Origin: Escherichia coli
Lineage (GTDB): Bacteria; Pseudomonadota; Gammaproteobacteria; Enterobacterales; Enterobacteriaceae
DNA length: 64,000 bases
Assembly (NCBI RefSeq): GCF_003790525.1
Contig: NZ_CP033635.1
Direction: 5' to 3' (one strand)
Part shown: positions 1 to 64,000 of the stretch, in pieces
Layout of the letters: each line of letters starts with the position of its first letter
Numbering within the stretch: the stretch's first letter is position 1
The notes under the pieces: generated by a model
What the model was told of the DNA's origin: nothing
Databases searched by the model: none
Seen by the model: the letters and a program-made list of their open reading frames with translations, nothing else
Made by a program: the position numbers and the translations under genes

Positions 1-22
1 AAATATAGGGTAAAAACTTCAT
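1..22 (-). CDS. evgS: sensor kinase EvgS, N-terminal fragment running off the window
   Basis: A minus-strand ATG at 22-20 lies 4 nt after the evgA stop. It reads MKFLPYI, the EvgS N-terminus as I recall it. Synteny with evgA supports the call. Confidence 0.6.
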
Positions 23-26
23 GTGG

Positions 27-641
27 TTAGCCGATTTTGTTACGTTGTGCGAATGTGTAAAGATCCATCAGTGATTTGCATTCTAATTTTTCCATCAAGC
101 GACTTTTATACGTGCTGACAGTTTTGTTGCTGATGAACATTTTTTCAGCAATGTCATTATTATCCTTGCCATCAAGAATATACCGCATGACACTAATTTC
201 TTGTTTCGATAAGGAGTCGAGTTTTTGCTGGTCGGACGTTAAACTTCCAACAAACCGGTTGAGAGAGAAGGGGAAATAGCAGTAGCCATTTTTTGCAGCT
301 TCAATAGCCGCAATGATATTGTTCATGCCTTCTTTTTTACTCACGAAACCATTAGCGCCAGCATCAGCACAATGTTTCCCGTAAAAATGGTCATTTTTAG
401 CGGAGACAATAATAATAATTCCGCTATATTGGCGCTTTCTCAGCGTTTCTAACACCTGGATACCGTTAACTCCGGGGATATCGACATCAATGATGACGAT
501 ATCAGGCTTAAGTGTTTCCACCCGCTGAACGGCACTTCCGCCTTCAGTCAACTCTGCTAAGATTTCAATATCGTTTTTGATCAATAAATTACGAATTGCT
601 GCGATAGCAAGAGGATGGTCATCAATAATTATTGCGTTCAT
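27..641 (-). CDS. evgA: response regulator EvgA (receiver domain plus LuxR-type HTH)
   Basis: The 204-aa ORF begins MNAIIIDDHPLAIAAIRNLL and has a C-terminal LuxR HTH. It is divergent from emrK, as in K-12. Confidence 0.95.
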   Translation of the reverse strand: MNAIIIDDHPLAIAAIRNLLIKNDIEILAELTEGGSAVQRVETLKPDIVIIDVDIPGVNGIQVLETLRKRQYSGIIIIVSAKNDHFYGKHCADAGANGFVSKKEGMNNIIAAIEAAKNGYCYFPFSLNRFVGSLTSDQQKLDSLSKQEISVMRYILDGKDNNDIAEKMFISNKTVSTYKSRLMEKLECKSLMDLYTFAQRNKIG

Positions 642-865
642 AGATTATTCCCTTTGCAATGAAGCATCTCCCTTCTCCCTGTAGTAATACAGACATAAGG
701 CATCATCTCATTTTCTCAATAAAAATAAGAAAATTTGAGCTTCCTTTAAGATAATTCGACAAGTATACCATATAAATAGTCGGCATATATGAAATGTCAA
801 CAATAAAATCAGGGATTGTACCGATGATTTATAGTTTCACATTAGCACTATAAGTCTTCTCACTA

Positions 866-883
866 ATCCTACAGGCGTAAGAA
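866..883. promoter_or_regulatory. candidate EvgA box (18-bp imperfect inverted repeat) in the evgA-emrK intergenic region
   Basis: The reverse complement reads TTCTTACGCCTGTAGGAT. Both half-sites match the recalled EvgA consensus TTCYTACA at 7 of 8 positions. Confidence 0.45.
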
Positions 884-1056
884 TTGTATTGCAAAAGCCA
901 CGGTTTAGTCCTCTGTTGTTTTTTTTGCACCTCATTTAAATTAGGCCTCCAACGTTCCTGGGATAATGTGCAACACATGCACTGTGTTTGATATGAAGAA
1001 TGAATACTCTTTTCATTCAATTCATAAATTTCATCTATGCGAAATGAGAGATAAAA

Positions 1057-2220
1057 GTGGAACAGATTAATTCAAATAAAAAACATTCTGACAGAAAAAA
1101 ATATTTTGCTTTGTTAGCGGTAGTTTTATTTATTGCGTTTTCAGGTGCCTATGCCTATTGGTCAATGGAATTAGAAGACATGATTAGTACAGATGACGCC
1201 TATGTCACGGGAAATGCAGATCCAATTTCTGCACAAGTTTCAGGCAGCGTCACTGTCGTTAATCATAAAGATACGAACTACGTTCGACAGGGTGACATTT
1301 TAGTCTCACTGGATAAGACTGATGCCACTATCGCACTCAATAAAGCTAAAAATAATCTGGCCAATATTGTTCGGCAAACGAATAAACTGTACTTACAGGA
1401 TAAACAATACAGTGCCGAAGTCGCTTCAGCTCGTATTCAGTATCAACAATCTTTAGAAGATTATAACCGTCGTGTACCTTTAGCGAAGCAGGGGGTTATT
1501 TCAAAAGAAACGCTGGAGCATACCAAAGATACGTTAATAAGTAGCAAAGCGGCATTGAATGCTGCTATTCAGGCTTATAAAGCGAATAAAGCTTTAGTAA
1601 TGAACACACCATTAAACCGTCAGCCACAAGTCGTTGAAGCGGCGGATGCAACCAAAGAAGCCTGGTTGGCGCTTAAACGTACGGATATTAAGAGTCCGGT
1701 TACCGGCTATATTGCCCAGCGAAGTGTTCAGGTCGGCGAAACAGTGAGTCCCGGACAATCGTTAATGGCTGTCGTACCGGCACGTCAAATGTGGGTTAAT
1801 GCCAACTTTAAAGAAACACAACTCACGGATGTGCGGATTGGTCAATCGGTCAATATTATTAGCGATCTTTATGGTGAAAATGTTGTGTTTCATGGTCGGG
1901 TGACAGGGATCAATATGGGAACCGGCAATGCGTTCTCCTTATTACCTGCACAAAATGCGACAGGGAATTGGATCAAAATCGTTCAGCGTGTACCGGTTGA
2001 GGTTTCTCTTGATCCAAAAGAACTCATGGAACATCCCTTGCGCATTGGTTTATCGATGACTGCAACTATTGATACCAGGAACGAAGACATTGCCGATATG
2101 CCCGATCTGGCTTCAACCGTGACGTCCATGCCTGCTTATACCAGTAAGGCTTTAATTATCGATACCAGTCCGATAGAAAAAGAAATTAGCAACATTATTT
2201 CGCATAATGGACAACTTTAA
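1057..2220 (+). CDS. emrK: multidrug efflux membrane-fusion protein EmrK
   Basis: The 387-aa ORF begins MEQINSNKKHS, belongs to the HlyD/EmrA family, and its stop overlaps the emrY start. Confidence 0.95.
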   Translation: MEQINSNKKHSDRKKYFALLAVVLFIAFSGAYAYWSMELEDMISTDDAYVTGNADPISAQVSGSVTVVNHKDTNYVRQGDILVSLDKTDATIALNKAKNNLANIVRQTNKLYLQDKQYSAEVASARIQYQQSLEDYNRRVPLAKQGVISKETLEHTKDTLISSKAALNAAIQAYKANKALVMNTPLNRQPQVVEAADATKEAWLALKRTDIKSPVTGYIAQRSVQVGETVSPGQSLMAVVPARQMWVNANFKETQLTDVRIGQSVNIISDLYGENVVFHGRVTGINMGTGNAFSLLPAQNATGNWIKIVQRVPVEVSLDPKELMEHPLRIGLSMTATIDTRNEDIADMPDLASTVTSMPAYTSKALIIDTSPIEKEISNIISHNGQL

Positions 2221-3758
2221 TGGCAATCACTAAATCAACTCCGGCACCATTAACCGGTGGGACGTTATGGTGCGTTACTATTGCATTGTCATTAGCGACG
2301 TTTATGCAAATGTTGGATTCCACTATTTCTAACGTCGCAATACCGACAATATCTGGCTTTCTGGGAGCATCAACAGACGAAGGCACCTGGGTTATCACTT
2401 CGTTTGGCGTAGCAAATGCCATTGCGATCCCTGTTACCGGCAGGCTGGCACAAAGAATAGGCGAATTAAGGTTATTTTTACTTTCAGTCACTTTTTTTTC
2501 GCTGTCTTCCTTAATGTGTAGTTTATCGACCAATCTTGATGTGCTGATATTTTTTAGAGTCGTTCAGGGATTAATGGCGGGGCCGTTAATTCCACTGTCA
2601 CAGAGTTTATTATTAAGGAATTATCCACCAGAAAAAAGAACATTTGCTCTGGCATTATGGTCTATGACCGTGATTATCGCGCCGATATGTGGGCCGATAT
2701 TGGGCGGTTATATTTGTGATAACTTTAGCTGGGGTTGGATATTTTTAATCAATGTCCCTATGGGGATTATCGTCCTGACATTATGCTTAACCTTACTTAA
2801 AGGAAGAGAAACCGAGACTTCACCGGTCAAAATGAATCTACCAGGACTGACCCTGTTAGTGCTCGGTGTTGGTGGCTTGCAAATTATGCTTGATAAAGGG
2901 CGCGATCTGGATTGGTTCAACTCGAGTACAATAATAATACTAACAGTAGTATCAGTTATTTCTCTGATCTCTTTAGTCATTTGGGAGTCGACCTCAGAGA
3001 ACCCGATTCTTGATCTCAGTTTGTTTAAGTCCCGTAATTTCACCATTGGTATTGTGAGTATCACATGCGCGTATTTATTTTACTCTGGAGCGATCGTCCT
3101 TATGCCGCAGTTACTCCAGGAAACGATGGGGTATAATGCGATATGGGCCGGGCTTGCTTATGCGCCCATCGGTATCATGCCGCTATTAATATCACCTTTG
3201 ATAGGACGTTATGGCAACAAAATAGATATGCGGTTGTTGGTGACATTTAGTTTTTTGATGTATGCGGTTTGCTATTACTGGCGTTCTGTGACATTTATGC
3301 CAACGATTGATTTTACAGGCATCATTTTGCCACAGTTTTTTCAGGGATTCGCCGTTGCCTGTTTCTTTTTACCCTTAACAACGATTTCGTTTTCAGGCTT
3401 GCCAGATAATAAATTTGCCAATGCCTCGAGTATGAGTAATTTTTTTCGCACCTTGTCAGGATCAGTTGGTACGTCGTTGACAATGACGCTGTGGGGACGC
3501 CGAGAATCATTACACCATAGTCAGTTGACAGCAACCATCGATCAATTTAACCCCGTGTTTAATTCATCGTCACAAATTATGGATAAATACTATGGTTCGC
3601 TTTCAGGAGTTCTTAATGAAATTAATAATGAAATAACCCAGCAGTCACTTTCTATTTCTGCAAATGAGATTTTCCGTATGGCGGCTATTGCTTTTATCTT
3701 ACTTACGGTTTTGGTTTGGTTTGCGAAACCGCCGTTTACAGCGAAAGGCGTTGGGTGA
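2220..3758 (+). CDS. emrY: MFS multidrug efflux pump EmrY (EmrB family, 14 TMS)
   Basis: The 512-aa hydrophobic ORF is translationally coupled to emrK (ATG overlaps the TAA). Confidence 0.95.
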   Translation: MAITKSTPAPLTGGTLWCVTIALSLATFMQMLDSTISNVAIPTISGFLGASTDEGTWVITSFGVANAIAIPVTGRLAQRIGELRLFLLSVTFFSLSSLMCSLSTNLDVLIFFRVVQGLMAGPLIPLSQSLLLRNYPPEKRTFALALWSMTVIIAPICGPILGGYICDNFSWGWIFLINVPMGIIVLTLCLTLLKGRETETSPVKMNLPGLTLLVLGVGGLQIMLDKGRDLDWFNSSTIIILTVVSVISLISLVIWESTSENPILDLSLFKSRNFTIGIVSITCAYLFYSGAIVLMPQLLQETMGYNAIWAGLAYAPIGIMPLLISPLIGRYGNKIDMRLLVTFSFLMYAVCYYWRSVTFMPTIDFTGIILPQFFQGFAVACFFLPLTTISFSGLPDNKFANASSMSNFFRTLSGSVGTSLTMTLWGRRESLHHSQLTATIDQFNPVFNSSSQIMDKYYGSLSGVLNEINNEITQQSLSISANEIFRMAAIAFILLTVLVWFAKPPFTAKGVG

Positions 3759-3862
3759 TGGTAAAAGCAAGGGGTTATAGCGGGTAAGACCGGGGATCTT
3801 AAGTCTGCGCCATCGGCAGCATCGCTCACCCAGGGAAAGGATGGCGATGCTGCGTTGAAACG

Positions 3863-5194
3863 TTATGAACGGCCTTTTGCCAGATATTGCTCCATCTCTT
3901 CTTCCGGCACCATTCCACCTCCCGTCGCCCACACCAGATGAGTGGCATTATGCAGTTGTTCTGCGCTGAAACCGTGCATCTGTTGGTAACTTACTGATGC
4001 GCACACGCGCTGAGGCCCAGCCATACCCGCCAGTGCCGAAGGTTCAAGACGAATACCTTCTTCCTGCGCCAGCCAGCCAAGCATGTCATACATGGTTTGA
4101 TCGCTAAGGGTATAGAAGCCATCCAGCAGACGCTCCATCGCCCGCCCGACAAAGCCTGATGCGCGACCAACTGCAAGGCCATCCGCTGCGGTAAGGTTGT
4201 CGATACCAATATCCTGAACAGAAATCTGATCGTGTAATCCTGTATGGACGCCTAACAACATACAAGGGGAGTGCGTTGGTTCGGCAAAAAAGCAGTGAAC
4301 ATGATCGCCAAACGCCAGTTTAAGTCCGAATGCGACGCCACCAGGACCACCACCAACACCACACGGCAGATAGACAAACAGAGGGTTATCAGCATCGACG
4401 ATACGACCTTGCTGGGCAAATTGCGCTTTAAGACGCTGGCCAGCGACGGAATACCCAAGGAACAACGTGCGGGAATTCTCGTCATCAATAAAGAAACAGT
4501 TCGGGTCAGACTGCGCTGCTTTACGTCCTTCCTCGACAGCAACACCATAATCTTGCTCATATTCCACGACTGTAACGCCATGGCTGCGCAGTTTCGCTTT
4601 TTTCCACGTCCGGGCATCAGCAGACATATGCACTGTCACCTTAAAGCCAATGCGGGCGCTCATTATGCCGATTGATAACCCCAGATTTCCGGTTGAGCCC
4701 ACAGCAATGCTGTATTGACTAAAGAACTGTTTAAACTCCGGGGAAAGCAGTTTGCTGTAGTCATCTTCAAGCGTCAGCAACCCCGCTTCCAGAGCCAGTT
4801 TTTCTGCATGTGCCAGGACTTCATAAATCCCGCCGCGTGCTTTTATGGAGCCGGAAATGGGCAAATGGCTATCTTTTTTCAGTAGCAGTTGCCCGCTGAT
4901 CGGTTGTTGATATTCCTTTTCCAGCCGTTTTTGCATAGCCGGAATGGCAACCAGTTCTGATTCAATAATCCCCCCAGTAGCAGCAGTTTCAGGAAATGCT
5001 TTTGCCAGATAGGGTGCAAAACGGGATAAGCGCGCATGGGCGTCCTGAACATCCTGTTCGGTCAGGCCAACATAAGGTAAACCTTCAGCCAATGAGGTCG
5101 TGCCAGGATTAAACCAGGTGGTTTCTTGAAGAGCAACCAGATCCTCTACCAACGGATACTGGGCGATGAGCGAATTCATTTTAGCGTTTTCCAT
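3863..5194 (-). CDS. dsdA: D-serine ammonia-lyase (dehydratase)
   Basis: The 443-aa ORF begins [16 protein letters not shown] and contains the PLP motif SGSIKARGG. Confidence 0.95.
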
Positions 5195-5211
5195 AGTACG
5201 TCTCTTTGCGC

Positions 5212-6549
5212 TTAGATGATAAATGACAGCAGGAATGTGCCCGCCAGAGCGACGACCGAAGCGATAAATGTCGCGGTCGTATAGTATTTAAATGTTTCAT
5301 TGAGCGTAGCGCCGCAATATTGCTTCACCAGCCAGAAAAGCGAGTCCGTAACGATCGTGCAGCCAATCGCACCTGAACCGATAGCAATCGCAATAATTTC
5401 CGGGCTGATGTCGGGATACAGCGGCAGCATGGGTGCAACAATTGCCGTTGCCCCCATCATTGCCACCGTAGCGGAGCCCACTGCAGCATGCAGAATAAGT
5501 GCCACCAACCAGGCCAGAAGAATCGGGTGCATATGCATATTGGAGAGAATAACTGCCAGCGTATCAGCGAGACTGCTGCTTTTTAAAATGGCGTTGAATG
5601 CGCCTCCGGCCCCGATAATCAGCAAAATATTAGCAATAGAACCGAAGCCATTTTCCGTATGTGTGAGCATTGTCCCCATGCTCATATGCTGGCGTATACC
5701 CAACACATAATAGGCGACAAACACGGCGATAAACATGGCAGTAATAGGGTTGCCAATAAACTCAAGCAAGGTATACAAACCACTCTCACGCGCCATATTC
5801 AATTCGGCAATCGTTTTAACCAACATCAGCGCAATGGGTAGCAGTATGGTGAATAACGTTGCGCCTAATGACGGTAGTGTTTTTTCATCGCGAACTTTGA
5901 GATCGGCAAACTCTGTGGGTACAGGTTTAAAGGGCAGTCGTTGACCCAGAAATTTAAGGAAAAGTGGGCCACCGATCAGTGATGCCATCAGCCCAACCAG
6001 CAAACCGTAGACGATCACCGAACCGATATCTGCGCCCAGCTTATTGGCAACATATAAAGCAGCCGGATGTGGGGGAACCACGCAGTGCACTGCCATCAAT
6101 GCGGTACATAGCGGAATGGCCAGCTTTAACAATGAGGTATTGGTTTTTTTGGCAATTGAAAAAGCCAGAGGAATCAATAGCACGACGCCCACTTCAACAA
6201 ATAGCGTGATGCCGCAAATCAGGCCAACCAGCACCATAATGACATCAGCTGAAAGCCAGCGACAGCGTTGAAGTGTCAGACCAATTCTTTCTGCGGCCCC
6301 GGATACTTCCATCATTTTTCCCAGTATCGTGCCCAGGCCGATAACCGCAGCAAGGAACCCCAGCGTTCCGCCAATTCCACTTTCAATAGCATTTACCATA
6401 TCCAGTGGTCCCATACCCATCATCGTTCCCACGAAGAAGCTGGCCAGCAACAGCGCCAGAAACGGGTGGAATTTGAACTTCACGATGGTCAGTACAATTA
6501 ACACGATGCTGATAAGCAGCGTGCTCACAACCCAGATTTGAGAGTGCAT
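5212..6549 (-). CDS. dsdX: D-serine transporter (GntP family)
   Basis: The 445-aa polytopic membrane ORF lies immediately upstream of dsdA on the same strand. Confidence 0.93.
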
Positions 6550-6766
6550 ATCTCACCTTCCCCTGTGATTAACCTGATGATATTGGACAAAAAAACAACG
6601 CAGGCTGACAAACGATAAAATTTGCCTTTCACATGAGCTAAATTGCATCAAGGGAGTGATTTACATCTAAAAATGAAGGTGAATTGAGATATGGTTCACT
6701 TTAGCTCACCTTACAGCTGAAATTTTGCCGCTATTTTTTTACACTTAAGAGAAAAATGAGGTGATT

Positions 6767-7714
6767 ATGGAACCCCTTCGTGAAATAAGAAATCGACTGC
6801 TTAACGGCTGGCAACTATCAAAACTGCATACTTTTGAAGTGGCTGCCAGGCATCAGTCCTTCGCCCTTGCGGCAGAGGAATTGTCGCTGAGCCCCAGTGC
6901 GGTAAGTCACCGTATCAATCAGCTGGAAGAAGAATTAGGTATTCAGTTGTTTGTTCGTTCCCATCGCAAAGTGGAATTAACGCACGAGGGGAAACGCGTT
7001 TATTGGGCGCTAAAATCGTCGCTGGATACCCTGAACCAGGAAATTCTTGATATCAAAAATCAGGAATTATCGGGAACGTTAACGCTGTATTCCCGGCCCT
7101 CTATCGCCCAATGCTGGTTGGTGCCCGCATTAGGTGACTTTACACGCCGATATCCGTCTATTTCGCTCACCGTGCTCACTGGTAATGACAATGTCAATTT
7201 GCAACGTGCCGGAATCGATTTGGCGATCTACTTTGATGATGCGCCGTCAGCGCAATTGGCTCATCACTTTCTGATGGATGAAGAAATCTTGCCTGTATGT
7301 AGCCCGGAATACGCTCAAAGACATGCTTTAACCAACCAGGTAATTAACCTGCGCCACTGTACGTTGCTCCATGACAGACAGGCATGGAGCAACGACTCCG
7401 GTACGGATGAATGGCATAGTTGGGCGCAACATTATGCGGTTAATTTGCCGACATCTTCTGGGATTGGCTTTGATCGTTCTGATTTAGCTGTTATCGCTGC
7501 GATGAATCATATTGGGGTAGCGATGGGAAGAAAACGCCTGGTACAAAAAAGGCTTGCCAGTGGTGAGCTCGTCGCGCCGTTTGGCGATATGACGGTGAAA
7601 TGCCATCAGCATTATTACATCACCACATTACCGGGCAGGCAGTGGCCAAAAATTGAGGCATTTATTACTTGGTTAAGAGAACAGGTAAGTCAATATGAAT
7701 GTTATACCTTATAA
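6767..7714 (+). CDS. dsdC: LysR-type activator of dsdXA
   Basis: The ORF opens at 6761, but MEPLREIRNRLLNGWQLSK at 6767 matches the recalled DsdC start. It has a LysR HTH and is divergent from dsdX. Confidence 0.9.
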   Translation: MEPLREIRNRLLNGWQLSKLHTFEVAARHQSFALAAEELSLSPSAVSHRINQLEEELGIQLFVRSHRKVELTHEGKRVYWALKSSLDTLNQEILDIKNQELSGTLTLYSRPSIAQCWLVPALGDFTRRYPSISLTVLTGNDNVNLQRAGIDLAIYFDDAPSAQLAHHFLMDEEILPVCSPEYAQRHALTNQVINLRHCTLLHDRQAWSNDSGTDEWHSWAQHYAVNLPTSSGIGFDRSDLAVIAAMNHIGVAMGRKRLVQKRLASGELVAPFGDMTVKCHQHYYITTLPGRQWPKIEAFITWLREQVSQYECYTL

Positions 7715-8071
7715 TACATTAAATCATCTGGTTCCTAAATAACCTTATTATGCACTGTAAGTGTATGTTGGCTTTATAAATTGCAATTTTTATATGGGAA
7801 TTGTTTTGTCAATAGTTACGAAAAGGATAAATAAAATAACCACATCTTCTTGGCGTCGAATATTGGAGAGCGATAATTTATAGTAAACTAGATTACCAGA
7901 GAAAAGATAAGTGGCAATATATTTGCTGGTGGCATTTTTATTAAATATTATATGTGTTGGTTTGTGACTTTAAAAAAATTAATTTTTAATAAAAAGGTGA
8001 TTTATTTCTCATTTTGATTAATATTGAGGATCCATTATGATTATCAGTTGTATGTCATAAAAATGAGAGGC

Positions 8072-8095
8072 TAAAAGCCTCAATGAATTGAGGCC
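8072..8095 (-). terminator. rho-independent terminator downstream of the ipuB-like gene
   Basis: On the minus strand, the hairpin gcctca-attcat-tgaggc is followed by a TTTT run, 14 nt past the stop. Confidence 0.55.
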
Positions 8096-8108
8096 TTTAG
8101 AACAGGGG

Positions 8109-8678
8109 TTATATCTTCTTTATATCTAACACATCACCCTCCCATACTCGTTTAAATCTTGCTGCATTACTGGCTGTATATAATACCGTATGATGTATAT
8201 TTCTGTGCCCTAAATAATCTTGTATTAGTCTGGTGTCTAACCCTTGATTAGCTAAAGCATACCCACAACCATGCCTAAGCATGTGAGGATGAATATTAAT
8301 ATTCATATTGTGACTATATTTCTTACACATCTTATACACATATTGTCTCGAGATTTTATTTCCTTGACAAGAAAGAAATAAAGAGTCTTCAAAAGGTTTT
8401 TTTACTATGTTATCACGTAGTGCTAGCCATTTTTTTAATAACAGAACAGTTTCTTTTTGCAGGGGATGTACTGTGGATAATCCATTTTTTAAACGCTTGA
8501 TATATATTGCTGACTCTGAAAAGTCAATGTCGCTAATCTTTAGTGCAATAAGCTCGCTTACCCTAAGACCATGTACATATGCCATTTGTAACATGGCTTT
8601 ATCTCTAATTTCATTTTTTGAACCGTTGATGGCTTCAAAAAATAACAACCATTCACTATGAGTAATAAATTTGCGCAT
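8109..8678 (-). CDS. ipuB: FimB/FimE-family tyrosine recombinase (phase-switch recombinase)
   Basis: The 189-aa ORF has the motifs HGLRVSEL, HPHMLRH and GHRNIHHTVLYT, typical of fimbrial switch recombinases. It lies in a low-GC island next to dsdC, like the CFT073 ipu locus. The symbol is assigned by position only. Confidence 0.7.
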   Translation of the reverse strand: MRKFITHSEWLLFFEAINGSKNEIRDKAMLQMAYVHGLRVSELIALKISDIDFSESAIYIKRLKNGLSTVHPLQKETVLLLKKWLALRDNIVKKPFEDSLFLSCQGNKISRQYVYKMCKKYSHNMNINIHPHMLRHGCGYALANQGLDTRLIQDYLGHRNIHHTVLYTASNAARFKRVWEGDVLDIKKI

Positions 8679-9426
8679 AATATTATCGGTTATACTAATT
8701 AAGTTAAAAAATAAACTATAAATACCAGAGCCTGGTATTATTGCTTGTTTTTTATAAGCAAATAATGAGCTGGGGTTTAAATTATGCCACTAAATGGATA
8801 TTCATCAATACCCCGCCAGAGAGATAGTTGCCCAGCGGGCATAGATCATTATTAGTCAACCAATGAGCATAAATAAGCACAAGGAGGTGTGTATTGCGAA
8901 TAGTAATTCAATGACATGCTGGTGGTTTTTTTGTGGTGAAAATATTTGTACCTTTTTGTTTACGGATGAAAAATAAACAGTCATATTATTTTGGTTAATT
9001 GTTGTGTTAGTTTTAACACTCGGTGATGTTTTTTGTTATAGTGCATTAATTTTTAAATAAAAAAATTCATACATTCATGGATGTAATATATACAAGATAC
9101 AATGTTAATTTTAGATAAAATATTAATTGCATTGGATACTTTTTAAATATGCCGATGTTGAGCTTAATTTTATGAGGGAATACTATTTCGGGTTGTAGGA
9201 CTTTTTTATAATCATCTTATAGGGCTCTTTATATTTACAGGAGGGTTTTGAACGATAGTTACATAACGAAGGTTGTTTATATGCGTTTACAAGCGATTAA
9301 TTAGATTAGGTGAATTTTAATAAATTAATCTATAATCATACAGCAACTATATGAATTATATTATTGACTAAATGTAATTCTTTCATCATAGTTGACATGG
9401 TTATTTTATATAAATAGAGGTGATTT

Positions 9427-10056
9427 ATGCAAAACAGAAAATTTTTAACGCATCATGAAATTAATTTACTACTTCAATCTGTAAGACAAAAGAGTTGCTC
9501 TTCACGCGATGTTTGCATGATTTTATTGGCTTATTTTCATGGTCTGCGTGTTAGTGAGCTCTTATCTCTGCAGTTGTCGGATTTAGAACTAACTACAGAA
9601 AAAATATATATTCAACGGATAAAAAATGGATTCAGTACAGTCCATCCACTTCAAAAGGAAGAGGTGATTGCAATAACAAACTGGCTGAATGAAAGGAATT
9701 CATTAAATGTTAAACATTTCAATGATAACCCGTGGTTATTTGTTTCCCGAACAGGAAAACCATTATCGAGACAACGATTTTATAACATAGTTTCTGCTGC
9801 GGGTAAAAATGCAGGTTTAAATATTAAAGTTCATCCACATATGTTACGCCATGCATGTGGTTATTCACTAGCAGATAATGGTGTGGATACCCGTCTTATT
9901 CAGGACTATCTCGGGCATCGTAATATCAGGCATACGGTAATTTATACTGCTTCTAATTCAATGAGATTTGAAAAAATGTGGGGGAGAGGTGACGCAAAAA
10001 AGCAACATTTTGACCCAAAATGTAAACCCAATCTTTGTTTAGAAATTCTCGTATAG
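9427..10056 (+). CDS. ipuA: FimB/FimE-family tyrosine recombinase whose 3' end overlaps the left inverted repeat of the switch
   Basis: The 209-aa ORF has the same catalytic motifs (HGLRVSEL, HPHMLRHACG, GHRNIRHTVIYT). The 7-bp IRL at 10011-10017 lies inside its last 15 codons. Confidence 0.75.
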   Translation: MQNRKFLTHHEINLLLQSVRQKSCSSRDVCMILLAYFHGLRVSELLSLQLSDLELTTEKIYIQRIKNGFSTVHPLQKEEVIAITNWLNERNSLNVKHFNDNPWLFVSRTGKPLSRQRFYNIVSAAGKNAGLNIKVHPHMLRHACGYSLADNGVDTRLIQDYLGHRNIRHTVIYTASNSMRFEKMWGRGDAKKQHFDPKCKPNLCLEILV

Positions 10057-10285
10057 AAAAACATTTTTTTCTATAAAAAACATTAAATTTACTGATTTAG
10101 ATCAATGTGTGACGTCAATCTACACATAAAGAGGTAGGTTTGTCTTCTTTTTAATCTTTGGCGTATAAAGCCAAAATGTAAATAATAATCAAAATTATAT
10201 TCTGAATTAAAATAAATACGCAGGTTTTTTACCTGCGTTTTGTGCTATTTATAGTTAATTAAATTGATGTTGTCAAAATGGGTCA
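10011..10285. promoter_or_regulatory. ipuS: invertible DNA switch (ipuS-like): 261-bp segment flanked by 7-bp inverted repeats TGACCCA / TGGGTCA
   Basis: IRL is tgaccca at 10011-10017 and IRR is tgggtca at 10279-10285. Both are followed by (a/t)3-tgtaaacc. The element sits between a FimB-like recombinase gene and a LuxR regulator/autotransporter operon. Its size agrees with the ~260-bp element described in UPEC. Confidence 0.7.
10218..10242. terminator. symmetric (bidirectional-looking) hairpin terminator inside the invertible segment
   Basis: The hairpin acgcaggt-ttttt-acctgcgt has an A-rich run upstream and tttt downstream. Confidence 0.6.
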
Positions 10286-10373
10286 TTTTGTAAACCTGTG
10301 CCTCAAGGTTTGTCTCCCCCCGGTGTGCAAAGCAAAAGGAAATTGGGAAAGGGGATAACAGGAAATTGATTGC

Positions 10374-10994
10374 ATGGTTTTGATTACGACGACAAAAAAT
10401 ATTTTTATAATTCAAGCAATTAAGAGTATGCGTTGGCGGGGTTTTTCGTACGTGAAAGTCATCGCTGTGGACGACTATTCTTCTCTGATTCGTGATTTTG
10501 GCACATCTTGCTTTCGGGATGAGCAATCGTTGTTGTTACCTGTATTCCCTGATAATGATTCTACTACCTGTATACGCTCACTGTATTTCATTCACCAATG
10601 GCTAAAAAGCCAGCCTGTCAATATTCCGTGCCTGGCATGGGGGGATAATGGTGTAGTTAGTAATAAAGGCATACCTTCCATACCGTGGAAATTAACAGCA
10701 GAGCAATTTTGTTTCTATATAGATAAATTTATCAATGGCTGGAGGTGCAAAAAAAATATTCGCGCGAGTCATAAAGTTTCTTTTTTAGAACGACAATTAT
10801 CCCCGAGGGAGAAAAGTATCTTTATATATACCAAGGAAGGAAAAGATATTGCATGGATCTCTAACACCTTGGGTATATCCAGTAAGACTGTGTGGACGCA
10901 TCGTCGTAGAGCTATGGATAAACTCGGGGTAAAACGTTTACATCAATTTATAAATATTCCGCGTTCCCTTATTAGTGAAAATATTCAATTATAA
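10374..10994 (+). CDS. ipuR: LuxR-family transcriptional regulator (C-terminal HTH)
   Basis: The C-terminus LSPREKSIFIYTKEGKDIAWISNTLGISSKTVWTHRRRAMDKLGV is a LuxR/GerE HTH. The gene lies directly downstream of the switch and upstream of the autotransporter. The true start may be an internal Met. Confidence 0.75.
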   Translation: MVLITTTKNIFIIQAIKSMRWRGFSYVKVIAVDDYSSLIRDFGTSCFRDEQSLLLPVFPDNDSTTCIRSLYFIHQWLKSQPVNIPCLAWGDNGVVSNKGIPSIPWKLTAEQFCFYIDKFINGWRCKKNIRASHKVSFLERQLSPREKSIFIYTKEGKDIAWISNTLGISSKTVWTHRRRAMDKLGVKRLHQFINIPRSLISENIQL

Positions 10995-11018
10995 TGTACG
11001 TTCAAGAGTATTAGTGTT

Positions 11019-14000
11019 ATGAATAAGATATATAAAGTCATTTGGAACCATACAACCCAAAAATGGGATGTTGTTTCAGAATTGACGAGTTGTAGAAAAA
11101 AATGTAAATCAACTCGCTTAGGAATTGCTTTATCAGCAATGGTTCTGGGGGGCGCTATTGCAATTAATTGCAATAACGCAATGGCAGATGTCATATTGTC
11201 ACCAGACTGGCGTCCGGGTACGAATAACTCGGGTGTTGGGGCTGCAACAGTAAGTGGTAAAACCGAATACATCACTGGTCCAAATGTCGTCCAGTCTGGT
11301 GGGTCAGGTCTTATCTGGATGACTGTAGAACAGGCAATTTTAAATGGTTACACCACTGGAGATAATTTATCCGGATTGATTTACGTCAATACCGGAGAAA
11401 AAACAAAAACCATTACAGTGAAGGATGAGGTTACTGGCGCTTATCAAACACTTCAAGTGTTTGATACTGACTCTTTCTCACAACGCGATGCGGGGACTGG
11501 AGGAAATGAAACCATTCCTGGTTTTAGTGGCACTGCAGATTTTTTCAATGCGACACGTTTTGTAACAGCCAATAATGGCGGTACAGCTATTTTGGATGTG
11601 GGTTCACCAGCAATCGGTAATTTTTTTAAAAATACACAGCTTGCTGTAGCTGATGGAGAAGGTTCCTCTGTTGTATGGAACTCGGTCAATGATTTTTATT
11701 TTCAGCCTGGTGCAACCATGCAGGGGGGCGGCGTTACTCAAAAAATCATTGACTCAATGAAATATGCTGGAACAATTACTGATTGGGCGGGAAAAGTACA
11801 CCATATTAACTCTCTTGATGATTTAAAGCAATATAATCAATATTTGATAAAGTCACTAGAGGACAAAACGCTTTCTTATAAGCAGTATGATGCTGAATTT
11901 AATAAGGCCCTTATTGTCACCAAGCATAATTACAATGTGGATATGACCGCTGGGGGACGTATAGACTCAACTCCTTACAAAGAAAATGTAGGGCTGCTTG
12001 CTGTTCTCCATGCAACCAATAACGCACGAGCAATATTAGGTAAAACGGGTAAATTAACTGGAGTTCTTCCTGCCTATGGGAATGGAGGAGGGATCGTTGC
12101 AACTAATGGTGGGACCGGTGTTAATGAAGGGGTCATTGATGCCATTGGTACTGAAATGATTGCCTATCAAGACAGTACCATTGTTAACGATGGTACACTT
12201 TTTGTTTGGGATAATAATGATAAATATGCTCTCCAGGCAGAGGGGATGGTTGCCGGTAGTAATGGTTCTTCAGCCATTAATAATGGTGTTATTAATATTC
12301 GCCCATTTAAAAATGCTTTCGCTCCAGAGGGGATTAACACCGCAATTGTTGTTAGTAATGGGGGCATGGCAACAAATAAAGGCACAATAAATATTACTGC
12401 CGATGCATCAACTAATGATAATAATGGCAAAACACGAGGTGTAAATGTTGGAGCTGGAGGCTCTTTTATTAACTCGGCCTTCGGGAGCATCAATGTAGGT
12501 ATTGCGGAGGATAAAACTGCGACTCATTCGGCTGTGGGTTCTGTTGCGATTGAAGTACAAAATGGTGCAAACAAAGTCGTTAATGAAGGTACTATTTTTT
12601 TGGGCAGGGGGGCTCAGGGGAACTACGGAATCCTGGCAAAGGATGCCGGGAGTGTTGATGTGGTAAATAAAGGGACTATCACTATTGACGGTTATGACAG
12701 TGATGCACCTGCACTGAATGTTGGCATGCTGGCAAATAATAGCTCCGGGATGAAAAACTCCGGGATTATCAATGTTAATGGTCTGAACAGTACCGGGCTA
12801 CAGGTAATCAATGCAGGGCAATTAAATTCTGACGGTACGATAAATGTTGGCGGCGAGGGTATCAGTAGTGGTTTCCGTAACTATGGTGCCTGGGTGGAAG
12901 GTGCCAGAAGCAATGTTAATGTATCCGGAAAAATCAATCTTTCCGGTACTGGTGCTGTGGGGGTTTTTGCCAAAGATGGCGGCAGTCTTACCTTGTCAGG
13001 CAATGGTGCAGTGCTATTTGGCAGCAGCGATCAGATAGGCTTTTATGTCTATGGAAAGGACTCTGCCATTCATAATACCGGAAGCGGTGTTATGGATGTG
13101 TCCACTGAAAACTCAACATTATTCCGTATTGCCAGCGGTGCGACATTCCAGGGAACTGCAGATGCTTCTTCTGCACTTACGGCGTCTGGTAAGAACTCTT
13201 ATGCACTTATTGCCACGGGGAAATCGGATGGCGGTGTGGCCTCGACAGTAACGTCTGGAGGAATGACCATCAACCTGACGGGGGAGGGGGCTACAGCGAC
13301 TTTAATTGAAGGGGGAGCGCAGGGCACAATTGAAAGTAATGCCATTATCAATATGGATAATGCCAGTGCAATAGCCGGTATTGCGGATGGCAATGGCTAT
13401 GATATTTCCGGCAAACTCATTAATCCGAAGGACAAGACCACACTATTAACGGCGGGGGCTCAGTTAAGTTCCACCCAGGATAAAGTGACCGGGTATATCG
13501 CCCGTAATGGGGCCACTCTAAATAATACCGGTAATATCATCTTTACTGGAAAGAATACAGTGGGCGTCCGGGTTGAGGAGGGTGCTGTTGGTACCAACAG
13601 CGGAAATATTACAGTTCAGGATGGTGGTGTGGGACTAATTGCTAATGCCACACAAGATGTTACAACGATTAATAACTCGGGAAATCTCGTTCTCAAGGGG
13701 GGAGATAATGCTAACCGTACAACGGGTATAAAAGCATCTGGTACAACAACAACGGTTAATATGACCGCGGGTACTATATCTTTGCAGGGACAGGGGGCGA
13801 TTGGCGTTGAGGCCAGCAATAAAGGGACTGTTAACCTTGATGGCTCGGCAGTACCGAACTTTGCTTCTGACGGCTCTGGTATTACCGATCAGATTGCTTT
13901 TCGTATTATCGGAGATGGTGCAACCATTAAGACGAATATTGCACCGGGAACTCTGCTGGATGCCAGTGGGGAACGTTCTGTACTTTTCCGTATTGAAGAT

Positions 14001-17000
14001 GGGGCAAAACAGGCCGGCTCTTTGCTGATGAAAACCTCCGGGACAGGCAGCCGTGGTATCTGGGCCACAGGGAAAGGGAGCAATGTCCTGGCTGATGCTG
14101 GCAGTGATTTCCAGATCCTGGGCGCTCAGGCTCAGGGATTATATGTAACTGGTGGTGCGACAGCGACGCTGAAACAGGGGGCATCAGTTAACCTTGTAGG
14201 GGATGGCGCTGTTGTCGCGGAAGTTGACGGAAATGAATACGCTCTGGATGGCAGTATTACACAAACGAATACTGGCTCGGTTATTACCAATGAGGCAGAT
14301 ATCTCTTCGCCGCTGAATAATGCCAAGGGCTTTATTACGCGTAATCAGGGACTGTTGATTAACAGCGGCAACATTGATTTCACTACCGGTACAGATAATA
14401 TCGGCGTCTGGGTTGATAATGGTCGTTTTGAAAATACAGGAAGCCGTATAGCGGTCAATGGCGTTGCATTATTTGTTGAAGGTGAACACGCTCAGATTAC
14501 CAGCACGGGAGGGGATATCGTCGCTGTGGATGGTGAGGCTGCCATTAAGCTGGGGGCGGGCGCGTCACTGAACCTGGCAGGGAGTGGCCTGGGAACGATC
14601 GAAGGTCAGAAAAATGCGCATGGCATCCTGCTGGATACAGGGGCTGTGGGGCTGGTTATTGATGGTGCGAAAATCAATGTTAATGCTGCAGGTGCGGTCG
14701 GTCACGGGATTGAGAACCGTGCAGAAATTGAAGGCATTCAGTTAACCAATACGACTGAAATTAATGTGGCTGATGGCATTGGTGTGCGAACTTCTGCTTC
14801 TCTGGCCAAGACCAACAGCGGCACTATTAATGTAGACGGCAGTGGAATTGCACTGGCGTTCCAGAAAGCTGACGGAAGTGAAACCGATAATAACCTGGAT
14901 ATGTCTGACTCCGGCGGATTAGTCATTAATCTGAAAGGCACGGGCGGCACGGGTATTTTCGCCAACACTAAAGATGGTGCTGTCGTGAAGAGTGGTGCAA
15001 GTGTCAATGTTACACAGGCCGATGGCGGTTCCGCTCTGGTGGTTAACAATGCGGCCAGTGAAGTGGTTCAGAGCGGTAATCTCATCTCTGCTTCTCTGAG
15101 TCATGCCGTAGTGGATGCTTCAAAAGCACAGTCCTTTACCAATAAAGGTCAGATTAAAGCTGCGTCCGCCACCGGGACTGCAATGGCGTTTGATGACGCC
15201 GTGAATACCACCGTACTGAATGACAGCGGTGCTGAAATTCAGGGGGTTGTGGCTCTGAACGGCGGTGATAACACATTCACCAATAAAGGCAGTATTACCG
15301 GAACCGTCAGTGCAAAAGAGGGTAACAATACATTTTTATTTGATGATGGCAGCATACTGACAGGAGAAGTGGCTGCAGGAAATGGCAATAACAATGTAAC
15401 GCTCAATGGTAAGGCTCATGTTGATAAGGTTACTGCCGGTACCGGGAAGAACACCTTCACCATTAAAGGCGAAGGGGCAACCTGGAACCTGCTGGATGGC
15501 GGGCAGGGAGATTCTGATTCCCTGATTTTTGATAACGCCATTCATACGCTGGATTCTGCTGTAAAACTACGGAATTTTGAACATGTCGGGCTGAAGAACA
15601 GTTCGCTTGTCACTCTGAAGGAAGCTCTTGTGCTGACCGATGGGGGGACCGGCCCGGGTTCCGTCGATATTGAATCGGGCAGCGAACTGGCCATTATTCC
15701 CGCAGTTGCAGGCAACTTTACCTTTGATCCACTGTTAACAGGCAAAGGAACACTGTCTGCCCGTCTTGATGCCGACACATCTGCTTTTGAATTCAGCCAT
15801 AACGTCGGGGATCAATTTGCCGGAACTCTGAAGCTGGGTACCAGTAGCTTTGCTCTGGAAGGGCTGAATACGAGCGGGTTAACCCATGCAATGCTGATGT
15901 CTGAAACCGGGAATATCACAACGGTTGGCTCCGGTGTTCAGCAGATTGGCGGTCTTGGGTTCAATGGCGGAACGCTGATTTTTGGTTCCGTTATGCCGGG
16001 CGATACCATTGCCAGCAACAGTATTGAAACCTCTGCTGCAGGTACGCTGGATATCCGGGGGAAAGGCACAATTCAGGTCACCATGCCAGATGAAGTGATT
16101 AATGATATTCCGGCTGTTGATACCCGTAAGAATTTGCTGGAGCAGGATGATGCGCAGACCCTGGTCACACTGGTGAATGCAGCGGGTACCGTCACCGGTA
16201 CTGGCGGGCAACTGCAACTGGTGGATGAAAACGGGCAGGCTATTTCTCACAGTCAGACGTTTGATGTCACTCAGGGCGGTGAAGTTGTAGCTCAGGGAAA
16301 TTATGACTATAAGCTGCTGGGAAGCTCCGACGGTGTTAAAGGTGACGGACTGTACATAGGCTATGGGCTGAAGTCGCTGGATTTACAGGGAACCGGTGAT
16401 AAAGCGCTGGTGCTGACACCGAGAGCGAATGCCCAGGGACTGCAGACAGATCTTGGTGCACAGTTAACGGGGGCAGGGGATCTGGCCATCGAAGCTGCGG
16501 GGCAGGTTGTCACACTGTCTAACGGCGGTAATAACTACACCGGGGATACGCTGGTGCGCAGCGGCACACTGCAGATGGCAAATGATAATGTGCTTGGCGC
16601 TACAGGTAGCCTGAACGTTGCCAGCAATGCCGTCTTCAGAACAGACGGATACAGCCAGACGGTGGGTGCACTGCAGACAGAAACGGGAGCGCACATTCAG
16701 CTTGATAGCGGTAGTGTACTCACGGTCAGCGGCACGCAGCGTCAGCCGGGCGATGATAATGGTGGCATCATTGAAAACAATGTGCTGACCGGAGACGGTA
16801 CGCTGGCTGTCACGGGCAGCAATCTGACGGTACATGGCACCAATATCGGGTTCACCGGTAATGTCAGCCTTACCCGGGGTTCGCTGGTTGAAATGAACGG
16901 CGCACAGGGGCTGGGAAGCCAGGGCTCCATCAGCTTTGAAAGCCTTAATGATCGCCTGGCGATTGATATCGCCGACGGTAGCGGAGTCAGCAGTAACCTG

Positions 17001-18932
17001 AGTAAATCGCTTTCCGGAAAAGGTTCAGTGGGCATACTGAACACCACTGATCTGACACTTTCCGGAGATAACCGTAATTTCAGCGGTGAATTCCGTGTGC
17101 AGAAAGATGCTGCTCTGCGGGCTTCAGATGAAAAACACCTGGGCACCGGGCTGATTGACAGTGATGGTGTCACCTGGCTTACCGCCAGTGGAAACTGGTT
17201 ACTGAAGAATGATATTACTGGCTCCGGCGCTCTGGTGAAACAGGGGGCGGGTAATCTGATCATTAATCATGAGCTGACTTATACCGGTGATACCACGGTT
17301 GAGAATGGCGTTCTGATTGTCGGTGATGATTCAGTCACCCGTGCCGCTGGCGCGACGTTGTCAGGATCCAAAAACATTCATGTTCTTAATGGCGGCACAC
17401 TGAGTGGGCTGGGGACCGTTTCGGGTCAGGTTAATAACCAGGGAACACTGGCATCACTGAATGCTCTCTCAGGTTATGAAACGGCAGAGGCGGGCAATTT
17501 TACCGTTGGCTCACTGACCAATACCGGCGTCATTCGTCTGGCCGGTGGTAAGACAGGAAATACCCTGACCGTAAATGGCGATTACACTGGTGGCGGTACG
17601 TTAATTATCAATACCGTGCTGGGGGATGATACTTCTGCCACTGACAAACTGATTGTCACGGGTAACACCTCCGGTGATACCGGCGTGGTGGTGAATAATG
17701 TCCGGGGCCAGGGGGCTCAGACCGCTGACGGCATTGAGATTGTGCATGTCGGTGGGCAGTCTGACGGTAACTTCAGACTGCAGAACCGTGCGGTGGCAGG
17801 GGCATGGGAATATTTCCTGCATAAAGGTAATGCGGGTGGTACTGACGGTAACTGGTATCTGCGTTCTGAATTGCCGCCAGAACCACAACCGCAGCCGCAG
17901 CCACAACCGCAGCCACAGCCACACCCCACGCCGGATAAACCTGTACAGAAGGTCTATCGTCCGGAAGCGGGCTCTTATATTGCGAACATAGCGGCAGCCA
18001 ACACGCTGTTCAACATCAGAATGCACGATCGTGAGGGGGAAACTTACTATACCGATGTGTTTACTGGTGAGAAGAAAGCAACAAGTATGTGGATGCGTCA
18101 TATCGGCGGTCATAATCGCTGGAAGGACAGCAGTTCACAGCTGAATACGCAAAGTAACCGTTATGTTGTGCAACTGGGTGGCAGCATTGCGCAATGGACT
18201 GACGGTCAGGACCGTCTGCAACTGGGGATTATGGCCGGTTATGGAAATGAGAAGAGTTCCACGACATCCTCGCTTTCGGGATATAAATCTAAAGGTGCGA
18301 TCAATGGATACAGCACCGGTTTATACGGAACGTGGCAGCAGAATGACGGTAATGACAACGGGGCTTATGTCGATACCTGGATCCAGTACGGATGGTTTAA
18401 TAATACCGTTAATGGTGAAAAACTGGCTGCGGAGTCCTGGAAATCCCGTGGATTTACCGGTTCAGTGGAAGCGGGTTATACCTTTAAAGCCGGCGAATTT
18501 ACCGGTAGCCAGGGTAGTCACTATGACTGGTATATTCAGCCGCAGTCCCAGATCACGTGGATGAATGTAAGAGCCAGTGAGCATACGGAGAAGAATGGCA
18601 CGAAAGTTCAGCTCAGCGGAGACGGTAATATCCAGAGTCGTCTGGGCGTCAGAACTTACCTGAAAGGTAAGAGTGCGTCTGATGATAATAAGGCGCATCA
18701 GTTCGAGCCATTTGTGGAAGTTAACTGGATCCATAATACACGGAGCTGGGGTGTCAAAATGGATAATACGGCACTCAGTCAGGACGGAGCTACAAATATT
18801 GCTGAAGTCAAAACGGGTGTTCAGGGTAAATTGTCAGATAACCTGAATGTCTGGGGCAATGTTGGTGTTCAGGCTGGCGATAAAGGGTACAGTGATGCCC
18901 AGGCAATGCTGGGTATTAAATATATATTCTAA
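11019..18932 (+). CDS. upaE: giant AIDA-I-type (type Va) autotransporter adhesin
   Basis: The 2637-aa ORF starts with an ESPR-type extended signal peptide (MNKIYKVIWNHTTQKWDVVSELT). A long Gly/Asn/Thr-rich beta-helical passenger follows, then a PQ linker and a C-terminal beta-barrel ending in KYIF. The symbol follows the ipuR-linked locus of CFT073. Confidence 0.85.
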   Translation: MNKIYKVIWNHTTQKWDVVSELTSCRKKCKSTRLGIALSAMVLGGAIAINCNNAMADVILSPDWRPGTNNSGVGAATVSGKTEYITGPNVVQSGGSGLIWMTVEQAILNGYTTGDNLSGLIYVNTGEKTKTITVKDEVTGAYQTLQVFDTDSFSQRDAGTGGNETIPGFSGTADFFNATRFVTANNGGTAILDVGSPAIGNFFKNTQLAVADGEGSSVVWNSVNDFYFQPGATMQGGGVTQKIIDSMKYAGTITDWAGKVHHINSLDDLKQYNQYLIKSLEDKTLSYKQYDAEFNKALIVTKHNYNVDMTAGGRIDSTPYKENVGLLAVLHATNNARAILGKTGKLTGVLPAYGNGGGIVATNGGTGVNEGVIDAIGTEMIAYQDSTIVNDGTLFVWDNNDKYALQAEGMVAGSNGSSAINNGVINIRPFKNAFAPEGINTAIVVSNGGMATNKGTINITADASTNDNNGKTRGVNVGAGGSFINSAFGSINVGIAEDKTATHSAVGSVAIEVQNGANKVVNEGTIFLGRGAQGNYGILAKDAGSVDVVNKGTITIDGYDSDAPALNVGMLANNSSGMKNSGIINVNGLNSTGLQVINAGQLNSDGTINVGGEGISSGFRNYGAWVEGARSNVNVSGKINLSGTGAVGVFAKDGGSLTLSGNGAVLFGSSDQIGFYVYGKDSAIHNTGSGVMDVSTENSTLFRIASGATFQGTADASSALTASGKNSYALIATGKSDGGVASTVTSGGMTINLTGEGATATLIEGGAQGTIESNAIINMDNASAIAGIADGNGYDISGKLINPKDKTTLLTAGAQLSSTQDKVTGYIARNGATLNNTGNIIFTGKNTVGVRVEEGAVGTNSGNITVQDGGVGLIANATQDVTTINNSGNLVLKGGDNANRTTGIKASGTTTTVNMTAGTISLQGQGAIGVEASNKGTVNLDGSAVPNFASDGSGITDQIAFRIIGDGATIKTNIAPGTLLDASGERSVLFRIEDGAKQAGSLLMKTSGTGSRGIWATGKGSNVLADAGSDFQILGAQAQGLYVTGGATATLKQGASVNLVGDGAVVAEVDGNEYALDGSITQTNTGSVITNEADISSPLNNAKGFITRNQGLLINSGNIDFTTGTDNIGVWVDNGRFENTGSRIAVNGVALFVEGEHAQITSTGGDIVAVDGEAAIKLGAGASLNLAGSGLGTIEGQKNAHGILLDTGAVGLVIDGAKINVNAAGAVGHGIENRAEIEGIQLTNTTEINVADGIGVRTSASLAKTNSGTINVDGSGIALAFQKADGSETDNNLDMSDSGGLVINLKGTGGTGIFANTKDGAVVKSGASVNVTQADGGSALVVNNAASEVVQSGNLISASLSHAVVDASKAQSFTNKGQIKAASATGTAMAFDDAVNTTVLNDSGAEIQGVVALNGGDNTFTNKGSITGTVSAKEGNNTFLFDDGSILTGEVAAGNGNNNVTLNGKAHVDKVTAGTGKNTFTIKGEGATWNLLDGGQGDSDSLIFDNAIHTLDSAVKLRNFEHVGLKNSSLVTLKEALVLTDGGTGPGSVDIESGSELAIIPAVAGNFTFDPLLTGKGTLSARLDADTSAFEFSHNVGDQFAGTLKLGTSSFALEGLNTSGLTHAMLMSETGNITTVGSGVQQIGGLGFNGGTLIFGSVMPGDTIASNSIETSAAGTLDIRGKGTIQVTMPDEVINDIPAVDTRKNLLEQDDAQTLVTLVNAAGTVTGTGGQLQLVDENGQAISHSQTFDVTQGGEVVAQGNYDYKLLGSSDGVKGDGLYIGYGLKSLDLQGTGDKALVLTPRANAQGLQTDLGAQLTGAGDLAIEAAGQVVTLSNGGNNYTGDTLVRSGTLQMANDNVLGATGSLNVASNAVFRTDGYSQTVGALQTETGAHIQLDSGSVLTVSGTQRQPGDDNGGIIENNVLTGDGTLAVTGSNLTVHGTNIGFTGNVSLTRGSLVEMNGAQGLGSQGSISFESLNDRLAIDIADGSGVSSNLSKSLSGKGSVGILNTTDLTLSGDNRNFSGEFRVQKDAALRASDEKHLGTGLIDSDGVTWLTASGNWLLKNDITGSGALVKQGAGNLIINHELTYTGDTTVENGVLIVGDDSVTRAAGATLSGSKNIHVLNGGTLSGLGTVSGQVNNQGTLASLNALSGYETAEAGNFTVGSLTNTGVIRLAGGKTGNTLTVNGDYTGGGTLIINTVLGDDTSATDKLIVTGNTSGDTGVVVNNVRGQGAQTADGIEIVHVGGQSDGNFRLQNRAVAGAWEYFLHKGNAGGTDGNWYLRSELPPEPQPQPQPQPQPQPHPTPDKPVQKVYRPEAGSYIANIAAANTLFNIRMHDREGETYYTDVFTGEKKATSMWMRHIGGHNRWKDSSSQLNTQSNRYVVQLGGSIAQWTDGQDRLQLGIMAGYGNEKSSTTSSLSGYKSKGAINGYSTGLYGTWQQNDGNDNGAYVDTWIQYGWFNNTVNGEKLAAESWKSRGFTGSVEAGYTFKAGEFTGSQGSHYDWYIQPQSQITWMNVRASEHTEKNGTKVQLSGDGNIQSRLGVRTYLKGKSASDDNKAHQFEPFVEVNWIHNTRSWGVKMDNTALSQDGATNIAEVKTGVQGKLSDNLNVWGNVGVQAGDKGYSDAQAMLGIKYIF
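17874..17933 (+). repeat. CCNCAR dinucleotide-codon repeat encoding the (PQ)n linker PPEPQPQPQPQPQPQPHPTP
   Basis: The repeat ccacaaccgcagccgcagccacaaccgcagccacagcc is read directly. It lies between passenger and barrel, as in AIDA-like autotransporters. Confidence 0.9.
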
Positions 18933-18939
18933 TCACACA

Positions 18940-18964
18940 GTGGCAGGAGGGGACCTCCTGCCAC
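18940..18964 (+). other. GC-rich stem-loop between the autotransporter and the skp-like gene, with no T-tract
   Basis: The hairpin gtggcaggagg-gga-cctcctgccac lies 8 nt after the upaE stop and 15 nt before the next start. Confidence 0.6.
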
Positions 18965-18979
18965 CTCAGGGTTGTCATA

Positions 18980-19510
18980 ATGAGTTCTGTAATGAAATTT
19001 TCTGTTGTTAATGCAGTAGTGCTGCTGTTGCTGATTGTACTTACTGGTGTTTTTTATATGAAAAAGTCAAAAGAAATTGCAGTTGTTAATATCGATGCTA
19101 TTTATAATCAGTCTGCCGCCGGAGACATGGCCAGAAAACATCTGAATGAGGTTAAGAGTATTCTTGAAAAAGGATATGAGGATGCGCAAAAAGTATTCGC
19201 AGATAACGCGAATAAAGAGGCGCTGCTTCTTGATGCCAGACAAAAACTGGAACGACAATATGTTATTGAGGAAAATAGCGCAAAAATGGTGTTATCCCGT
19301 GCGATAGATAATGCTATAGGCACATGGAGAAAAGACAATCCTAAAAATATTGCCGTATTGTCTTCAGGTGTTGTGCTTGCGCATAACGAGTCAGCTGATA
19401 TCACCAAAGAAGTCATGACTCTGGTTGAAAAAGAAAATCTGGTTTTTAATAAATTACCCAAAGTGGAAGTGCACAATAAGAATGAAGAGAAACCAGAACA
19501 AAGTAAGTAA
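18980..19510 (+). CDS. Skp/OmpH-like periplasmic chaperone paralog
   Basis: The 176-aa ORF has an N-terminal hydrophobic segment, then IAVVNIDAIYNQS followed by a long charged helical region. This is the OmpH-family pattern. The start could be 18992. Confidence 0.6.
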   Translation: MSSVMKFSVVNAVVLLLLIVLTGVFYMKKSKEIAVVNIDAIYNQSAAGDMARKHLNEVKSILEKGYEDAQKVFADNANKEALLLDARQKLERQYVIEENSAKMVLSRAIDNAIGTWRKDNPKNIAVLSSGVVLAHNESADITKEVMTLVEKENLVFNKLPKVEVHNKNEEKPEQSK

Positions 19511-19947
19511 TCACTAGATTCTGACGATTTCCAGAAGGGAGATTCAGCAGGCCAGCATCTGTAATCATTCAGATTTTCTGGCTTGCTGCTAAATATGGTT
19601 GCTGAGAAAAATAGCAGTCCAGTAATTTATTCAGATTACTGAATATAATAATTTTTCAGGAACGGTTATGCTGAAGGTAGTATGTTTAATCGACACAATT
19701 ATTTGCTGTGTCTAATATGAGGTGACATTTTTATGATCACTGACCAGCAAGACTGACCCGTATTGATTAGCCTGATTATTGGCAACTTATTGGGGTAGTC
19801 ATTTTGACATCGAATGGGGGAGGTTTCCAGTTAAGTTCACGAATGCATGATGATTTGCGTTCACATATCGAAGTGCTGGTTGACTATACTAAGGATTTTA
19901 AGATAACTCACTGATTGTAAGTGGGTTATTGCGAGGGGGATGATAAA

Positions 19948-19966
19948 TGGTGTCCCTGCAGAAATC
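19948..19966. repeat. distal att repeat (degenerate copy of the argW 3' end)
   Basis: tggtgtccc-tgcagaaatc here compares with tggtgtcccctgcaggaatc at 32636-32655. The difference is one 1-nt deletion and one mismatch. Confidence 0.7.
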
Positions 19967-20115
19967 ATCTTAATTATTATTATGTTGATTTATATGTAGT
20001 TTATTTTTGATTTTTTGTTTTTGTACCCGTTTTGTGCCCGTTTTATTCGATTCCCAATTTAAACTTCGATTCTAGAAAGGTGAGTAGGGGAGGTTATCAT
20101 TTCATGTATCATTAT

Positions 20116-20159
20116 TGTAGACACAGAATAATTACTCGCCTATCCTCACTGTAGACACA
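20116..20159. promoter_or_regulatory. direct repeats TGTAGACACA(G/C)AATA x2 upstream of the toxin-antitoxin operon (candidate operator)
   Basis: tgtagacaca occurs at 20116-20125 and 20150-20159, 25-70 nt upstream of the mazE-like start. Confidence 0.45.
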
Positions 20160-20183
20160 CAATAGATACAGGAGTTAACCCAC

Positions 20184-20432
20184 ATGCGCACACAGGTTGT
20201 ATTGCAAAAATGGGGTAATAGCATTGCCCTTCGACTAACGGGAAACCTTAAAACCGTTCCGGGGTTTTCAGTGGGTGATATCGTCAACGTTGAAATTAGT
20301 GAAAAGGGGCTTTTTGTAGAAAAGCCTGCACGCCGTCGCCTGAGTGAAGCCGAATTACTCGCCGGGATAACGCCAGTTACAGCGCACGCGGACGAAATTG
20401 CCACCCCATTCAATGAGGAGGTTGATTACTGA
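20184..20432 (+). CDS. MazE/ChpS-like antitoxin (AbrB/SpoVT fold)
   Basis: The 82-aa ORF contains the motif LQKWGNSIALRL, characteristic of MazE-type antitoxins. It has an acidic C-terminus and a TGATG overlap with the toxin gene. Confidence 0.8.
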   Translation: MRTQVVLQKWGNSIALRLTGNLKTVPGFSVGDIVNVEISEKGLFVEKPARRRLSEAELLAGITPVTAHADEIATPFNEEVDY

Positions 20433-20776
20433 TGTTTGTACCTAAGCGTGGTGATATTTGCTGGCTGGATTTTGAGCCGCAGAAAGGAAAAGAGAGCGGA
20501 AAGTATCGCCCGGCACTCATACTATCCCATGAGCAATATAACCGACTCACCGGGCTTGTCATATGCTGCCCCATAAGTACGAGCATACGAAATGCTCCCA
20601 CAGAAGTTCCGGTAACAAATCTGGACGCCCCCAGCGTGGTAGCAACCACACTCATTCAAACCCTTGACTGGCGTCAGCGGAAAGCGCGCTTAATCACAGA
20701 GGCAGAAGATGGGGTATTTAATGATGTGCTTGAAAGAGTCATTACCCTGATTGGTGGAGAGCATCTGCTTAAGTAA
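20432..20776 (+). CDS. MazF/PemK-family endoribonuclease toxin
   Basis: The 114-aa ORF contains PKRGDICWLDFEPQKGKESGKYRPALILS and VICCPISTS, the MazF/ChpBK pattern. Confidence 0.8.
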   Translation: MFVPKRGDICWLDFEPQKGKESGKYRPALILSHEQYNRLTGLVICCPISTSIRNAPTEVPVTNLDAPSVVATTLIQTLDWRQRKARLITEAEDGVFNDVLERVITLIGGEHLLK

Positions 20777-20779
20777 AAG

Positions 20780-20797
20780 GAGGGCTGAGAAGCCCTC
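20780..20797. terminator. hairpin between the convergent mazF-like and capsid-like genes
   Basis: The hairpin gagggct-gaga-agccctc lies 4 nt after the mazF-like stop. Confidence 0.45.
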
Positions 20798-20819
20798 AAC
20801 GTTACCAGAAATTTCCTTG

Positions 20820-22091
20820 CTATTCTTTCCAGTCAATCCCATCCAGTAAGCACCCTGCCTCATATTGCCCAACAACCCAGTCAAGATTGCAGGACTCATA
20901 GAAAGCGAGGCGATTATACTGTGGCTCGTTTTTTACCAGACCACGAACGGAGCCGCGTTGCCAGTACAGGCACAGATTGGCAAGAGGTGTGATCAGCACA
21001 GCATTGTCCGGGAAAAATGGAACGGTCACAGCCGGAAGATTCCCCAGCACGGGCTTTTTAATGATTTCCTCGTTAAGCAAAATTTCCTGATTCATCTGCG
21101 ATGGATCAAGACGGTTTATCAAAGGCCATTGTTTACGGACCAGAGTATTGTGACTGCATACGGCCACAATGCCTTCCTGCCACTGTTCATCAATCATGGA
21201 TTGCCAGGCATCCAGAACAAGTGCATCTATTGTATGGTGTGTACCGCGTGTATTGCTTGTCGGCGATGAAACAGAAAGACCGCTGATAACCCTTCCCGCT
21301 GCTTCGTTTCGAAACTTCTGCAACCATCCGACGCCGCAATCGTCACGGCCCGGATATGTTTCAGGATCAGATTGATCGGCATAGTGTGTGCCGTTAAAAC
21401 CAATCTGAATTAAATCCAGCCATTTCCGGCGTTCAAAAGCGGCACGGGCGCTTCCTTCAAGACCATTTGCGGACGCGTGAGCATCGACATTGTCGTAGCT
21501 CAACGCAAAATCAAAATTAACCTGCTCGCAGCGGTAGCCTCTTGAAACCAGTGAATGCGCCTGTAGTGGCGAACGGCGCTCGTGAGGTGGCGATGTACGT
21601 GCCAACGGCCGGGAAGCGTCTACCAGCACAACCTGACCTGATATATCCGTAACAGGCACGGGGGTTATTTCAGCAAGGAAATTTGCCTGCCATCCACTGG
21701 CAAGCGTTGCACTCTGGCGGGGAACGGGTTCAACTTCTGACGAATAGCGCGCAGTATCACCGGAAAAGTGCAAATCCTTCGGATGCTTTCCGGTTATCGA
21801 CTCGATAGCGCAATTGAAAACCATCTGAGACTGTTGATTTCGTTGTGATACAACATAATCAGCAGTGCAATTATAACACTCAATGCCGTCGTTATTACCC
21901 CCACCGCTTGCAGTATGCAGGGTGTGAAGCTCAAGCTCACGCTCCAGTTTTTGATATTCATTGTCCAGCGCGCGACGCGTCTCATCGCTTATGCTTGCTG
22001 TGTTTGCTTTCAGGCGATTCCGGGACATTAACTCCCTGAGTCGGCTCACTATATCAGCGCCGTGCAAATGTGAAATATTCAGACCGCCCAT
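20820..22091 (-). CDS. P2 GpN-family major capsid protein homolog with a ~95-aa N-terminal extension (possible fused scaffold domain)
   Basis: The protein is collinear with recalled P2 GpN. CEQVNFDF aligns with CDQINFDF, GWLQKFRNEA with GWLQKYRNEA, GNLPAVTVPFFPDNAVLITPLANL with GNLPAVRVPYFPADAMLITKLENL, and YESCNLDWVVGQYEAGCL with YESMNIDYVVEDYAAGCL. The start was chosen at the TAATG overlap with the upstream gene (MGGLNISH) rather than the ORF-track start at 22232. Confidence 0.8.
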   Translation of the reverse strand: MGGLNISHLHGADIVSRLRELMSRNRLKANTASISDETRRALDNEYQKLERELELHTLHTASGGGNNDGIECYNCTADYVVSQRNQQSQMVFNCAIESITGKHPKDLHFSGDTARYSSEVEPVPRQSATLASGWQANFLAEITPVPVTDISGQVVLVDASRPLARTSPPHERRSPLQAHSLVSRGYRCEQVNFDFALSYDNVDAHASANGLEGSARAAFERRKWLDLIQIGFNGTHYADQSDPETYPGRDDCGVGWLQKFRNEAAGRVISGLSVSSPTSNTRGTHHTIDALVLDAWQSMIDEQWQEGIVAVCSHNTLVRKQWPLINRLDPSQMNQEILLNEEIIKKPVLGNLPAVTVPFFPDNAVLITPLANLCLYWQRGSVRGLVKNEPQYNRLAFYESCNLDWVVGQYEAGCLLDGIDWKE

Positions 22092-22801
22092 TACTGCCAC
22101 CCCCGGCAGAGTTCTCTGCCCTCCGCAAGGTCGCGCATTTTTTCTGGATTCTGTCGCGCCGCGCTCCATTGTACAGGTGAAGGGGCGTTCCTGATTGCGT
22201 GGCTTACCGAATCCGGCAGTTTCTCCGGGCAATAACGAAGCGGATTGGAGGCATCGCTCTCAATATCGTTAATCCGGCCGCGAATCAGCCCGACACTTTC
22301 AACAATATCTGCCATTTTCAGTGTTTCACATATTTTCTTTTCTGCGTTATACAGCGGCTGGCCAAGCAGCTCACATAAACCACGAATCAATAGCAGAGCA
22401 GGGGTCAGCTCGTTAATCAGTCCGGGAAGTGCTTTTGCAAATATCTCTGCCCGCAACTTATTATCAATGCTTTGGTAAGCACAGCCAGCCTCTGCCGCGT
22501 TATAACGACACTCCAGTAACCTGATGCGCGCCTCATCATGCAATACCCGCAGACGCTCAAGATTTTCTCGCGCCACACCCGCCTGAATGCATAATTTTGC
22601 GGAGGCTTCCGTTTTTGCGCCCAGCGCAGACAGGATTGAGTTCTGCCAGTCACGTTCGAGAGACTCCAGCTCCCCTTTCGTCTGTTCGATAGTCGCTTCC
22701 AGATTGGTGATTAATGATTCCTGTTCGCTGAGTTTTGCCATGGCCGTATCAAACTGTGCTTTACATGCCTGATGCCTGGCGCTTGCCTGAGTTATATCCA
22801 T
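22091..22801 (-). CDS. coiled-coil protein, possibly Sid/Psu-like capsid size-determination or decoration factor
   Basis: The 236-aa ORF is predicted helical, with a heptad-rich N-terminus (AKLSEQESLITNLEATIEQTKGELESLERDW). Its size and position (after Ogr/Delta, before the capsid gene) resemble the P4 sid/psu module. An AGGAG RBS is present. Homology is not verified. Confidence 0.45.
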   Translation of the reverse strand: MDITQASARHQACKAQFDTAMAKLSEQESLITNLEATIEQTKGELESLERDWQNSILSALGAKTEASAKLCIQAGVARENLERLRVLHDEARIRLLECRYNAAEAGCAYQSIDNKLRAEIFAKALPGLINELTPALLLIRGLCELLGQPLYNAEKKICETLKMADIVESVGLIRGRINDIESDASNPLRYCPEKLPDSVSHAIRNAPSPVQWSAARQNPEKMRDLAEGRELCRGWQ

Positions 22802-22879
22802 TGTTTGCTCCTGTAATACATTTTTTACTTACGCCCATTTTTTCCATATTGCGTAATACATTCCAGCCGATTTTGTTCT

Positions 22880-22910
22880 CGTAATACGCTCACAATACTG
22901 TTGTATTACG
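22880..22910. promoter_or_regulatory. inverted repeat CGTAATAC-N15-GTATTACG in the divergent promoter region (candidate operator)
   Basis: The repeat is read directly. It lies between the divergent 236-aa gene and the RHH gene. The same 8-mer recurs 8 times between 22813 and 23889. Confidence 0.5.
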
Positions 22911-22965
22911 CTTTCTTATATCGCGGGTGTTAAATCCCGGTATAAGCAATCAGGGAGGCAACACG

Positions 22966-23199
22966 ATGAAAAAACAAAAGAAAATGCGATACGTATTACG
23001 CTGTATTCGTATCCCGCACGAAATCGACCATAAAATAAATCAGATATGTAAGGACAGAGAGATGAACTACTCCCAGTGCGTCAGAATGTTTATCTGTCAG
23101 GGAATTAAGGCCGGGGAAACGCAGGAAGAAGACCGCAACGGGCGCAATGTAGCGGGAGATGTGTGGGCCTGGGCAAATGACCAGAACTACACGACGTAA
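22966..23199 (+). CDS. small ribbon-helix-helix-like DNA-binding protein (hypothetical)
   Basis: The 77-aa ORF starts at the internal ATG preceded by a GGGAGG RBS. The pattern YVLRCIRIPHEIDHKINQICKDREMNYSQCVRMFICQGI fits a strand-helix-helix fold. The assignment is tentative. Confidence 0.45.
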   Translation: MKKQKKMRYVLRCIRIPHEIDHKINQICKDREMNYSQCVRMFICQGIKAGETQEEDRNGRNVAGDVWAWANDQNYTT

Positions 23200-23249
23200 T
23201 ACAGAAATAACGTAGCCGGTTACACTCGCTGGCTGCGTTATACAAATCA

Positions 23250-23432
23250 CTATGAAGTTTTCAACTTCCTGCGCTTAGTGATGCGTACAAACGACTCAAG
23301 CGTACAAAAACAAGCCCCACACTCAATATTACTGCACTGGTAATACGTTTTGTAGATGTTTTGTTCGTGCTCTTCCAACGAACGACTACGGGTTCGGGCT
23401 GAAGCGCCACAGGCCGGGCAAGGGAAAGACAT
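23250..23432 (-). CDS. Ogr/Delta-family zinc-finger late-gene transcriptional activator
   Basis: The 60-aa ORF has CPACG...CSNIECGACF, four Cys with the Ogr/Delta spacing. A GAGGAG RBS is present. Confidence 0.8.
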   Translation of the reverse strand: MSFPCPACGASARTRSRSLEEHEQNIYKTYYQCSNIECGACFCTLESFVRITKRRKLKTS

Positions 23433-23793
23433 ATCACGCTCCTCTTACTGGTGTGAAATTTGACCTATTATATCTCCTGCCGCCCCCTCTGGCTGTATCA
23501 AATAAACCCGCAGCAGTCGCCGCGTATTACGGACGGACGCACCGTTCCCATGCTCACTCGTCACATTCCCCGTATCAGTTCTCTCTTACCGTAAGAACGG
23601 CTCTGGCTGGCGATAAAACTAACCCGGTCGGGCATTCCCGCAGTCTTTAGAGAAAATGTAATTTACCCCCTGAAACGTGGGCTGTTCCCCCGTCACCTGC
23701 GCGCGAAAAACTCACCGTTTTTTGTGCACGCACGAAATCGCCCTCCGGGTGCGCCAGTACTGGGCCGGATGGGCAAAAAGTTACTCTAAAAAA

Positions 23794-23820
23794 TTGTGCA
23801 AATTTGTGCACTTTTGTGCA
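23794..23820. repeat. three helically phased direct repeats of TTGTGCA (exact 10-bp period)
   Basis: ttgtgca occurs at 23794, 23804 and 23814 in non-coding DNA between the iteron field and ogr. Confidence 0.85.
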
Positions 23821-24046
23821 GATGAACAATAGCGTGAAAAAGAGTGCTTTTGAGAGATTTTTTATGGCAACTGCGCCGCGTGTATTACGTTTTTTACCAT
23901 CCCCGCCGCGCATGTACATACTTCATTTTTCTGCCAGACAACAGGGCAACTCCCCGTGACTGACAGCCCCAAAAAATCAATGATTGATGTTGCATTTTTG
24001 TTAAAGGTTAGACCAGTTGTTTTAGGGCTCTGCCTCATAATCCGGT

Positions 24047-24360
24047 GGGGGGTGCGCAAAGCGGTTACAACGGTTACAACACTCAAAAACACCACTTAAC
24101 AGCATGATTTTAATGGATATTGTTTGTAACCGCTTTGCGGTTACACTGCGGTTACAACGGTTACAGGTTTCAAAAAGCACTTTATTATCAATCAATTAAA
24201 AACTTAACCTGTAACCGCCTGTAACCTAACAAAACGGTTACATGTAACCGCGTTGTAACCGCTTTTATAACTCATCGGACCAGTTATAATATATTGATAT
24301 ATAATACAAAAATAAGTAATTTTAAATTTGTAACCGTTGTAACCGCTTTGCGCACCCCCC
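24047..24360. repeat. iteron field (candidate replication origin): 13 copies of GGTTACA/TGTAACC enclosed by 33-bp perfect inverted repeats, with an AT-rich tract
   Basis: The left arm ggggggtgcgcaaagcggttacaacggttacaa (24047-24079) is the exact reverse complement of 24328-24360. The heptamer occurs in both orientations throughout. The AT-rich stretch lies at about 24280-24327. Confidence 0.7.
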
Positions 24361-24611
24361 CCCAAACTTTAGCGCGACCCTTTAAAATGTTAATTAAACT
24401 CACTTACTCTGTATCTCTCTCGTTAACTCTCTGTTATTGAAATGTATCTCTCCACTGTTTCACTCTTTCTGATAATCAGGGGAAGCAAAAAATTGATGGC
24501 GGCACTACTGCAATATGGCCACCATTGCATTGCTGTTACCGTTGGTTCTGGCCAACAAAAAAGGTCAGCGGGAAACTGACCTCTTTTGCTGTGAATGCGG
24601 CGTTCTGCGGG

Positions 24612-25616
24612 TTACTCTGCTGGCTCTTTTTCTTCGGTGATCACTATGTTGGCTACCGGGTTAAATCTCATGGCATCTGCCAGATAATCCGGTGCAAAAT
24701 GTGCGTATGCCATAGTCTGCTGAATTGTCGCATGCCCAAGGATTTTTTGTAGCGCAAGAATGTTGCCACCGTTCATCACAAAGTGACTGGCGAATGTATG
24801 CCGCAATACATGCGCAGCCTGCCCCCTCGGTAAATCGGGTTTTATTTTTTTTAATGCCCGGCAAAACTCTCTGTACTTCACATCAAACAGTCGCCCGGTT
24901 TCTTTTGTTTTTACGGCATCGCATATTTCCTGCGACACAGGCACCGTTCTTTTTCTACCGTTTTTGGTTTCCAGAAACGTTATTCTGTTATGAACTATTT
25001 GCTCTCCATGCAATCTGCTGGCCTCACTCCAGCGGGCTCCGGTACAAAGACACAAGAGCGCAACCCTTCGTTGATCTCCATTCAGCCCGTCAAGCAACAA
25101 TGTGACCTCGTTTTTTGATAAAAAGGCCATTTCCCGCTGCTTTACATAAAGAACAGGAATACCACGAACCGGATGCTCTGCATCCCACAAACCGATCTTT
25201 TTCAGGGCTGTAAACATCCCCGATAATCTGTTCATGTATCTGTTTGCTGAGGACGGCTTTAATCCTTCCGCAATTTTCTGCGATCGCCATGCAATGATTT
25301 TTAATTTGTTGAGTTCTGCCGCAAACATGTCAGCTCCAAGCTCATTAATAATTTTGCCAAGTTGCTGTTTATCCGTGTTTGCCTTTCGCCTGTGCTGACC
25401 GTGATAGACCCACCACAATTCCAGTAAATCGCTAAGCGTTCTCCGGTCGCGATAGCCCTGTATAAACTCGCGCTTTTCGGCGTTCGCTATGATGTACCGT
25501 TCAGTTGCTGTAGCTATCGATTTTTTGTCAAATATTCTTCTGATGCGCTTCCCTTTACGTCCGCATGGCCTGATATCGAGCAGCCACCGCCCATCATGCA
25601 TCTTTCTGATCGGCAT
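24612..25616 (-). CDS. P2-type tyrosine integrase (second recombinase of the island)
   Basis: Residues MPIRKMHDGRWLLDIRPCGRKGKRIRRIFDKKSIA ... LCLCTGARWSEASRL ... HVLRHTFASHF ... LGHATIQQTMAYAHFAP are collinear with recalled P2 Int. The ATG lies 2 nt after the primase stop, with a GGAGGGGAG RBS inside the primase 3' end. Confidence 0.85.
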   Translation of the reverse strand: MPIRKMHDGRWLLDIRPCGRKGKRIRRIFDKKSIATATERYIIANAEKREFIQGYRDRRTLSDLLELWWVYHGQHRRKANTDKQQLGKIINELGADMFAAELNKLKIIAWRSQKIAEGLKPSSANRYMNRLSGMFTALKKIGLWDAEHPVRGIPVLYVKQREMAFLSKNEVTLLLDGLNGDQRRVALLCLCTGARWSEASRLHGEQIVHNRITFLETKNGRKRTVPVSQEICDAVKTKETGRLFDVKYREFCRALKKIKPDLPRGQAAHVLRHTFASHFVMNGGNILALQKILGHATIQQTMAYAHFAPDYLADAMRFNPVANIVITEEKEPAE

Positions 25617-25618
25617 GT

Positions 25619-28288
25619 TTAACTCCCCTCCTTGTAACTGAATATCCGGCATTTCAGTACTTCCGGCTCTCTGGCCTCGGCGACCCCTCTTCCGGCGTTT
25701 GCCTGTCTGGAGACCTCACTACGAATGGTTTTGCGGCCTGTCAAAGGTCGGGAACGTCCGGCTGCGAGCAACTCAATCATTTCGCGGTCAGTTCGGATCT
25801 CCACGCGGTGAATAGCGGCAGCCTGTGCCAGTTGCGGAATACTGATAGCAATCCCCTCGCGGCATCCCTTGCCGTAGTGGTTTACACCGTATTTTGTTAT
25901 GCCGTCCAGATAGTCGAACGCCTCCCAGAACGCTATTACTTCCGGCAAGTCATCCGTTACCGCTTTAACTTGTTCCGCTGCCATTCGTTCCAGTTCCTGG
26001 CATGTGGCATTAAGCCATTCATCCGGGATATCAATAACGCATTTCAGCGCCCTGACCAGCGCAATAAGTTGCGCGTGATTTTTGGCAATACGGGGATGGA
26101 GAATATTTTCGCAACCGCAAAGGCGGGTCGTTTCAGGCTCTGAGAGCGCCAGAAACATTTCCATAATTGCCCGTTCACGGCTGACTGCCCGATGAATAAA
26201 CCCTGACACCTTCTCAACGGGGTAGAGTTCCAGTCGTCTCGCCGCCAGCCGGGTATCAGACGAGTGGCGCTTTTTATCGGTATATATGCGAATCAGTCGC
26301 TCAATAATTGCAAGTGAGGCGTTTACCCTGGCATTCTGTGCAATCACGATAGCGCCCTTAAAATCCGGGTCATAGGTGTTGTTATTGTTGGTCTTAACGC
26401 CACGAACGCCGATACCGCCGCCGTTATAGAGGCTTTTCAGGTTATCGAAGTCAAACGCACCTCTTTTTTGCGCATTGCCTCCCCTGTCTGCTTCAATCAG
26501 AACAACAGGTAATCCGGCGACCTGTCCAAAGGTGCGCTTCCAGCCCGCCTCTGATCCTTTGGTTGGATCAACGCCTTCATAGTTGTCACGACCGCACAAC
26601 CGCCAGCAAAAATCAATCAATGTTGATTTACCCGTTCCGGGCTCCCCGGTGACTTCAAGGAAGGGGAAGGATTCTTCTTTATCCCGGATTTGTTCGCTGA
26701 ACAGGGAGCCCAACCAGAAAGCCAGGGTAATAATTCCTTTTTCACCAAAAGCCAGCCAGAGATCTTCCACCCAGGACTCTGTAAACTCATCCGGTTTTTT
26801 GTAGTTAATCTGTAATGTGGGTTTTTCGCTTAATGGTTTTGCGTTTATGCCATCAATTTCAAAATAATCTTCGTCATTGATTTCATAAGTTTTTCCCTTG
26901 TAAACAGCAATATCATTAAACAGCCATGCCCCAATCGCCTTGTTGTATCCGATAAAATCCTGACCAATAACCTCTTTTATTGCGGGAAGGTCATTTTTTA
27001 TTAATGCGTCAAGGTGCGCAGTTGTTCCGGTATAAATGCCGCCTTTTGCCACATGCAACAGGCGTTTTTTAAATTCAGATGCGGATGTCAATTGTCCTGA
27101 TGTAAAGGTGTTTTTCACCGTAGCACCATCCGGGAACGTAACACGGAAGTAATACCATGCTTCATCCGTGTCATTATTTCTAATGTAATAAAGCGGCGCT
27201 GGGTTACAGTTTGCGATTTCTTTTACTGCGCCAGATTCCTTAAGTGCAATTTTGCGCGCTTCATCCTCATCAACACTTCTCTCATTCTTGGCACGCTCTA
27301 CAGCTTTCATATAGCGCTCAATGTCCAGTTTGAACCAGAAAACACGGTTATCAAAAGTAAAATGAAATTCCTTCCGCTCACGAAAGGAAAATATTATTAG
27401 CGCCTTATCTCTCGGAGATTTCGCCAGCAATAAATCACCGTAATGACGGTATCTTTTCACATCATGGCCACGCAGCTTTCCGGCGATGTGTAAATCATTC
27501 CAGTCGCGTTTATTGTTGTTTTTACCTGGCAACGCCGCTGCCGTTCTCCAGCCGTCTTCGGCGCTGCGTTCTGCATGTTTTTTCGCGTAACGCTCACCCG
27601 CACGCCCGTTATCCAGCGCCCACACAATAACCGGACGGGGATTATCCCCGCACAGCTTCGCCAGCTCTTCCAGCGCCTTATCAGGGTAGTTCACGGCAGA
27701 CATGACAGAAACGGCCGCAATGCCATTCTGGTTAAGGCTGATGGCATCAAAGATGCCCTCACAAATCCAGATTTCTTTGGCCTTGCTTAAATCTGCTCCC
27801 GGATAAGCCCACCACAACCCCTTGTAGCTGCCGGAAAAATTCGCCTTGCGCGCGAAGCGTCCCGGTCGGTCTATGATGCGCTCCCACCACACGCCGTCAG
27901 CCAGCGTAAAACGCACAGTAGCGGCCTGTTCGCCGTTTTCCTTGTCCTGGTATCGCTCCTGAGTAAATGCGCCCTTCAGTGGCCCCACAGCAATATTGCG
28001 CGCCTCCTGAAGATAAGCTGCCACCGCTGCATATGGCTCGTCTTTCGTGCTGATATAACGATCTGACCATGATGAAAACACATCCGGGTAAAGTTCTTTG
28101 GTCAGCAGGTCTGTACCGCATTTATTTTCGCGCCCACAGTGTACGATGTACGGCCTTTCAAGGCTGGTAAACAACTCTTTCTTTCCACATTGCGGACAAA
28201 CACCATACCGGAGGTAGTTATTTTCTTCTTTGAAGTTGTAATCACGGATAAGACGGTTAATAATCTCTTTTCTGATGTCAGATTTCAT
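25619..28288 (-). CDS. P4 alpha-like primase-helicase (Zn finger, Toprim and SF3-type P-loop NTPase)
   Basis: The features are CPQCGKKELF...HCGRENKCG (zinc finger), WICEGIFDAISL (Toprim) and VTGEPGTGKST (Walker A). The start was chosen at MKSDIRKE (28288), which has a GGTGGAG RBS. Confidence 0.85.
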   Translation of the reverse strand: MKSDIRKEIINRLIRDYNFKEENNYLRYGVCPQCGKKELFTSLERPYIVHCGRENKCGTDLLTKELYPDVFSSWSDRYISTKDEPYAAVAAYLQEARNIAVGPLKGAFTQERYQDKENGEQAATVRFTLADGVWWERIIDRPGRFARKANFSGSYKGLWWAYPGADLSKAKEIWICEGIFDAISLNQNGIAAVSVMSAVNYPDKALEELAKLCGDNPRPVIVWALDNGRAGERYAKKHAERSAEDGWRTAAALPGKNNNKRDWNDLHIAGKLRGHDVKRYRHYGDLLLAKSPRDKALIIFSFRERKEFHFTFDNRVFWFKLDIERYMKAVERAKNERSVDEDEARKIALKESGAVKEIANCNPAPLYYIRNNDTDEAWYYFRVTFPDGATVKNTFTSGQLTSASEFKKRLLHVAKGGIYTGTTAHLDALIKNDLPAIKEVIGQDFIGYNKAIGAWLFNDIAVYKGKTYEINDEDYFEIDGINAKPLSEKPTLQINYKKPDEFTESWVEDLWLAFGEKGIITLAFWLGSLFSEQIRDKEESFPFLEVTGEPGTGKSTLIDFCWRLCGRDNYEGVDPTKGSEAGWKRTFGQVAGLPVVLIEADRGGNAQKRGAFDFDNLKSLYNGGGIGVRGVKTNNNNTYDPDFKGAIVIAQNARVNASLAIIERLIRIYTDKKRHSSDTRLAARRLELYPVEKVSGFIHRAVSRERAIMEMFLALSEPETTRLCGCENILHPRIAKNHAQLIALVRALKCVIDIPDEWLNATCQELERMAAEQVKAVTDDLPEVIAFWEAFDYLDGITKYGVNHYGKGCREGIAISIPQLAQAAAIHRVEIRTDREMIELLAAGRSRPLTGRKTIRSEVSRQANAGRGVAEAREPEVLKCRIFSYKEGS

Positions 28289-28336
28289 ATATAAAACTCC
28301 ACCCCACTGCACCTTTTGCCGTGGGGTTTTTATTAA

Positions 28337-28636
28337 TTACTCGTTACTTATTGCTTTGGCAATCCCGGCGGTTTCAGCACTATGCCATGAAAAAATTCCG
28401 CCAGAAGTATGCATTCCTGACTTAATCACTCGTAATTCCCGATAAAGAATGTTAGTTAATGATTCCATTTCATTAATTTGCACTGGCATTCTCTCACTGG
28501 TATTAATTTCACCTGTCAATGCTGAAATGAGCGCAATAACATTTATTACATCTTCAAGATTCTCAATGGAATCTTCCGTGAAAAAACCAGCGTATTCTTT
28601 TTTGTATATATTGCGGATATTCTGATTTTCAGACAT
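28337..28636 (-). CDS. hypothetical protein (satellite early operon)
   Basis: The 99-aa ORF has a GGGGAG RBS, is co-oriented with the operon, and was not recognised. Confidence 0.5.
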   Translation of the reverse strand: MSENQNIRNIYKKEYAGFFTEDSIENLEDVINVIALISALTGEINTSERMPVQINEMESLTNILYRELRVIKSGMHTSGGIFSWHSAETAGIAKAISNE

Positions 28637-28703
28637 AAAAACTCCCCGACCCGTTAAGATCGAAATATAAATTTAATTCAGTTATCAGTTGGTAATTCGG
28701 TAA

Positions 28704-28922
28704 TCAGTCGGAAAGCTGCGTCACCTTCAACGCTTTGAAATGTGTCATTCCCAGCTCTTCCAGCCCTTCGGCTGCGCGGCGTATGGCTTCGCCCGGTCCC
28801 GTTCCGTATACCGTTGCATGTGCATGTTTGGTTAACCCACGTTTATTAACGGCATAACCCAACACAAAGAAACGTTTTTCACCACTGCCATTATTTTTAC
28901 GGGATATTGAACGGCTTTTCAT
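28704..28922 (-). CDS. hypothetical protein (satellite early operon)
   Basis: The 72-aa ORF has an ATGA start/stop overlap with the upstream ORF. Confidence 0.5.
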   Translation of the reverse strand: MKSRSISRKNNGSGEKRFFVLGYAVNKRGLTKHAHATVYGTGPGEAIRRAAEGLEELGMTHFKALKVTQLSD

Positions 28923-29104
28923 TTCTTCACCCTTACCACTGATGCTGTGAGTTCTTCTGGCAATTGATATTTCGGCGCAATTTCTTCCGTATACCTGATA
29001 GCGTCCCTTGCCGCTTTTCCTTTTGATTTATATTTATATGTGGTGCGGTAGTTTTCTTCCTCTCCTGTTACCACATTACGCAATTTTATATGAATCTCGT
29101 ACAT
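28919..29104 (-). CDS. hypothetical protein (satellite early operon)
   Basis: The 61-aa ORF starts at MYEIHIKL. A GGAGGGG RBS is present, and the ATG lies 2 nt after the upstream stop. Confidence 0.5.
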   Translation of the reverse strand: MYEIHIKLRNVVTGEEENYRTTYKYKSKGKAARDAIRYTEEIAPKYQLPEELTASVVRVKK

Positions 29105-29106
29105 CG

Positions 29107-29289
29107 TTACCCCTCCATGATTTTTACTGCGCATTTGTGGGTTAATCGCCCCTGTTTGTCATTGCGGGAATATGCCATACGACAGGTATCACGCCATGCA
29201 TCGTCATAAGTCGGATATTCCCGGGAATGAATCATCTGGCGAACGTCGCCGTTCTGGTAGTTAATCAGGGTGATAAGGAGCTTAAACAT
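29107..29289 (-). CDS. hypothetical protein (satellite early operon)
   Basis: The 60-aa ORF starts at MFKLLITL. Its ATG overlaps the upstream stop (ATGTTTAA). The longer 145-aa ORF-track version was rejected. Confidence 0.45.
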   Translation of the reverse strand: MFKLLITLINYQNGDVRQMIHSREYPTYDDAWRDTCRMAYSRNDKQGRLTHKCAVKIMEG

Positions 29290-29809
29290 GGCACGCCTCC
29301 CGGACACGGATACGGGCAACAAAGACCAGACGGGATGCCGGAAGCAGGGCGCGCGCTTCGCGCTCACTGGCAGCGGTAACGGTATGAAGGCGGATATTTT
29401 TACCGTGGCACTGCATAAAGCGCCAGATAAAATCAGGGCGTGTTGATATAGCCATTTTGGCGGCTCCTTGATTAAGTTTACGGAGTCTCGCCAGCACGCT
29501 GTCAAACATGGTGGCGGGACGTAACAGGGTTGACAGACTGGCAATCAAGGAACCAGCGAGCGCAAAGGCTCCCCCATTACGCCCCGCCATAATACGGGGT
29601 AGGGTGGAATTACGGGCACAAAAAAACCGCATTACGGAAATATAGCGGCTACCCGCTTGATTGTTCAGGCTGTCAAACCCGGCACCCGCTTTATGAGGTG
29701 CGGGCAAACGATACGCCATGACAAAAAAGCGAGTCAAGCAATATTGCAAATTATTTTTGCGCAATTGCGCTGAGTGATTGATTTTTAAGAGTAAAAAAGT
29801 CATAATCAT
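29282..29809 (-). CDS. Ash-family / Icd-like (cell-division-inhibitor-like) protein, possibly a fusion or with a later start
   Basis: The middle segment (AGAGFDSLNNQAGSRYISVM...RIMAGRNGGAFALAGS) resembles Ash-family proteins of P4-like islands. The C-terminus (FIWRFMQCHGKNIRLHTVTAASEREARALLPASRLVFVARI) resembles Icd-like proteins. Confidence 0.55.
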   Translation of the reverse strand: MIMTFLLLKINHSAQLRKNNLQYCLTRFFVMAYRLPAPHKAGAGFDSLNNQAGSRYISVMRFFCARNSTLPRIMAGRNGGAFALAGSLIASLSTLLRPATMFDSVLARLRKLNQGAAKMAISTRPDFIWRFMQCHGKNIRLHTVTAASEREARALLPASRLVFVARIRVREACHV

Positions 29810-29815
29810 TTCTGC

Positions 29816-30067
29816 CTATTGTTTCTTATTGTTGATTTCAGGTGCACTAAATGCACATCCTTGACTGGTTGGCTCGCTGGCTTTAGCGAGCTTCTTTTTT
29901 GCTCTGCTGCCAATACCCGGCCTCCTTCCCTCACATGTAGTCATGTGCTCATTCCAGTCAGGTGGATAATGCTGTATTACCGGACATCCGGTTATGATGT
30001 TTAAAGCGTTTGTTTGTTTATGCCACGTGGAGAATATACCCCCACCGCCATTACTTGTATTTATCAT
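29816..30067 (-). CDS. hypothetical protein (first ORF after alpA)
   Basis: The 83-aa ORF ends 6 nt before the next start and was not recognised. Confidence 0.4.
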   Translation of the reverse strand: MINTSNGGGGIFSTWHKQTNALNIITGCPVIQHYPPDWNEHMTTCEGRRPGIGSRAKKKLAKASEPTSQGCAFSAPEINNKKQ

Positions 30068-30362
30068 AACAGTTCACCCAATTCGGTTAATGTAACCGGA
30101 ATAACTCAATTTCATACACTGTAAATAAATGCTGATTTTAAACTTAGCTCCTTGGAATATATTTCTTACGTGTGACGCACAGGTGAAAATATCCCTCTGA
30201 TAGTCCATTTTCTTTTATTTTGTCACATCTGTTTACTCCGGTTCCCTTAACAAGGGTAGAGCATCTTTTAAACCATGAATGCATCTTCGGTTAAGTGATG
30301 TTTCTTATTGTATGAAATATTTAGGCGCATATCGCGCCATGCTGACTATAAAATGAAAATAA

Positions 30363-30584
30363 TTAAGCCTGAAAACGTTGTTGTTTTCTTTCTTCTATCC
30401 AGTCGATAATTTCCTCTTCAACCCATGCAACCGCGCGAGGGCCTATTTTTATTGGTTTGGGGAATATATCAGATTTTATATCTTCGTAAATTCGAGCTCT
30501 TGATCTCCCTGTGATTTCAATGACTCTGGGGAGTCTTATTAATTTTTGAATCCGCCTTTCGCTGGTCTGTGAGTATGCTGACAT
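30363..30584 (-). CDS. alpA: AlpA/Vis-family phage transcriptional regulator or excisionase (MerR-like HTH)
   Basis: The 73-aa ORF contains LIRLPRVIEITGRSRARIYEDIKSDIFPKPIKIGPRAVAWVEEEIIDWI, the AlpA signature. Confidence 0.85.
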   Translation of the reverse strand: MSAYSQTSERRIQKLIRLPRVIEITGRSRARIYEDIKSDIFPKPIKIGPRAVAWVEEEIIDWIEERKQQRFQA

Positions 30585-30939
30585 ATTGGCCTCCTGTATA
30601 TGCTGACATTTTACGTTAGCTCACAGCGGGAGCATGTAAGATCTCGCGGTCGTCTGCGGGACGAGAAAAATCATAAACAACGAAAAGCGGATTTGTAAAT
30701 CAGGTCGATTTTCAGGCGGGGTTGACATGGACAGTGAGATTTGTTCCATGTGTGCAATATACATTTTAGGACCACTTTAAGCCACTTTAAACCGCCAGAA
30801 AGCGACAAAGAATAACAAGTTAGTGCCAGAAAGGTTTGCTGACTTACCCTTTTAGGTACCAGAAAAAGCCCTTTCAGGTCGGTGTAATGCTTGTGAACGC
30901 TGAAATAGTGGTTTCTGAAAACAAAAAAAGAATTGAAAA

Positions 30940-30955
30940 TGTGATAAATATCACA
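30940..30955. promoter_or_regulatory. perfect 16-bp palindrome TGTGATAAATATCACA (CRP-consensus half-sites with 6-bp spacer)
   Basis: aaaatgtgataaatatcacaaaat is read directly. It lies in the 610-bp non-coding region between int and alpA. Confidence 0.55.
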
Positions 30956-31112
30956 AAATAATATCGATAAAATAGTTTGATTTTTTTGTTTTTATTAAAA
31001 GCACTGGTTAATTGTAAAAAATTAATTATAAATCAAATGGATATATCTGTTTTTTTAGGGTAAAAATCACTAGGTGCTTTTAGCAGTATCTTATTCTATT
31101 GATTTTAAAAGA

Positions 31113-31147
31113 TAAAAAAATCGGCGTGTCCACATATTGTCCACGCC
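31113..31147 (-). terminator. rho-independent terminator of the island integrase, with two GTGGACA direct repeats in the hairpin
   Basis: On the minus strand, ggcgtg-gacaatatgtgga-cacgcc is followed by gattttttt, about 48 nt after the int stop. Confidence 0.65.
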
Positions 31148-31194
31148 TTGAGTTTAATTCAGCCGCTTGGGATAGTTTAGTTTGTTGAGTTGAT

Positions 31195-32457
31195 TCAGTC
31201 TGTTTCGTTAGTCCATTTAAAATCATAGGGGGAAATATATGCCGCCTTGCAGGTGTCGAGATAATCAGCCCACCATTGCAACATTCGGCGGCGTTCCTGC
31301 ATATGTTCAGCTCTGTGAACGTATGCAGCCCGGACACTGCCTCTTTCCCTGTGACTCATCTGAAGCTCAACGGCTTCTCTTGTCCACCTGCCTGACTCTG
31401 TCAGCGCCGAACAGGCCATGGTCCTGAATCCGTGACCACAAATATCTTTTTTTGTGTCGTATCCCATGTGGCGTAATGCCTTGTTAATGGTGTTTTCGCT
31501 CATTGGTTTTATCTGGTAATGGTCGCTGGGGAAAATAAACACTTCATCACCGGATATATTTCTTATATCGTCAAGAAGCTGCATGGCCTGAGTGGGTAAA
31601 GGGATGGCGTGAGGGGTTCCCATTTTCGTTCCACGATATGAATATTTTACGCCTTCTATTTTTTCGCGTTCTGCTGGTATTACCCACATTGATTTATCAA
31701 AGTCAATTTCATTCCAACGAGCAAAACGCAATTCACTTGAGCGAATAAAAATTAATAAATTTAATTTTAGTGCAAATTGCGTTAATAACCGTCCATTCAT
31801 CTTATGGTGGTAATCATTTATTTTGCCAAGTAATTCAGGTAATCGCTCAAGGGGAAGAGCGGGGCGATGTTTGGTTTTATTAGTTTCGATTGCACCGTTC
31901 AGTTCCTGCGCTGGATTGTATTTAATCATTCCATTCTGTACAGCGTAGCGCATAATGGCGTTCATTCGCTGCTTGTTACGTGATGCTGTCTCAAGCACTC
32001 CTTTGTCTTCCATTTTGCGTAAAGGAATCAGTAGATCCATGGTTGTGATCTCGTTAATTGGCCTTTTACCAAGAATGGGGAAGATGTGGTTTTCCAGGTC
32101 TTTTAAGACTTTTTGCGCGTGCAATTCGCTCCAGCCCTTTTTCCGGCTGTGCCATTCTCTGGCAACGTCTTCAAAAAGCACTATTTGAGGTTTTGGTGTG
32201 TGCAGTGGGTCAATGCCTTTAGCCAGGCTCGCCAGATATTCATCACGAGCGTTCCTTGCCTGTGCAAGTGTTACGGCAGGATAAATGCCTAAAGCTCGGG
32301 TCGTTTCTTTACCGTTGATAACCTTGCGAAAGCGCCAGTATTTTGAGCCGTTGGGGTGAACATAGAGATACAGGCCTTTCCCGTCACGAAGTTTTTTAAT
32401 TTTATTGTTGTCCTTATCTGGTTTGGCGTTACGTACAGCTATATCAGTCAGTTTCAT
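31195..32457 (-). CDS. P4-type (DUF4102 N-terminal arm-binding domain) tyrosine integrase
   Basis: The ORF has MKLTDIAVRNAKPDKD...GKGLYLYVHPNGSKYWRFR, and C-terminal HGFRTMA and Y in VRAAYVHRAEH. The start at 32457 has a GGAGGA RBS. The gene lies directly downstream of, and co-oriented with, tRNA-Arg. Confidence 0.9.
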   Translation of the reverse strand: MKLTDIAVRNAKPDKDNNKIKKLRDGKGLYLYVHPNGSKYWRFRKVINGKETTRALGIYPAVTLAQARNARDEYLASLAKGIDPLHTPKPQIVLFEDVAREWHSRKKGWSELHAQKVLKDLENHIFPILGKRPINEITTMDLLIPLRKMEDKGVLETASRNKQRMNAIMRYAVQNGMIKYNPAQELNGAIETNKTKHRPALPLERLPELLGKINDYHHKMNGRLLTQFALKLNLLIFIRSSELRFARWNEIDFDKSMWVIPAEREKIEGVKYSYRGTKMGTPHAIPLPTQAMQLLDDIRNISGDEVFIFPSDHYQIKPMSENTINKALRHMGYDTKKDICGHGFRTMACSALTESGRWTREAVELQMSHRERGSVRAAYVHRAEHMQERRRMLQWWADYLDTCKAAYISPYDFKWTNETD

Positions 32458-32635
32458 TATGTTGATCCTCCAGACGGGTACAAATAAAAATCGAACCAAG
32501 CATACCCGCTTTTATACCCATTTTAATATGGGCTTCAGGCAAATTTAACGAGAGAAAATGAGACAATGGGAGATGTTTAACTCATTGAAAGTAAATGGAT
32601 AATGGTTTTTTCTGAGAGGTTGCAAGAAGTTGCGA

Positions 32636-32710
32636 TGGTGTCCCCTGCAGGAATCGAACCTGCAATTAGCCCTTAGGAGGGGCTCGTTATATCCATTTAA
32701 CTAAGAGGAC
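32636..32710 (-). tRNA. argW: tRNA-Arg (anticodon CCU)
   Basis: The reverse complement reads GTCCTCTTAGTTAAATGGATATAACGAGCCCCTCCTAAGGGCTAATTGCAGGTTCGATTCCTGCAGGGGACACCA. It forms a cloverleaf with a CCT anticodon in CTCCTAAGG and an encoded CCA end. Confidence 0.93.
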
Positions 32711-32785
32711 AATGCGGCATGAGTATACCCGCTAATGGACTGCGGGGTAAGTACACTGCCGCTCGATTGCTTAAACCCTCGCCAT

Positions 32786-33718
32786 TTATGCCGGGTTTTT
32801 ATCATTTTTCTTAATGTTTTCCGCACGTTCTGCTTTTTGGCGTGCTTCTGCTTTGCGCTTGTTGCTCATGTCGTTACGAATCTGTGCATGACTCATTAAC
32901 GCGAAGATAAAGGTGCCGCCGCAGATGTTCCCCGCTAAAGTAGGTAGTGCGAAGGGCCAGATGAAATCGCTCCAGTGCAGCGTACCGTTAAACACCAGAT
33001 AGAGGATTTCAACAGAACCGACAACGATGTGAGTGGTGTCACCCAGGGCAATAAGCCAGGTCATCAATATAATCACCACAATCTTTGCCGCACCCGCTGC
33101 AGGAAACATCCATACCATAGTGGCGATCAGCCAGCCGGAAATGATCGCGTTGGCAAACATCTCGCTGGGGGTGTTCTTCATCACATCCATGCCGATTTTG
33201 ACAAATGCATCGCGAGTTTCTTCATTGAAGATTGGCATATATTCAAATGCCCACGCCGCAATACCTGTCCCGAGAATATTACCCAGCAGCACGACGCCCC
33301 ATAACCGCATAAGTAAGCCAACGTTGCTCATTGTCGGTTTTTGCATGACAGGTAGTACCGCAGTCACGGTATTTTCGGTAAATAATTGCTGGCGGGCCAT
33401 AATGACGATAATAAAACCAAAGGTATAACCGAGATTCTCCAGCAAGAAGCTGCCCGGCACACCTTCCAGTTCGACATGAAATATCCCTTTTGCCAGTAAT
33501 GAAGCGCCCATCGACAGACCCGCCGCAATGGCTGACCACAGTAGTGCCATTGCGTCGCGTTCCAGCTCTTTTTCACCATCCTGGCGGATATGCTCATGAA
33601 TTGCCATCGCCCGGGAGGGGAGTCGATCTTCATCTATTTCTATTTTTTTGCCGCGCTCTTTTTCTTCACTCTCAACTTCAATTTCGTCGCTGTGTTGATC
33701 AATTTTGTCGTTGTCCAT
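32786..33718 (-). CDS. yfdC: formate/nitrite transporter family inner-membrane protein
   Basis: The 310-aa ORF is polytopic and lies between argW and mlaA, as in K-12. Confidence 0.88.
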   Translation of the reverse strand: MDNDKIDQHSDEIEVESEEKERGKKIEIDEDRLPSRAMAIHEHIRQDGEKELERDAMALLWSAIAAGLSMGASLLAKGIFHVELEGVPGSFLLENLGYTFGFIIVIMARQQLFTENTVTAVLPVMQKPTMSNVGLLMRLWGVVLLGNILGTGIAAWAFEYMPIFNEETRDAFVKIGMDVMKNTPSEMFANAIISGWLIATMVWMFPAAGAAKIVVIILMTWLIALGDTTHIVVGSVEILYLVFNGTLHWSDFIWPFALPTLAGNICGGTFIFALMSHAQIRNDMSNKRKAEARQKAERAENIKKNDKNPA

Positions 33719-34011
33719 GGTCTCTTCTCTTGAATTAGCACGTATAGCTAAAGCGTAGCGGCTTTTTTGCTCGCAACTGGCGGGAGTTACTCTGAAAATG
33801 TAGAAAAGGCCGCGTTTGCCTTTTTCTGTTTCTATAGAATCAAGTAGCCTACAGGGCGGCGATTACCAGGCTATGATCAAATCAGCAAATCAGGGCGTCT
33901 GGACATCAGTTGACGTGCTGTTACAATCGCCCACACCTAAACAGGCGGATACGGTATCGTTCCGTCATGGATGGCAAACTGCATAAGCCATAAAAAAACA
34001 GGGAGACATTT

Positions 34012-34767
34012 ATGAAGCTTCGCCTGTCGGCGCTTGCTCTGGGAACTACGCTTCTGGTGGGGTGTGCGAGTTCCGGTACAGATCAGCAAGGGCGTTCTGA
34101 CCCGTTAGAAGGGTTCAACCGCACCATGTACAACTTCAACTTCAATGTATTAGACCCGTATATTGTTCGACCGGTCGCTGTCGCCTGGCGTGATTATGTT
34201 CCGCAACCGGCGCGTAACGGTTTGAGCAACTTTACTGGCAACCTTGAAGAACCTGCGGTGATGGTTAACTACTTCTTGCAGGGCGACCCTTATCAGGGGA
34301 TGGTCCACTTTACCCGCTTTTTCCTGAACACCATTTTGGGGATGGGCGGCTTTATTGATGTTGCAGGGATGGCGAACCCGAAACTGCAACGGACTGAACC
34401 TCACCGCTTCGGTAGTACGCTTGGTCATTATGGTGTGGGTTATGGGCCATACGTTCAGTTACCGTTCTACGGTAGCTTCACGCTGCGTGATGACGGTGGT
34501 GATATGGCGGATGGTCTTTACCCGGTTCTTTCCTGGCTGACCTGGCCGATGTCTGTGGGTAAATGGACGCTTGAAGGGATAGAAACTCGTGCGCAGTTGT
34601 TGGATTCCGATGGTCTGCTGCGTCAGTCGTCCGATCCTTATATTATGGTGCGCGAAGCGTACTTCCAGCGTCATGATTTCATCGCTAATGGCGGCGAACT
34701 CAAACCGCAGGAAAATCCGAACGCGCAAGCGATTCAGGATGATTTAAAAGATATCGATTCTGAATAA
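34012..34767 (+). CDS. mlaA: outer-membrane lipoprotein MlaA (VacJ), phospholipid asymmetry maintenance
   Basis: The 251-aa ORF has the lipobox LLVGCAS and the sequence DPLEGFNRTMYNFNFNVLDPY. Confidence 0.95.
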   Translation: MKLRLSALALGTTLLVGCASSGTDQQGRSDPLEGFNRTMYNFNFNVLDPYIVRPVAVAWRDYVPQPARNGLSNFTGNLEEPAVMVNYFLQGDPYQGMVHFTRFFLNTILGMGGFIDVAGMANPKLQRTEPHRFGSTLGHYGVGYGPYVQLPFYGSFTLRDDGGDMADGLYPVLSWLTWPMSVGKWTLEGIETRAQLLDSDGLLRQSSDPYIMVREAYFQRHDFIANGGELKPQENPNAQAIQDDLKDIDSE

Positions 34768-34779
34768 GAAACAAATAAA

Positions 34780-34808
34780 AAAGGTGAGTCACAAAACTCA
34801 CCTTTTTT
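34780..34808 (+). terminator. rho-independent terminator after mlaA
   Basis: The hairpin ggtgagt-cacaaa-actcacc is followed by tttttt. Confidence 0.8.
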
Positions 34809-34945
34809 GTTGTTATCCCTCAATTACCCCAAGTAAAAGAAGATAAACCGACAATGACCTGGACATAATTATGTAAAAATACTGATGTTCGTCATTGTCT
34901 GTTTCCGATATTCAGACGTTGAAAAATCAAAAAAACTGGACAATT

Positions 34946-36193
34946 TTAATTATCATCAAAATTAACATCCAATGCAGATAGTTGATTAATTTCATTTTGA
35001 TATTTAGCCTGGCGATTTTGAAGCCTTTTTTCAACTTTATCTTCGATTTCCTTAAAGTGGTCATATTTATTTTGAGAACGGTCAACTTCGTTATCGACTA
35101 AAGTAGAAATTATTTCTTTTACATTATCGCGTCTAAATTTTGCATCGTCCACTTGAAAATTATATCTTATTGCTCGACCTAAACGTTTAAAAACTTCGTT
35201 TGGCTCTCTCAGTCTTTCCCCGTTGAGCTCGTTTACAACCTGATGATCGGAACCTGTTGCAAATGATTCTGCCATGATAGCTTTACTGCTTTCAAACCAC
35301 GCTGAAGCATTCCTGGCTTTTTCACTACAATATTGGGTGAGACTATCACCATTAATACGAATTCCTCTTTGAATGTGGTAGTCGTCCTGATCATAGTAAC
35401 CGAGAGATAAGTAATCATTTCCGTTTTTATTTTTAATTACAATAGCGAGAGAATCGCCTTTTTTATCTTTACCGTACCAGGTAAATAAGTCCGTTGGTTC
35501 GCTTTTCCCATTCTCATCAAATTCCGTTATCGTATGTCTGAGTTTTTGTGATATCTTATCGAAGATAAAACCAGGATCTCCATCATATATTTCTTTTAAT
35601 GCGCTGAAGATCATTTCCTTCTTATTGATATCATGAGTATTCTCTACTACATTTTCATGGATGATGGTTTGGCCGACTTTTTTGTTTTCATCGTTCGTAG
35701 GTGATTTTATTGGTTCTTGATTATAGATACCACTAGTAATATCGGCTGTATCATTGGAGTCAATAGCACCCTCATTACCACTAACAACGATACTACCATC
35801 AGTAAAGTCAGCATTATTTATATCATCATGAGTCTTCTCAACTATGTTGTCATTAATGATAGCACGGACGAGTTCTTTGTCTTTATAGCTCGCAAGTAAT
35901 TTTATTGTTTCTTGGTTATCGATACCAATAGTAATATAGTCTGTATCATTGGAGCCAATATCAATATAAGTAACTGAGGAATTATTAATATTAAATCTAT
36001 CAGGATTGTCGTTTCCTCGTATGGCGTTTTTTATAAGCGCAAGTAGATGTTTAACACAGGTGCTTATTCCTTGCTTACCATTAAAAAGGTTTTTGAGCTC
36101 TTGTACTAATATATTAACTTCATCATTGTTATTTTCATTGATGGATTCTGTGTAAGCTGCGCTGGTATTGTTGATTGAAATAGATGGTAGCAT
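34946..36193 (-). CDS. yfdF: uncharacterised low-GC protein YfdF with an internal ~65-aa repeat
   Basis: The 415-aa ORF begins MLPSISINNTSAAY and lies between mlaA and fadL, as in K-12. It is Asn/Asp/Ile-rich. Confidence 0.8.
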   Translation of the reverse strand: MLPSISINNTSAAYTESINENNNDEVNILVQELKNLFNGKQGISTCVKHLLALIKNAIRGNDNPDRFNINNSSVTYIDIGSNDTDYITIGIDNQETIKLLASYKDKELVRAIINDNIVEKTHDDINNADFTDGSIVVSGNEGAIDSNDTADITSGIYNQEPIKSPTNDENKKVGQTIIHENVVENTHDINKKEMIFSALKEIYDGDPGFIFDKISQKLRHTITEFDENGKSEPTDLFTWYGKDKKGDSLAIVIKNKNGNDYLSLGYYDQDDYHIQRGIRINGDSLTQYCSEKARNASAWFESSKAIMAESFATGSDHQVVNELNGERLREPNEVFKRLGRAIRYNFQVDDAKFRRDNVKEIISTLVDNEVDRSQNKYDHFKEIEDKVEKRLQNRQAKYQNEINQLSALDVNFDDN

Positions 36194-36514
36194 GATTTTA
36201 TTCCATGTTGATTGATTTGTTACAAATATATATTACCTAATAAAATAGACTATCAAAAAACGCTCATTTATTTAGACCCTATCTTTAATTTGAGTGTATG
36301 AGCGCACAATAGCCAGGGTGGTTTGAGTATCCTGGAAATTCAGAAAAGTAAACTCTTTGAGAAAGACGAGCAGAACGCCTGAAAATATGCCTTTCCCTTC
36401 AGGTTTGTCTGTGGATACCACTTAATGATTTGAAAGGGCAAGCTACCATCAGGCTGTTTGCAAAACTCAGGAGGCAAGCAATGAGGAAACAACTTTCGTT
36501 GAAGTGTGGGAGTT

Positions 36515-36541
36515 AAAGTCACCTGCATAGCAGGTGACTTT
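36515..36541 (-). terminator. hairpin downstream of fadL
   Basis: The hairpin aaagtcacctgc-ata-gcaggtgacttt lies 19 nt past the fadL stop. The T-run is weak. Confidence 0.5.
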
Positions 36542-36559
36542 ATCCAGGCGAACGCGTTA

Positions 36560-37900
36560 TCAGAACGCGTAGTTAAAGTTAGTACCGAACAGCCAGGCTT
36601 TACCTTCAGACTCGAACTGGTATGGGCCTTCGTTAATTTTCACGCTCTGACCGTGCATATAAGAAACACCAACATCGACTGAAGCATCTTTATTAAATGC
36701 GTAAGTCGTACCTGCACTCAGCCAGAAACGGTCCTGGTCCGGAATGGAGATAGAACGATTCTGTGCCGGAACTGGGCTGTCATCAAAGGCGATACCGGTA
36801 CGGAAGGTCCAGTTATCATCGTAGTAATAAGTGGTTCCCAACGCGATGCGGTAAGCATCTTTAAAGCCTTCATGTTTCTGGAACAGCGTGTCGCCACTCG
36901 TTGAGGTCGCTTTCAGCTGCTGGAACTGACTCCAGCTGGTGTAAGCCAGGCTATAGTGAATTGCCCACTGCGGATCAACACGGTTATAACCCGACACTTC
37001 CCACATTTCAGGCAGGTTCAGCGTCAGATAACCCGACTGCGTTGCGCCACCTGTCGCGGTAGGAATTGGCAAACCGTAGTTATTAAAAGCCGGGTTAAGA
37101 TCGCTGCTGTAGTTACCCTTGAAGTCAATTTTCACTTCAGAGCGGTAGGTCAATGCGTAGCGGTTGTTTTTATCCAGTTCGTACAGGATCCCGGCGTTCC
37201 AGCCAAAGCCCCACTGGTTACCGTTCAGGTGAGCGATTTTGGTATTACTGTCGATGCCGTTGGCGGTAGCTGCTAATGCTTGCCCCTGAGGAGTCTGCCT
37301 GGCAGGAGATTGCATAATCTGACCAGCAACCAGCTGCCCCAGATCGCCTGCGAAACGTTCAATTTTCGCGCGAGCGTAGACGGCGTTGAAACCAAGACCA
37401 AAGCTCCATGCATTATTTAAGCGATACGCACCGCTTAAGTTCAGGTTCATGGTTTCAAGGTCGGTTGTACCCCCGACAGAGCCGCCTGCATAAGTATCGT
37501 TAAACTCTGTTGCCAGGCCATAGTTAGAGGTAATAGAAGCGCCCCAACCAAATTGGTCGTTAATCGGTGCAACAAAGTGCATGTTCGGAACCCATGCCGT
37601 AGGTGCGATGTTATCGGCTTTCAGGCTACGGCCAGATGGAGACGTTCCGCTGATATTTACATCCGGATCAATATAAACCGCACCCGCAGAAAATGTCGGG
37701 CGGTCAAACATGGTAATCAATGCGGGGTTACGGCTAACGTTACCTGCATCATCGGCAATTGCGCCTTCCCCTGAATAAGCCCGGCCCAGGCCAGAGGAAG
37801 AAAATTCGTTTAACTGAAAGCCTGCCGACCAGGCCTGGGTGGAGATAAGTGCCACTGCGACTGCGAGAGCAGACTTTGTAAACAGGGTTTTCTGGCTCAT
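36560..37900 (-). CDS. fadL: long-chain fatty acid outer-membrane channel FadL
   Basis: The ORF begins [42 protein letters not shown], and the beta-barrel ends in NYAF. The start was set at the third codon of the ORF. Confidence 0.95.
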
Positions 37901-38271
37901 GACCATAACCTCAATGATTTATTTTTATACAAACTATGTTACGTGCTGTAACAGGAGCGCGAAGTGTAGGGTCTGAGGTACATCTTAGAAATCAGACCAG
38001 TGGCGAGAGTATAGGTCGGACCAGCTGGAATGTTGCAAGTATGTTTCTATCTTTTTTCAAATATGATCTAAGAAACGCGATCCAGCTGGCAAAATTTGGA
38101 GGTGGCGCACTCATGGATTCGGGTGAATTTTGTTTTAGATCATTTTTAAGTGTGATTTCGGTCACTTATCCGATTTTGCAGAATTAACAACTGGAGCAGC
38201 ACTTTCCGGAAGCGTAAAATATCCACAACGTTTATCTGGCACCTTGGGTGCACATACAGAGGAAATCAACG

Positions 38272-38556
38272 ATGAGTAAATGTAGTGCTGATGAAACCCC
38301 GGTTTGCTGCTGTATGGATGTTGGCACCATTATGGACAACTCCGACTGCACCGCGTCTTATAGCCGCGTGTTTGCAAACCGCGCAGAAGCAGAACAAACG
38401 CTGGCGGCGCTGACTGAAAAAGCCCGTAGCGTGGAATCCGAACCGTGCAAAATCACCCCGACTTTCACTGAAGAGTCTGACGGTGTGCGCCTGGATATCG
38501 ATTTCACTTTTGCCTGCGAAGCTGAAATGCTGATCTTCCAGCTGGGTCTGCGTTAA
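38272..38556 (+). CDS. yfcZ: UPF0381 family protein YfcZ
   Basis: The 94-aa ORF begins MSKCSADETPVCCCMDVGTIMDN, starting at an internal ATG. Confidence 0.9.
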   Translation: MSKCSADETPVCCCMDVGTIMDNSDCTASYSRVFANRAEAEQTLAALTEKARSVESEPCKITPTFTEESDGVRLDIDFTFACEAEMLIFQLGLR

Positions 38557-38736
38557 TTCCTCTCGGGTATATACGCCCCTGTCAGTTCCTGGCGGGGGCG
38601 TTTTATTTTCTCTTCTACTTTTCTCTCTGTGTCATAGCTCCCACTTTCCCTTTTCTCCACTTGGCTAAATGTAAAAAAATGGTTAAGACTATGATCAGGT
38701 CAGACCACTTTATTTATTATTTTACAGGGGAGTGTT

Positions 38737-40047
38737 ATGGGTCAGGTTTTACCGCTGGTTACCCGCCTGGGCGATCGTATCGCCATTGTTAGCGGTTTAC
38801 GTACGCCTTTTGCCCGCCAGGCGACGGCTTTTCATGGCATTCCCGCGGTTGATTTAGGGAAGATGGTGGTAGGCGAACTACTAGCACGCAGCGAAATTCC
38901 CGCCGAAGTGATTGAACAACTGGTCTTTGGTCAGGTCGTTCAGATGCCGGAAGCCCCCAACATTGCGCGTGAAATTGTTCTTGGCACCGGAATGAATGTC
39001 CATACCGATGCTTACAGCGTCAGCCGCGCTTGCGCTACCAGTTTCCAGGCGATTGCAAACGTCGCAGAAAGTCTGATGGCGGGAACTATTCGCGCGGGGA
39101 TTGCCGGTGGGGCCGATTCCTCTTCCGTATTGCCCATTGGCGTTAGCAAAAAACTGGCGCGCGTGCTGGTTGATGTCAACAAAGCCCGCACAATGAGCCA
39201 GCGCCTGAAACTTTTTTCTCGCTTACGTTTGCGTGACTTAATGCCCGTACCGCCTGCGGTAGCAGAATATTCTACCGGCTTGCGGATGGGGGACACCGCA
39301 GAGCAAATGGCGAAAACCTACGGCATCACCCGAGAACAGCAAGATGCATTAGCGCACCGTTCGCATCAGCGAGCCGCTCAGGCGTGGTCAGACGGTAAAC
39401 TCAAAGAAGAGGTGATGACTGCCTTTATCCCTCCTTATAAACAACCGCTTGCCGAAGACAACAATATTCGCGGTAATTCCACGCTTGCTGATTACGCAAA
39501 GCTGCGTCCGGCGTTTGATCGCAAACACGGGACGGTAACGGCAGCAAACAGTACACCGCTGACCGATGGCGCGGCAGCGGTGATCCTGATGACTGAATCG
39601 CGGGCGAAAGAATTAGGGCTGGTACCGCTGGGGTATCTGCGCAGTTACGCATTTACTGCGATAGATGTCTGGCAGGACATGTTGCTCGGTCCGGCCTGGT
39701 CAACGCCGCTGGCGCTGGAACGGGCCGGATTGACGATGAGCGATCTGACCTTGATCGATATGCACGAAGCCTTTGCAGCTCAGACACTGGCGAATATTCA
39801 GTTGCTGGGTAGCGAACGTTTTGCTCGTGATGTACTGGGGCGTGCACATGCCACTGGCGAAGTGGACGATAGCAAATTTAACGTGCTTGGCGGTTCGATT
39901 GCTTACGGGCATCCCTTCGCGGCGACCGGCGCGCGGATGATTACCCAGACATTGCATGAACTTCGCCGTCGCGGCGGTGGATTTGGTTTAGTGACCGCCT
40001 GTGCTGCGGGTGGGCTTGGCGCGGCAATGGTTGTGGAGGCGGAATAA
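38737..40047 (+). CDS. fadI: 3-ketoacyl-CoA thiolase (anaerobic beta-oxidation)
   Basis: The 436-aa ORF has a thiolase fold and the active-site context [12 protein letters not shown]. Confidence 0.95.
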
Positions 40048-42191
40048 TGGAAATGGCATCAGCGTTTACTCTTAATGTTCGTCTGGACAACATTGCTATC
40101 ATCACCATCGACGTACCGGGTGAGAAAATGAATACCCTGAAGGCGGAATTTGCCTCGCAGGTACGCGCCATTATTAAGCAACTCCGTGAAAACAAAGAGT
40201 TGCGTGGCGTGGTGTTTGTCTCCGCGAAACCAGACAACTTCATTGCTGGCGCAGACATCAACATGATCGGCAACTGCAAAACGGCGCAAGAAGCGGAAGT
40301 ACTGGCGCGGCAGGGGCAACAGTTAATGGCGGAGATTCATGCTTTGCCCGTTCCGGTTATCGCGGCTATTCATGGCGCTTGCCTGGGCGGTGGTCTGGAG
40401 TTGGCGCTGGCGTGCCACGGTCGCGTGTGTACTGATGATGCTAAAACGGTGCTCGGTTTGCCTGAAGTACAACTTGGATTATTACCCGGTTCAGGCGGCA
40501 CCCAGCGTTTACCGCGCCTGATAGGTGTCAGCACAGCATTGGAGATGATCCTCACTGGAAAACAACTTCGGGCGAAACAGGCATTAAAGCTGGGGCTGGT
40601 GGATGACGTCGTTCCGCAATCCATTTTACTGGAAGCCGCTGTTGAGCTGGCAAAGCAGGATCGTCCATCTTCACGCCCTCTACCTGTACGCGAGCGTATT
40701 CTGGCGGGGCCGTTAGGTCGTGCGCTGCTGTTCAAAATGGTCGGCAAGAAAACAGAACACAAAACTCAGGGTAACTATCCGGCGACAGAACGCATCCTGG
40801 AGGTTGTCGAAACGGGATTAGCGCAGGGCACCAGTAGCGGCTATGACGCTGAAGCACGGGCGTTTGGCGAACTGGCGATGACGCCGCAATCGCAGGCGCT
40901 GCGCAATATCTTTTTTGCCAGTACGGAAGTGAAGAAAGATTCCGGCAGTGATGCGCCGCCTGCGCCATTAAACAGCGTGGGGATTCTCGGTGGTGGCTTG
41001 ATGGGCGGCGGTATTGCTTATGTCACTGCTTGTAAAGCGGGGCTTTCGGTCAGAATTAAAGATATCAACCCGCAGGGCATAAATCATGCGCTGAAGTACA
41101 GTTGGGATCAGCTGGAGGGCAAAGTTCGCCGTCGTCATCTCAAAGCCAGCGAACGTGACAAACAGCTGGCTTTAATCTCCGGAACGACGGACTATTGCGG
41201 CTTTGCCCATCGCGATCTGATTATTGAAGCGGTGTTTGAAAATCTCGAATTAAAACAACAGATGGTGGCGGAAGTGGAGCAAAATTGCGCTACTCATACC
41301 ATCTTTGCTTCGAACACGTCATCTTTACCGATTGGCGATATCGCCGCTCACGCCGCGCGACCTGAGCAAGTTATTGGCCTGCATTTCTTCAGTCCGGTGG
41401 AAAAAATGCCGCTGGTGGAGATTATTCCTCATGCGAGTACATCGGCGCAAACCATCGCCACCACGGTAAAACTGGCGAAAAAACAGGGCAAAACGCCAAT
41501 TGTCGTGCGTGACAAAGCCGGGTTTTACGTCAATCGCATCTTAGCGCCTTACATCAATGAAGCTATCCGCATGTTGACCGAAGGCGAGCGTATTGAGCAT
41601 ATCGATGCCGCGCTGGTGAAATTTGGTTTTCCGGTAGGCCCAATCCAACTTTTGGATGAGGTAGGAATCGACACCGGGACTAAAATTATTCCTGTACTGG
41701 AAGCCGCTTATGGAGAACGTTTTAGCGCGCCTGCAAATGTTGTTTCTTCAATTTTGAACGACGATCGCAAAGGCAGAAAAAATGGTCGGGGTTTCTATCT
41801 TTATGGTCAGAAAGGGCGTAAAAGCAAAAAACAGGTCGATCCCGCCATTTACCCGCTCATTGGCGCACAAGGGCAGGGGCGACTCTCCGCACCGCAGGTT
41901 GCTGAACGGTGTGTGATGTTGATGCTGAATGAAGCAGTACGTTGTCTGGACGAGCAGGTTATCCGTAGCGTACGTGACGGGGATATTGGCGCGGTATTTG
42001 GCATTGGTTTTCCGCCATTTCTCGGTGGACCGTTCCGCTATATCGATTCTCTCGGCGCAGGCGAAGTGGTTGCAATAATGCAACGACTGGCCACGCAGTA
42101 TGGTTCCCGTTTTACCCCTTGCGAGCGTTTAGTCGAGATGAGCAAGCGTGGGGAAAGTTTTTGGAAAACAACTGCAACTGACCTGCAATAA
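40047..42191 (+). CDS. fadJ: multifunctional enoyl-CoA hydratase/3-hydroxyacyl-CoA dehydrogenase/epimerase
   Basis: The 714-aa ORF has crotonase and HCDH domains and is translationally coupled to fadI. Confidence 0.95.
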
Positions 42192-42393
42192 GCAGGTCAA
42201 AGCTATATGAATCCGCGCTGAATGGCGGAGTGTTGCTCAAAATGTAAACGCATATTGACTATACTTACGCCATTGAGGTAAAAAACAGCGTTTCATTCGG
42301 TGAATGGATAAGGCACAATGCCGGCCACCGTTTTCTTTCTCTGGTTTCAGATGAAAGAAAACGGGCGAATCTGGTTAACAAAAGCGGTGCAAT

Positions 42394-42879
42394 ATGCAAG
42401 TTTTTATCATGCGTCACGGCGACGCAGCCCTCGATGCCGCCAGTGATTCGGTTCGTCCTCTGACTACTAACGGTTGTGACGAATCTCGCCTGATGGCGAA
42501 CTGGCTGAAAGGTCAAAAAGTGGAAATCGAACGCGTTCTGGTGAGCCCGTTCCTGCGAGCCGAGCAAACACTTGAAGAAGTAGGGGATTGTCTGAACCTG
42601 CCTTCCAGTGCAGAAGTTCTGCCGGAGTTAACACCCTGCGGCGATGTTGGTCTGGTCAGTGCCTATTTGCAGGCGTTGACCAATGAAGGTGTTGCTTCGG
42701 TACTGGTGATCTCCCACTTACCCTTAGTCGGGTATCTGGTTGCCGAGTTATGTCCGGGCGAAACGCCGCCTATGTTTACCACGTCAGCGATTGCCAGCGT
42801 AACGCTTGATGAAAGCGGAAAAGGCCAATTCAACTGGCAAATGAGCCCTTGTAATTTGAAGATGGCAAAAGCAATTTAA
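42394..42879 (+). CDS. sixA: phosphohistidine phosphatase SixA
   Basis: The 161-aa ORF begins MQVFIMRHGDAALDAASD, which contains the RHG motif. Confidence 0.95.
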   Translation: MQVFIMRHGDAALDAASDSVRPLTTNGCDESRLMANWLKGQKVEIERVLVSPFLRAEQTLEEVGDCLNLPSSAEVLPELTPCGDVGLVSAYLQALTNEGVASVLVISHLPLVGYLVAELCPGETPPMFTTSAIASVTLDESGKGQFNWQMSPCNLKMAKAI

Positions 42880-43446
42880 GCAATCAATGCCCGGTTGCGT
42901 GCGCGTACACCGGGCAGTTTCTCCGTCATACAATCATTCTTTTTCTTGTCTAAATGTTGTTAATATTTAACAACTCTCGATAGTTATTATATTTTCCCAT
43001 TATTGAATCCCGTAATAAAATAAAGAAGATAATGGTTTTGTGTCTTGAATATATATTTATTGATTTAATTAATATTAAATTTTAGCAATAAATGATGGTA
43101 AGGTCATTATAATTTTTTTTAGTGTGCTTTATAAGCAATTCATTTTTGTTGATTATAATAGTTTGTTTTTTTGTTGATAATTCGCATGTTTTTTTGTTGG
43201 AAAGTGGTGAAAGTATTTTGTAGATGTATTAATTAATAAAATCTACATAAAGTGTTTAAGTATTACTAAATTGAGTTTTTTTATAGATAAGACCAACATA
43301 CAGACACACCAGAGAATACTTGTTTACATTCTATGATTATATTGGAGTGTATATGTTCAATGGCTAACTATAAATATCGGGCATAATATATATTAATTTT
43401 ATGTCAGGTGTTTATATTATAACTCTTAATGATTTAAGGACAAATA

Positions 43447-44013
43447 ATGAGTAAGTTTGCCAAAACAGCCATTGCTGCGGCGATGGTCATGGGCGCAGTT
43501 GTTTCCAGTTCTGCATTTGCAGCAGGCAACAACGGTACCGCGCGCTTCTACGGCACCATTGAAGACTCCCCGTGCTCTATCGTTCCAGACGATCACAAAC
43601 TGGAAGTCGATATGGGTGACATCGGTGCGGCTAAACTGACCGGCGGTGGCACCACCACACCGAAAGATTTCCAGATCCGTTTACAGGACTGCGTGTTTTC
43701 CACTGAAACAAACATGGAGACCACGTTCACCGGTACTAACTACGCGGGGCCAGCCAACACAGATAACTATGCGTTATTCAACGTTGACAGCGGTGTTGCC
43801 ATGAAGAATGTGAGCCTGGTGATCGGCGATACCCATGGCAAAGGTTATAAAGTGGGCGAAAAGATTGTTCAGCCAATCGTGATGGATGCTTCAACCAGCA
43901 AAGGTAAAGACAAGCAAACGCTGAACTTTAAAGCCTGGCTGGTGGGTGAAACCGAAGCGCCGGATCTCGGCCAGTTCGAAACCCTGACCACATTCCAGAT
44001 TACCTATCTCTGA
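43447..44013 (+). CDS. yfcV: chaperone-usher fimbrial major subunit
   Basis: The 188-aa ORF has a signal peptide and the fimbrillin C-terminal strand TFQITYL. It is preceded by a 570-bp AT-rich region. Confidence 0.85.
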   Translation: MSKFAKTAIAAAMVMGAVVSSSAFAAGNNGTARFYGTIEDSPCSIVPDDHKLEVDMGDIGAAKLTGGGTTTPKDFQIRLQDCVFSTETNMETTFTGTNYAGPANTDNYALFNVDSGVAMKNVSLVIGDTHGKGYKVGEKIVQPIVMDASTSKGKDKQTLNFKAWLVGETEAPDLGQFETLTTFQITYL

Positions 44014-44020
44014 TGTGACA

Positions 44021-44049
44021 ACCCCACAGCGTTCTGCTGTGGGGTTTTT
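44021..44049 (+). terminator. intra-operon attenuator/terminator hairpin after the major subunit gene
   Basis: The hairpin ccccacagc-gttct-gctgtgggg is followed by ttttt. Confidence 0.75.
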
Positions 44050-44087
44050 CAACACGCAACAGATTTACGACTGTTTCACAAACGGAT

Positions 44088-46742
44088 ATGTGTATGCCTA
44101 ATCACTCAAATTTTCGGCTGCGGGGAATCGCCTGCTATATTGCGCTGGCAATCTCAGGTGGATCAGTCAATGCATGGGCTGATGATTCCATTCAATTTGA
44201 CCCCCGTTTCCTTGAGTTAAAGGGCGACACGAAAATTGATCTCGGTAAGTTTTCAAAAAAAGGGTATGTCGACGCGGGAAAATATAATTTACGTGTATTT
44301 ATAAATAAACAACCCCTTTCTGATGAATACGACATTAACTGGTATGTTTCTGAAAACGATCCAACAAAAACGTATGCCTGCCTGACACCTGAGTTAGTGG
44401 CGGCGCTGGGGCTGAAAGAAGGGATAGCAAAAAGCCTGCAGTGGACGCACAACGATGAATGCCTTAAACCGGGGCAATTAGATGGGATGGAAGTCGAGAA
44501 TGATTTAAGCCAGTCGGCGTTGCTGCTGACAGTGCCACAGGCTTATCTCGAATATACCAGCAGCGACTGGGACCCACCCTCACGCTGGGACGACGGTATT
44601 CCTGGCCTGATTGCCGACTACAGCCTCAATGCGCAAACCCGCCACCAGGAGCAGGGTGGCGAGGACTCACATGATATCAGCGGCAACGGTACCGTTGGGG
44701 CGAACCTGGGGGCATGGCGTTTCCGCGCAGACTGGCAAAGTGATTATCAGCACACCCGCAGCAACGATGACGACGATGACAGCAGTAACAGTACAACGAG
44801 CAAAAACTGGGACTGGAGCCGTTATTACGCCTGGCGGGCCTTACCCTCTTTAAAAGCGAAGCTGTCGCTGGGGGAAGATTATCTCAATTCCGATATTTTC
44901 GACGGCTTTAACTATATTGGCAGCAGCGTCAGCACCGATGACCAGATGCTGCCGCCCAACCTGCGCGGCTATGCGCCGGATGTCTCCGGCGTGGCGCACA
45001 GCAGTGCAAAAGTCACCATTAGCCAGATGGGCCGGGTACTTTACGAAACCCAGGTTCCCGCCGGGCCATTCCGCATTCAGGATATCGGCGACTCCGTCTC
45101 CGGCACACTGCACGTCCGCGTTGAAGAACAGAATGGTCAGGTGCAGGAATATGACGTTACGACCGCATCTATGCCATTCCTCACGCGCCAGGGGCAGGTG
45201 CGTTACAAAGTGATGATGGGGCGTCCGGAAGACTGGAACCACAAGACCGAAGGCGGCTTTTTCTCCGGCGGAGAAGCGTCATGGGGGGTGGCAGATGGCT
45301 GGTCGCTCTACGGTGGCGCGCTGGCAGATGAACACTACCAGTCGGCGGCGATGGGGGTGGGGCGCGACCTCGCACAGTTTGGCGCGCTGGCGTTCGATGT
45401 GACTCACTCGCACGTCAACCTGGATCATGACAGCGCATACGGCAAAGGAAAACTGGACGGCAACTCCTTTCGCGTGAGCTATGCCAAAGACTTTGACGAA
45501 CTCAACAGCCGCGTCACCTTTGCAGGCTACCGTTTTTCTGAAAAGAACTTCATGACCATGAGCGAGTATCTGGACGCGAACCAGTCGGACATGGCGCGGA
45601 CCGGTAACGACAAAGAGATGTATACGATCACCTATAACCAGAACTTTGCCGCTGCGGGTGTCTCGATCTATCTCAACTACTCCCATCGTACTTACTGGGA
45701 TCGCCCGGAACAGACAAACTATAACCTGATGTTTTCCCACTATTTTAATATGGGGAGCATTCGCAACGTGAGCATCTCGGTGACCGGCTATCGCTACGAA
45801 TATGACGATAACGCGGATAAGGGGATGTACCTCAGCATGAGCATTCCGTGGAGCGACAGCAGCACCGTGACCTACAACGGTTCCTACGGCAGCGGGTCGG
45901 ACAGCAGCCAGGTCGGTTACTTTAAGCGCGTTGATGACGCAACGCACTACCAGGTTAACGTCGGTACCAGCGAACAGCACGGCAGCGTGGATGGTTATCT
46001 GAGTCACGACGGCTCGCTGGCGAAGGTTGATCTCAGCGCCAACTACCATGAGGGGGAATACCGCTCGGCGGGGATCGCCTTACAGGGCGGGGCAACGCTG
46101 ACCGCGCATGGTGGGGCGCTGCATCGCACTCAAAGCATGGGCGGTACGCGCCTGCTGATTGACGCCGACGGGATTGCCAATGTGCCGGTCGAAAGCAACG
46201 GCGCGCCGGTGTACACCAATATGTTTGGCAAGGCGGTGGTCGCCGATATTAACAACTACTATCGCAATCAGGCGTATATCGATTTAAACAACCTGCCAGA
46301 AGATGCGGAAGCCACCCAGTCGGTGGTACAGGCAACCCTGACGGAAGGTGCAATTGGCTATCGCAAATTCAAAGTGATCAGCGGGCAAAAAGCGATGGCG
46401 GTACTGCGGTTGCGTGACGGCAGCTACCCGCCGTTTGGCGCGGAAGTGAAAAACGACGAGCAGCAGCAGGTTGGCATTGTGGATGATGAAGGCAATGTCT
46501 ATCTGGCGGGAGTCAATGCGGGTGAGCATATGACGGTGTTCTGGGAAGGCAGCGCACAATGCGAGATCGTATTGCCGAAGCCGCTACCTGCCGATCTGTT
46601 CAGCGGCCTGTTGTTGCCGTGTGAACAAAAGGGAACGGCAGCCCCTGATTCTTCAGCGCCAGAAATTAAGCCTGTTATTCAGGACCAGACGCGGCAAGTC
46701 ACACCAACGGAAGCGCCGACGTCAATTTCAGCTACTCAATAA
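44088..46742 (+). CDS. yfcU: fimbrial outer-membrane usher (apparently intact)
   Basis: The 884-aa ORF is uninterrupted and matches the usher family in size and position. Confidence 0.85.
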   Translation: MCMPNHSNFRLRGIACYIALAISGGSVNAWADDSIQFDPRFLELKGDTKIDLGKFSKKGYVDAGKYNLRVFINKQPLSDEYDINWYVSENDPTKTYACLTPELVAALGLKEGIAKSLQWTHNDECLKPGQLDGMEVENDLSQSALLLTVPQAYLEYTSSDWDPPSRWDDGIPGLIADYSLNAQTRHQEQGGEDSHDISGNGTVGANLGAWRFRADWQSDYQHTRSNDDDDDSSNSTTSKNWDWSRYYAWRALPSLKAKLSLGEDYLNSDIFDGFNYIGSSVSTDDQMLPPNLRGYAPDVSGVAHSSAKVTISQMGRVLYETQVPAGPFRIQDIGDSVSGTLHVRVEEQNGQVQEYDVTTASMPFLTRQGQVRYKVMMGRPEDWNHKTEGGFFSGGEASWGVADGWSLYGGALADEHYQSAAMGVGRDLAQFGALAFDVTHSHVNLDHDSAYGKGKLDGNSFRVSYAKDFDELNSRVTFAGYRFSEKNFMTMSEYLDANQSDMARTGNDKEMYTITYNQNFAAAGVSIYLNYSHRTYWDRPEQTNYNLMFSHYFNMGSIRNVSISVTGYRYEYDDNADKGMYLSMSIPWSDSSTVTYNGSYGSGSDSSQVGYFKRVDDATHYQVNVGTSEQHGSVDGYLSHDGSLAKVDLSANYHEGEYRSAGIALQGGATLTAHGGALHRTQSMGGTRLLIDADGIANVPVESNGAPVYTNMFGKAVVADINNYYRNQAYIDLNNLPEDAEATQSVVQATLTEGAIGYRKFKVISGQKAMAVLRLRDGSYPPFGAEVKNDEQQQVGIVDDEGNVYLAGVNAGEHMTVFWEGSAQCEIVLPKPLPADLFSGLLLPCEQKGTAAPDSSAPEIKPVIQDQTRQVTPTEAPTSISATQ

Positions 46743-46761
46743 TCTGATTAAGGAACGATCA

Positions 46762-47514
46762 ATGTCTTATAAATTATCCAGTTCAATGGTCGTCAGCACG
46801 GCGCTGGCGGCACTGCTTTCCACCGTCAGCCTGGCGGCGCACGCCTCGGTCACCCCGGACCGCACCCGTCTGGTGTTTAACGAAAGCGATAAATCGATCA
46901 GCGTGACGTTGCGTAACAACAACGAAAAGCTGCCTTACCTGGCGCAAAGCTGGCTGGAAGACGAGAAGGGCAACAAAATCACCTCGCCGCTGGCGGTACT
47001 GCCGCCGGTGCAGCGTATTGACGCCATGATGAACGGCCAGGTGAAGATTCAGGCGCTGCCGGACATTCACACGCTGCCATCTGACCGTGAAAGCCTGTTC
47101 TACTACAACGTGCGTGAGATCCCGCCAAAGACCGGGAAAGCCAACACCCTGCAAATTGCCCTGCAAACGCGCATCAAGCTGTTCTGGCGACCAAAGGCGC
47201 TGGAGAAGATTGACATGAGAAAACCGTGGCAGTTTAAGGTGACGCTCACGCGCAGCGGCCAGGACTATACCGTCAATAACCCGACGCCATACCACGTCAT
47301 CATCAGCGATGCCAGCACACAGAAGAAAGGGCCGACCGCAGCCGGGTTTAAACCGCTGGTGATGTCGCCGAAAACGTCACAGCCGTTAAAGGCAAAAATG
47401 GACAGCGCCCCGGTGCTGACCTACATCAACGACTACGGCGCGCGCCTGCCGCTGATCTTCCGCTGTGAAGGGGACACCTGCAAGGTGGATGAAGATCAAA
47501 GCAGCAAAGGCTGA
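46762..47514 (+). CDS. yfcS: periplasmic fimbrial chaperone (PapD-like)
   Basis: The start at MSYKLSSSMVV has an AAGGAA RBS. The ORF contains the motifs RLVFNESDKSISVTLRN and LFYYNVREIPP. Confidence 0.85.
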   Translation: MSYKLSSSMVVSTALAALLSTVSLAAHASVTPDRTRLVFNESDKSISVTLRNNNEKLPYLAQSWLEDEKGNKITSPLAVLPPVQRIDAMMNGQVKIQALPDIHTLPSDRESLFYYNVREIPPKTGKANTLQIALQTRIKLFWRPKALEKIDMRKPWQFKVTLTRSGQDYTVNNPTPYHVIISDASTQKKGPTAAGFKPLVMSPKTSQPLKAKMDSAPVLTYINDYGARLPLIFRCEGDTCKVDEDQSSKG

Positions 47515-47530
47515 TAACGGGAGAGCCAGG

Positions 47531-48022
47531 ATGAAAGGATCGTGGGCGTGGTTGCTGGTGGGCTGCATCGGTAGTTGCTCCGTGACGGCAGGGAGCAAAT
47601 CGGTGGATATGATTTTACGGGTGCTTGTTGATGCTCCGCCTCCTTGTACGGTAACGGGCGCGGAGGTGGAGTTCGGTAATGTTGTCATTACCAGAATTGG
47701 TGGCGTGAATTATAAGCGCCCCATTGATTACAAGCTTGTCTGTAACAACCTGGCCATGGATGACCTGCGTCTACAGATGCAGGCGGCAACGGTCGTGATT
47801 AACGGTGAAACGGTGATCAGCACGGGGATTCCTGGGTTTGGTATTCGGATTCAGAAGGCCAGCGATAGTTCGATACTCGACTTAACGTCTGGCGCATGGC
47901 TGCCGTTTAATTTCTCCTCGGGCGCACCAGCGCTGGAAGCGGTTCCGGTGAAACAGAGCGGCACGTCGTTAACGGCGGCGGAATTTAGCGCCAGCGCCAC
48001 CATTGTGGTGGATTACCAATGA
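47531..48022 (+). CDS. yfcR: fimbrial minor subunit
   Basis: The 163-aa ORF starts at an internal ATG, has a signal peptide, and has the C-terminal strand ATIVVDYQ. Confidence 0.75.
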   Translation: MKGSWAWLLVGCIGSCSVTAGSKSVDMILRVLVDAPPPCTVTGAEVEFGNVVITRIGGVNYKRPIDYKLVCNNLAMDDLRLQMQAATVVINGETVISTGIPGFGIRIQKASDSSILDLTSGAWLPFNFSSGAPALEAVPVKQSGTSLTAAEFSASATIVVDYQ

Positions 48023-48489
48023 AACGGATCTCACTTCTTATGCTGTGGGGCTTTTGCTCCATGGCGCTCTCAAATGTCACTTTTCACGGTTATTTAGTGC
48101 AGCCGCCTAACTGCACCATTAGCGACGGTGAAACCATTGAATTAACCTTTCAGGACGTGAATATCGACGACATTAACGGCAGTAATTATGAGCAAATCGT
48201 GCCGTATCGCATTACTTGCGATACACCGGTTCGTGACCCTTTACTGGAAATGACCTTGAGCTGGAGCGGCACGCAGAGCGACTTTGACGATGCGGCGGTA
48301 AGCACGGACATCGCAGGCCTGGGGATTCGGCTTAAACAGGCAGGGCAGAGCTTTAAGCTGAATACGCCACTGGTGGTGGATGAAACGGCTTTGCCGGCGT
48401 TAACGGCGGTACCGGTCAAAAAGAGCGGCGTCGATTTGCCTGAGGCCAACTTTGAAGCCTGGGCTACGTTACAGGTGGATTACCAATGA
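48019..48489 (+). CDS. yfcQ: fimbrial minor subunit
   Basis: The 156-aa ORF has the C-terminus ATLQVDYQ and overlaps the upstream stop. Confidence 0.75.
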   Translation: MKRISLLMLWGFCSMALSNVTFHGYLVQPPNCTISDGETIELTFQDVNIDDINGSNYEQIVPYRITCDTPVRDPLLEMTLSWSGTQSDFDDAAVSTDIAGLGIRLKQAGQSFKLNTPLVVDETALPALTAVPVKKSGVDLPEANFEAWATLQVDYQ

Positions 48490-49010
48490 CGAAAAAACAT
48501 GCGTTGGTTTTTATCAGCAGTCTGCTGTTACTGTGCAGCAGTACTGCTCCGGCGGTCGACAACCTGCACTTCACCGGCAATCTGCTCGGTAAATCCTGTA
48601 CACCGGTGATCAACGGTAGTCTGCTGGCGGAGGTGCAATTTCCTACCATTGCCGCCAGCGATTTAATGCATCTTGGGCAGTCAGATCGAGTGCCGCTGGT
48701 CTTTCAGTTGAAGGATTGCAAAAGCTCTACGCTGTTTAGCGTCAGAGTGACGCTGGCGGGAACGGAAGACAGCGAACTGCCCGGATTTCTGGCTATAGAC
48801 GCCTCATCGTCAGCGTCCGGGGTCGGGATTGGTATTGAAACGGCGGCGGGCGCAGCGGTGCCTATCAACGACACGACGGGCGTGACGTTCCCGCTGAATC
48901 AGGGCAGTAACACTCTCAACTTCAATGCCTGGTTACAGACAAAAAGTGGGCGGGATGTGACGCCCGGTGATTTCAGCGCCACGGCGACGGCAACCTTTGA
49001 GTATTTTTAA
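48486..49010 (+). CDS. yfcP: fimbrial minor subunit
   Basis: The 174-aa ORF has a signal peptide and the C-terminus ATATFEYF. Confidence 0.75.
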   Translation: MTKKHALVFISSLLLLCSSTAPAVDNLHFTGNLLGKSCTPVINGSLLAEVQFPTIAASDLMHLGQSDRVPLVFQLKDCKSSTLFSVRVTLAGTEDSELPGFLAIDASSSASGVGIGIETAAGAAVPINDTTGVTFPLNQGSNTLNFNAWLQTKSGRDVTPGDFSATATATFEYF

Positions 49011-49011
49011 G

Positions 49012-49851
49012 ATGAAAAAATGGATGATGTTTTTCGCGAGCCTGATATTGCTCGTAATGAGTGTAGGTACGCCAAAGAGTTATGCCAGGGATAAACTCAC
49101 CAGCGCAACTTTTGATAGTGTGAAAATTTACTATGGGATGGGGAGAGCAGGTTTCACCACAGGAGCCTTACATGTCACTGTGTTAACCCCAGGCGAGGTT
49201 GCCTATGGGGTATACAATACTACCGGGTATATAGGCACTGACGCGAGGGTCGTTTCATGGACGGGGTCTGGCCCTGCGCCAACGTTGACTCTTGTTGACT
49301 ATAGTAGCACTGATAACTCGTTTTGCCCTGGGATAAATACGACGCTGTTTCGATGCGCATATGAGACATTTAAAGTTACCGTTCAATCTGACAATTATGG
49401 CTGTCCGTGGATCGCCTCTTTTTATGAGGTATCAGATCAACATGCATATGGAATATATACTGGCCCAACGGATCATGCTACGGCATGCCCAACGATTCCG
49501 GTGACTTCATTTGATATTTCGTGGAATGAGAATTATGTCAGCCATAGTAAAGCGTTGCAGTTACAGTCCAATGGCTCGACCATCACCACCACGCTTTCGA
49601 CCTACCTGATGCAAGACGGCAAACTCTGTGATGGCAGCGTTTTTGATAACAGAGGAGCATACTGCCGCGTGGTCTCGGAACTGTTAACCTTTACCTCTTA
49701 CGGTTGCGATAAATCGACAGTAACGGTTTCCCCTACACGTCATCCAGTAACGGATAAACAACTGCACGATATTGTGGTGAAGGTGAATACCAGTAGCCGA
49801 CAACCGATTGATTCTACGTGTCGTTTTCAGTATGTATTGAATGAATTGTAG
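49012..49851 (+). CDS. yfcO: fimbrial tip protein / putative adhesin
   Basis: The 279-aa ORF starts at MKKWMMFFASLILL, is Cys-rich, and is the last gene of the operon. Confidence 0.7.
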   Translation: MKKWMMFFASLILLVMSVGTPKSYARDKLTSATFDSVKIYYGMGRAGFTTGALHVTVLTPGEVAYGVYNTTGYIGTDARVVSWTGSGPAPTLTLVDYSSTDNSFCPGINTTLFRCAYETFKVTVQSDNYGCPWIASFYEVSDQHAYGIYTGPTDHATACPTIPVTSFDISWNENYVSHSKALQLQSNGSTITTTLSTYLMQDGKLCDGSVFDNRGAYCRVVSELLTFTSYGCDKSTVTVSPTRHPVTDKQLHDIVVKVNTSSRQPIDSTCRFQYVLNEL

Positions 49852-49861
49852 TGACTCTGGT

Positions 49862-49888
49862 ACGGATGGTCGGGTATCGGCCATCCGT
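49862..49888. terminator. hairpin between convergent yfcO and the HNH gene
   Basis: The hairpin is acggatgg-tcgggtatcgg-ccatccgt. Confidence 0.45.
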
Positions 49889-49892
49889 TATG

Positions 49893-50552
49893 TCATGCGG
49901 TCATCCAGTTTTTTAGAATATTCGCCACCACGGGAGCGAAAGGTGCCAGATAACCGTCGACGGGGGTGAGTAATTCGTCGATAACCGCTTGCAGCAGGTC
50001 GTCATCCTCAAGCCCCTCTGAAGGGTCAATGCCATTAGCCCACAGAAGGCTGTCGGAAAGCTGCTTACGTTTTTCAATCAATGCCCGATTATTACGTTCA
50101 CTATCGCCAAGGTTGAGTACCTTAATCGCATCGATAGCTCTCGGCGTCGTCCCTTCAATTCGACCACTGATCTTGAAGATAAACTCGGTTTCACATTCCG
50201 GCATAAGCGGCGTTAACAGCAATGGCTGGTTCTTATGCGAGTCGTCACACTGGCCTTTTGTTTTGCAGCTTGCAACGATATTCGTGAATTCCAGACTGCG
50301 AGCAGGAGCTAAATCCCTGGCTTCGACATGTTCATTAACGGTATCGCGGTTTGTACCTGTCACGCGATCGCAGCAATAAGCACAGAGATAAAATTGCTCC
50401 TGAGCGCACTGCTGGCTGAGATCGCCAACGATATCCCATTTTTTTTGCGCATAAAGTTCCTGAAACCACTGATTGGCATTTTTATCCCGTGGTTTTGCTC
50501 TCACCCACTGTTGCAAACTGGCCGGCGGTTGCCCTTTAGTTATTTCGCGCAT
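49893..50552 (-). CDS. ptuB: HNH-type nuclease, TIGR02646-like (Septu PtuB-like)
   Basis: The 219-aa ORF contains FYLCAYCCDRV...NEHVEARD...ASCKTKGQCDDSHKN, with HNH/Cys-cluster spacing. It overlaps the upstream ATPase gene by 17 nt. Confidence 0.7.
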   Translation of the reverse strand: MREITKGQPPASLQQWVRAKPRDKNANQWFQELYAQKKWDIVGDLSQQCAQEQFYLCAYCCDRVTGTNRDTVNEHVEARDLAPARSLEFTNIVASCKTKGQCDDSHKNQPLLLTPLMPECETEFIFKISGRIEGTTPRAIDAIKVLNLGDSERNNRALIEKRKQLSDSLLWANGIDPSEGLEDDDLLQAVIDELLTPVDGYLAPFAPVVANILKNWMTA

Positions 50553-51894
50553 GTTTAATTTCCTGTTTGCGCAGAAGCATTCTGGCTTTCACCAGTTCAA
50601 GATGGTTTTCAGGAAGTTCCAGGCTTAGCGTATTCAGAAGAGCGTTAGCGTTGATAAAGTCGTTTTTCTGAATCAGATCCAAAAGATCGTTAAGTTTTTC
50701 TGCCACTGTCGCATTGCGAATATCCGTATCCATCACATTCAAAAGCACAGTATTCGCATCTTGCCCATACAGAGACGGGAGCTGCGTTAATTCGCCATTA
50801 TCCAGAGAATAAACCAGCACATCTTTGTAATCACTGATCACTAAAGGAGAGTGGGTTGTTAAGACAAACTGGCAATGTGGGAATGTTGTCGTCAGACGCT
50901 GGATGATTGTACGCTGCCATGTTGGATGCAGGTGCATGTCCACTTCATCAATTAATACAATTCCCTCGCCGTTTAGCGGGTTTTCTAACATCGGGTTCAT
51001 CATTGCCAGGCGGCGAGCAATATCGCCGACTAACGCCATCAGTGATTTTTCACCCTGCGATAATTGCAGCACATTCAGTGTCTGGCCATTTTTATCAATC
51101 GACATATGCAGGCGAGGTTTACGCCTGACGCGTAAGTTGCTGAACCCTGGCATAAAGCGACTAATGGCCGTTCTGACGGCGGTCAACTGGCGATCCCGGG
51201 ACGAGGCCATGATTGCCGTTAATGCATTTAAGACGGTGTTATCGAGATCTATCCTGGTACTGAGCTTATCCAGAACGTCTTGGGGTAAGCCCGATTCATT
51301 TTCTGCATCTTCGCGATTGCGAAACCACTCAAAGAAACGGCGGAAATCAATACCCTGATTCAGGGCGTTATCGTAGCCATCCAGTTGCAAAAAATTATGA
51401 CGTTCTTTTATTTTCAACGGCACATCCAGCACGACACGTTCTACGGGATAGAAGGCGATAAGCGGGAAGGATGCCCCGCTATTCTGGGTGTATTGATCTC
51501 GATAAAACGCAGCCAATTGGCTGGCCTCTTGCAGGCTGGAGGCGGTGGTCGATTTTTTCCCACTGGCCGTTCTGGCAAGCAACCAACGGTAGGGCGTAGC
51601 GGCCTCCGTCGCTGGATGCGTATTCAGTACCTGAAGTTCAATTGTCGCCGAACTCCTACCGTTCAGAATAGCGTCTTCAGGAATAGGGCTACCGTTACCT
51701 TTTTCAGTACGAACTCGGGCAACGAACCAACTCAGGCTGGTTGCCAACGATTTTAATATTGATGTTTTACCTGCACCATTATTACCAATAAAAACGGTCA
51801 CATTGCTCTTGAACTCCTCCACTGGAGCCAGATGAACTTCAAGTTCTTCAAACCGCCCCAGATTAGTGAGCTTAAGCGTGCGGATATTCATCAT
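50536..51894 (-). CDS. ptuA: AAA_15/AAA_21 ABC-type ATPase (Septu PtuA-like)
   Basis: The 452-aa ORF has Walker A GNNGAGKTS and Walker B/D-loop LIDEVDMHLHP. It also has LSQGEKSLMAL (signature-like) and VLTTHSPLV (H-loop). Confidence 0.75.
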   Translation of the reverse strand: MMNIRTLKLTNLGRFEELEVHLAPVEEFKSNVTVFIGNNGAGKTSILKSLATSLSWFVARVRTEKGNGSPIPEDAILNGRSSATIELQVLNTHPATEAATPYRWLLARTASGKKSTTASSLQEASQLAAFYRDQYTQNSGASFPLIAFYPVERVVLDVPLKIKERHNFLQLDGYDNALNQGIDFRRFFEWFRNREDAENESGLPQDVLDKLSTRIDLDNTVLNALTAIMASSRDRQLTAVRTAISRFMPGFSNLRVRRKPRLHMSIDKNGQTLNVLQLSQGEKSLMALVGDIARRLAMMNPMLENPLNGEGIVLIDEVDMHLHPTWQRTIIQRLTTTFPHCQFVLTTHSPLVISDYKDVLVYSLDNGELTQLPSLYGQDANTVLLNVMDTDIRNATVAEKLNDLLDLIQKNDFINANALLNTLSLELPENHLELVKARMLLRKQEIKHARNN

Positions 51895-51979
51895 TGAGTG
51901 CCCTGCGTTGAGTTCTGTTTGGATAATCTTACACTTAACCGTCGACGTCTGTCAGTGAAAGCGTATGCCCGTCATGATG

Positions 51980-52531
51980 TCAGGGCAATTCCGGCGGCAG
52001 CCACTCATCCACTTCTATCAACACCAGCAATGCCGCATCACCACCGTACTCTTTCGGTGCCTGATGAAATGCCATTACATGGGGATGTTGCGCCAGCCAC
52101 AGTGGCGTTTGCTGCTTCAAAATATGCTTACCATGACCATGCATCACACAGGCGCAAAACACATGTTCGCGGCGACAGGCGGCAATCAATGCGCCTAACT
52201 CCTGCTTGGCTTGCAGCTGCGTCAAACCGTGCAAATCCAAAAACAGCTCCGGTGAATAATCACCGCGCCGCAGTTTCTTCGCTTCAAAATGGCTGACATC
52301 CGGGCGAACATATTTCACCGGACCTTCGGTATTTAATAATGGTTGAAACTCATCGGAGAAATAATGGCTGGCATCGGCCTGCTCCTGAATCAACCGCTTG
52401 ACCGGCACTTCGCTGATTTTTTTACGCTGCGGTCGGTGGACAATCGTGTCCTGCTTAATCTTGCGAGTCCCCGCCATCAACTGGCGAAACAGCGCCTGGT
52501 CCTCCTCGCTAAGTGTTGTTTTCTTTTTCAT
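51980..52531 (-). CDS. smrB: ribosome-rescue endonuclease SmrB (Smr domain)
   Basis: The 183-aa ORF begins [29 protein letters not shown] and contains LDLHGLT. Confidence 0.93.
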
Positions 52532-52696
52532 TTATCTGTCTCTATTTTTAATTTTCCTACAGTTTACCCGACTCACCGTACAATCGATCGCTTAAAACGT
52601 ATTTTTCCTCACTCACCGCGCGTGAATGCTGATTTATCGTCATCTTCATGGCAAACTAGCCGCCGAAATTATTGCGATCATGCCCTGGAGGAATAC

Positions 52697-53629
52697 GTGG
52701 ATAAAATTTTCGTTGATGAAGCAGTAAATGAGCTGCAAACCATTCAGGACATGTTGCGCTGGTCGGTGAGCCGCTTCAGCGCGGCGAATATCTGGTACGG
52801 CCACGGCACTGATAACCCGTGGGATGAAGCCGTGCAACTGGTGTTGCCTTCACTCTACCTGCCGCTGGATATCCCGGAAGACATGCGCACCGCGCGTCTG
52901 ACCTCCAGCGAAAAACACCGTATTGTTGAGCGCGTGATCCGCCGCGTCAACGAACGCATTCCGGTGGCTTACCTGACCAACAAAGCCTGGTTCTGCGGTC
53001 ATGAATTTTACGTCGATGAACGCGTGCTGGTGCCGCGCTCGCCGATTGGTGAACTGATCAACAATAAATTTGCCGGACTCATCAGCAAGCAACCGCAGCA
53101 CATTTTAGATATGTGTACCGGTAGCGGCTGCATCGCCATTGCCTGTGCTTATGCCTTCCCGGATGCAGAAGTCGACGCGGTTGATATCTCTCCCGACGCG
53201 CTGGCGGTTGCCGAACAGAATATCGAAGAACACGGTCTGATCCACAACGTCATTCCGATTCGCTCCGACTTGTTCCGTGATTTACCGAAAGTGCAGTACG
53301 ACCTGATTGTCACTAACCCGCCGTATGTCGATGCGGAAGATATGTCCGACCTGCCAAACGAATACCGCCACGAGCCGGAACTGGGCCTGGCATCTGGCAC
53401 CGACGGCCTGAAACTGACGCGTCGCATTCTCGGAAACGCGGCAGATTACCTCGCTGATGATGGCGTGCTGATTTGTGAAGTCGGCAACAGCATGGTACAT
53501 CTTATGGAACAATATCCGGATGTTCCGTTCACCTGGCTGGAGTTTGATAACGGCGGCGATGGTGTGTTTATGCTCACCAAAGAGCAGCTGCTGGCGGCCC
53601 GTGAACATTTCGCGATTTATAAAGATTAA
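52697..53629 (+). CDS. prmB: ribosomal protein uL3 glutamine methyltransferase
   Basis: A GTG start gives [22 protein letters not shown] (310 aa), with the NPPY motif in TNPPYV. The long ORF-track N-terminus overlaps smrB antisense and was rejected. Confidence 0.9.
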
Positions 53630-53663
53630 GTAAACACGCAAACACAACAATAACGGAGCCGTG

Positions 53664-54749
53664 ATGGCTGGAAACACAATTGGACAACTCTTTCGCGTAA
53701 CCACCTTCGGCGAATCGCACGGGCTGGCGCTCGGCTGCATCGTCGATGGTGTTCCGCCAGGCATTCCGCTGACGGAAGCGGACCTGCAACATGACCTCGA
53801 CCGTCGTCGCCCTGGGACATCGCGCTATACCACCCAGCGTCGTGAGCCGGATCAGGTCAAAATTCTCTCCGGTGTTTTTGAAGGCGTTACTACCGGCACC
53901 AGCATCGGATTGTTGATCGAAAATACCGACCAGCGTTCTCAGGATTATAGTGCGATTAAGGACGTTTTCCGTCCAGGTCATGCCGATTACACTTACGAAC
54001 AAAAATACGGCCTGCGCGATTATCGCGGCGGCGGGCGCTCTTCCGCCCGAGAAACCGCCATGCGCGTGGCGGCAGGGGCGATTGCCAAAAAATATCTCGC
54101 CGAGAAATTTGGTATTGAAATCCGCGGCTGCCTGACCCAGATGGGTGACATTCCGCTGGAAATCAAAGACTGGTCGCAGGTCGAGCAAAATCCGTTTTTC
54201 TGCCCGGACCCGGACAAAATCGACGCGTTAGATGAACTGATGCGCGCGCTGAAAAAAGAGGGCGACTCCATCGGCGCGAAAGTCACCGTTGTTGCCAGTG
54301 GCGTCCCCGCCGGACTTGGCGAGCCGGTCTTTGATCGCCTGGATGCCGACATCGCCCATGCGCTGATGAGCATCAACGCGGTGAAAGGCGTAGAAATTGG
54401 TGATGGTTTTGACGTGGTAGCGCTGCGTGGCAGCCAGAACCGCGACGAAATCACCAAAGACGGATTCCAGAGCAACCATGCGGGCGGCATTCTTGGCGGT
54501 ATCAGCAGCGGGCAGCAAATCATTGCCCATATGGCGCTGAAGCCAACCTCCAGTATTACCGTGCCGGGGCGCACCATTAACCGCTTTGGCGAAGAAGTTG
54601 AGATGATCACCAAAGGTCGTCACGATCCTTGTGTTGGGATCCGCGCGGTGCCGATCGCGGAAGCGATGCTAGCGATCGTTTTAATGGATCACCTGTTACG
54701 GCAACGGGCGCAAAATGCCGATGTGAAGACTGATATTCCACGCTGGTAA
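53664..54749 (+). CDS. aroC: chorismate synthase
   Basis: The ORF begins [20 protein letters not shown] and is 361 aa long. Confidence 0.95.
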
Positions 54750-54752
54750 AAA

Positions 54753-55577
54753 ATGAACAAAACCGCGATTGCGCTGCTGGCCCTGCTTGCCAGTAGCGCC
54801 AGCCTGGCAGCGACGCCGTGGCAAAAAATAACCCAACCTGTGCCGGGTAGCGCACAATCGATAGGCAGTTTTTCCAATGGTTGTATCGTCGGCGCTGACA
54901 CGCTGCCGATACAGTCCGAGCATTATCAGGTCATGCGTACCGATCAGCGTCGCTATTTCGGGCACCCGGATCTGGTGATGTTTATCCAGCGTCTGAGTCG
55001 CCAGGTGAGCAATCTGGGCATGGGTACGGTGCTGATTGGCGATATGGGGATGCCCGCTGGTGGTCGTTTCAACGGCGGTCACGCCAGCCACCAGACCGGA
55101 CTGGATGTCGATATCTTCCTGCAACTGCCGAAAACACGCTGGACCTCCGCGCAGCTCTTGCGCCCGCAAGCTCTGGACTTAGTTTCCCGCGACGGTAAAC
55201 ACGTTGTCCCCGCGCTGTGGAAGCCAGAAATTTTCAGCTTGATCAAACTCGCCGCCCAGGACAAAGACGTCACGCGCATTTTTGTTAATCCGGCGATTAA
55301 ACAACAACTTTGCCTTGATGCGGGCACCGATCGCGACTGGTTACGTAAAGTGCGACCCTGGTTCCAGCATCGCGCGCATATGCATGTACGATTACGTTGT
55401 CCTGCCGATAGTCTGGAGTGTGAAGATCAACCTTTACCGCCACCAGGCGATGGTTGCGGGGCAGAACTGCAAAGCTGGTTTGAACCACCAAAACCGGGAA
55501 CAACAAAGCCTGAGAAGAAGACACCGCCTCCGTTGCCGCCTTCCTGCCAGGCGCTACTGGATGAGCACGTGATCTAA
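54753..55577 (+). CDS. mepA: murein DD-endopeptidase MepA
   Basis: The 274-aa ORF has a signal peptide and the motifs [12 protein letters not shown] and HRAHMHVRL. Confidence 0.93.
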
Positions 55578-56386
55578 TGGAAACGTTTAATAGCCTGTTT
55601 ATGGTTTCCCCGCTGTTGCTGGGAGTTCTCTTTTTTGTCGCCATGCTGGCGGGATTTATCGACTCGATTGCCGGTGGCGGTGGGTTACTCACCATTCCGG
55701 CATTGATGGCGGCGGGGATGTCTCCGGCTAACGCGCTGGCAACTAATAAACTGCAAGCCTGCGGCGGCTCTATTTCCGCCACTATCTACTTTATTCGGCG
55801 CAAAGTGGTTAGCTTAAGCGATCAGAAACTCAATATCGCCATGACCTTTGTCGGCTCAATGAGCGGCGCGCTGTTGGTGCAGTATGTTCAGGCCGATGTC
55901 TTACGGCAGATTTTACCGATCCTGGTGATTTGTATCGGCCTCTATTTTTTGCTGATGCCAAAACTGGGAGAAGAAGATCGCCAGCGCCGGATGTATGGAC
56001 TGCCATTTGCGCTGGTGGCGGGGGGCTGCGTCGGTTTTTACGATGGATTCTTTGGCCCGGCTGCTGGGTCGTTTTACGCGCTGGCCTTTGTTACGCTGTG
56101 CGGATTCAACCTCGCCAAAGCCACGGCCCACGCCAAATTACTCAACGCAACGTCAAACATCGGTGGTTTGCTGCTGTTTATTCTCGGCGGCAAAGTGATT
56201 TGGGCGACAGGATTTGTGATGTTGGTAGGACAGTTCCTCGGCGCGCGCATGGGGTCAAGACTGGTGTTGAGCAAAGGACAAAAGCTGATCCGCCCGATGA
56301 TCGTTATCGTCTCGGCGGTGATGAGTGCCAAATTACTTTACGATAGCCACGGACAGGAGATCCTCCACTGGTTGGGGATGAACTAA
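55577..56386 (+). CDS. yfcA: TauE/SafE-family inner-membrane protein
   Basis: The 269-aa polytopic ORF is coupled to mepA. Confidence 0.9.
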   Translation: METFNSLFMVSPLLLGVLFFVAMLAGFIDSIAGGGGLLTIPALMAAGMSPANALATNKLQACGGSISATIYFIRRKVVSLSDQKLNIAMTFVGSMSGALLVQYVQADVLRQILPILVICIGLYFLLMPKLGEEDRQRRMYGLPFALVAGGCVGFYDGFFGPAAGSFYALAFVTLCGFNLAKATAHAKLLNATSNIGGLLLFILGGKVIWATGFVMLVGQFLGARMGSRLVLSKGQKLIRPMIVIVSAVMSAKLLYDSHGQEILHWLGMN

Positions 56387-56934
56387 TGAACAGTACACAC
56401 CACTATGAGCAGTTGATTGAGATTTTTAATAGCTGCTTTGCCGATGAATTTAATACCCGTCTGATTAAAGGCGACGACGAACCGATCTATCTTCCTGCTG
56501 ATGCGGAAGCACCGTATAACAGAATCGTCTTCGCTCATGGCTTTTATGCCAGCGCCATCCACGAGATTTCGCACTGGTGTATTGCCGGGAAAGCGCGCCG
56601 TGAGCTGGTTGATTTCGGTTACTGGTATTGCCCGGACGGACGCGATGCCCAAACGCAAAGCCAGTTTGAAGATGTTGAAGTGAAGCCGCAGGCGCTGGAC
56701 TGGTTGTTCTGCGTGGCGGCGGGATATCCGTTTAATGTTAGCTGCGACAATCTGGAAGGGGATTTCGAACCGGATCGTGTGGTGTTTCAACGGCGGGTAC
56801 ATGCGCAGGTGATGGATTATCTGGCAAACGGCATTCCCGAACGTCCGGCACGCTTCATTAAAGCACTACAAAATTATTATCACACGCCGGAACTTACGGC
56901 GGAACAGTTCCCGTGGCCGGAAGCGCTCAACTGA
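56386..56934 (+). CDS. epmC: EF-P beta-lysyl-lysine hydroxylase
   Basis: The 182-aa ORF begins MNSTHHYEQLIEIFNSCFADEFNTRLIKG. Confidence 0.9.
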   Translation: MNSTHHYEQLIEIFNSCFADEFNTRLIKGDDEPIYLPADAEAPYNRIVFAHGFYASAIHEISHWCIAGKARRELVDFGYWYCPDGRDAQTQSQFEDVEVKPQALDWLFCVAAGYPFNVSCDNLEGDFEPDRVVFQRRVHAQVMDYLANGIPERPARFIKALQNYYHTPELTAEQFPWPEALN

Positions 56935-56967
56935 AGCCAGCGCCACGTTTTACAATGAGGAAAGAAG

Positions 56968-57246
56968 ATGATCGCGGAGTTTGAATCACGCATTCTGGCA
57001 TTAATCGACGGTATGGTTGACTATGCCAGTGATGATGAGTTGTTTGCCAGTGGGTATTTGCGTGGCCACCTGACATTAGCCATCGCAGAACTGGAAAGTG
57101 GTGACGACCACTCCGCTCAGGCGGTACATACAACCGTTAGCCAGAGTCTGGAAAAAGCTATTGGTGCCGGTGAATTGTCGCCGCGTGACCAGGCGCTGGT
57201 GACCGATATGTGGGAACACCTGTTTCAGCAGGCGTCACAGCAGTAA
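56968..57246 (+). CDS. yfcL: uncharacterised protein YfcL
   Basis: The 92-aa ORF begins [18 protein letters not shown]. Confidence 0.88.
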
Positions 57247-57253
57247 GTAATGT

Positions 57254-57283
57254 GCCGGATGCGGCGTTCACGCCATATCCGGC
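57254..57283. repeat. REP (palindromic unit) element
   Basis: gccggatgcggcgttcacgccatatccggc lies between convergent yfcL and mnmC. Confidence 0.8.
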
Positions 57284-57301
57284 AAGCAATGCCAGAGCAG
57301 A

Positions 57302-59374
<2,073 letters not shown>

Positions 59375-59466
59375 CTATTAATTGGCTGATCGGACTTGTT
59401 CGGCGTACAAGTGTACGCTATTGTGCATGCGAAACTTACTCTATGTGCGACTTACAGAGGTATTGA

Positions 59467-60687
59467 ATGAAACGTGCAGTGATTACTGGCCTGGGCATTG
59501 TTTCCAGCATCGGTAATAACCAGCAGGAAGTCCTGGCATCTCTGCGTGAAGGACGTTCAGGGATCACTTTCTCTCAGGAGCTGAAGGATTCCGGCATGCG
59601 TAGCCACGTCTGGGGCAACGTAAAACTGGATACCACTGGCCTCATTGACCGCAAAGTTGTGCGCTTTATGAGCGACGCATCCATTTATGCATTCCTTTCT
59701 ATGGAGCAGGCAATTGCAGATGCTGGCCTCTCCCCGGAAGCTTACCAGAATAACCCGCGCGTTGGCCTGATTGCAGGTTCCGGCGGCGGTTCCCCGCGTT
59801 TCCAGGTTTTCGGCGCTGACGCAATGCGCGGCCCGCGAGGCCTGAAAGCGGTTGGCCCGTATGTGGTCACCAAAGCGATGGCATCCGGCGTTTCTGCCTG
59901 CCTCGCCACGCCGTTTAAAATTCACGGCGTTAACTACTCCATCAGCTCCGCGTGTGCGACTTCCGCACACTGTATCGGTAACGCAGTAGAGCAGATCCAA
60001 CTGGGCAAACAGGACATCGTGTTTGCTGGCGGCGGCGAAGAGCTGTGCTGGGAAATGGCTTGCGAATTCGACGCGATGGGTGCGCTGTCTACTAAATACA
60101 ACGACACCCCGGAAAAAGCCTCCCGTACTTACGACGCTCACCGTGACGGTTTCGTTATCGCTGGCGGTGGCGGTATGGTAGTGGTTGAAGAGCTGGAACA
60201 CGCGCTGGCGCGTGGTGCTCACATCTATGCTGAAATCGTTGGCTACGGCGCAACCTCTGATGGCGCAGACATGGTTGCTCCGTCTGGCGAAGGTGCAGTG
60301 CGCTGCATGAAGATGGCGATGCACGGTGTTGATACCCCAATCGACTACCTGAACTCTCATGGTACTTCGACTCCGGTTGGCGACGTGAAAGAACTGGCAG
60401 CTATCCGTGAAGTGTTCGGCGATAAGAGCCCGGCGATTTCTGCAACCAAAGCAATGACCGGTCACTCACTGGGCGCTGCTGGCGTACAGGAAGCTATCTA
60501 CTCTCTGCTGATGCTGGAACACGGTTTTATCGCCCCGAGCATCAACATTGAAGAGCTGGACGAGCAGGCTGCGGGTCTGAACATCGTGACCGAAACGACC
60601 GATCGCGAACTGACCACCGTTATGTCTAACAGCTTCGGCTTCGGCGGCACTAACGCCACGCTGGTAATGCGCAAGCTGAAAGATTAA
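59467..60687 (+). CDS. fabB: 3-oxoacyl-ACP synthase I
   Basis: The 406-aa ORF begins [33 protein letters not shown]. Confidence 0.97.
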
Positions 60688-60730
60688 TTCGGAGTGGTTA
60701 CGCACCAATGCGGCCTCCGGCACTAACGCA

Positions 60731-60757
60731 AAAGGGAACCCGATGGTTCCCTTTTTC
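60731..60757 (+). terminator. rho-independent terminator of fabB
   Basis: The hairpin aagggaacc-cgat-ggttccctt is followed by ttt. Confidence 0.8.
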
Positions 60758-60915
60758 ACATCATTGACAATCGCCGCCAGTTCCAGGCAAACTTCCCGCT
60801 TTGTCGATATCCTGCTAAAAAGACGTATGCGTTAAATCCTGCCAACGCACCGTAACCCTGAAACCAGAGAGATGAGACGGGGATACTCCTCGCCTTGCGC
60901 TGCATTCTGGAGTAA

Positions 60916-63089
<2,174 letters not shown>

Positions 63090-63187
63090 TACGTATCCTT
63101 ATACCTGAAATCTTCGCAAGTATGCCTGGCCGCGAGATTATGGCACACTTGTCCGGTTAACTCTCGTCTCATACAGGTAACACAAAC

Positions 63188-64000
63188 GTGAAAATCCTTG
63201 TTGATGAAAATATGCCTTATGCCCGCGACTTATTTAGCCGTTTGGGTGAGGTGACCGCGGTTCCCGGGCGTCCAATTCCCGTCGCTCAACTGGCCGACGC
63301 GGATGCGCTGATGGTGCGTTCGGTCACGAAAGTGAATGAATCTTTGCTGGCAGGAAAACCCATTAAATTTGTTGGCACTGCCACAGCGGGGACCGACCAT
63401 GTCGATGAAGCGTGGTTAAAGCAGGCGGGAATTGGTTTTTCCGCTGCACCTGGCTGTAATGCGATTGCGGTGGTGGAATATGTTTTCTCCTCCCTGCTGA
63501 TGCTTGCCGAACGCGATGGATTTTCACTGCACGAGCGTACCGTGGGGATCGTGGGCGTTGGTAACGTTGGTCGCCGTTTACAGGCACGACTGGAAGCGTT
63601 AGGGATTAAAACCTTACTTTGCGATCCGCCTCGCGCCGACCGTGGAGATGAGGGTGATTTCCGCTCGCTGGATGAATTAGTTCAGCATGCGGATATTCTG
63701 ACTTTCCATACGCCACTCTTTAAAGACGGGCCGTACAAAACGCTGCATCTGGCGGATGAAAAACTGATCCGCAGCCTGAAACCAGGAGCGATTCTGATTA
63801 ACGCCTGCCGTGGCGCAGTTGTCGATAATACCGCCCTGCTGACCTGCCTGAACGAAGGCCAGAAGTTAAGCGTAGTGCTGGATGTCTGGGAAGGCGAACC
63901 GGAACTTAACGTGGAATTGCTGAAAAAAGTGGATATCGGCACGCCGCATATCGCAGGCTATACCCTGGAAGGTAAAGCACGCGGTACTACGCAAGTGTTT
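63188..64000 (+). CDS. pdxB: erythronate-4-phosphate dehydrogenase, N-terminal 271 codons (runs off the window)
   Basis: A GTG start gives (M)[29 protein letters not shown]. The frame stays open to the window end. The ORF is absent from the ORF track because it has no stop in the window. Confidence 0.9.

Follow-up and report, generated by a model that had tools for sequence, protein, structure and literature searches.

A Sid-like protein paired with a gpN-family capsid protein in the putative late cassette of a P4-related satellite of Escherichia coli

A P4-related island at tRNA-Arg

The 64-kb stretch of Escherichia coli DNA analysed here, referred to as the window, contains an island of ~12.7 kb, which sits at a tRNA-Arg gene and carries a cassette of four genes (Table 1). 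These encode an Ogr/Delta-type zinc-finger protein, a 77-residue protein in the opposite orientation, a 236-residue protein predicted to be all-helical and a gpN-like major capsid protein of the P2 family. This succession, already proposed in the initial annotation, was confirmed by the coordinates of all four open reading frames, by the Pfam matches of the first and last proteins, and by the RefSeq annotation, which is identical in a 96%-identical copy. In the mechanical ORF list the 77-residue protein begins at GTG 22927, the RBS-preceded ATG being that at 22966. A 470-codon ORF starting with TTG was rejected as the capsid gene, the real start of which is the ATG at 22091 (423 residues).

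Table 1 Coordinates of the island features in the window
Feature	Position	Strand	Evidence or remark
Probable left att, degenerate copy of the tRNA-Arg 3' end, TGGTGTCCCTGCAGAAATC	19948..19966	.	Pairs with TGGTGTCCCCTGCAGGAATC at 32636
mazE/mazF-type toxin-antitoxin pair, cargo at island end	20184..20776	+	RefSeq annotation of 96%-identical copy
Terminator-like hairpin closing the Sid-like/capsid operon	20780..20797	-	GAGGGCTTCTCAGCCCTC then T-rich tail
P2-family (gpN-like) major capsid protein, 423 aa	20820..22091	-	PF05125, E 2.2e-73, 247.7 bits (cutoff 27)
Sid-like protein, 236 aa, putative external capsid scaffold	22091..22801	-	AGGAG 6 nt upstream of ATG
Divergent control region	22802..22965	.	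Heptamers GTAATAC/GTATTAC flanking imperfect dyad
Conserved 77-aa gene, divergent from the Sid-like/capsid operon	22966..23199	+	RBS-preceded ATG at 22966
Ogr/Delta-type zinc-finger protein, 60 aa	23250..23432	-	PF04606, E 2.3e-11, 43.9 bits (cutoff 26.3)
Iteron array, 13 copies of CGGTTACA/TGTAACCG, probable replication origin	24062..24345	.	
Second tyrosine integrase, P2/186-type	24612..25652	-	PF24624 and PF00589; 39% identity to 186-like prophage integrase
Toprim primase/helicase (replication)	25619..28312	-	phrog_1139, E 2.4e-297
C4 antisense RNA	29507-29594	-	Rfam RF01695, 74.6 bits, E 2.3e-13
isrK / c4 target	29620-29701	-	Rfam RF01394, 50.6 bits
AlpA/Vis-like excisionase-regulator	30363..30584	-	36% identity to P4 ORF88/Vis, E 1.8e-8
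P4-type integrase	31195..32499	-	53% identity to P4 Int over 417 aa
tRNA-Arg (CCU), integration target and right island boundary	32636..32710	-	ARAGORN, Rfam

The att copies are 12,688 bp apart, the P4 genome measuring 11.6 kb. Cargo varies at the island end, where other lineages have RelB/ParE, HicAB or Gp49/HTH instead of the mazE/mazF-type pair. Iterons identical to those of the probable origin are confined to loci carrying the same primase type, and the primase/helicase itself shares only a Walker-motif match with P4 alpha. By their Rfam matches, the C4 RNA and the isrK / c4 target (29507..29701) are an RNA immunity of the P1/P4 type. No portal, protease, terminase or tail gene was found in the island, and no homologue of P2 Q, P, O, M or L in the 64-kb window, where the capsid gene is the sole P2 head gene. 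A search of the island for a P2/P4/186-type cos site (19-mer with up to five mismatches, and short-word blastn) gave none, and tblastn detected no psu, epsilon or canonical sid in it. The set of genes forming the SatelliteFinder core of P4-like satellites (int, psu, delta, sid, alpA and epsilon, together with alpha) is incomplete; int and Vis/AlpA are clearly P4-like, at 53% and 36% identity, and the delta match is weak. Given this gene content, the most fitting name for the island is P4-related, PICI-like satellite. The cassette had been likened to a rearranged sid-delta-psu operon; delta-like and Sid-like genes are indeed present, but psu is not, and the Ogr/Delta gene is a separate upstream gene beyond the opposite-strand one. 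As psu is missing, the cassette is not simply a rearranged form of that operon.

The capsid gene and the Sid-like gene

The stop codon of the 236-residue protein and the capsid ATG share one base (TAATG), an overlap by which the two genes are judged to be translationally coupled. One terminator, after the capsid gene, serves the pair; the same hairpin also lies directly past the convergent mazF. The capsid protein is 34% identical to P2 gpN over residues 86–419, at the lower end of the 34–45% range found for satellite capsids, and scores 135 against NCBIfam TIGR01551, below the equivalog cutoff of 219.65 bits, which makes it a member of the gpN family and not an equivalog of phage gpN. Comparison with the 96%-identical copy gives a dN/dS of 0.06. 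The protein has an N-terminal extension of ~85 residues, and no protease able to remove it is encoded by the island. The idea that this extension is a fused C-terminal scaffold domain of gpO, which came from a tblastn alignment running through the gpO end in frame, was discarded as unsupported (BLAST E 0.4–2, no Pfam hit, 0.07% in profile hhalign). The equivalent of the sir loop is shortened and lacks the acidic patch of P2, so that a contact of the Sid type is not to be simply assumed.

The 236-residue protein had been compared to Sid, the external scaffold of P4, by its size and predicted helical character. A word-indexed protein search retrieved only relatives above 88% identity, and exhaustive HMMER was needed to reach the wider family, composed of ~240-residue proteins. 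The single sequence gives an E-value of 0.059 to the Sid PHROG (phrog_6165) and of 1.5 to P4 Sid by BLASTP, and nine of the 14 family members match phrog_6165, with a best E-value of 1.9e-6. The Sid HMM matches the Klebsiella members at ~2e-6, and its sole matches among all the ORFs of 33 loci are the Sid-like ones. In hhalign, the family aligned collinearly with the Sid family (columns 9–135 versus 12–138) at a probability of 84.8% and an E-value of 6.6e-6; with more members the probability was 82.7%, against 0.08% for the reversed control. These profile–profile values (83–85%, E ~1e-5) are moderate, below 95%, the identity to P4 Sid is ~14–18%, and the match spans the stem only, the C-terminal (capsid-binding) part being non-alignable. 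Together, the profiles support the Sid-like nature of the protein, as a very distant homologue of P4 Sid whose remote homology lies below ordinary family-membership thresholds. No unrelated family emerged: single-sequence matches in Pfam, PDB and NCBIfam were coiled-coil noise (tropomyosin, diaphanous, AlgP, SMC), and profile comparison rejected a relationship to P2 gpO (hhalign 0.17%) or P4 Psu (0.3%). A tblastn search of 50,697 phage records gave no match at E-values up to 1, and IMG/VR yielded only near-identical contigs of satellite size. The dN/dS of the gene, relative to the 96%-identical copy, is 0.29.

Structure prediction by AF2 from the single sequence was unusable (pLDDT 54), and was repeated with the family alignment, giving a pLDDT of 92.6. 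The resulting model contains helices at residues 3–58, 65–146, 150–163 and 166–182, arranged as a long two-helix hairpin stem, two shorter helices and a C-terminal region. The published topology of Sid comprises a two-helix stem (residues 11–137), helices a3/a4 (139–189), a linker and a C-terminal helix, and the model agrees with this fold, as defined by a ~100-Å stem, an a3/a4 dimerisation region, a linker and a C-terminal helix. The motif best conserved across both families is at the tip of the stem, which in P4 Sid forms the trimer contact (W52...G61 in the 236-residue protein, W59...G66/67 in Sid). P4 Sid (PDB 7JW1 chain E), with 244 residues, is likewise all-helical and satellite-encoded, with an Ogr/Delta-type activator gene next to it and a dyad at ~-90 upstream. 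On T=4 gpN procapsids it assembles into a dodecahedral cage lying outside the shell, its C-terminal helix binding the gpN sir loop, whereas the C-terminal region of the new family has motifs of its own, an invariant P-S pair, in most cases PSPxQ, and a largely conserved LAEGxExC(R/K)G. P4 Sid also differs in having a psu partner and in acting on helper gpN alone, with no counterpart of the coupled satellite capsid gene found here. Psu, the polarity suppression and decoration protein of P4 (PDB 3RX6), shares the predicted fold but has a shorter stem, and the best sequence and structure matches are both to Sid. Foldseek of the model against BFVD returned generic coiled coils only. By analogy with Sid, the 236-residue protein is presumed to be an external capsid scaffold.

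Control region, small genes and distribution

The Ogr/Delta-type protein, which also matches phrog_603 (transcriptional regulator, 1.3e-10), has four cysteine ligands, C5, C8, C33 and C38, in a C-x2-C ... C-x4-C arrangement with a spacer of 24 residues; the spacer of P2 Ogr has 22. Like P2 Ogr, it contains a single finger, 39% identical to the first one of P4 Delta, and is presumed to be a late-gene activator. Its gene was found beside the Sid-like gene in all eight complete satellite loci of a species-wide scan.

The control region contains GTAATAC/GTATTAC heptamers at 22813, 22853, 22881 and 22903, with a fifth at 22993 inside the 77-residue gene; five thus lie within 22813–22999, compared with 20 across the 64-kb window (Poisson P ~1.5e-8). 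An imperfect dyad, TTGT-N15-ACAA, is found at 22873–22895, that is, at -94 to -71 from the Sid-like ATG, a position comparable to that of TGT-N12-ACA in P4 Psid (-90), although its spacing is N15 instead of the canonical N12. Target promoters of Ogr/Delta activators have TGT-N12-ACA centred near -55, the position of the window dyad being given relative to the ATG. The canonical sequence occurs at the Psid-like position in seven of nine related loci, and in 9/17 of a wider set. A consensus scan of 22802–22965 gave no sigma-70-like site.

The opposed gene is real and conserved: its homologues are placed and oriented alike in every lineage, they have a family motif K-x-VLR-x-IRIPHE-x-D-x-I ... 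YS-x-C, and HMM matches of 1e-17 to 1e-31 were obtained in eight of nine scan loci. The ribbon-helix-helix (RHH) fold initially suggested for its product is probable, on matches that are all weak but concordant: an Arc-like PHROG (0.016), a CopG-like family (0.025), ORF56 (0.007), RelB/DinJ (0.014), VapB (0.034), CopG_antitoxin (0.086) and MazE7 (0.33). The sequence pattern, with a basic N-terminus, a VLRxIRIP strand and two helices, is compatible with such a DNA binder, which makes the protein a candidate regulator of the late promoter.

The comparison covered the seven divergent lineages whose flanking sequence was long enough. The whole cassette is kept in five of them; another has the Sid-like and capsid genes with no Ogr gene within the available flank, and the last, the sister lineage L015, shares the backbone and keeps the Sid-like gene but lacks a capsid gene. 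The order of the genes is unchanged in lineages with only 25–40% identity, and the pairwise identities of the Sid-like and capsid proteins correlate across seven lineages (Spearman 0.75), which indicates that the two genes diverged together. In the species-wide scan, anchored on the capsid alignment, the Sid-like gene lies directly upstream of all nine satellite-type capsid genes and P2 Q, P, O, M and L are all absent, whereas gpO precedes the capsid gene in each of 24 P2-type head modules, with no Sid-like gene; all five P2 genes are found in 23 of these, the remaining one being on a cut contig. In P2-type head modules the position upstream of gpN belongs to the internal scaffold gpO, and it is exactly this slot that the Sid-like gene fills. 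Co-occurrence with gpN-like genes is near-strict, L015 being the exception; from that lineage, the Sid-like protein is presumably able to act on a helper capsid, and the island's own capsid may be dispensable. About 1% of complete E. coli genomes carry the cassette, as do several other genera; of the 56 complete E. coli genomes with it, 55 have it intact. It is annotated merely as 'hypothetical protein'.

A proposed small shell and its alternatives

We consider there to be about an even chance that the region serves as the morphogenetic (late) cassette of a P4-related satellite of 12.7 kb at tRNA-Arg, which makes its own small shell with a Sid-like cage. Once a P2-like helper is active, the Ogr-type activator of the island, or the helper Ogr, would turn on an activator-dependent promoter in 22802–22965, which the RHH-like protein may additionally gate through the heptamers flanking the activator dyad. 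The operon would then yield the capsid protein and its cognate cage, which would bridge hexamers and trimerise through the long stem, as Sid does, resulting in a small shell, T=4-like, with a capacity matched to the ~12.7-kb island; the helper would supply the portal, the maturation protease, the terminase, head completion and the tail. The initial annotation had reasoned that an external scaffold acting on the island's own gpN-like protein would make the size-determination module self-contained, which fits shell and cage and does not extend to the absent portal, protease, terminase and tail genes. A matched pair of capsid and cage would make size redirection independent of the helper gpN sequence, and hence, as we propose, immune to sir-type escape mutations.

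The start of the P2 PO operon has the same layout, with an activator-type promoter, a helical protein in the scaffold slot, a gpN-family capsid and a divergent unit opposite. It differs in encoding gpO, unrelated to the Sid-like protein, in continuing with protease, M, L, P and Q genes, all absent from the island, and in having terminase and portal genes, instead of a small RHH-like gene, as the divergent unit. The place of the Sid-like gene in the gpO slot of all satellite loci, its translational coupling to the capsid gene and the fact that scaffolding proteins are generally all-helical would suit a 236-residue protein acting internally, in the role of gpO. We regard this as quite unlikely, given the lack of similarity to gpO in profiles and the sequence and structure matches, which are best with an external scaffold. 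SaPIbov5 Ccm (proposed) and the capsid-like protein of PmCI172 provide precedents for a different reading, as diverged homologues of the helper capsid protein, tied to small-capsid formation in satellites that have no Sid-type external scaffold and use Phi12-type cos phages and a Mu-like phage, respectively, as helpers. By analogy, the satellite capsid would co-assemble with helper gpN or nucleate it and so set the size, with the Sid-like protein as a later, Psu-like decoration or stabiliser, and an island devoid of portal and protease must in any case interact with the head proteins of the helper. Such a mixed shell seems rather unlikely to us: the profiles match Sid and not Psu, the stem has the length of that of Sid (helices of 56 and 82 residues) and not the shorter one of Psu, and the divergence from gpN, together with the remodelled sir loop, argues against easy co-assembly.

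The two proteins might instead mainly poison or misdirect helper assembly and protect the host population, building no vehicle. Helper yield drops strongly when P4 or Ccm redirects capsid size, toxin-antitoxin cargo adjoins the cassette in every lineage, and the cos search of the island was negative; yet there is strong purifying selection over the whole capsid fold, and the P4-like size of the island and its full replication, excision and immunity backbone both fit a transferable element, so that this explanation is improbable. Interference and transfer are not mutually exclusive. A main role of the 236-residue protein in suppressing transcription termination for the late genes, suggested by the fold it has in common with Psu, a Rho inhibitor, is very improbable in view of its Sid-like stem length, the near-strict coupling to the capsid gene and the absence of profile similarity to Psu. 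Finally, the presence of a single P2 head gene could point to the decayed head module of a P2-like prophage, with no present function. The chance of this is negligible, as it is effectively refuted by conservation: the cassette is intact in nearly all the E. coli genomes carrying it, sits within an intact satellite backbone, has dN/dS values of 0.06–0.29 and is kept down to 25% identity across Enterobacterales genera.

In earlier descriptions Sid and Psu were without an analogue in phages, and whether their fold occurs beyond P4 elements was not known (Kizziah et al. 2020; Moura de Sousa and Rocha 2021). The present family extends it to a second, deeply diverged satellite lineage and provides an outgroup for questions on the origin of the two proteins. 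In the literature searched, no description of a Sid homologue paired with a satellite gpN was found. The pairing suggests an island that builds its own small shell and does not only reshape that of its helper. It lies between the reshaping of the helper capsid, as in P4, SaPI1 and PLE, whose TcaP (compared here by description only) is an external scaffold for small capsids of a Vibrio cholerae satellite acting on the helper ICP1 coat, and the whole head module of cfPICI, which also make their own capsid protein but together with portal, protease, connectors, TerS and sometimes TerL, where the island has capsid and cage only. It may therefore represent an intermediate in the evolution of capsid piracy. 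Under the proposed mechanism, sir-type escape mutations of the helper should not affect size redirection by the island, and the two genes would offer a minimal assembly system in which to examine how the triangulation number is determined by an external cage.

More tentatively, and with somewhat less than even confidence, we suggest that an Enterobacterales satellite lineage builds its own small shell from a gpN-type protein and a Sid-type cage, relies on a P2-like helper only for portal, protease, terminase and tail, and may keep the ancestral context of Sid and Psu, with L015 and P4 later losing the capsid gene. If true, this would be the first cognate pair of capsid and external scaffold known in a satellite; Sid would have begun as the scaffold of a captured capsid gene, and P4 and L015 would represent later loss of that capsid and retargeting to helper gpN.

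The island and its late region

The window is E. coli chromosomal sequence, in which the cassette lies inside a 12.7-kb island. The four-gene arrangement proposed in the initial annotation was confirmed at the coordinates listed in the table. The stop codon of the 236-aa gene overlaps the capsid start by one base (TAATG), so the capsid gene was assigned 423 residues; a 470-aa ORF starting with TTG, present in a mechanical ORF list, was rejected in favor of the ATG at this overlap. Measured against a 96%-identical copy, the 236-aa gene has a dN/dS of 0.29 and the capsid gene one of 0.06.

Features of the island and its left flank (window positions)
Feature	Position	Strand	Remarks
Autotransporter adhesin-like ORF	11019-18932	+	2,637 aa; just beyond left island border
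176-aa ORF	18980-19510		just beyond left island border
Degenerate copy of tRNA 3' end	19948		left border; 12,688 bp from tRNA copy
mazEF toxin-antitoxin pair	20184-20776	+	island end; convergent with capsid gene
Hairpin and T-rich tail	20780-20797		operon end
Capsid gene	20820-22091	-	423 aa; residues 1-85 (N-terminal extension) at 21836-22091
236-aa (Sid-like) gene	22091-22801	-	AGGAG RBS
Opposite-strand gene	22966-23199	+	77 aa; RBS before ATG; same start in RefSeq for 96%-identical copy
Ogr/Delta gene	23250-23432	-	60 aa; PF04606, E 2.3e-11
Iterons CGGTTACA/TGTAACCG	24050-24360	both	13 copies
P2/186-type tyrosine integrase	24612-25652	-	start overlaps primase stop
Toprim primase and several small ORFs		-
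AlpA/Vis-like gene		-
C4 antisense RNA and isrK / c4-a1b1 target leader	29507-29714	-	C4, 74.6 bits
P4-type integrase	31195-32499	-	53% identity to P4 Int; beside tRNA
tRNA-Arg(CCU)	32636-32710		right border

The island carries two tyrosine integrases, and the P2/186-type enzyme shares 39% identity with that of a 186-like prophage directly adjoining a related satellite in locus L006. The iterons, bracketed by the inverted repeat GCGCAAAGCGGTTAC within a non-coding gap of ~1.2 kb, are probably a replication origin; among related loci, the same iterons (12 copies) are found only where the primase type matches, in L001 and L012. The isrK / c4-a1b1 target lies just upstream of the C4 RNA, with an Icd-like ORF adjoining, and the pair is a P1/P4-type RNA immunity system, carried here by an island with little else in common with P4. 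The integrase, Vis, the Ogr/Delta finger and the C4-type immunity are common to both elements, but the island falls outside the seven-component definition of P4-like satellites, as it lacks psu, epsilon, a canonical sid and a true alpha. The position of mazEF is occupied in other lineages by RelB/ParE, HicAB or Gp49/HTH pairs, which makes this island end a cargo hotspot. The whole window contains no further P2 head gene, and no cos 19-mer of the P2/P4/186 type was found within the island (19948-32654) with up to five mismatches.

The 164-bp divergent region contains no sigma-70 consensus site. An imperfect dyad, TTGT-N15-ACAA, is located at -94 to -71 from the ATG of the 236-aa gene, with a non-canonical spacing compared with the TGT-N12-ACA at -90 of P4 Psid; the canonical form occurs in 9/17 related loci, at -91 to -122. 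The dyad is flanked by GTAATAC heptamers, which also precede the RBS and have matching positions in related lineages. Five of them fall in ~190 bp, whereas the window as a whole has 20 (P about 1.5e-8), and four further GTAATAC/GTATTAC copies surround or precede ogr (23196, 23340, 23524 and 23882), so that the 22.8-23.9 kb interval holds nine of the 20. This clustering suggests that the same DNA-binding protein acts on ogr too. The 77-aa gene, initially annotated as encoding a putative DNA-binding protein, does lie on the opposite strand and belongs to a conserved family; its matches are weak, all of them to RHH families, and the binding role stays putative. The simplest model, most of which we infer, would be a late promoter activated by Ogr and gated by an RHH repressor.

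The 236-aa protein and P4 Sid

Single-sequence searches with the 236-aa protein returned coiled-coil noise and one weak match, to the PHROG containing P4 Sid (E 0.059), and a word-indexed protein search gave near-identical proteins only. Among 1.8 billion cluster representatives, an exhaustive HMMER scan retrieved 18 proteins, a dozen of them full-length relatives of ~240 aa with 24–41% identity. The Sid PHROG is matched by 9 of 14 family members (best E 1.9e-6), and hhalign of the family against a 17-member Sid alignment gave 84.8% probability (E 6.6e-6), in register between columns 9-135 and 12-138; with four added members the value was 82.7%, against 0.08% for a reversed-Sid control. A Sid HMM run over all ORFs of 33 loci carrying related capsid genes had two matches only, both to Klebsiella Sid-like genes (~2e-6).

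The AlphaFold model built from the family alignment (pLDDT 92.6) is predicted to contain helices at residues 3-58, 65-146, 150-163 and 166-182, followed by short C-terminal ones. This is the layout published for Sid, with a two-helix stem (residues 11-137), α3/α4 (139-189), a linker and a C-terminal capsid-binding helix. Psu and Sid are the top two Foldseek matches of the model in the PDB; the profile comparison of the family with P4 Psu was negative (0.3%). The motif best kept between the families is at the hairpin tip (W52 and G61 in the 236-aa protein, W59 and G66/67 in Sid), the region through which P4 Sid forms the threefold contact in its cage. The C-terminal third is not alignable to Sid; the motifs conserved there are particular to this family and comprise a P-S pair, invariant and usually in the form PSPxQ, and LAEGxExC(R/K)G, which is conserved for the most part. 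The 236-aa protein is very probably a remote homologue with the Sid/Psu fold, nearer to Sid, and the likeness to Sid that could not be established by eye in the initial annotation is now supported by these profile and structural comparisons.

Association with a capsid gene

The genomic context was compared for eight divergent representatives of the family, one of them on a contig too short to judge. In five (P0010, P0011, P0013, P0014 and P0021) there are an Ogr/Delta gene, a small opposite-strand gene and the Sid-like gene, with a Phage_cap_P2 gene directly downstream. In P0022 (locus L007) a 78-aa ORF separates the Sid-like and capsid genes, and no Ogr is present in the sequence covered. The same 78-aa ORF is found in locus L015 (8001-9510), which has the same satellite backbone, a Sid-like gene and Ogr, and no capsid gene. 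Both L015 (6566-6904) and L007 (249-554) also encode a 101–112-aa protein homologous to the N-terminal ~100 residues of P2 gpP, the large terminase (34–36% identity, E 1e-8 to 1e-10); absent from the window, it could be a packaging-redirection factor.

With the capsid alignment as anchor, a species-wide scan yielded 33 loci in two clean groups. In nine, a Sid-like gene (E 1e-47 to 1e-98) immediately precedes the capsid gene and P2 Q, P, O, M and L are all absent; the other 24, non-enterobacterial, have the canonical Q-P | O-N-M-L head module and no Sid-like gene. The small opposite-strand gene is present in eight of the nine, the ninth ending at a contig edge, and each of the eight satellite loci that are complete has Ogr upstream. 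Represented among the nine are Escherichia, Klebsiella, Enterobacter, Izhakiella, Kluyvera, Erwinia, Apirhabdus and one probably misbinned MAG. This last locus (L026, QAKE01000006.1) is a 12.7-kb contig from a "Bacillota bacterium" MAG with the enterobacterial cassette, its proteins nearly the same as in the Kluyvera locus, and is probably a misbinned contig of satellite size. Pairwise identities of Sid-like and capsid proteins across seven lineages correlate (Spearman 0.75, for pairs that are not independent). The cassette is carried by 56 of 5,426 complete E. coli genomes and is intact in 55 of the 56. The scan and the context comparison place the Sid-like gene in the slot of gpO, the internal scaffold/protease of P2-type phages, moving with its own capsid gene; the earlier idea of a Sid-like protein feeding into a capsid gene of the island itself is supported by the one-base overlap and by 9/9 satellite-type loci.

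The capsid protein is a diverged member of the gpN family (PF05125, E 2.2e-73), scoring under the NCBI equivalog cutoff. Over residues 86-419 its identity to P2 gpN is 34%, which leaves an N-terminal extension of ~85 aa; in the comparison across satellite lineages, identities are 36–45% to gpN and 34–60% between lineages. The sir loop of gpN (residues 183-224) is the contact site of the Sid C-terminal helix, and its equivalent in the satellites is 3–9 residues shorter and has no acidic patch; a motif particular to the satellites, RV(I/V)SGLSVS, is largely conserved there. Such a remodelled loop would fit a co-adapted but different cage contact. The extension varies from 0 to 150 aa and in 5/7 lineages consists of two helices, the first conserved and amphipathic, and a low-complexity linker, which in the L012 capsid (6716-8209) contains three tandem ~22-aa repeats. 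The extension showed no detectable homology with the scaffold domain of gpO.

Proposed role and alternatives

When a helper becomes active, the island would express both a capsid protein of its own and the cognate external cage, and the two would form a small shell to house the 12.7-kb genome, with portal, protease, terminase and tail supplied by the helper. We give this reading about an even chance. The sister lineage without a capsid gene (L015), the lack of a recognizable P2-type cos site, the non-canonical spacing of the dyad, an unexplained N-terminal extension of the capsid protein and the absence of a protease gene from the island all count against it. A mixed shell of the Ccm kind, with the Sid-like protein as decoration, is rather unlikely. 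Capsid homologues encoded by satellites have been described before, in SaPIbov5 (Ccm), in PmCI172 and in the cfPICIs, which have full head modules; none of them has a Sid-type partner.

An internal scaffold, as the gpO slot might suggest, is unlikely, and the family comparison with P2 gpO was negative (0.17%). A cassette acting mainly by interference is about as unlikely. A Psu-like Rho antagonist, to which the Foldseek match could point, has a very slight chance. The conservation data exclude a dead prophage remnant.

A full-text literature search of incomplete coverage found no description of a Sid-type protein combined with a satellite capsid, and an earlier one may exist. According to published work, phages have no analogue of Sid, and the Sid/Psu fold was unknown outside P4 elements (Kizziah et al. 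2020; Moura de Sousa and Rocha 2021). Here, the initially observed gene arrangement is confirmed and the suspected kinship with Sid is supported, and the function that we infer for the pair is that of a satellite capsid protein with its own external cage.

Follow-up and report, generated by a model that had tools for sequence, protein, structure and literature searches.

We found that the control region of a P4-like satellite island in Escherichia coli carries an array of a 9-bp odd palindrome, YGTAWTACR, which probably serves as a set of operators to which the 77-aa ribbon-helix-helix (RHH) protein of the island binds as a dimer, gating or feeding back on late promoters activated by a helper phage. 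The window, that is, the whole stretch of DNA analyzed, comprises 64,000 nucleotides of contig NZ_CP033635.1. All eight matches to YGTAWTACR fall inside positions 22812-23889, compared with 1.77 expected, a count reached by 0 of 100 shuffles, and the probability that eight random matches in 64 kb would all lie inside 1,078 bp is ~3e-12. The remaining ~63 kb of the window, mostly chromosome, contains zero copies.

The 9-mer describes the repeat unit better than the 8-mer CGTAATAC/GTATTACG, on which the original prediction of a cluster in ~1.1 kb was based. That cluster was confirmed, with seven exact copies (starting at 22852, 22880, 22903(-), 22993(-), 23195, 23524(-) and 23882(-)), all within 22852-23889 and none elsewhere in the window, plus one copy matching at 7 of 8 positions. 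The claimed over-representation was likewise upheld: shuffled sequence contained a mean of 1.15 exact copies and a maximum of 5. The 7/8 copy had been placed one base off, at 22813, and is TGTAATAC at 22812-22819. Allowing one mismatch to YGTAWTACR added two copies, CGTTATACA at 23236 and GGTAATACG at 23339-23347, the second of which falls inside the Ogr/Delta-like gene. Across the whole window, one-mismatch 8-mers were not enriched (59 versus 41 expected), which confines the signal to the exact motif and to this region.

Based on Pfam and PHROG matches, the island has the integrase, AlpA, alpha-type primase and Ogr/Delta homolog of a P4-like satellite. It also has a helper-like cos, homologous to that of P88-like phages, and Rfam matches on the island include C4 (C4/CI antisense RNA; 74.6 bits) and isrK. 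In place of P4-like Sid and Psu homologs it carries a P2-family capsid gene, which is paired with a gene for a 236-aa coiled-coil protein in all related islands. The 236-aa gene had been labeled 'Sid/Psu-like', a description that the sequence does not support: tblastn detected no resemblance of the protein to P4 Sid or Psu and, against a phage collection, found nothing, and neither Pfam nor PHROG gave a match. The 60-aa Ogr/Delta-like protein matches PF04606 (E = 2.3e-11) and has the same annotation in NZ_CP127314. The homolog of the island's cos segment adjoins the portal gene in phage P88 and occupies bases 133-299 of the record of phage 500465-2. Beside the primase is an iteron-like cluster of a different sequence, GGTTACA x13 (24044-24363). 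Coordinates of the sites and neighboring features are listed in Table 1.

Table 1 Motif copies and associated features of the satellite control region (window coordinates)
Feature	Position	Strand	Sequence or family	Context
P2-family major capsid protein gene	20820-22091	-	PF05125 (E = 2e-73); PHROG 70	Annotated in L001
Operon presumed under the leftward promoter	20820-22801	-		236-aa gene plus major capsid gene
236-aa coiled-coil protein gene	22091-22801	-		Paired with the capsid gene
Site A	22812-22820		TGTAATACA	10 bp upstream of the 236-aa gene start, beside its Shine-Dalgarno; ~+10 to +18 of the putative leftward late promoter
Site B	22852-22860		CGTAATACA	Over the -35/spacer of the putative leftward capsid-operon promoter
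Ogr-type activator box	22874-22895	+	TGTTCT-N12-ACAA	Form of the P88 late-promoter boxes
Site X	22880-22888		CGTAATACG	Extra copy within the 12-bp spacer of the activator box
Site C	22902-22910		TGTATTACG	Over the -35 region of the putative rightward RHH promoter
77-aa RHH-like gene	22966-23199	+		Proposed 9-mer binder
Site D	22992-23000		CGTATTACG	Within the RHH gene, over the β-strand V-L-R codons
Site E	23195-23203		CGTAATACA	Overlaps the RHH stop codon
Ogr/Delta-like zinc-finger gene, 60 aa	23250-23432	-		Convergent with the RHH gene
Site F	23523-23531		CGTATTACG	~95 bp upstream of the ogr start; overlaps the 5' arm of a terminator-like hairpin (- strand, 23524-23509)
cos-region homolog of P88-like (Xuanwuvirus) helper phages	23661-23820			Between sites F and G
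Site G	23881-23889		TGTATTACG	61 bp right of the cos-homology segment

Four diverged relative islands carry the same kind of 9-mer, with RHH proteins 31-45% identical and 236-aa proteins 22-32% identical (an RHH identity of 49% for L002 was set aside as a frameshift artefact because that assembly is error-rich). The sequence of the 9-mer varies by island, being TGTAWTACA, TGTATAACA or TGTCWGACA, and each variant is enriched at home: six copies versus 0.12 expected in L016, three versus 0.09 in L014 and four versus 0.10 in L015, where an 11-mer, CTGTATAACAG, was counted with up to one mismatch and one of the four copies lies outside the control region. The L015 motif is asymmetric and fits a symmetric dimer less well. 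Searches for related loci with Ogr or RHH queries among genome, viral and metagenome contigs found nothing, as did alignment searches in which the queries were too diverged, word-indexed homolog searches recovered close E. coli copies only, and none of the 101 loci from an architecture-pattern search of IMG/VR had an RHH or Ogr homolog.

Across islands the sites keep shared offsets from the RHH start codon, at about -154, -114, -64 and +23 to +26. Site A has a counterpart in L015 and L016 (-154/-158 from the RHH ATG), the site B offset (-114/-118) recurs in L010, L014, L016 and L122 and site B also aligns in A7, the site C offset (-64/-65) recurs in L010, L015, L016 and L122, and an equivalent of site D is found at +23 in L016 and L122. 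L016 has a further site at +188, close to the end of its RHH gene. Site X is specific to this E. coli lineage: L001, L003 and L004 have it, whereas L010, L014, L015 and L016 have no copy at that position. To the right of cos, the diverged islands keep a site 46-61 bp from the homologous segment; in L015 and L016 it is the island's own variant, at 46-47 bp, and L014 has the window variant there in place of its own. Among Salmonella copies, 0 of 72 motif columns vary compared with 117 of 1,096 others (p = 3.9e-4), and among E. coli copies 1 of 81 compared with 74 of 1,050 (p = 0.022), the sole varying column being in site E (G to A at 23196 in L003 and L009). These substitution patterns indicate that the sites are under purifying selection. 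An argument from the codons over the in-gene site (GTA TTA CGN) was judged weak, since both GTA and TTA are frequent in these genes.

Positional conservation, purifying selection and linkage to the RHH/Ogr/capsid module thus support the earlier suggestion that the repeats are probably binding sites of an island-encoded regulator, though the candidates it offered are not equally likely. RHH and Ogr-like genes are both present in every island found, so presence or absence is unable to separate them. The ~165-bp intergenic region (22802-22965) separates the leftward capsid operon from the rightward RHH gene, and within it sites B and C flank a single Ogr-type activator box. GTTCT-N12-ACAA occurs once in the 64-kb window, at 22875; late-promoter boxes of this form lie at 14214 and 33253 in P88, and the window and L014 share it. 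L010, L015, L016 and L121-L123 have TGT-N12-ACA at the homologous position, and that exact pattern was not found in 22800-24000 of the window. The intergenic region yielded no sigma-70 consensus promoter; its GATAAT-like -10 elements, which recur at conserved distances, are weak and lack -35 elements. With transcription starts placed from these elements, predicted at ~22830 (-) and ~22942 (+), the box would lie at about -54 to -58 from both. In Ogr/Delta-dependent promoters, the box is centered ~55 bp upstream of the transcription start. Cognate activators of the Ogr family are at hand in both the island (Table 1) and P88 (34476-34733). The pair CGTAATAC-N15-GTATTACG noted earlier at 22880-22910 is indeed present but is not one bipartite operator, as one arm is the lineage-specific copy in the activator-box spacer and the other is the conserved site at the -35 region of the putative RHH promoter.

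An unlikely alternative, though the strongest, is that the 9-mers are auxiliary sites with low spacing (TGT-N3-ACA) for the island's or helper's Ogr/Delta zinc-finger activator, supplementing the TGT-N12-ACA box. Their outer triplets, TGT...ACA, equal the half-sites of the Ogr-box consensus (taken from PMC3931495), an Ogr-like gene is present in every island bearing the motif, and copies lie upstream of and within ogr. However, a separate, well-placed Ogr box stands between sites B and C in all islands; in the window it is the P88-type variant at 22874-22895, which led us to reject the 9-mers as the canonical Ogr site and counts against Ogr/Delta as the originally suggested binder. P88 has an unannotated Ogr 50% identical to that of the island over 52 aligned residues, along with late-promoter boxes, yet shows no enrichment of the 9-mer. 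In the one comparison possible, OgrA of L010 lies closer to the L014 Ogr (49% over 47 residues) despite their different motifs, and further from the window Ogr (41% over 46) despite nearly identical motifs. A 3-bp spacing would also be expected to make the half-site readers clash if they bound as on the N12 dyad. Finally, all sites persist in a Salmonella clone whose ogr carries a nonsense codon, although this is a single recent clone. Read as a natural knockout, the ogr pseudogene of L016 was regarded as weak evidence, because L016, L017 and L018 are one clone (0 differences) and ogr is intact in L121-L123.

Marginally less probable is that binding of the RHH protein to the array is mainly architectural, forming a nucleoprotein complex around cos that marks the DNA for the helper terminase or organizes the packaging substrate. 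The best-conserved positions are instead the four around the divergent promoters, and their base-pair-exact offsets from the RHH start and the Ogr box are as promoter control predicts. Moreover, the copy nearest cos in L014 is the 'wrong' variant. The cos segment already resembles that of a helper, which leaves no obvious need for a further specificity factor.

A reading of the sites by a helper-phage or host protein, such as a helper early regulator signaling infection or a host global regulator, appears improbable. Satellites commonly sense helper proteins, and the motif is common to E. coli and Salmonella islands. Nonetheless, the P88 helper-type genome has one chance copy and none at regulatory regions, which makes a helper factor, the remaining candidate of the original prediction, unlikely and also led us to reject a helper late-promoter element; the chromosomal part of the window, as noted above, lacks the motif. 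The window and L014 share cos and helper type yet differ in motif, as would fit a reader encoded by the island.

Comparisons among islands bear on other modules as well. L005 lacks the RHH gene and has zero 9-mers, although its primase is 94% identical, its second integrase 99% identical and its GGTTACA iterons the same; L014 has the GGTTACA iterons of the window and a different 9-mer; L010, L016 and L121 have other primase families and the same 9-mer; and toxin-antitoxin cargo differs between islands. In these comparisons the motif travels with the RHH/Ogr/capsid module and shows no dependence on the replication module, on the second integrase, on the toxin-antitoxin cargo or on the P88-like helper genome. 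It is therefore very improbable that the 8-mers are replication iterons like the six 8-bp type-1 repeats of the ori in the P4 sid-vis intergenic region (NC_001609 annotation), bound there by the alpha primase: the likeness is superficial, the repeats do not covary with the primase across L005, L014 and the two other primase families, and the window's own iteron-like cluster is a different sequence. Three further readings were rejected: a second-integrase site, by comparison with L005, L014, L010, L015 and L121; an antitoxin operator, given that toxin-antitoxin modules differ among islands and the mazEF promoter has no copies; and an RNA element, there being no Rfam match in 22800-24000 and a 9-nt palindrome being unable to form a hairpin.

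Among the RHH protein, Ogr/Delta and a helper factor, the RHH-like protein is therefore the best candidate binder suggested by these comparisons. It shows the β-strand, helix, helix topology of the RHH fold over ~45 residues. Searches with the 77-aa protein gave no Pfam or PHROG match at E ≤ 0.01, no curated RHH family model above threshold and nothing relevant in a PDB sequence profile search; sub-threshold matches were to ORF56 in NCBIfam (E = 0.007, 16 bits versus a cut-off of 50) and, in Pfam at E ~0.1, to CopG_antitoxin, TraM, RHH_9 and RelB. A 9-bp odd palindrome would fit a single RHH dimer. Using the base-contact residues of Arc, and a β-strand register set by analogy through alignment on a conserved Pro as in Arc, we predicted the DNA-contacting residues of each protein. 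Each motif variant coincides with a change at one of them, L,T,R occurring with TGTAWTACA (L010 and L016), L,C,R with YGTAWTACR (window), L,A,R with TGTATAACA (L015) and R,T,R with TGTCWGACA (L014), in a comparison of only four motif classes from five lineages in which non-contact strand residues vary too. By analogy, the invariant Arg may match the invariant GT/AC and the extra Arg of L014 the new G:C pairs.

Operator binding by the RHH protein suggests the following model. The intergenic region would copy the divergent late-promoter region of the helper phage, with a single Ogr-type box ~55 bp from each putative start. Predicted operators B and C would cover the -35/spacer of the two divergent promoters, with A in the capsid-operon leader, D in the early RHH coding region and, in this E. 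coli lineage, X inside the activator box. Given operators placed over the promoters and the activator box, RHH binding would compete with RNA polymerase and Ogr, and the capsid operon would stay quiet in the resident island. Because the RHH gene itself would be under one of these promoters, negative feedback may follow once helper or island Ogr fires them. Copies upstream of ogr and on both sides of the cos-like segment could extend control to ogr or permit looping. Against the model, no promoter is apparent for the copies that surround cos or lie inside ogr, and L014 carries the window's variant beside cos.

More broadly, it is a serious possibility, if a shade short of probable, that late genes in a distinct lineage of P4-like satellites from E. 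coli, Salmonella and relatives are switched by an undescribed RHH family through its 9-bp operator array. Such satellites would encode a P2-family capsid instead of Sid/Psu, and the array would enclose one helper-mimicking Ogr box in a bidirectional promoter as well as bracketing cos. We know of no prior experimental study of this satellite group. If the model is correct, the satellite could gate, time or limit its response to the helper late activator, and perhaps couple expression to packaging, and the model would account for the silencing, until a helper arrives, of a capsid gene that the satellite itself encodes. The resulting regulatory map is testable, comprising a helper-mimicking box, satellite operators over both late promoters, a candidate repressor without family annotation and natural specificity variants; a β-strand code of L/T/R versus TGTAWTACA and R/T/R versus TGTCWGACA would be testable directly. 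The mechanism class, a small repressor with palindromic operators, is ordinary; the regulator family is undescribed.

The closest parallel is P4 itself, where the small DNA-binding protein Vis (orf88, 8764-9030) is the first gene of a promoter diverging from a capsid-related operon (sid, at 9583), and where both divergent promoters, PLL and Psid, have Ogr/Delta boxes, as we infer for the island. Vis is reported to bind the late-promoter region, acting as a repressor of PLL and a modulator of Psid. Vis is a helix-turn-helix protein (AlpA/excisionase-type), whereas the fold predicted for the island protein is RHH and its sequence is not similar to that of Vis; it would add an RHH-based solution beside that of P4. 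Unlike vis, the island regulator gene stands alone, convergent with ogr. The P4 boxes (TGT-N12-ACA at 9133, 9493 and 9531) are ~400 bp apart with the origin between them, in contrast to the one box, compact bidirectional region and separately located origin-like iterons of the island. The array resembles the type-1 iterons of P4 ori/crr in having an 8-bp unit repeated many times next to a sid-type operon, but the 9-mers are unlinked to the primase. RHH repressors such as P22 Arc/Mnt, MetJ, CopG, omega and PutA (five GTTGCA sites) have short repeated or palindromic operators; the 9-bp odd palindromes of the island differ in extending over ~1.1 kb, into coding regions and the flanks of cos, and in being combined with a zinc-finger activator box. 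That box resembles those of P2-like Ogr/Delta late promoters in its TGT/ACA-type half-sites, set 12 bp apart, in the nearby Ogr-family gene and in the apparent lack of a -35 element. The 9-mers are lacking from helper late promoters; specific to the satellite, they stand on either side of the box and, in this lineage, also within it.

Searching both strands of the 64-kb window, we found seven exact matches to the 8-mer CGTAATAC (22852, 22880, 22903, 22993, 23195, 23524 and 23882) and none elsewhere in it, compared to a mean of 1.15 and a maximum of 5 in dinucleotide-preserving shuffles; an eighth copy, a 7-of-8 match, is TGTAATAC at 22812. Based on the flanks, the repeat is better described as YGTAWTACR, an odd-centred palindrome of 9 bp, present as CGTAATACG, TGTAATACA and two mixed forms. 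All eight matches to YGTAWTACR (1.77 expected in the 64-kb window) lie within 22812–23889, with none in the remainder of the window, and two one-mismatch 9-mers occur in the same stretch (23236 and 23339). None of 100 shuffles contained eight matches, and the probability that eight random matches in 64 kb all fall inside 1,078 bp is ~3e-12. The concentration of eight copies and the strong over-representation described in the original prediction are therefore confirmed, far above chance.

The surrounding island combines homology to the cos region of P88-like phages with a satellite-type gene content, and is thus a P4-like satellite. In phage P88 (NC_026014.1) the cos match adjoins the portal gene, and in a second phage record it is found at the beginning of the sequence, the position expected for cos. 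This homology points to the probable helper type, making a P88-type phage probably the helper. Within the cos segment itself are TTGTGCA in three invariant copies and a G-rich core resembling that of P2 cos; the segment has matches at 80–90% identity, without annotation, in ~420 of 5,426 complete E. coli genomes. The segment with the C4/CI-type RNA and isrK is a P4-type immunity region, and the GGTTACA cluster is probably an origin or crr-like element of the toprim primase. This cluster is common to the window, L014 (a diverged related island) and L005 (an island with a closely related primase); the second tyrosine recombinase is found in part of the related islands and missing from others.

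Features of the satellite island, listed from right to left
Feature	Position (strand)	Details
Whole island		~13 kb; adjoins tRNA gene
Integrase and AlpA		First genes from the right
Integrase of the row above (tRNA-proximal)	31195–32499	
C4/CI-type antisense RNA and isrK	29507–29701	Rfam RF01695 (74.6 bits) and RF01394 (50.6 bits); overlap icd-like ORF
icd-like gene		Overlapped by both RNAs above
Large toprim primase		Left of icd-like gene
Second tyrosine recombinase (Int_N + Phage_integrase)	24612–25652	Directly downstream of primase
GGTTACA/TGTAACC repeats	24044–24363	13 copies, both orientations; AT-rich core within 36-nt inverted repeat (97%)
cos-homologous segment	23661–23820	~80% identity to P88-like Peduoviridae (Xuanwuvirus) phages
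Ogr/Delta-like zinc-finger gene	23250–23432 (−)	
77-aa gene	22966–23199 (+)	
236-aa coiled-coil protein and P2-family major capsid protein	20820–22801 (−)	Divergent from 77-aa gene
MazEF pair		Last element at left

The island lineage is a capsid-encoding branch of P4-like satellites. The 423-aa major capsid protein shares 35% identity with the P88 capsid across residues 120–423 and has a ~119-aa N-terminal extension. The 236-aa coiled-coil protein resembles neither P4 Sid/Psu nor the P88 scaffold/protease at a detectable level, and its earlier description as Sid/Psu-like is not supported by sequence. The same gene pair also occurs in islands from Salmonella and from metagenomes.

When the 77-aa, 236-aa and Ogr-like proteins were used as queries, word-indexed searches returned close E. 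coli copies only. At least 80% of 22700–24000 is matched in 54 complete E. coli genomes at ~95–97% identity, and all eight 9-mers are kept in the fetched close copies, except for the loss of one (site E) in L003. The closest relative, L007 (E. coli GF60), is 99.7% identical over 22700–23447 and shares the upaE-proximal insertion site; an IS21-family insertion right of ogr (4848–7155) cuts ogr off from the cos-side motif copies. Four more remote homologs (33–36% identity to the 77-aa protein), one of them from Salmonella enterica, came from an exhaustive HMMER search; they lie on contigs with a common order: toxin–antitoxin pair, P2-family capsid, ~242-aa protein, divergent small protein, convergent Ogr-like gene, primase and integrase. 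Further Salmonella variants were included in the comparison.

The diverged islands all carry an enriched 9-mer built as TGT-N3-ACA, each in its own version: TGTAWTACA in L016 from Salmonella (6 copies vs 0.12 expected) and in L010, TGTATAACA(G) in L015 and TGTCWGACA in L014 (3 vs 0.09 expected). Measured from the small-gene start codon, sites recur at about −154/−158 (window, L015 and L016), −114/−118 (window, L010, L014 and L016), −64/−65 (window, L010, L015 and L016) and +23/+26 (window and L016), followed by 9-mers near the end of the small gene and several to its right, one of them 46–61 bp past the cos homology. Because these offsets are kept at the base-pair level while the 236-aa proteins are 22–32% and the small proteins 31–45% identical, the alignments provide strong evidence that they are conserved for function. 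Three Salmonella variants (~92% identical) show no variation in the 72 motif columns, compared to changes in 117 of 1,096 others (p = 3.9e-4); among five E. coli copies, the figures are 1 of 81 and 74 of 1,050 (p = 0.022). The 9-mer finding is real and functionally constrained. The pair CGTAATAC-N15-GTATTACG noted originally is also present, but consists of a lineage-specific extra copy and the conserved −64 site.

With replication proteins, the second integrase and cargo excluded as readers of the 9-mers and helper factors unlikely, the module-specific proteins remain, two of which are DNA-binding: the ribbon-helix-helix (RHH)-like 77-aa protein and the Ogr-like protein. The former is the better candidate. 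A 9-bp palindrome matches the size read by one RHH dimer. Arc contacts bases through Gln9, Asn11 and Arg13; with the β-strand register set after Arc, by alignment on the conserved proline, the predicted contact residues are L, T and R in L010 and L016 (TGTAWTACA), L, C and R in the window (YGTAWTACR), L, A and R in L015 (TGTATAACA) and R, T and R in L014 (TGTCWGACA). All motif changes accompany predicted contact-residue changes, the invariant Arg corresponding to the GT/AC that never changes, and the extra Arg of L014 to two new G:C pairs. This covariation is suggestive, not decisive, spanning only four motif classes in five lineages in which RHH and Ogr always co-occur.

That co-occurrence would also allow the island Ogr-like protein to be the reader, which we consider unlikely: it has a separate box, and its helper homolog functions without 9-mers. 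In the only comparison available, the L010 protein OgrA is closer to that of L014 (49% over 47 residues), whose motif differs, than to that of the window (41% over 46), whose motif is near that of L010, suggesting that Ogr similarity does not track the motif. In one S. enterica island clone (L016–L018), ogr is interrupted by a premature TAA stop at codon 6, within the first CxxC (8443–8445), and in the related Salmonella islands L121–L123 it is intact; every 9-mer site is kept with either form. L010 has two tandem diverged Ogr-like genes (3920–4370; 31% mutual identity) in place of one.

Replication proteins fail as binders: in L005 the primase (94% identity to that of the window), the second integrase (99%) and the GGTTACA repeats are all shared, yet there are zero 9-mers (it has no small-protein homolog, and its Ogr is only 27% identical); L014 shares the repeats yet carries TGTCWGACA; and L010, L016 and L121 have TGTAWTACA with two other primase families. 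The second integrase is absent from L010 and L015, toxin–antitoxin cargo varies between islands, and P88 has one chance copy of the 9-mer. The helper factor among the original proposals is therefore unlikely, which leaves an island-encoded regulator, probably the RHH-like protein.

Late promoters that depend on Ogr/Delta have the consensus TGT-N12-ACA (PMC3931495), and an exact match to it occurs between the −114 and −64 sites in L010, L015 and L016. At the corresponding position the window lacks an exact match and has TGTTCT-N12-ACAA instead (22874–22895), its single occurrence of the GTTCT-N12-ACAA type, which L014 carries inverted. P88 itself carries the asymmetric GTTCT-N12-ACAAC, rather than exact TGT-N12-ACA, at its two divergent late-promoter regions (14214 and 33253). 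It also has an intact ogr gene (34476–34733), unannotated in the RefSeq record, whose product is 50% identical to the island Ogr over 52 aligned residues. Given the shared box and homologous activators, the 165-bp intergenic region is a predicted copy of a bidirectional late promoter of the helper type, served by one activator box. A scan of this region for sigma-70 consensus promoters detected none. GATAAT-like −10 elements lie at fixed distances in five islands, placing the Ogr box ~54–58 bp from both inferred start sites. The −114 site would then cover the −35/spacer of the leftward (capsid-operon) promoter and the −64 site the −35 region of the rightward one, with the −154 site in the capsid-operon leader and the +25 site early within the small gene's coding sequence. 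The extra copy, found in the window lineage only (22880–22888), lies between the half-sites of the activator box, in its 12-bp spacer, and the site at 23523 overlaps a terminator-like hairpin. An octamer, TCCAGCCG or a near variant (22862–22869), is conserved in L010, L014 and L016 between the −114 site, which it directly adjoins, and the activator box.

The array is best explained as a set of putative operators for an RHH regulator that carries no annotation and would act in the satellite late-gene switch. RHH dimers would bind the 9-mers and block the −35/spacer regions at both divergent Ogr-dependent promoters and, in the window lineage, the activator box itself. Because one of these promoters would drive the RHH gene, the protein would regulate its own gene and feed back negatively on the capsid operon, which, given the inferred sign of regulation and start sites, would be held silent in the resident island. 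Control could extend to ogr through the copies that lie within and upstream of this gene and to either side of cos, and the same copies could permit looping.

The putative RHH operator array is a new case within a familiar kind of regulatory system; the satellite lineage itself, with its own P2-family capsid protein, is the more unusual feature. In function, the nearest counterpart of the 77-aa protein is P4 Vis (orf88), a small DNA-binding protein that acts on late promoters and whose gene lies just downstream of the late promoter diverging from Psid. In the P4 sequence record, where we examined the layout, TGT-N12-ACA boxes lie at 9133, 9493 and 9531. Vis is a helix-turn-helix protein, whereas the island protein has a predicted RHH fold, and the P4 origin separates the two promoters, whereas the island has a compact single-box bidirectional promoter. 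The 77-aa protein is a member of none of the curated RHH families; together with its putative sites, it is similar to the classical RHH repressors that act through several short operators.

Follow-up and report, generated by a model that had tools for sequence, protein, structure and literature searches.

A mirror-symmetric field of GGTTACA iterons in a P2-satellite-like island of Escherichia coli is a probable replication origin and binding array for the C terminus of a phiCTX-type primase-helicase

The window analyzed here, a stretch of 64,000 nucleotides of an Escherichia coli chromosome, contains a compact field of GGTTACA heptamers that is most probably an iteron-type origin of replication and binding array for the C terminus of the primase-helicase encoded by the surrounding satellite-like island. 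Three arguments, drawn from comparative sequence analysis, lead to this assignment. The field accompanies a single family of primases across genera, with or without a recombinase; the sequence of its repeat co-varies with two residues near the primase C terminus; and it holds the weakest duplex of the window together with sites that match the IHF consensus. The anatomy of the field, its co-occurrence with this family of primases and the co-variation are computational observations. They supply comparative support for the original prediction, which was that an iteron and unwinding-element origin is served by the adjacent primase.

The 33 nucleotides at 24047-24079 are the exact reverse complement of those at 24328-24360, with a spacer of 248 bp, and when one mismatch was allowed the repeat finder extended these arms to 36 nt with 97% identity (24044-24079 and 24328-24363). 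GGTTACA or its complement TGTAACC occurs 18 times in the window. Thirteen of these copies fall within 24063-24344, while the other five are isolated copies in the remaining 63.7 kb, and no second cluster is present in the 64 kb. Dinucleotide shuffles yield a mean of 6.9 copies per window, or about 0.03 expected per 314 bp, to be compared with the 13 copies observed in 282 bp. Neighboring copies with the same orientation start 9-11 bp apart, which is about one helical turn. This recount confirmed the number of heptamers, the perfect arms and the gap between them, all of which had been predicted from the letters of the sequence. Each arm consists of a G-run, the motif GCGCAAAGC and an iteron-NN-iteron doublet, with the other arm as its mirror image, and since 4 of the 13 heptamers sit inside the arms, the long inverted repeat amounts to two iteron doublets plus the G-run/GCGCAAAGC motif. 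Taken together, the heptamers make up two mirror-image halves, each with an outer doublet and an inner cluster (Table 1). Three local palindromes or convergent arrays had also been predicted, and inspection of the inner clusters found them at 24125-24145 (tgtaaccgctttgcggttaca), at 24208-24226 (cctgtaaccgcctgtaacc) and at 24235-24250 (cggttacatgtaaccg), where the head-to-head palindrome cGGTTACATGTAACCg has the same coordinates.

Exact matches to the IHF consensus WATCAANNNNTTR number seven in the 64 kb and two of these are in the field. The first is inside the central AT-rich spacer (24166-24209), and its ATCAA....TTA positions are kept in all six of the aligned E. coli relatives; the second lies within the candidate unwinding element. 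The latter corresponds to the AT-rich tract that had been noticed beside the right arm, and it contains the least stable 40-mer of the window, starting at 24285, with only about 2 of the 64,000 positions being equally unstable. An Rfam search gave no match within the field itself. The conserved stretch that separates the operon terminator from the field has a counterpart in relatives without the recombinase, where a similar TTAATTAA-rich lead-in also precedes the field.

Table 1. Features of the iteron field and of the island that contains it, in window coordinates.
Feature	Position	Strand	Description
P4-type integrase	31195-32499		
AlpA	30363-30584		
Icd-like gene	29282-29809		contains C4 and isrK RNAs
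phiCTX-type primase-helicase, 889 aa	25619-28288	-	N-terminal Cys4 motif, Toprim, Walker A GEPGTGKS, C-terminal domain; proposed initiator
Codons for residues 877-883 (VLKCRIF)	25640-25660	-	last beta-strand of primase C-terminal domain
Internal P2-type tyrosine recombinase, 334 aa	24612-25616	-	Int_N and Phage_integrase; accessory, not tied to the field
Terminator-like hairpin	24553-24591	-	T-runs on both sides; ends the primase-recombinase operon
Conserved non-coding stretch	24364-24552	.	between operon terminator and field
Outer arm, primase-proximal	24328-24363	-	iteron doublet 24329-24335 and 24338-24344, GCTTTGCGCA, C-run
Candidate DNA-unwinding element	24284-24328	.	83-93% A+T; adjoins the right arm
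Second IHF-consensus match	24287-24299	-	within the candidate unwinding element
Inner iteron cluster, proximal	24210-24260	.	24210(-), 24220(-), palindrome 24235-24250, 24254(-)
IHF-consensus match	24186-24198	+	TATCAATCAATTA (consensus WATCAANNNNTTR); inside the central AT-rich spacer
Inner iteron cluster, distal	24125-24165	.	24125(-), 24139(+), 24150(+), 24159(+); spacing 9-11 bp
Outer arm, primase-distal	24044-24079	+	G-run, TGCGCAAAGC, iteron doublet 24063-24069 and 24072-24078; 9-bp spacing
Small 90-aa ORF	23647-23919	-	adjoins the field
ogr/delta-like zinc-finger gene	23250-23432	-	
236-aa ORF	22091-22801	-	no family match
P2 gpN-family major capsid homologue	20820-22232	-	extra N-terminal region of ~130-180 aa

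The field is located inside an island inserted at tRNA-Arg(CCT) (32636-32710), and this host island is P2-satellite-like. In addition to the genes in Table 1, several small ORFs lie between the Icd-like and primase-helicase genes, and the MazEF genes follow beyond the capsid homologue. A gpN-family capsid protein, the 236-aa ORF and an ogr/delta-like protein are found together in an island in which no recognizable sid/psu or P4 alpha was detected, so that the gene set is atypical for a P2 satellite. A query with a P2/P4 cos pattern found no match in the window, which does not imply that a cos site is absent. Rfam matches to the C4 antisense RNA (29507-29594, minus strand, 74.6 bits) and to isrK (29620-29701, minus strand, 50.6 bits) fall in the region of the Icd-like gene, a pairing like that of P1/P7-type immunity modules.

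Among 5,426 complete E. coli genomes, 61-64 carry the field, which is chromosomal in every case. The insertion sites are argW, the interval between hpt and gcd, or a position beside dsdC, and each of the elements examined has its own separate terminal integrase. The median number of places per genome is 1; megablast gave at most 2 and blastn at most 4, and we presume the extra places to be reverse-strand self-matches of the palindromic arms and inner repeats. Strain STEC313 is informative about the nature of the repeats. In this strain the heptamers read GGTCACA at the aligned positions, with 12 GTCACA cores in the field, and the spacers can still be aligned. Such a concerted change from GGTTACA to GGTCACA would be expected for sites that are read by one protein with a shifted specificity. 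E. coli GF60, with 99.2% identity over the field, is the nearest relative of the window. In GF60 an IS21-family element separates the ogr-like gene from the small ORF next to the field (L001:11005-13312), and this element is missing from the window.

A protein search with the 889-aa protein (E<=1e-10) returned 876 cluster representatives; 244 relatives were found in a collection of genome species and at least 589 in a viral collection. Its phage relatives include proteins annotated as "DNA primase" in Escherichia phage ESSI2_ev239 (51%) and those of Ralstonia RSY1-type phages and Pseudomonas phiCTX (41-44%). For comparison, 80 loci were collected from genomes that represent species and a further 80 from viral contigs. 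A field of matching architecture and size (250-282 bp) was present in about 35 of the fetched loci, as well as in the E. coli relatives and in two phage records. The shared layout begins with a G-run, CGGAAA and a doublet, continues through an AT-rich spacer to an inner cluster with a head-to-head palindrome, and is completed by a central spacer, a second inner cluster, another spacer and a mirrored doublet followed by TTTCCG and a C-run. Together with the primase family, the field was found in Kluyvera, Pectobacterium, Samsonia, Providencia, Proteus, Xenorhabdus, Arsenophonus, Klebsiella, Enterobacter, Mycoavidus and Alkalilimnicola, and in phages ESSI2_ev239 and phiCTX. In 10 of 16 lineages a head-to-head palindrome was detected, always on the same side and at a distance of 85-96 bp from the outer doublet nearest the primase. 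In the orientation of the primase gene, the first spacer is the more AT-rich one in 15 of the 16. A G-run followed by CGGAAA (GCGCAAA in the window) is located just outside each outer doublet, at 24044-24062 and 24345-24363 in the window and at the same position in L007, L011, L014, L015, L053, L065 and L087. The conservation of this motif reaches from E. coli to Alkalilimnicola, and Mycoavidus and phiCTX have a weaker form of it; a GC clamp and a priming signal are two possible roles.

The field is not always next to the primase gene. In ESSI2_ev239 and in phiCTX it lies several kb away, beside int/attP, and adjacency is thus not universal. By exact k-mer detection the field was not found in the flanks of most GC-rich relatives (Pseudomonas, Ralstonia, Lysobacter and others), in which, by analogy with phiCTX, it is probably situated beyond int/attP and so outside the flanks that were searched. 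K-mer matches that did appear in GC-rich relatives, for example in L120, were rejected as coding-sequence noise. A tblastn search of plasmids with the primase returned five records, of which at least the two from Pseudomonas (37 and 48 kb) are possibly circular genomes of phiCTX-like phages, and none of the five was a small plasmid showing that the module is self-sufficient.

The sequence of the repeat differs among lineages. GGTTACA is present in E. coli, Kluyvera, Izhakiella, Providencia, Proteus and Mycoavidus, and GGTCACA in STEC313 and in locus L097. Pectobacterium and Samsonia carry CGTTACA/TGTTACA, Xenorhabdus and Providencia rustigianii CGTTACA, Klebsiella indica and Enterobacter CATTACA/TATTACA, and Arsenophonus CCTTACA. 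The repeat is CGTCACA/CATCACA in ESSI2_ev239, GGTGAGA in Alkalilimnicola and GGTAAT in phiCTX. These differences are tracked by two positions in the primase. Residue 879, just before the invariant Cys880, follows bases 1 and 2 of the repeat, with K corresponding to GG (or AG), R to CG, H to CA or TA, and E to CC. Residue 877 follows base 4, with V, I or Q corresponding to T, and T to C, G or A. No columns were chosen beforehand in the scan that compared the repeat with 721 variable alignment columns from 34 distinct primases. For bases 1 and 2, residue 879 was the only one of the 721 columns to reach a normalized mutual information of 1.00, the runner-up having a value of 0.51, in a sample that is phylogenetically structured, with about 5-6 independent switches, and in which the iteron classes were assigned by the analyst. 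Residue 877 was the only column that fully predicted base 4.

Five loci that were fetched after this rule had been set all fitted it. Locus L097, in which the primase ends in ..PETLKCWIF, has GGTCACA, while L093 and L096, with ..PDVLRCWVF, have CGTTACA. L098, with R, also has CGTTACA, and L059, with K and I, has [GA]GT[TA]ACA. The cleanest natural experiment is provided by loci L016 and L014. The two primases are 93-98% identical over residues 1-840, but residue 879 is R in the former and K in the latter, and the fields are made up of CGTTACA and GGTTACA, respectively. Physical linkage of the 3' end of the primase gene to the field was considered as a cause of the co-variation. We judge it unlikely, since no residues other than 877 and 879 follow the repeat across deep divergence and since in phiCTX and ESSI2_ev239 several kb separate the field from the gene. 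The pattern of co-variation indicates that these two C-terminal residues read the repeat.

An AlphaFold (AF2) model of the C-terminal 200 aa, with a pLDDT of 93.7, consists of a helical bundle and a small alpha/beta unit, and residues 877-883 (VLKCRIF) form its final beta-strand. From the general geometry of beta-strands, residues 877 and 879 would face the same side of this strand, about two base pairs apart, and in the model such a placing would fit the reading of base 4 and of bases 1-2. A fold search against solved structures in the PDB gave no significant match for the C-terminal domain and did not recover the origin-binding domain of P4 alpha; the best match, which was not significant, was to the SCCmec Cch helicase (5dgk). 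A stronger proposal is that a single C-terminal beta-strand directly reads the origin repeat by a simple, evolvable code in which the identity of residue 879 determines bases 1-2 and that of residue 877 base 4, so that a switch of this pair and of all ~10-13 repeats would generate mutually orthogonal replicons. We regard this code as a tentative idea that may well prove incorrect. If it holds, switching would decide whether a satellite is fired by the replicase of a co-resident phage or escapes from it, because P2-type helper phages and satellites share this replicase family.

Based on these results, we infer the following mechanism, from the binding of the initiator and the melting of the duplex to helicase loading and priming. 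Positions 24044-24363 would serve the satellite-like island as its vegetative replication origin. The island's own 889-aa primase-helicase would bind the GGTTACA heptamers by means of its C-terminal domain, with the last beta-strand (877-883) lying against the DNA, so that residue 879 would read bases 1-2 and residue 877 base 4. Two bends of the IHF type would help to wrap the ~280-bp region, the helicase would be loaded in both directions at the AT-rich tract, and the Toprim domain would then prime the enzyme's own synthesis.

It was of interest to weigh this proposal against other roles for the field. It might be argued that the primase-helicase does bind the field but that synthesis starts elsewhere, with the field serving as a crr-like enhancer or copy-control element, or as an array for handcuffing and incompatibility. 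Control roles are common for iteron arrays, and in P4 the element that comes directly after the alpha terminator is crr rather than ori, which is the topological position held by the field. However, the field is the sole GGTTACA cluster in the window, the weakest duplex lies inside it, and its mirror-symmetric layout is suited to bidirectional loading. A control array of this kind is therefore, on these grounds, unlikely.

Another possibility is that the field is the target of the adjacent P2-type tyrosine recombinase and serves as an attP-like site, a site for the resolution of dimers or an invertible segment. The original prediction had left room for an invertible segment or an att/dif site, and the arrangement is indeed suggestive, with 33-nt arms 248 bp apart and a recombinase gene that ends 250 bp from the field. 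Long perfect inverted repeats and IHF-consensus sites are typical of att sites too, and the fields of phiCTX and ESSI2_ev239 are near int. Against this, the architecture of the field is unchanged where no recombinase adjoins it. A Pectobacterium island (L011) has a P4-type integrase only and no second recombinase, while a P2-like prophage (L014) has its P2-type Int upstream and the portal gene downstream, with no recombinase in between; in both, the field lies ~180-220 bp after the primase stop. Nor does the repeat depend on which recombinase allele is present. In satellites that are otherwise ~90% identical, the internal recombinase is found in two allelic forms with only 54% identity (23-35% in N-terminal windows). 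Allele A (in the window and in STEC388) and allele B (in TOE17) are both found beside GGTTACA, whereas STEC313 and TOE17, whose B alleles are 90% identical, have GGTCACA and GGTTACA, respectively. The same repeat thus occurs with quite different alleles and different repeats with similar ones, which shows that the repeat does not follow the recombinase. As for inversion, all 61 of 61 E. coli genomes match a query that spans the segment collinearly over at least 80% of its length, so that none is inverted, and the polarity of the field relative to the primase strand is identical in 15 of 16 lineages. The attP reading fares no better, since the field is not split on integration but is intact in islands and prophages integrated at argW, hpt-gcd and dsdC. 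In phiCTX, moreover, the field (L087:13117-13400) adjoins attP and yet is distinct from it, as the core of attP is tRNA-like and has GTTCCCA repeats of its own on either side. We conclude that a role as recombinase target is very improbable. The internal recombinase may have a site of its own nearby.

The field might instead be an operator or a centromere-like array for some other island protein, such as a transcription-factor array or a partition site of the P1 parS kind. P1 parS has heptamer boxes around an IHF site, which the field recalls, and weak promoter-like matches overlap the field. These matches, though, are at the chance level (3 against 2.2 expected), no ParA/ParB-type genes were found among the island genes examined, the ORF that adjoins the field (23647-23919) is not annotated in relatives in which the field is retained, and the perfect co-variation is with the primase. 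An operator or centromere is on balance slightly less probable even than a recombination site. Finally, a MITE-like dispersed repeat, to which the 33-bp perfect terminal inverted repeats and the block length of ~314 bp would be suited, is so improbable that it may be set aside, given that the unit is always chromosomal and inside the same type of island, usually occupies a single place per genome and has no other copy in the window.

Several known systems resemble the proposed origin. The ori/crr arrangement of P4 has short initiator-binding repeats in both orientations, with 9-bp doublets that follow a CGAAAG-like motif, and is placed just past the terminator of a gene for a Zn-finger/Toprim/P-loop primase-helicase, close to attP/int. 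P4 is likewise a satellite of P2-type phages, and the domains of its primase are colinear with those of the 889-aa protein. The original prediction had likened the heptamer to the P4 type I iteron. The iteron sequence it gave, TGTTCACC, is correct, but its resemblance to GGTTACA is weak, and the relationship of the primase to P4 alpha is remote. In alignments of the two proteins, the matches are confined to the Toprim (E 0.004) and Walker A (E 2e-4) stretches, in the same order; a tblastn search of the phage collection (E<=1e-5) returned no P4 record; and the searches detected neither a sequence match nor a fold match between the C-terminal domain described here and the winged-helix origin-binding domain of P4. 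In addition, P4 possesses a separate ori and a duplicated crr in place of a single mirror-symmetric field. These comparisons suggest that the field works like P4 ori/crr, with an initiator that is not a member of the P4 alpha family.

SaPI origins reportedly follow the replication genes, have AT-rich DNA between two groups of short iterons, and show a pairing of iteron and initiator that is specific to each lineage. The field is like these SaPI/PICI origins in its placement just 3' of replication genes (pri-rep), in having iterons on both sides of an AT-rich region and in its lineage-specific pairs, but the initiators belong to an unrelated family (Rep, to which the SCCmec Cch helicase is related) and the hosts and helper phages are different. 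In the origins of SV40 and other polyomaviruses (large T antigen) and of papillomaviruses (E1), inverted pairs of initiator sites place two oppositely directed helicase hexamers beside AT-rich DNA. The head-to-head palindrome and mirrored doublets of the field suggest the same logic, although those viruses infect eukaryotes, and their initiators have other DNA-binding folds and lack an integral Toprim primase. Lastly, attP sites of the Lambda, P2 and phiCTX types share with the field short repeated sites in inverted arms, IHF-consensus sites and a nearby tyrosine recombinase gene; unlike them, the field is independent of the recombinase and stays whole when the element integrates, and the repeats of phiCTX attP are different.

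The phiCTX-type primase-helicase is widespread and yet no described origin for it was found in the literature searched. This search, which covered GGTTACA iterons, phiCTX origins and Peduoviridae iterons and was incomplete in its coverage, returned no account of the origin, its architecture or the specificity residues. An origin of ~280 bp and a two-residue rule would offer a direct handle for tests of replication and mutual exclusion among P2-type phages and their satellites, and would permit origins to be annotated automatically. Together they might also supply a set of orthogonal small replicons for engineering.

Some further observations concern the neighborhood of the field and its relatives. 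Four copies of TTGTGCA are present within 110 bp (23720-23826; ttttgtgcac ... ttgtgcaaatttgtgcacttttgtgcag), inside the small ORF at 23647-23919 on the minus strand, and these may constitute another protein-binding array. Beside the island, a 2,637-aa ORF (11019-18932, plus strand) corresponds to UpaE, a phase-variable autotransporter adhesin, in the annotation of GF60. In Providencia, prophages that encode a primase with R879 carry their cognate CGTTACA field and a second, adjacent field of GGTTACA repeats (L016:9026-9290 and 9420-9673; L093:7775-8025 and 8012-8278). The right outer doublet of the second field in L016 is a hybrid (TGTAACG gt TGTAACC), and in L093 only remnants of the second field are present. 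These tandem fields may be intermediates of a switch in origin specificity.

Follow-up and report, generated by a model that had tools for sequence, protein, structure and literature searches.

The window, a 64,000-nucleotide stretch of Escherichia coli DNA, contains a 12.7-kb P4-like satellite at argW, and the second integrase gene of this satellite, int2, is the subject of the present analysis. The features of the satellite on which the account draws first are listed below.

23661..23821: block resembling cos, with 78-83% identity to the cohesive-end region in P88-like (Xuanwuvirus) phages
24044..24363: replication origin, made up of about 14 CGGTTACA iterons with 36-nt inverted repeats at both ends
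24553..24591, minus strand: hairpin and T-run terminating the primase-int2 transcription unit, 20-60 nt past the int2 stop
24612..25616, minus strand: int2, a 334-aa P2-family tyrosine integrase with Int_N and catalytic domains (Pfam, PDB alignment, RefSeq CDS in GF60)
25617..25633, minus strand: coupling junction, with the SD sequence AAGGAGG (25633-25627), the primase stop TAA (25621-25619) and a 2-nt spacer
25619..28288, minus strand: primase-helicase of the satellite (Toprim_2/Toprim_3, phrog_1139; ORF 25619-28312), which precedes int2 in the coupled pair
31195..32457, minus strand: primary P4-type integrase (Arm-DNA-bind_3, Phage_int_M and catalytic domains)
32636..32710, minus strand: tRNA-Arg(CCT) gene argW, the attL side of the satellite

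An earlier note on this DNA had placed a P4-type integrase at the tRNA end of the island, and this was confirmed by the gene at 31195-32457, which adjoins the tRNA-Arg(CCT) gene. A degenerate argW-type attR was found at about 19947-19965, and matches to AlpA (5.5e-17) and Ogr_Delta (2.3e-11) were obtained. Judged by sequence, the element has features that define a P4-like satellite, namely a tRNA-site integrase with att repeats, AlpA and Ogr/Delta, a replication protein of its own, an iteron origin, and a putatively helper-derived cos. When the satellite was compared with the phage record collection, the cos block was the only match, and its similarity identifies the predicted helper family as P88-like (Xuanwuvirus). 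With P4 and P4-like elements (PMC8628076) the satellite shares the P4-type integrase at a tRNA gene, AlpA, an Icd-like gene, the Ogr/Delta activator, a primase-helicase with an iteron origin, a cos from a P2-type helper and a length of about 12 kb. Psu, Sid and Phage_ASH (epsilon) gave no Pfam or PHROG match in the satellite, which instead encodes its own P2-family capsid homologue and a 236-aa coiled-coil protein. In these respects, and in carrying a second integrase, it differs from P4, which is not known to have more than one integrase. A candidate antirepressor, orf99, was rejected; it is unrelated to the Derepression protein of the Salmonella satellite L019 and has no Pfam match.

The ORF containing int2 runs on the minus strand from 25652 to 24612, and the RefSeq annotation of the near-identical strain GF60 sets the start codon at the ATG of 25616-25614, which gives a protein of 334 aa. 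Int2 matched the Pfam families Int_N (PF24624; 5e-24, residues 57-154) and Phage_integrase (PF00589; 7.5e-20), as well as the PDB structures of the integrases of P2 (5c6k; E = 5e-80, collinear across residues 49-322) and HP1 (1aih; E = 4e-48), and is 51% identical to P2 Int. These matches bear out the claim that the gene encodes a full-length integrase collinear with P2 Int. The R...HxxR...Y regions described as conserved are likewise present: R195 (TGARWSE), K218 (TKNGRKR), H269/R272 (HVLRHTF), H295 (LGHAT) and Y304 (MAYAHF) lie in motifs that align with P2 Int (5c6k) without gaps, and none of the catalytic residues is missing, as would be expected of a pseudo-integrase. The N-terminus, MxI(R/K)K..DG.(W/Y)..D(I/V)RP.G..GKR, aligns with those of P2 and P88-type integrases, such that the arm-binding segment is present, and the C-terminal tail (..NPVANIVITEEKEPAE) is satellite-specific. 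By its catalytic, core-binding and N-terminal regions, Int2 would be classed as a heterobivalent tyrosine integrase of the P2/HP1 family. Within allele lineages, the gene is under purifying selection (dN/dS 0.09-0.19) and it has been retained in every close relative, in keeping with the claim that it is not a stray fragment; int2 is predicted to be a working P2-family integrase gene.

The arrangement of int2 behind the primase gene was as previously described. The primase stop codon occupies 25621-25619 and thus leaves exactly 2 nt (25618-25617) before the int2 ATG, and the ribosome-binding sequence AAGGAGG lies within the terminal codons of the primase gene (..K E G S *), 10 nt upstream of that ATG. 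The combination of SD, stop and ATG was conserved in the seven fully read loci, and ten IMG/VR satellite contigs have the same primase-int2 junction; in strain C25, the primase stop and the int2 start overlap as ATGA. No promoter-like site was found upstream of int2 on its own strand, and the hairpin and T-run follow the gene. The claim that int2 is expressed within the replication operon is therefore supported: by these signs the gene shares a transcript with the satellite primase and is coupled to it in translation, so that Int2 should be made only during expression of the satellite replication operon. The same primase family is also used by true P2-like phages. Compared with the integrases of P2/P88-like (Xuanwuvirus) phages (5c6k; P884B11, P88 and 569R5), Int2 has the same length, domain order and catalytic residues, but its gene is satellite-borne, coupled to a primase, and not placed beside an attP, a C repressor or Cox. 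The order in the phage loci compared was int-C|cox, whereas no immunity repressor or Cox/Apl directionality factor adjoins int2, the neighbours of which are the primase and the origin.

We found int2 in all 20 loci with a primase identity of 77% or more (E. coli, Escherichia sp. and Yersinia), and 18 of the copies were full-length, one of the others being cut by a deletion (K_EC180) and one by a contig end. IMG/VR contributed 10 useful loci, and a primase scan of genome contigs, which needed exact peptide words, contributed 2; a search for further alleles with the conserved C-terminal 71 aa returned only short fragments. The gene was kept in the C25 satellite, which has a different primary integrase and site, and in a Yersinia satellite. 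The possibility that int2 marks the end of a separate P2-like remnant is contradicted by this distribution, in which the gene lies within the replication module of satellites whose primary integrases and sites differ. Related satellites of Salmonella and Pectobacterium lack int2, which shows that satellites of this kind can do without the gene. The absence from these relatives and the truncated K_EC180 copy would fit a neutral passenger, that is, a helper integrase copy repeatedly acquired or converted from co-resident P2-like prophages, for which the homology to helper integrases would provide a recombination substrate. However, the low dN/dS within satellite lineages, the SD/stop/ATG junction conserved across E. 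coli and Yersinia and the high proportion of full-length copies all argue against a passenger, and the satellite alleles are old lineages rather than recent copies, as no phage int closer than about 75% nucleotide identity to the window allele was found in 5426 E. coli genomes; we consider this explanation very improbable.

The comparison with the C25 and TOE17 satellites delimited a further feature.

24843..25616, minus strand: allelic cassette, int2 codons about 1-258

In comparisons with C25 and TOE17, whose satellites are elsewhere about 92-96% identical to that of the window, this cassette alone could not be aligned. Identity to C25 was 42-54% from the int2 ATG to about 24850, and rose to 86-100% in the last ~140 nt of the gene (from about 24750). 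At least five int2 alleles were distinguished, 43-58% identical to each other, and the origin and all other flanks were conserved whichever allele was present. No block of the satellite co-varied with the int2 allele, in a comparison that sites of at most 30 bp in conserved DNA would escape. These alignments indicate that satellite variants exchange int2 as a cassette, and this exchange suggests that the enzyme acts on attachment sites of the helper and not on those of the satellite.

An action on the satellite itself was also considered. Int2 resembles Cre/loxP of P1 and XerCD at cer/dif in being a tyrosine recombinase of a circular replicon, located at its replication module, and it might act at a site in the satellite to resolve dimers that form as the circle replicates, giving monomers for packaging and segregation. 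Satellites of the P4 type have a circular replicating form and can also be maintained as plasmids, the expression of int2 is tied to that of the replication protein, the gene adjoins the origin, and P88-like helpers carry ParM/partition genes, that is, plasmid-like biology. Cre and XerCD, however, are simple recombinases without an arm-binding domain, each having a cis site in the replicon, whereas Int2 is heterobivalent, P2-type integrases of this kind are not usual resolvases, and no cis site was found, either as a directly repeated arm/core arrangement or as a sequence co-varying with the allele. Alleles as different as those described above would need different cores, yet the rest of the island is unchanged, and the int2-less relatives do without the gene although their primase and origin are homologous. 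The resolution of multimers, suggested in the earlier note, thus appears unlikely.

The presence of an integrase gene beside a long pair of inverted repeats (24044-24079 and 24328-24363; 36 nt, 97% complementary) had likewise led to the suggestion that Int2 acts on these repeats, for example as an invertase of the segment between them. This was refuted by three observations: the segment was collinear in 64/64 genomes, with no inversion; a homologous iteron block, inverted repeats included, occurs in Salmonella satellites lacking int2; and variation in the block follows that of the primase rather than the int2 allele. The GGTTACA block between the repeats is accordingly read as the origin of the primase and not as an Int2 substrate, and we regard the probability of an invertase as negligible.

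We searched the satellite for sites of the kind used by the related phages, in which arm doublets and the core lie no farther than about 300 bp from the int 3΄ end. Two further features are relevant.

31127..31144, plus strand: arm doublet TGTCCAC-ATAT-TGTCCAC of the P2-type Int consensus, in a hairpin and T-run just after the P4-type int gene
63191..63210, plus strand: empty attB at the start of pdxB, for P884B11-type phages, whose Int is closest to the window allele; candidate target in trans

The 20-nt phage att core AAAATCCTTGTTGATGAAAA had no match in the island at up to 5 mismatches, and the pdxB sequence at 63191 was the only good match in the search. When 9 kb of phage DNA around int was compared with the window by BLASTN, phage attP DNA was absent, and the matches were confined to the int coding region, tiny icd-region matches and the 20-nt core. 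No cognate attP was found beside int2, downstream of which lie the terminator and then the primase origin, and no arm doublet occurs near the gene; the phage P-arm doublet, which lies within the 3΄ end of int in the phages, is missing from int2. Nor do arm doublets flank candidate cores in the satellite. GCCAC-type (186-like) motifs occur downstream of int2, and similar ones were seen by eye in the spacer of the int2-less L019 satellite.

These results bear on the suggestion that Int2 forms an alternative integration system, inserting the satellite into a helper-type attB (e.g. pdxB) or a secondary site by means of an unrecognised attP. Int2 is a complete integrase with an arm-binding N-domain, the satellite has one consensus arm doublet, and the primary integrases of satellites are often exchanged (PMC8628076). 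However, there is no phage-like core in the island, the single doublet is 5.5 kb away and also present in int2-less relatives, and the pdxB attB in the window is empty. Moreover, every locus with read flanks adjoins a P4-type or other primary integrase, and the location follows the P4-type integrase, at argW or, in C25, at hpt/gcd. A second integration system consequently seems improbable.

The doublet itself, to which the earlier note had pointed as a possible arm-type site, fits the published P2-type arm consensus tgTGGaCa (PMC3448106) and agrees with the P2 P-arm at 17/18 positions; its heptamers are invariant and its spacer is variable across E. coli, Yersinia and Salmonella. The N-domain of Int2, or that of the helper Int, may bind here. 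The pointer was thus sound as regards an arm-type doublet, but the site does not belong to int2 specifically, being present in the int2-less Salmonella satellite L019; it is also missing from the int2-bearing C25 satellite. Another TGTCCAC, at 31381, was rejected as an arm site and treated as a chance occurrence, since it falls within the ORF of the P4-type int and lacks conservation in Yersinia. The conserved doublet in the hairpin and T-run after int might indicate that Int2, or the helper Int, serves mainly as a DNA-binding regulator or architectural protein, with catalysis secondary, and that its binding affects satellite excision or whether transcripts of the P4-type int end there or continue into the alpA operon. 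The distribution of the doublet speaks against this role, the retention of all catalytic residues and the strong purifying selection on the catalytic domain argue for catalysis, and allelic core-binding domains would be unneeded for it; we assign this alternative a low probability.

The int2 alleles were then compared with phage integrases, and identities are given as global and BLAST local values, respectively. The window allele was 78 and 81% identical to the integrases of P884B11/Chuche/PhiR44_2, the C25 allele 76 and 77% identical to that of P88, and the TOE17 allele 85 and 88% identical to those of 569R5/705R2. Three of the four E. coli alleles are thus each paired, as closest relatives, with the integrase of a different P88-like phage at 76-88% identity. 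The phages that supply these integrases are also the ones matched by the cos block. The domains closest to the phage partner were the core-binding and catalytic domains (84 and 83% for the window allele, 70 and 81% for C25, 89 and 97% for TOE17), and the core-binding domain sets integration specificity (PMC3448106). Since identity to the phage integrases is no higher than 76-88% and synonymous sites are saturated for the window allele (pS 0.78), a shared core specificity is an assumption. Two alleles count against a relation to helper att sites: that of ETEC1716 has no phage relative above 57%, and the best match of the Yersinia allele among the phage integrases compared was to P2, at 60%. Among the matches listed, co-residence shows no matching of alleles with resident prophages; the window-type allele occurred together with a P884B11-type integrase in 3/20 genomes, a count blurred by double satellites and clonal strains, and one ETEC clone pairs a 569R5-type int2 with a P884B11-type prophage.

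Taken together, the swapping of the cassette, its pairing with phage integrases and the copied cos of the helper family make recombination in trans at helper att sites the most likely role, and we propose, tentatively, that Int2 is a helper-type-specific recombinase acting on these sites. According to this proposal, the E. coli/Yersinia clade of P4-like satellites would have placed int2 between the primase-helicase gene and its iteron origin, integration of the satellite would be performed by the P4-type Int at argW and not by Int2, and int2 would be a specificity cassette whose alleles circulate among near-identical satellites. Int2 would recombine the att sites of the P88-like helper, either attL with attR of a resident prophage, together with helper Cox and IHF, or attP with attB of an incoming helper genome; for the window allele, the phage attB would be the start of pdxB, present and empty at 63191-63210. 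In this way the satellite might control whether the helper genome resides in the chromosome or outside it during satellite DNA replication and packaging. Of the roles listed in the earlier note, interference with helper integration or excision is therefore the one that fits best, in view of the allelic cassettes, most of which are paired with a P88-like integrase; the helper att sites as substrate and the direction of the reaction are what we infer.

With somewhat more reserve, we suggest that the satellite could use Int2 to control the integration state of the helper, either by excising an Int-poor resident P2-type prophage or by forcing an incoming helper into attB, where it would supply late proteins but stay unpackaged. 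The allelic series may then track the attachment-site types of the helper population. P2 int is transcribed from Pc. Excision of P2 requires both Int and Cox, and Cox also acts as a repressor of Pc, prevents integration and activates P4 (PMC3936717). The gain to the satellite from excising or integrating the helper is not obvious, and P4 manages without such a gene, which counts against the suggestion.

PexA of ICP1 directs PLE excision, and in this system, as in that of P2 Cox and P4, a helper protein acts on the satellite, whereas here the satellite would supply the recombinase for sites of the helper. The likeness to the activation of P4 by P2 Cox (PMC3936717) is that the recombination factor of one partner acts on the other. 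Satellites are already known to redirect helper capsid size, late transcription and repression; if the proposal is true, whether the helper genome sits in the chromosome would be a new control point, and molecular piracy would be aimed at the lysogeny machinery of the helper and not at its capsid. It would also explain the 'extra' satellite integrases, which surveys of P4-like elements mention solely as duplicates to discard (PMC8628076). Should Int2 resolve dimers instead, a heterobivalent phage integrase would have been put to an unusual use. New here are the allelic int2 cassettes, most of them paired with the integrase of a P88-like helper, and they constitute a tractable system, with several natural alleles, three of which have a related P88-like integrase, one defined attB (pdxB) and a single small ORF.

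The integrase gene int2 lies in a 12.7-kb island, whose parts are listed below in window positions.

32636-32710: argW (tRNA-Arg CCT)
31195-32457: P4-type integrase
30363-30584: AlpA
29282-29809: Icd-like gene
25619-28288: primase
24612-25616, minus strand: int2
24044-24363: iteron block within 36-nt inverted repeats
23661-23821: cos-like block
23250-23432: Ogr/Delta gene
22091-22801: coiled-coil protein, 236 aa
20820-22091: P2-family capsid homologue
20184-20776: PemIK toxin-antitoxin pair
about 19947-19965: attR, a degenerate copy of the argW 3' end

The cos-like block shared 78-83% identity with the cohesive-end region (joined genome ends) of P88-like phages (Xuanwuvirus, Peduoviridae; P884B11, P88, 569R5, 705R2 and PhiR44_2). 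The island is therefore a P4-like satellite, with P88-like phages as its helpers. A RefSeq 'hypothetical protein' at 23647-23919 overlaps the block and is probably not a real gene. The capsid homologue has 423 aa: an N-terminal extension of about 119 aa precedes residues 120-423, which share 35% identity with the capsid protein of the helper; neither Sid nor Psu was recognised in the satellite.

The int2 ORF spans 25652 to 24612 on the minus strand, and its start, as annotated by RefSeq in strain GF60 (99.7% identical), is the ATG at 25616, which gives a protein of 334 aa. As the earlier note had stated, this ATG follows the stop codon of the upstream 889-aa Toprim primase-helicase (TAA, 25621-25619) by 2 nt, and its ribosome-binding site (AAGGAGG, 25633-25627) lies within the final primase codons. 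No promoter-like site was found upstream of int2 on the same strand, and the int2 stop is followed at 24553-24591 by a GC hairpin and T-run. Primase, int2 and terminator therefore make up one unit, in agreement with the proposed expression of int2 as part of the replication operon. The Pfam domains Int_N and Phage_integrase are both present in Int2. Among solved structures, P2 integrase (5c6k) ranks first, with E = 5e-80 and a collinear alignment of residues 49-322, and HP1 integrase second. The full catalytic set (R195, K218, H269, R272, H295 and Y304) was present, so that by this test the protein is no pseudo-integrase. By sequence, Int2 is a full-length and ordinary P2-family integrase.

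An action of Int2 on the adjacent inverted repeats had also been proposed, but the comparisons argue against it. An int2-less Salmonella satellite (L019) carries GGTTACA iterons inside 31-nt inverted repeats directly 3' of the primase, with 69% identity over 331 nt to window positions 24048-24370. Variation in the iteron block follows that of the primase C-terminus and not the int2 allele; for example, strains TOE17 and ETEC1716 have different int2 alleles and show the same identity dips in the block. Moreover, the block was collinear with the window in all E. coli genomes possessing it (64/64). A role of Int2 as an invertase of this segment was ruled out on these grounds, and the block is best read as the replication origin. 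The primase C-terminal region (25700-26000) and the iteron origin (24044-24363) diverge jointly between satellite variants, independently of the int2 allele, as would be expected of an initiator-iteron specificity pair.

An integrase gene was found at the same primase junction in all 20 loci with a primase at least 77% identical: the window, E. coli GF60, K_EC180, C25, TOE17, STEC316, ETEC1716 and ETEC4067, Escherichia sp. MOD1, a Yersinia enterocolitica satellite and ten IMG/VR contigs. Two copies were incomplete: a deletion truncates one, and the other runs off its contig. The C25 satellite has another primary integrase and lies between hpt and gcd, with primase, int2, origin and ogr retained, and the junction is the same in the STEC316, ETEC1716 and Yersinia satellites, in which the capsid module is relocated. 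In relatives, the capsid homologue and coiled-coil gene pair lies between alpA and the icd-like gene. Within allele lineages, the dN/dS of int2 was 0.09-0.19. These results indicate that int2 is a conserved, selected component of the satellite. It was absent from satellites of Salmonella (primase identity 55% and 61%) and Pectobacterium (54%), and primases at 50-52% identity belonged to true P2-like phages, in which the Int_N integrase occupies the canonical int-C|cox position. On this distribution, int2 was inserted between primase and origin within a single clade of satellites.

Comparison of whole islands with the window revealed a single gap in each case, at 24840-25608 for C25 (95.8% and 92.7% identity on its two sides) and at 24843-25566 for TOE17 (93.5% and 92.0%). 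In 100-nt steps, C25 identity was 42-54% from the int2 ATG to about 24850 and returned to 86-100% in the final ~140 nt of the gene (from about 24750). At least five alleles, with mutual identities of 43-58%, were distinguished.

Int2 alleles and nearest phage integrases (local identities from BLAST)
Window type: P884B11, Chuche, PhiR44_2 and Shae_phiSM; 78% global, 80-82% local
C25 type: P88; 76% global, 77% local
TOE17 type: vB_EcoM-569R5 and 705R2; 85% global, 86-88% local
ETEC1716 type: no close phage integrase; 57% at best
Yersinia type: P2; 60% global

By these comparisons, int2 is an allelic cassette, and for most of its alleles there is a matching integrase in the helper family. Resemblance to the phage partner was greatest in the core-binding and catalytic domains (84/83%, 70/81% and 89/97% for the window, C25 and TOE17 pairs), and the extreme C-terminal tail was satellite-specific. 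Integration specificity in P2-like phages is set by the core-binding domain, which is the part that varies (PMC3448106). The pairs are old: synonymous sites were saturated for the window allele, and no phage int closer than about 75% nucleotide identity to this allele was found in E. coli genomes. Surveys of P4-like elements drop additional integrases as duplicates (PMC8628076; PMC13586616); an integrase in a satellite replication operon, such an integrase without attP, and cassette polymorphism paired with helper integrases were neither described in these surveys nor found by literature searches.

Similarity of the int2 region to phage DNA was limited to the coding sequence. In the P884B11 attP, the core AAAATCCTTGTTGAGGAAAA lies between arm doublets TGTCCACGCAGTGTCCAC and TGTCCACGCAATGACCAC and corresponds to the start of pdxB; core position 15 is T in phage Chuche and pdxB, and P884B11-type prophages use the first pdxB codons (AAAATCCTTGTTGATGAAAA) as their attB core. 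Of 5426 E. coli genomes, about 300 carry such a prophage at the pdxB site, which is intact and empty in the window (63191-63210). No P884B11-core-like sequence was found within the island. Its single arm doublet (31127-31144) agrees with the P2 P-arm in 17 of 18 positions and fits the published consensus tgTGGaCa (PMC3448106). This doublet lies just 3' of the P4-type int, within a hairpin and T-run, and has the form GTGGACA-N4-GTGGACA on the int strand (window 31121-31160; related locus L011 2724-2760; L019 2369-2400). Its heptamers are invariant and its spacer variable in satellites of E. coli, Yersinia and Salmonella, among them int2-less ones, and it is missing from C25; it is not specific to int2. 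An inverted repeat likewise brackets the P-arm doublet that follows int in P2, and the satellite doublet may be a sensor of helper Int or a regulated terminator. Int2 would accordingly have no cis substrate in the satellite.

On the simplest reading, Int2 would instead act on a substrate of the helper system, external to the satellite, because the gene is intact under purifying selection, is expressed only from the replication operon, lacks a site within the satellite, has cassette-swapped specificity domains, and in most alleles mirrors helper integrase types. In P2, int is read from Pc. Excision of P2 requires Int and Cox, and Cox shuts off Pc (PMC3936717). Int2 might act on attL x attR of a resident prophage, together with helper Cox and IHF, or alternatively on attP x attB of an incoming helper genome. 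We infer action on helper-system substrates, in either direction, only tentatively, at somewhat below an even chance. Composite-query searches did not show satellites sitting with an allele-matched prophage. Among the matches listed, a P884B11-type integrase was present in 3 of 20 genomes with the window-type allele, and an extra 569R5-type copy in 3 to 6 of 22 with the 569R5-type allele, against base rates of about 5.6% each and with counts confounded by double satellites and clonal strains; one ETEC clone with 569R5-type int2 has a P884B11-type prophage instead. These counts weaken the helper-directed reading in that they lend it no support, and they do not refute it, because satellites can meet a helper by infection.

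Several further observations were made. Complete P2-like phages of Providencia, Salmonella and E. coli (L013, L021 and L022) replicate with a primase-helicase of the same family as the satellite's (phrog_1139; 50-52% identity), and P88-like helpers replicate with an unrelated 940-aa protein and carry ParM/partition genes. In int2-less relatives, antirepressor genes can be recognised upstream of the primase within the operon (Derepression PF25738, Phage_ASH; L019 6681-6950; L012 5534-5953); directly upstream of the primase in the int2-bearing clade (window 28337-28636) is an unrelated 99-aa ORF with no family match. Signs of decay were seen in GF60 (L001 8905-11212), where an IS21-family element separates the ogr/Delta gene from the cos/origin region, and in K_EC180 (L004 8351-9050), with a deletion of the int2 3' part and the DNA up to the ogr/Delta gene, equivalent to origin and cos in the window. 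Two satellite copies are present in ETEC4067 and probably also in STEC306-308. The PemI/PemK (MazEF-type) pair (20184-20776) at the attR-proximal end occupies the same position as the accessory/defence cargo slot of P4-like elements, and relatives have Hok/Gef or YoeB/Phd there. Just outside attR, positions 11019-19510 encode a 2637-aa phase-variable autotransporter adhesin (RefSeq: UpaE) and an OmpH-family gene.

Follow-up and report, generated by a model that had tools for sequence, protein, structure and literature searches.

Between the yfc fimbrial operon and smrB, this E. coli chromosome carries two genes at a place where K-12 MG1655 has a gene-free gap of 70 bp, which raises the question of what these genes encode and how they came to lie there. 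The initial annotation had read them as a Septu-like two-gene insertion (PtuA ATPase and PtuB HNH protein) and had rightly stated that K-12 has no genes at this locus. Positions given here refer to the window, i.e. the whole stretch of 64,000 nucleotides of contig NZ_CP033635.1 that was analysed. Taken as a whole, the evidence is best explained by a stand-alone Septu operon (type I) that is intact, fixed in the chromosome and an allele of Septu Ec^B88, a reading which we consider highly probable. The initial reading was right, yet the system was already known: an allele of about 99% identity at the same chromosomal site was cloned and characterised in 2026. The features of the locus are the following:

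49012..49851, plus strand: fimbrial adhesin gene of the yfcO family; it closes the yfc operon and converges on ptuB
49862..49888, no strand assigned: hairpin separating the convergent genes yfcO and ptuB, from an inverted-repeat scan and folding
49893..50552, minus strand: ptuB, 219-aa HNH (beta-beta-alpha-Me) nuclease (open reading frame, PADLOC, NCBIfam, family alignment)
50536..50552, minus strand: 17-nt overlap shared by the 3' end of ptuA and the start of ptuB
50536..51894, minus strand: ptuA, 452-aa ABC/SMC-type ATPase (open reading frame, PADLOC, Pfam, motifs)
51895..51979, minus strand: smrB-ptuA spacer, 85 nt from the smrB stop to the ptuA start
51926..51955, minus strand: sigma-70 promoter-like site (CTGACA, 18 nt, TAAGAT)
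51980..52531, minus strand: smrB, ribosome-rescue endonuclease, a core gene directly upstream of ptuA and co-oriented with it

The gene lengths, the 17-nt overlap and both flanking spacers are exactly as first described; the yfcO-like open reading frame ends at 49851, leaving 41 bp before ptuB. RefSeq annotates the same two coding sequences in identical genomes (alleles WP_000981121.1 and WP_001206999.1). The neighbours on both sides are core genes. The variable segment is bounded on the right by smrB, since the similarity between strains stops exactly at the smrB stop, and on the left by the yfcO-family gene, the yfc alleles being strongly divergent among strains. The flanking housekeeping genes contain neither integrase nor transposase and the repeat scan revealed no direct or inverted repeats around ptuAB, as the initial annotation had observed; the nearest integrase lies about 17 kb away, within an unrelated P4-like island. 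The hairpin at 49862..49888 (-15 kcal/mol on the minus strand and -19 kcal/mol on the plus strand, with z values of -4.4 and -3.4) is probably a bidirectional terminator.

The two proteins display the components of a Septu system, an ABC/SMC-type ATPase PtuA and an HNH nuclease PtuB encoded by adjacent, co-oriented genes in the order ptuA-ptuB. The PADLOC search proposed in the initial annotation recognises both at full length: PtuA matches the PtuA model PDLC00271 (1.8e-168, residues 2-450) and PtuB the PtuB model PDLC00344 (5e-95). PtuA also exceeds the Pfam cut-offs for AAA_21, AAA_23, AAA_15 and SMC_N. Its ATPase motifs are invariant across 14 homologs and comprise the Walker A G37-T44 (with K43), the signature LSQGEK (278-283), the Walker B LIDEVD (314-319, with D316) and the H-loop TTHSP (346-350). 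PtuB had been described as Cys-rich, and indeed seven Cys are found in its 219 residues; six of them (57, 60, 61, 96, 102 and 120) are invariant across 16 homologs, together with H75 and N91. PtuB matches the NCBIfam PtuB family (1.8e-26) and has no match in Pfam. A PDB search with the single PtuB sequence found nothing, and a profile of 16 sequences was required to match the solved PtuB/HNH chains 9e8z_E, 9n69_F and 8ee7_C; in this profile search the His that is substituted in the Ec83 mutant chain 9o4a_C falls opposite H75. The assignment of PtuB to the TIGR02646 type (retron system putative HNH endonuclease subfamily) holds as homology, since the profile matches 9n69_F, named 'TIGR02646 family protein', but not as membership, the score of 42.3 bits (E 7.3e-11) being below the curated cut-off of 52.15 bits.

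Assignment to OLD/Gabija or to another ATPase family is not supported. With regard to GajA, Pfam detects no Toprim domain in PtuA, and the partner is an HNH protein, neither Toprim nor helicase. Among the 25 PADLOC matches listed for PtuA, 24 are PtuA models, one is a retron I-A ATPase model and none is OLD/Gabija. The sole match to an OLD structure has an E-value of 1.9e-4 and covers 42 residues at the Walker B.

The closest solved relatives are the PtuAB effectors of type I-A retrons (Retron-Eco7/Ec78 and Ec83; PDB 9kjx, 9e8z and others). PtuA is homologous to their ATPases (5e-63 to Ec83 and about 1e-47 to Ec78) and PtuB to the HNH protein of Ec83 (profile match, 5.7e-12); the pair nevertheless scores below the NCBIfam PtuA/PtuB Ec78 equivalog cut-offs (352 for 500 and 93 for 150). 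The retron PtuAs comprise 542-552 residues and thus exceed the 452-aa protein of the window by 90-100 residues. The latter aligns to them only from about residue 60-70 and clearly lacks their N-terminal extension; in addition, an internal stretch of about 27-29 residues in the retron PtuAs has no counterpart. From this unmatched internal stretch, the helical flap is possibly absent too. In retron PtuAs, the N-terminal extension and the helical flap bind the reverse transcriptase, the ncRNA and the msDNA (PMC12819146). The annotation of the identical genome segment contains no reverse transcriptase, and no Rfam match was obtained at ptuAB even at E<=1. Upstream of ptuA there is only the 85-nt spacer followed by smrB, and this spacer is too short and too unstructured (fold z=+1.56) to hold a retron msr/msd. 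A type I-A retron is consequently rejected: without reverse transcriptase, msr/msd or retron-binding extension, the pair is a stand-alone Septu, as had been proposed at the outset.

The Septu of E. coli ATCC 25922 (PDB 8EE4/8EE7) is likewise a two-gene ptuA-ptuB system without retron, whose PtuA has no N-terminal extension, but it is far more distant from the pair in the window (3.5e-32 and 115 bits for PtuA, 3.8e-6 for the PtuB profile). It is reported to nick DNA through a hexameric PtuA assembly, in an ATP-inhibited manner, and not to cleave tRNA-Tyr (Li et al. 2024, as related in PMC12819146 and PMC13096335).

The system nearest to the window pair is Septu Ec^B88 from E. coli JBBDAGI-19-0041 (PtuA WP_000981116.1, PtuB WP_016243072.1; PMC13096335, Nat Commun 2026;17:3468). 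It occupies the same locus directly downstream of smrB, its cloned fragment beginning inside smrB, and its gene lengths and overlap are identical. The PtuB proteins share 218 of 219 residues, the PtuA proteins 395 of the first 399, and the 399 nt upstream, including the smrB 3' end, are identical at 395 positions. Five conservative substitutions separate the proteins of the window from those of Ec^B88 (T220A, I228L, Y356C and N366D in PtuA, V198I in PtuB); all fall in variable columns where the residue of the window is also found in other family members. One base also differs, at 51923, shortly after the putative -10 element. The experiment suggested in the initial annotation, a phage panel with Walker and HNH mutants, has already been done on Ec^B88: protection was obtained against T5-like phages (Demerecviridae; Bas26-34, 10-100-fold), T4 and T6, and was abolished by each of the mutations K43A, D316A, H75A and N91A (PMC13096335). 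In vivo, tRNA-Tyr is cleaved site-specifically in the variable loop and extra tRNA-Tyr rescues the phage (PMC13096335); the same cellular target is reported for the retron I-A PtuAB. The four mutated residues are all present in the proteins of the window, and the defence function of this allele would be carried over from the near identity of the two systems. Our literature search found no further paper mentioning the four protein accessions.

The pathway expected for the locus relies on these homologies. By analogy with the structures determined for Septu and retron PtuAB, the ABC-type ATPase PtuA would oligomerise and hold the HNH nuclease PtuB in a latent complex. Infection by T5-like or T-even phages would activate this complex, with K43 and D316 of the ATPase and H75 and N91 of the HNH protein all required, as for the near-identical allele. 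PtuB may cut tRNA-Tyr directly, or the tRNA cleavage may be a downstream effect.

The promoter of ptuA-ptuB would lie within the 85-bp spacer or the smrB 3' end, where the initial annotation had placed it. The site at 51926..51955 matches the consensus at 9 of 12 positions, in a region without excess of such sites, and this weak match is only suggestive of a promoter. The same placement agrees with the activity of the Ec^B88 clone from its native promoter with 300 bp of upstream flank, i.e. the spacer and 215 nt of the smrB 3' end (PMC13096335). Since no terminator-like site was found in the 85-nt spacer, read-through from smrB is possible and may contribute to expression; in K-12 a terminator hairpin follows smrB. 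The translation of ptuB is probably coupled to that of ptuA via the overlap. A functional reason for the position downstream of smrB can also be conceived: loss of tRNA-Tyr would stall ribosomes at Tyr codons and make them collide, collided ribosomes are the substrate of SmrB, and co-transcription of the co-oriented genes could thus couple both activities into a stronger translational shut-off. We regard this idea as very improbable. The published assays do not speak against it, since their host DH10B has its own smrB. The linkage of smrB with ptuAB is seen only in E. coli; relatives elsewhere either belong to type I R-M operons or occupy unrelated sites.

A total of 85 related ptuA loci were examined, 50 of which are well flanked. 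The nearest relatives in other genera display 58-75% identity. A co-oriented ptuB follows ptuA in 82 of the 85 loci, the three others giving no ptuB match, and overlapping gene ends are a common arrangement (for example 17 nt in five loci and 14 nt in three). No reverse transcriptase was detected near any of the 85 relatives by a search for the YxDD/FxDD motif followed by Pfam; the candidates proved to be flavoproteins, a luciferase-like monooxygenase, SfsA and similar proteins. The order hsdM-hsdS-ptuA-ptuB-hsdR is present in 12 of the 50 well-flanked relatives and three more adjoin hsdMS; outside E. coli, members of the clade of ptuAB often lie inside type I R-M operons. No plasmid or phage carrier was found above 69% identity, and the Enterobacter plasmid copies (59%) also adjoin an R-M S subunit. 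The anticodon nuclease PrrC, a latent tRNA nuclease and in this respect similar to the Septu system studied here, is likewise encoded inside a type I R-M operon, between hsdS and hsdR. The genes of DarTG2 are embedded at the same position (PMC12255303). In contrast to these systems, the E. coli ptuAB has no hsd neighbours, and no hsdS or hsdR remnant was recognised in its 85-bp and 41-bp spacers (best score 26, against a maximum of 25 in the shuffled null), so that an R-M-embedded cassette is rejected.

Three other explanations have to be weighed against an operon that is active by itself and targets tRNA-Tyr. Primary activity could be an ATP-gated, non-specific nicking or degradation of DNA, as in the PtuA6-PtuB2 complex of ATCC 25922, with an indirect loss of tRNA-Tyr. 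PtuB has an HNH DNA-nuclease fold and its profile matches the ATCC 25922 structure 8ee7_C; furthermore PtuAB nicks DNA in vitro, the stand-alone form being ATP-inhibited, according to PMC12819146. However, the cleavage seen with Ec^B88 in vivo is site-specific and its effect on the phage is relieved by extra tRNA-Tyr, and PtuA scores far higher against the retron PtuAs that target tRNA-Tyr (217 and 166 bits) than against the PtuA of ATCC 25922 (115 bits). We consider this alternative unlikely.

It is much less probable still that the pair needs a partner encoded elsewhere, a retron reverse transcriptase with its msDNA or a type I R-M complex, although, among solved PtuAs, the effectors of retron I-A are the closest and 15 of the 50 well-flanked relatives lie in or adjoin type I R-M operons. 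Strain DH10B is not known to carry retrons and has the mrr-hsdRMS-mcrBC deletion. In this host a plasmid with Ec^B88 alone is sufficient for defence, without R-M (PMC13096335), a heterologous activity that largely refutes the need for a partner, in agreement with the missing N-terminal extension and with the flanks described above. Finally, ptuAB could be a silent or decaying relic in the source strain, without current defence function. Decay of the locus is common, as detailed below, and truncated PtuA variants are present in the databases. Nevertheless, both genes of the window are full length, no catalytic or invariant residue is altered, only variable positions differ from the active allele and the upstream region is nearly that of the active clone; a relic is thus very doubtful, and the functional Septu operon remains the preferred reading.

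The population survey covered 5426 complete E. coli genomes. The full-length pair is present in 136 of them (about 2.5%); a 198-bp internal deletion across the ptuA/ptuB junction occurs in 47, and only a 234-bp ptuB remnant is left in 475. Degraded ptuAB is thus found in about 10% of the genomes and the decayed copies outnumber the full-length ones. The locus is polymorphic, and the two-gene insertion of the initial annotation is not simply a fresh one. The comparison of the yfcO-smrB junction proposed in the initial annotation yielded no insertion scar: the alignment of the window with K-12, UPEC 536 and CREC-544 contains no target-site duplication, and the whole segment from the yfcO stop to the smrB stop differs among the four. 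The repeat scan gave only short matches, of which the best (49951-49971 and 51936-51956) has 21 nt with 81% identity and an exact core of 12 nt; chance alone would yield about 0.17 such 12-mers in 2.4 kb and no deletion junction matched, so it was attributed to chance. The sampled junction classes do not point to a multi-cargo hotspot either: their spacers measure 59-170 bp and nothing but divergent yfc alleles was seen; in one strain an IS1 lies inside smrB. The operon reached this place without recognisable mobile element, and many lineages are losing it through deletions.

The pair would be picked up by DefenseFinder or PADLOC, and the locus matters little as a discovery: the phage range, the catalytic mutants, the cellular target (tRNA-Tyr) and a phage escape route have already been published for a near-identical allele of the same locus. 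The small value added here is the population and evolutionary context of ptuAB. Being related to the retron I-A effectors yet naturally free of a retron, this operon is useful for asking how PtuAB stays latent and is triggered without msDNA.

The two genes ptuA and ptuB are found between smrB and the yfcO-family adhesin gene, in the following arrangement:

51980-52531, minus strand: smrB, co-oriented with the pair, its end 85 bp upstream of ptuA
50536-51894, minus strand: ptuA (ORF call), 452 aa
50536-50552, minus strand: ptuA/ptuB overlap of 17 nt, from the ORF coordinates
49893-50552, minus strand: ptuB (ORF call), 219 aa
end at 49851: yfcO-family adhesin gene (ORF call), 41 bp from ptuB

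ORF lengths, overlap and spacers are as described in the initial annotation, which also gave this place as gene-free in K-12; indeed, the smrB-yfcO spacer of K-12 MG1655 is only 70 bp long and contains a hairpin. The G+C content of the pair is mildly lower (0.44-0.50) than that of most flanking windows (about 0.51-0.58). In genomes identical here, RefSeq lists the same two CDS as "AAA family ATPase" and "HNH endonuclease family protein" or "hypothetical protein".

The assignment to Septu (PtuA ATPase and PtuB HNH protein) made from the sequence is confirmed by PADLOC, whose models cover each protein over its whole length: PDLC00271 for PtuA (1.8e-168, residues 2-450) and PDLC00344 for PtuB (5e-95, residues 1-218). 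In the ATPase, Pfam detects AAA_21, AAA_23, AAA_15 and SMC_N; the 219-aa PtuB has no Pfam match. The NCBIfam retron-Ec78 equivalogs match below their cut-offs (PtuA, 352<500; PtuB, 93<150). The description of PtuB as of TIGR02646 type holds in part: the model matches and the PtuB profile reaches the structure 9n69_F ("TIGR02646 family"), but the score of 42.3 is below the cut-off of 52.15. This profile also retrieves the retron Ec83 HNH endonuclease (5.7e-12) and the stand-alone Septu PtuB 8ee7_C, and His75 is aligned to the histidine that is mutated in the Ec83 chain 9o4a_C. The following residues are all present and do not vary among the aligned homologs (14 for PtuA, 16 for PtuB):

PtuA G37-T44: Walker A (K43)
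PtuA 278-283: LSQGEK
PtuA 314-319: Walker B (D316)
PtuA 346-350: TTHSP
PtuB: H75 and N91; Cys 57, 60, 61, 96, 102 and 120

The two other families considered in the initial annotation are unsupported. A Toprim domain is absent, TIGR04435 matches weakly (46 bits, cut-off 300) and the sole OLD structure match is marginal.

The closest solved relatives of PtuA are the ATPases of retron I-A effectors (Ec83, 5e-63; Ec78, about 1e-47), whereas the PtuA of the stand-alone ATCC 25922 Septu is more distant (3.5e-32). The retron PtuAs are 90-100 aa longer, and the alignments of the window PtuA begin only at about their residue 60-70. Retron PtuA has an N-terminal extension that touches the reverse transcriptase (RT) and the ncRNA, and a helical flap wrapped around the msDNA; stand-alone PtuA has neither (PMC12819146). 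As judged from these alignments, the window PtuA clearly lacks the retron-type extension, and one feature, an unmatched internal stretch of 27-29 aa, suggests that it may also lack the flap. No RT is annotated across the identical genome segment. Even with a threshold of E<=1, Rfam has no match near the pair, and in the whole window it gives only one tRNA and two sRNAs, about 20 kb away. The 85-nt smrB-ptuA spacer shows no structure (MFE -10.3 kcal/mol, z=+1.56). The absence of RT, Rfam match, spacer structure and extension agrees with the initial reading of a stand-alone system rather than a retron-Septu.

Septu Ec^B88 of E. coli JBBDAGI-19-0041, a near-identical allele that occupies this locus, has been studied (PMC13096335; Nat Commun 2026;17:3468). 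For the comparison, the sequences of the 2598-bp fragment as cloned and of the proteins were taken from Supplementary Data 8 of that paper. This fragment starts within the smrB 3' end and crosses the same 85-bp spacer into ptuA; 395 of the 399 nt compared are identical to window 52190-51792. PtuB displays a single difference (V198I) and PtuA four in 399 compared residues (T220A, I228L, Y356C and N366D). All five sites vary in the family, and the window residues are seen in other members. Carried on a p15A plasmid in DH10B and driven by its native promoter, Ec^B88 protects 10-100-fold against Demerecviridae (Bas26-34), also protects against T4 and, at an intermediate level, T6, and does not protect against T2; defence is lost with PtuA K43A or D316A and with PtuB H75A or N91A (PMC13096335). 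Upon infection tRNA-Tyr is cut in the variable loop (C48/A49), and T6 evades the defence when SegB drives amplification of the phage's own copy of the tRNA-Tyr gene; as phage trigger, a tail-sheath candidate was excluded (PMC13096335). The cloning, phage and point-mutant experiment proposed in the initial annotation is therefore already published for the Ec^B88 allele. The pair is known at the level of this characterised near-identical allele, and the system is thus not novel.

A promoter within the smrB 3' end or just after it, as initially proposed, would agree with the fact that the Ec^B88 clone is active with only 300 bp upstream (PMC13096335). The smrB-ptuA spacer contains one sigma-70-like site, of a match level not enriched in the region:

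51955-51926, minus strand: CTGACA, 18 nt, TAAGAT (9/12 match)

No terminator-like site was found between smrB and ptuA, and read-through from smrB is therefore possible. In the 41-bp spacer 3' of ptuB, where yfcO and ptuB converge, a strong hairpin is formed (-15 and -19 kcal/mol; z-scores, -4.4 and -3.4), and it probably terminates both genes as a bidirectional terminator. It is very improbable that the placement of the pair after smrB has a functional meaning.

Elsewhere, the window contains a P4-like satellite or integrative island of ~12.7 kb (~19967-32634), adjoining tRNA-Arg (32639-32710, minus strand):

31195-32499: integrase
29507-29701: C4 antisense RNA and isrK
25619-28312: Toprim primase-like protein, 897 aa
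24612-25652: second tyrosine recombinase
20820-22232: P2-family major-capsid-like protein, 470 aa
20432-20776: PemK/MazF-like toxin

Eight of its ORFs have no PADLOC match. Just 19 E. coli genomes among 5426 contain at least 80% of it, and it is missing from strain 165, otherwise 99.99% identical. Upstream of the tRNA-Arg site, a second island (~8100-19900; 20796-32197 of locus L005 in strain 165) encodes the tyrosine-type invertases ipuA and ipuB and the phase-variable autotransporter adhesin UpaE.

PtuA homologs number in the thousands. Outside E. coli, none exceeds 75% identity except for a single protein (90%), encoded on a 2.3-kb contig. Among 85 loci sampled from other genera (58-75% identity), a co-oriented ptuB follows ptuA in 82, usually overlapping, and is unmatched in three; no RT was found beside them. 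Where both flanks reach at least 4 kb (50 loci), type I R-M components are the sole recurring neighbours: 12 loci have the arrangement hsdM-hsdS-ptuA-ptuB-hsdR, and 3 further loci adjoin hsdMS. Such embedded loci often show an 11-nt ptuA/hsdS overlap, with hsdR starting about 43 nt past ptuB, and commonly a YgjP-like metallopeptidase gene after hsdR. R-M-linked relatives were noted at loci L008, L011-L014, L017, L020, L025-L027, L036, L041, L061, L067, L071, L084 and L087; in the vicinity of L011, from Klebsiella, there are also an integrase and CBASS genes. Defence genes embedded between hsdS and hsdR are a described pattern (PMC12255303). In contrast to these relatives, the E. coli spacers contain no detectable hsd remnants.

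Of 5426 complete E. coli genomes, 183 contain at least 80% of a 2128-bp segment, and 136 of these the ptuA/ptuB junction segment. The states of the locus are:

full-length pair (junction segment present): 136/5426 genomes
198-bp deletion (~50513-50710): 47/5426
234-bp ptuB 3'-end remnant only (49884-50117): 475/5426
no trace of the pair: remaining genomes

Decayed copies outnumber intact ones, and the copies are chromosomal in every case. The deletion, bordered by CCACTGTnGCA microhomologies, takes out the 3' end of ptuA together with the start of ptuB (CREC-544, L003 3599-3633); RefSeq still lists two overlapping CDS there (404 and 207 aa), probably non-functional. The remnant is carried, for example, by UPEC 536 and by strains with the label ST95 or ST1193. 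In UPEC 536 (L002 3964-4282), the remnant is followed by about 49 bp unlike anything in the window's locus, then by the smrB stop.

Inter-strain similarity ends precisely at the smrB and yfcO stops. The insertion scar expected from comparing this junction did not appear, no target-site duplication being present in the strain alignment; the repeat scan gave no meaningful repeats flanking the pair, as initially noted. The other sampled junction classes have 59-170-bp spacers and divergent yfc alleles and carry no cargo, so smrB-yfcO is not a multi-cargo hotspot. In the clinical strain p11B (L095 3149-4477), an IS1A splits smrB, which is therefore dispensable in that strain. The yfc fimbrial operon (43447-49851) is highly allelic among E. 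coli lineages (compared with loci L002, L003, L004 and L092-L094), and the divergence sets in precisely at the stop codon of smrB. The pair is found with at least two yfcO alleles (the window's and that of CREC-544), which implies recombination between ptuB and yfcO. Among the plasmids and phages of the searched collections, none carries a close relative. The simplest inference is that the pair has spread within E. coli via homologous recombination of the flanking core DNA.
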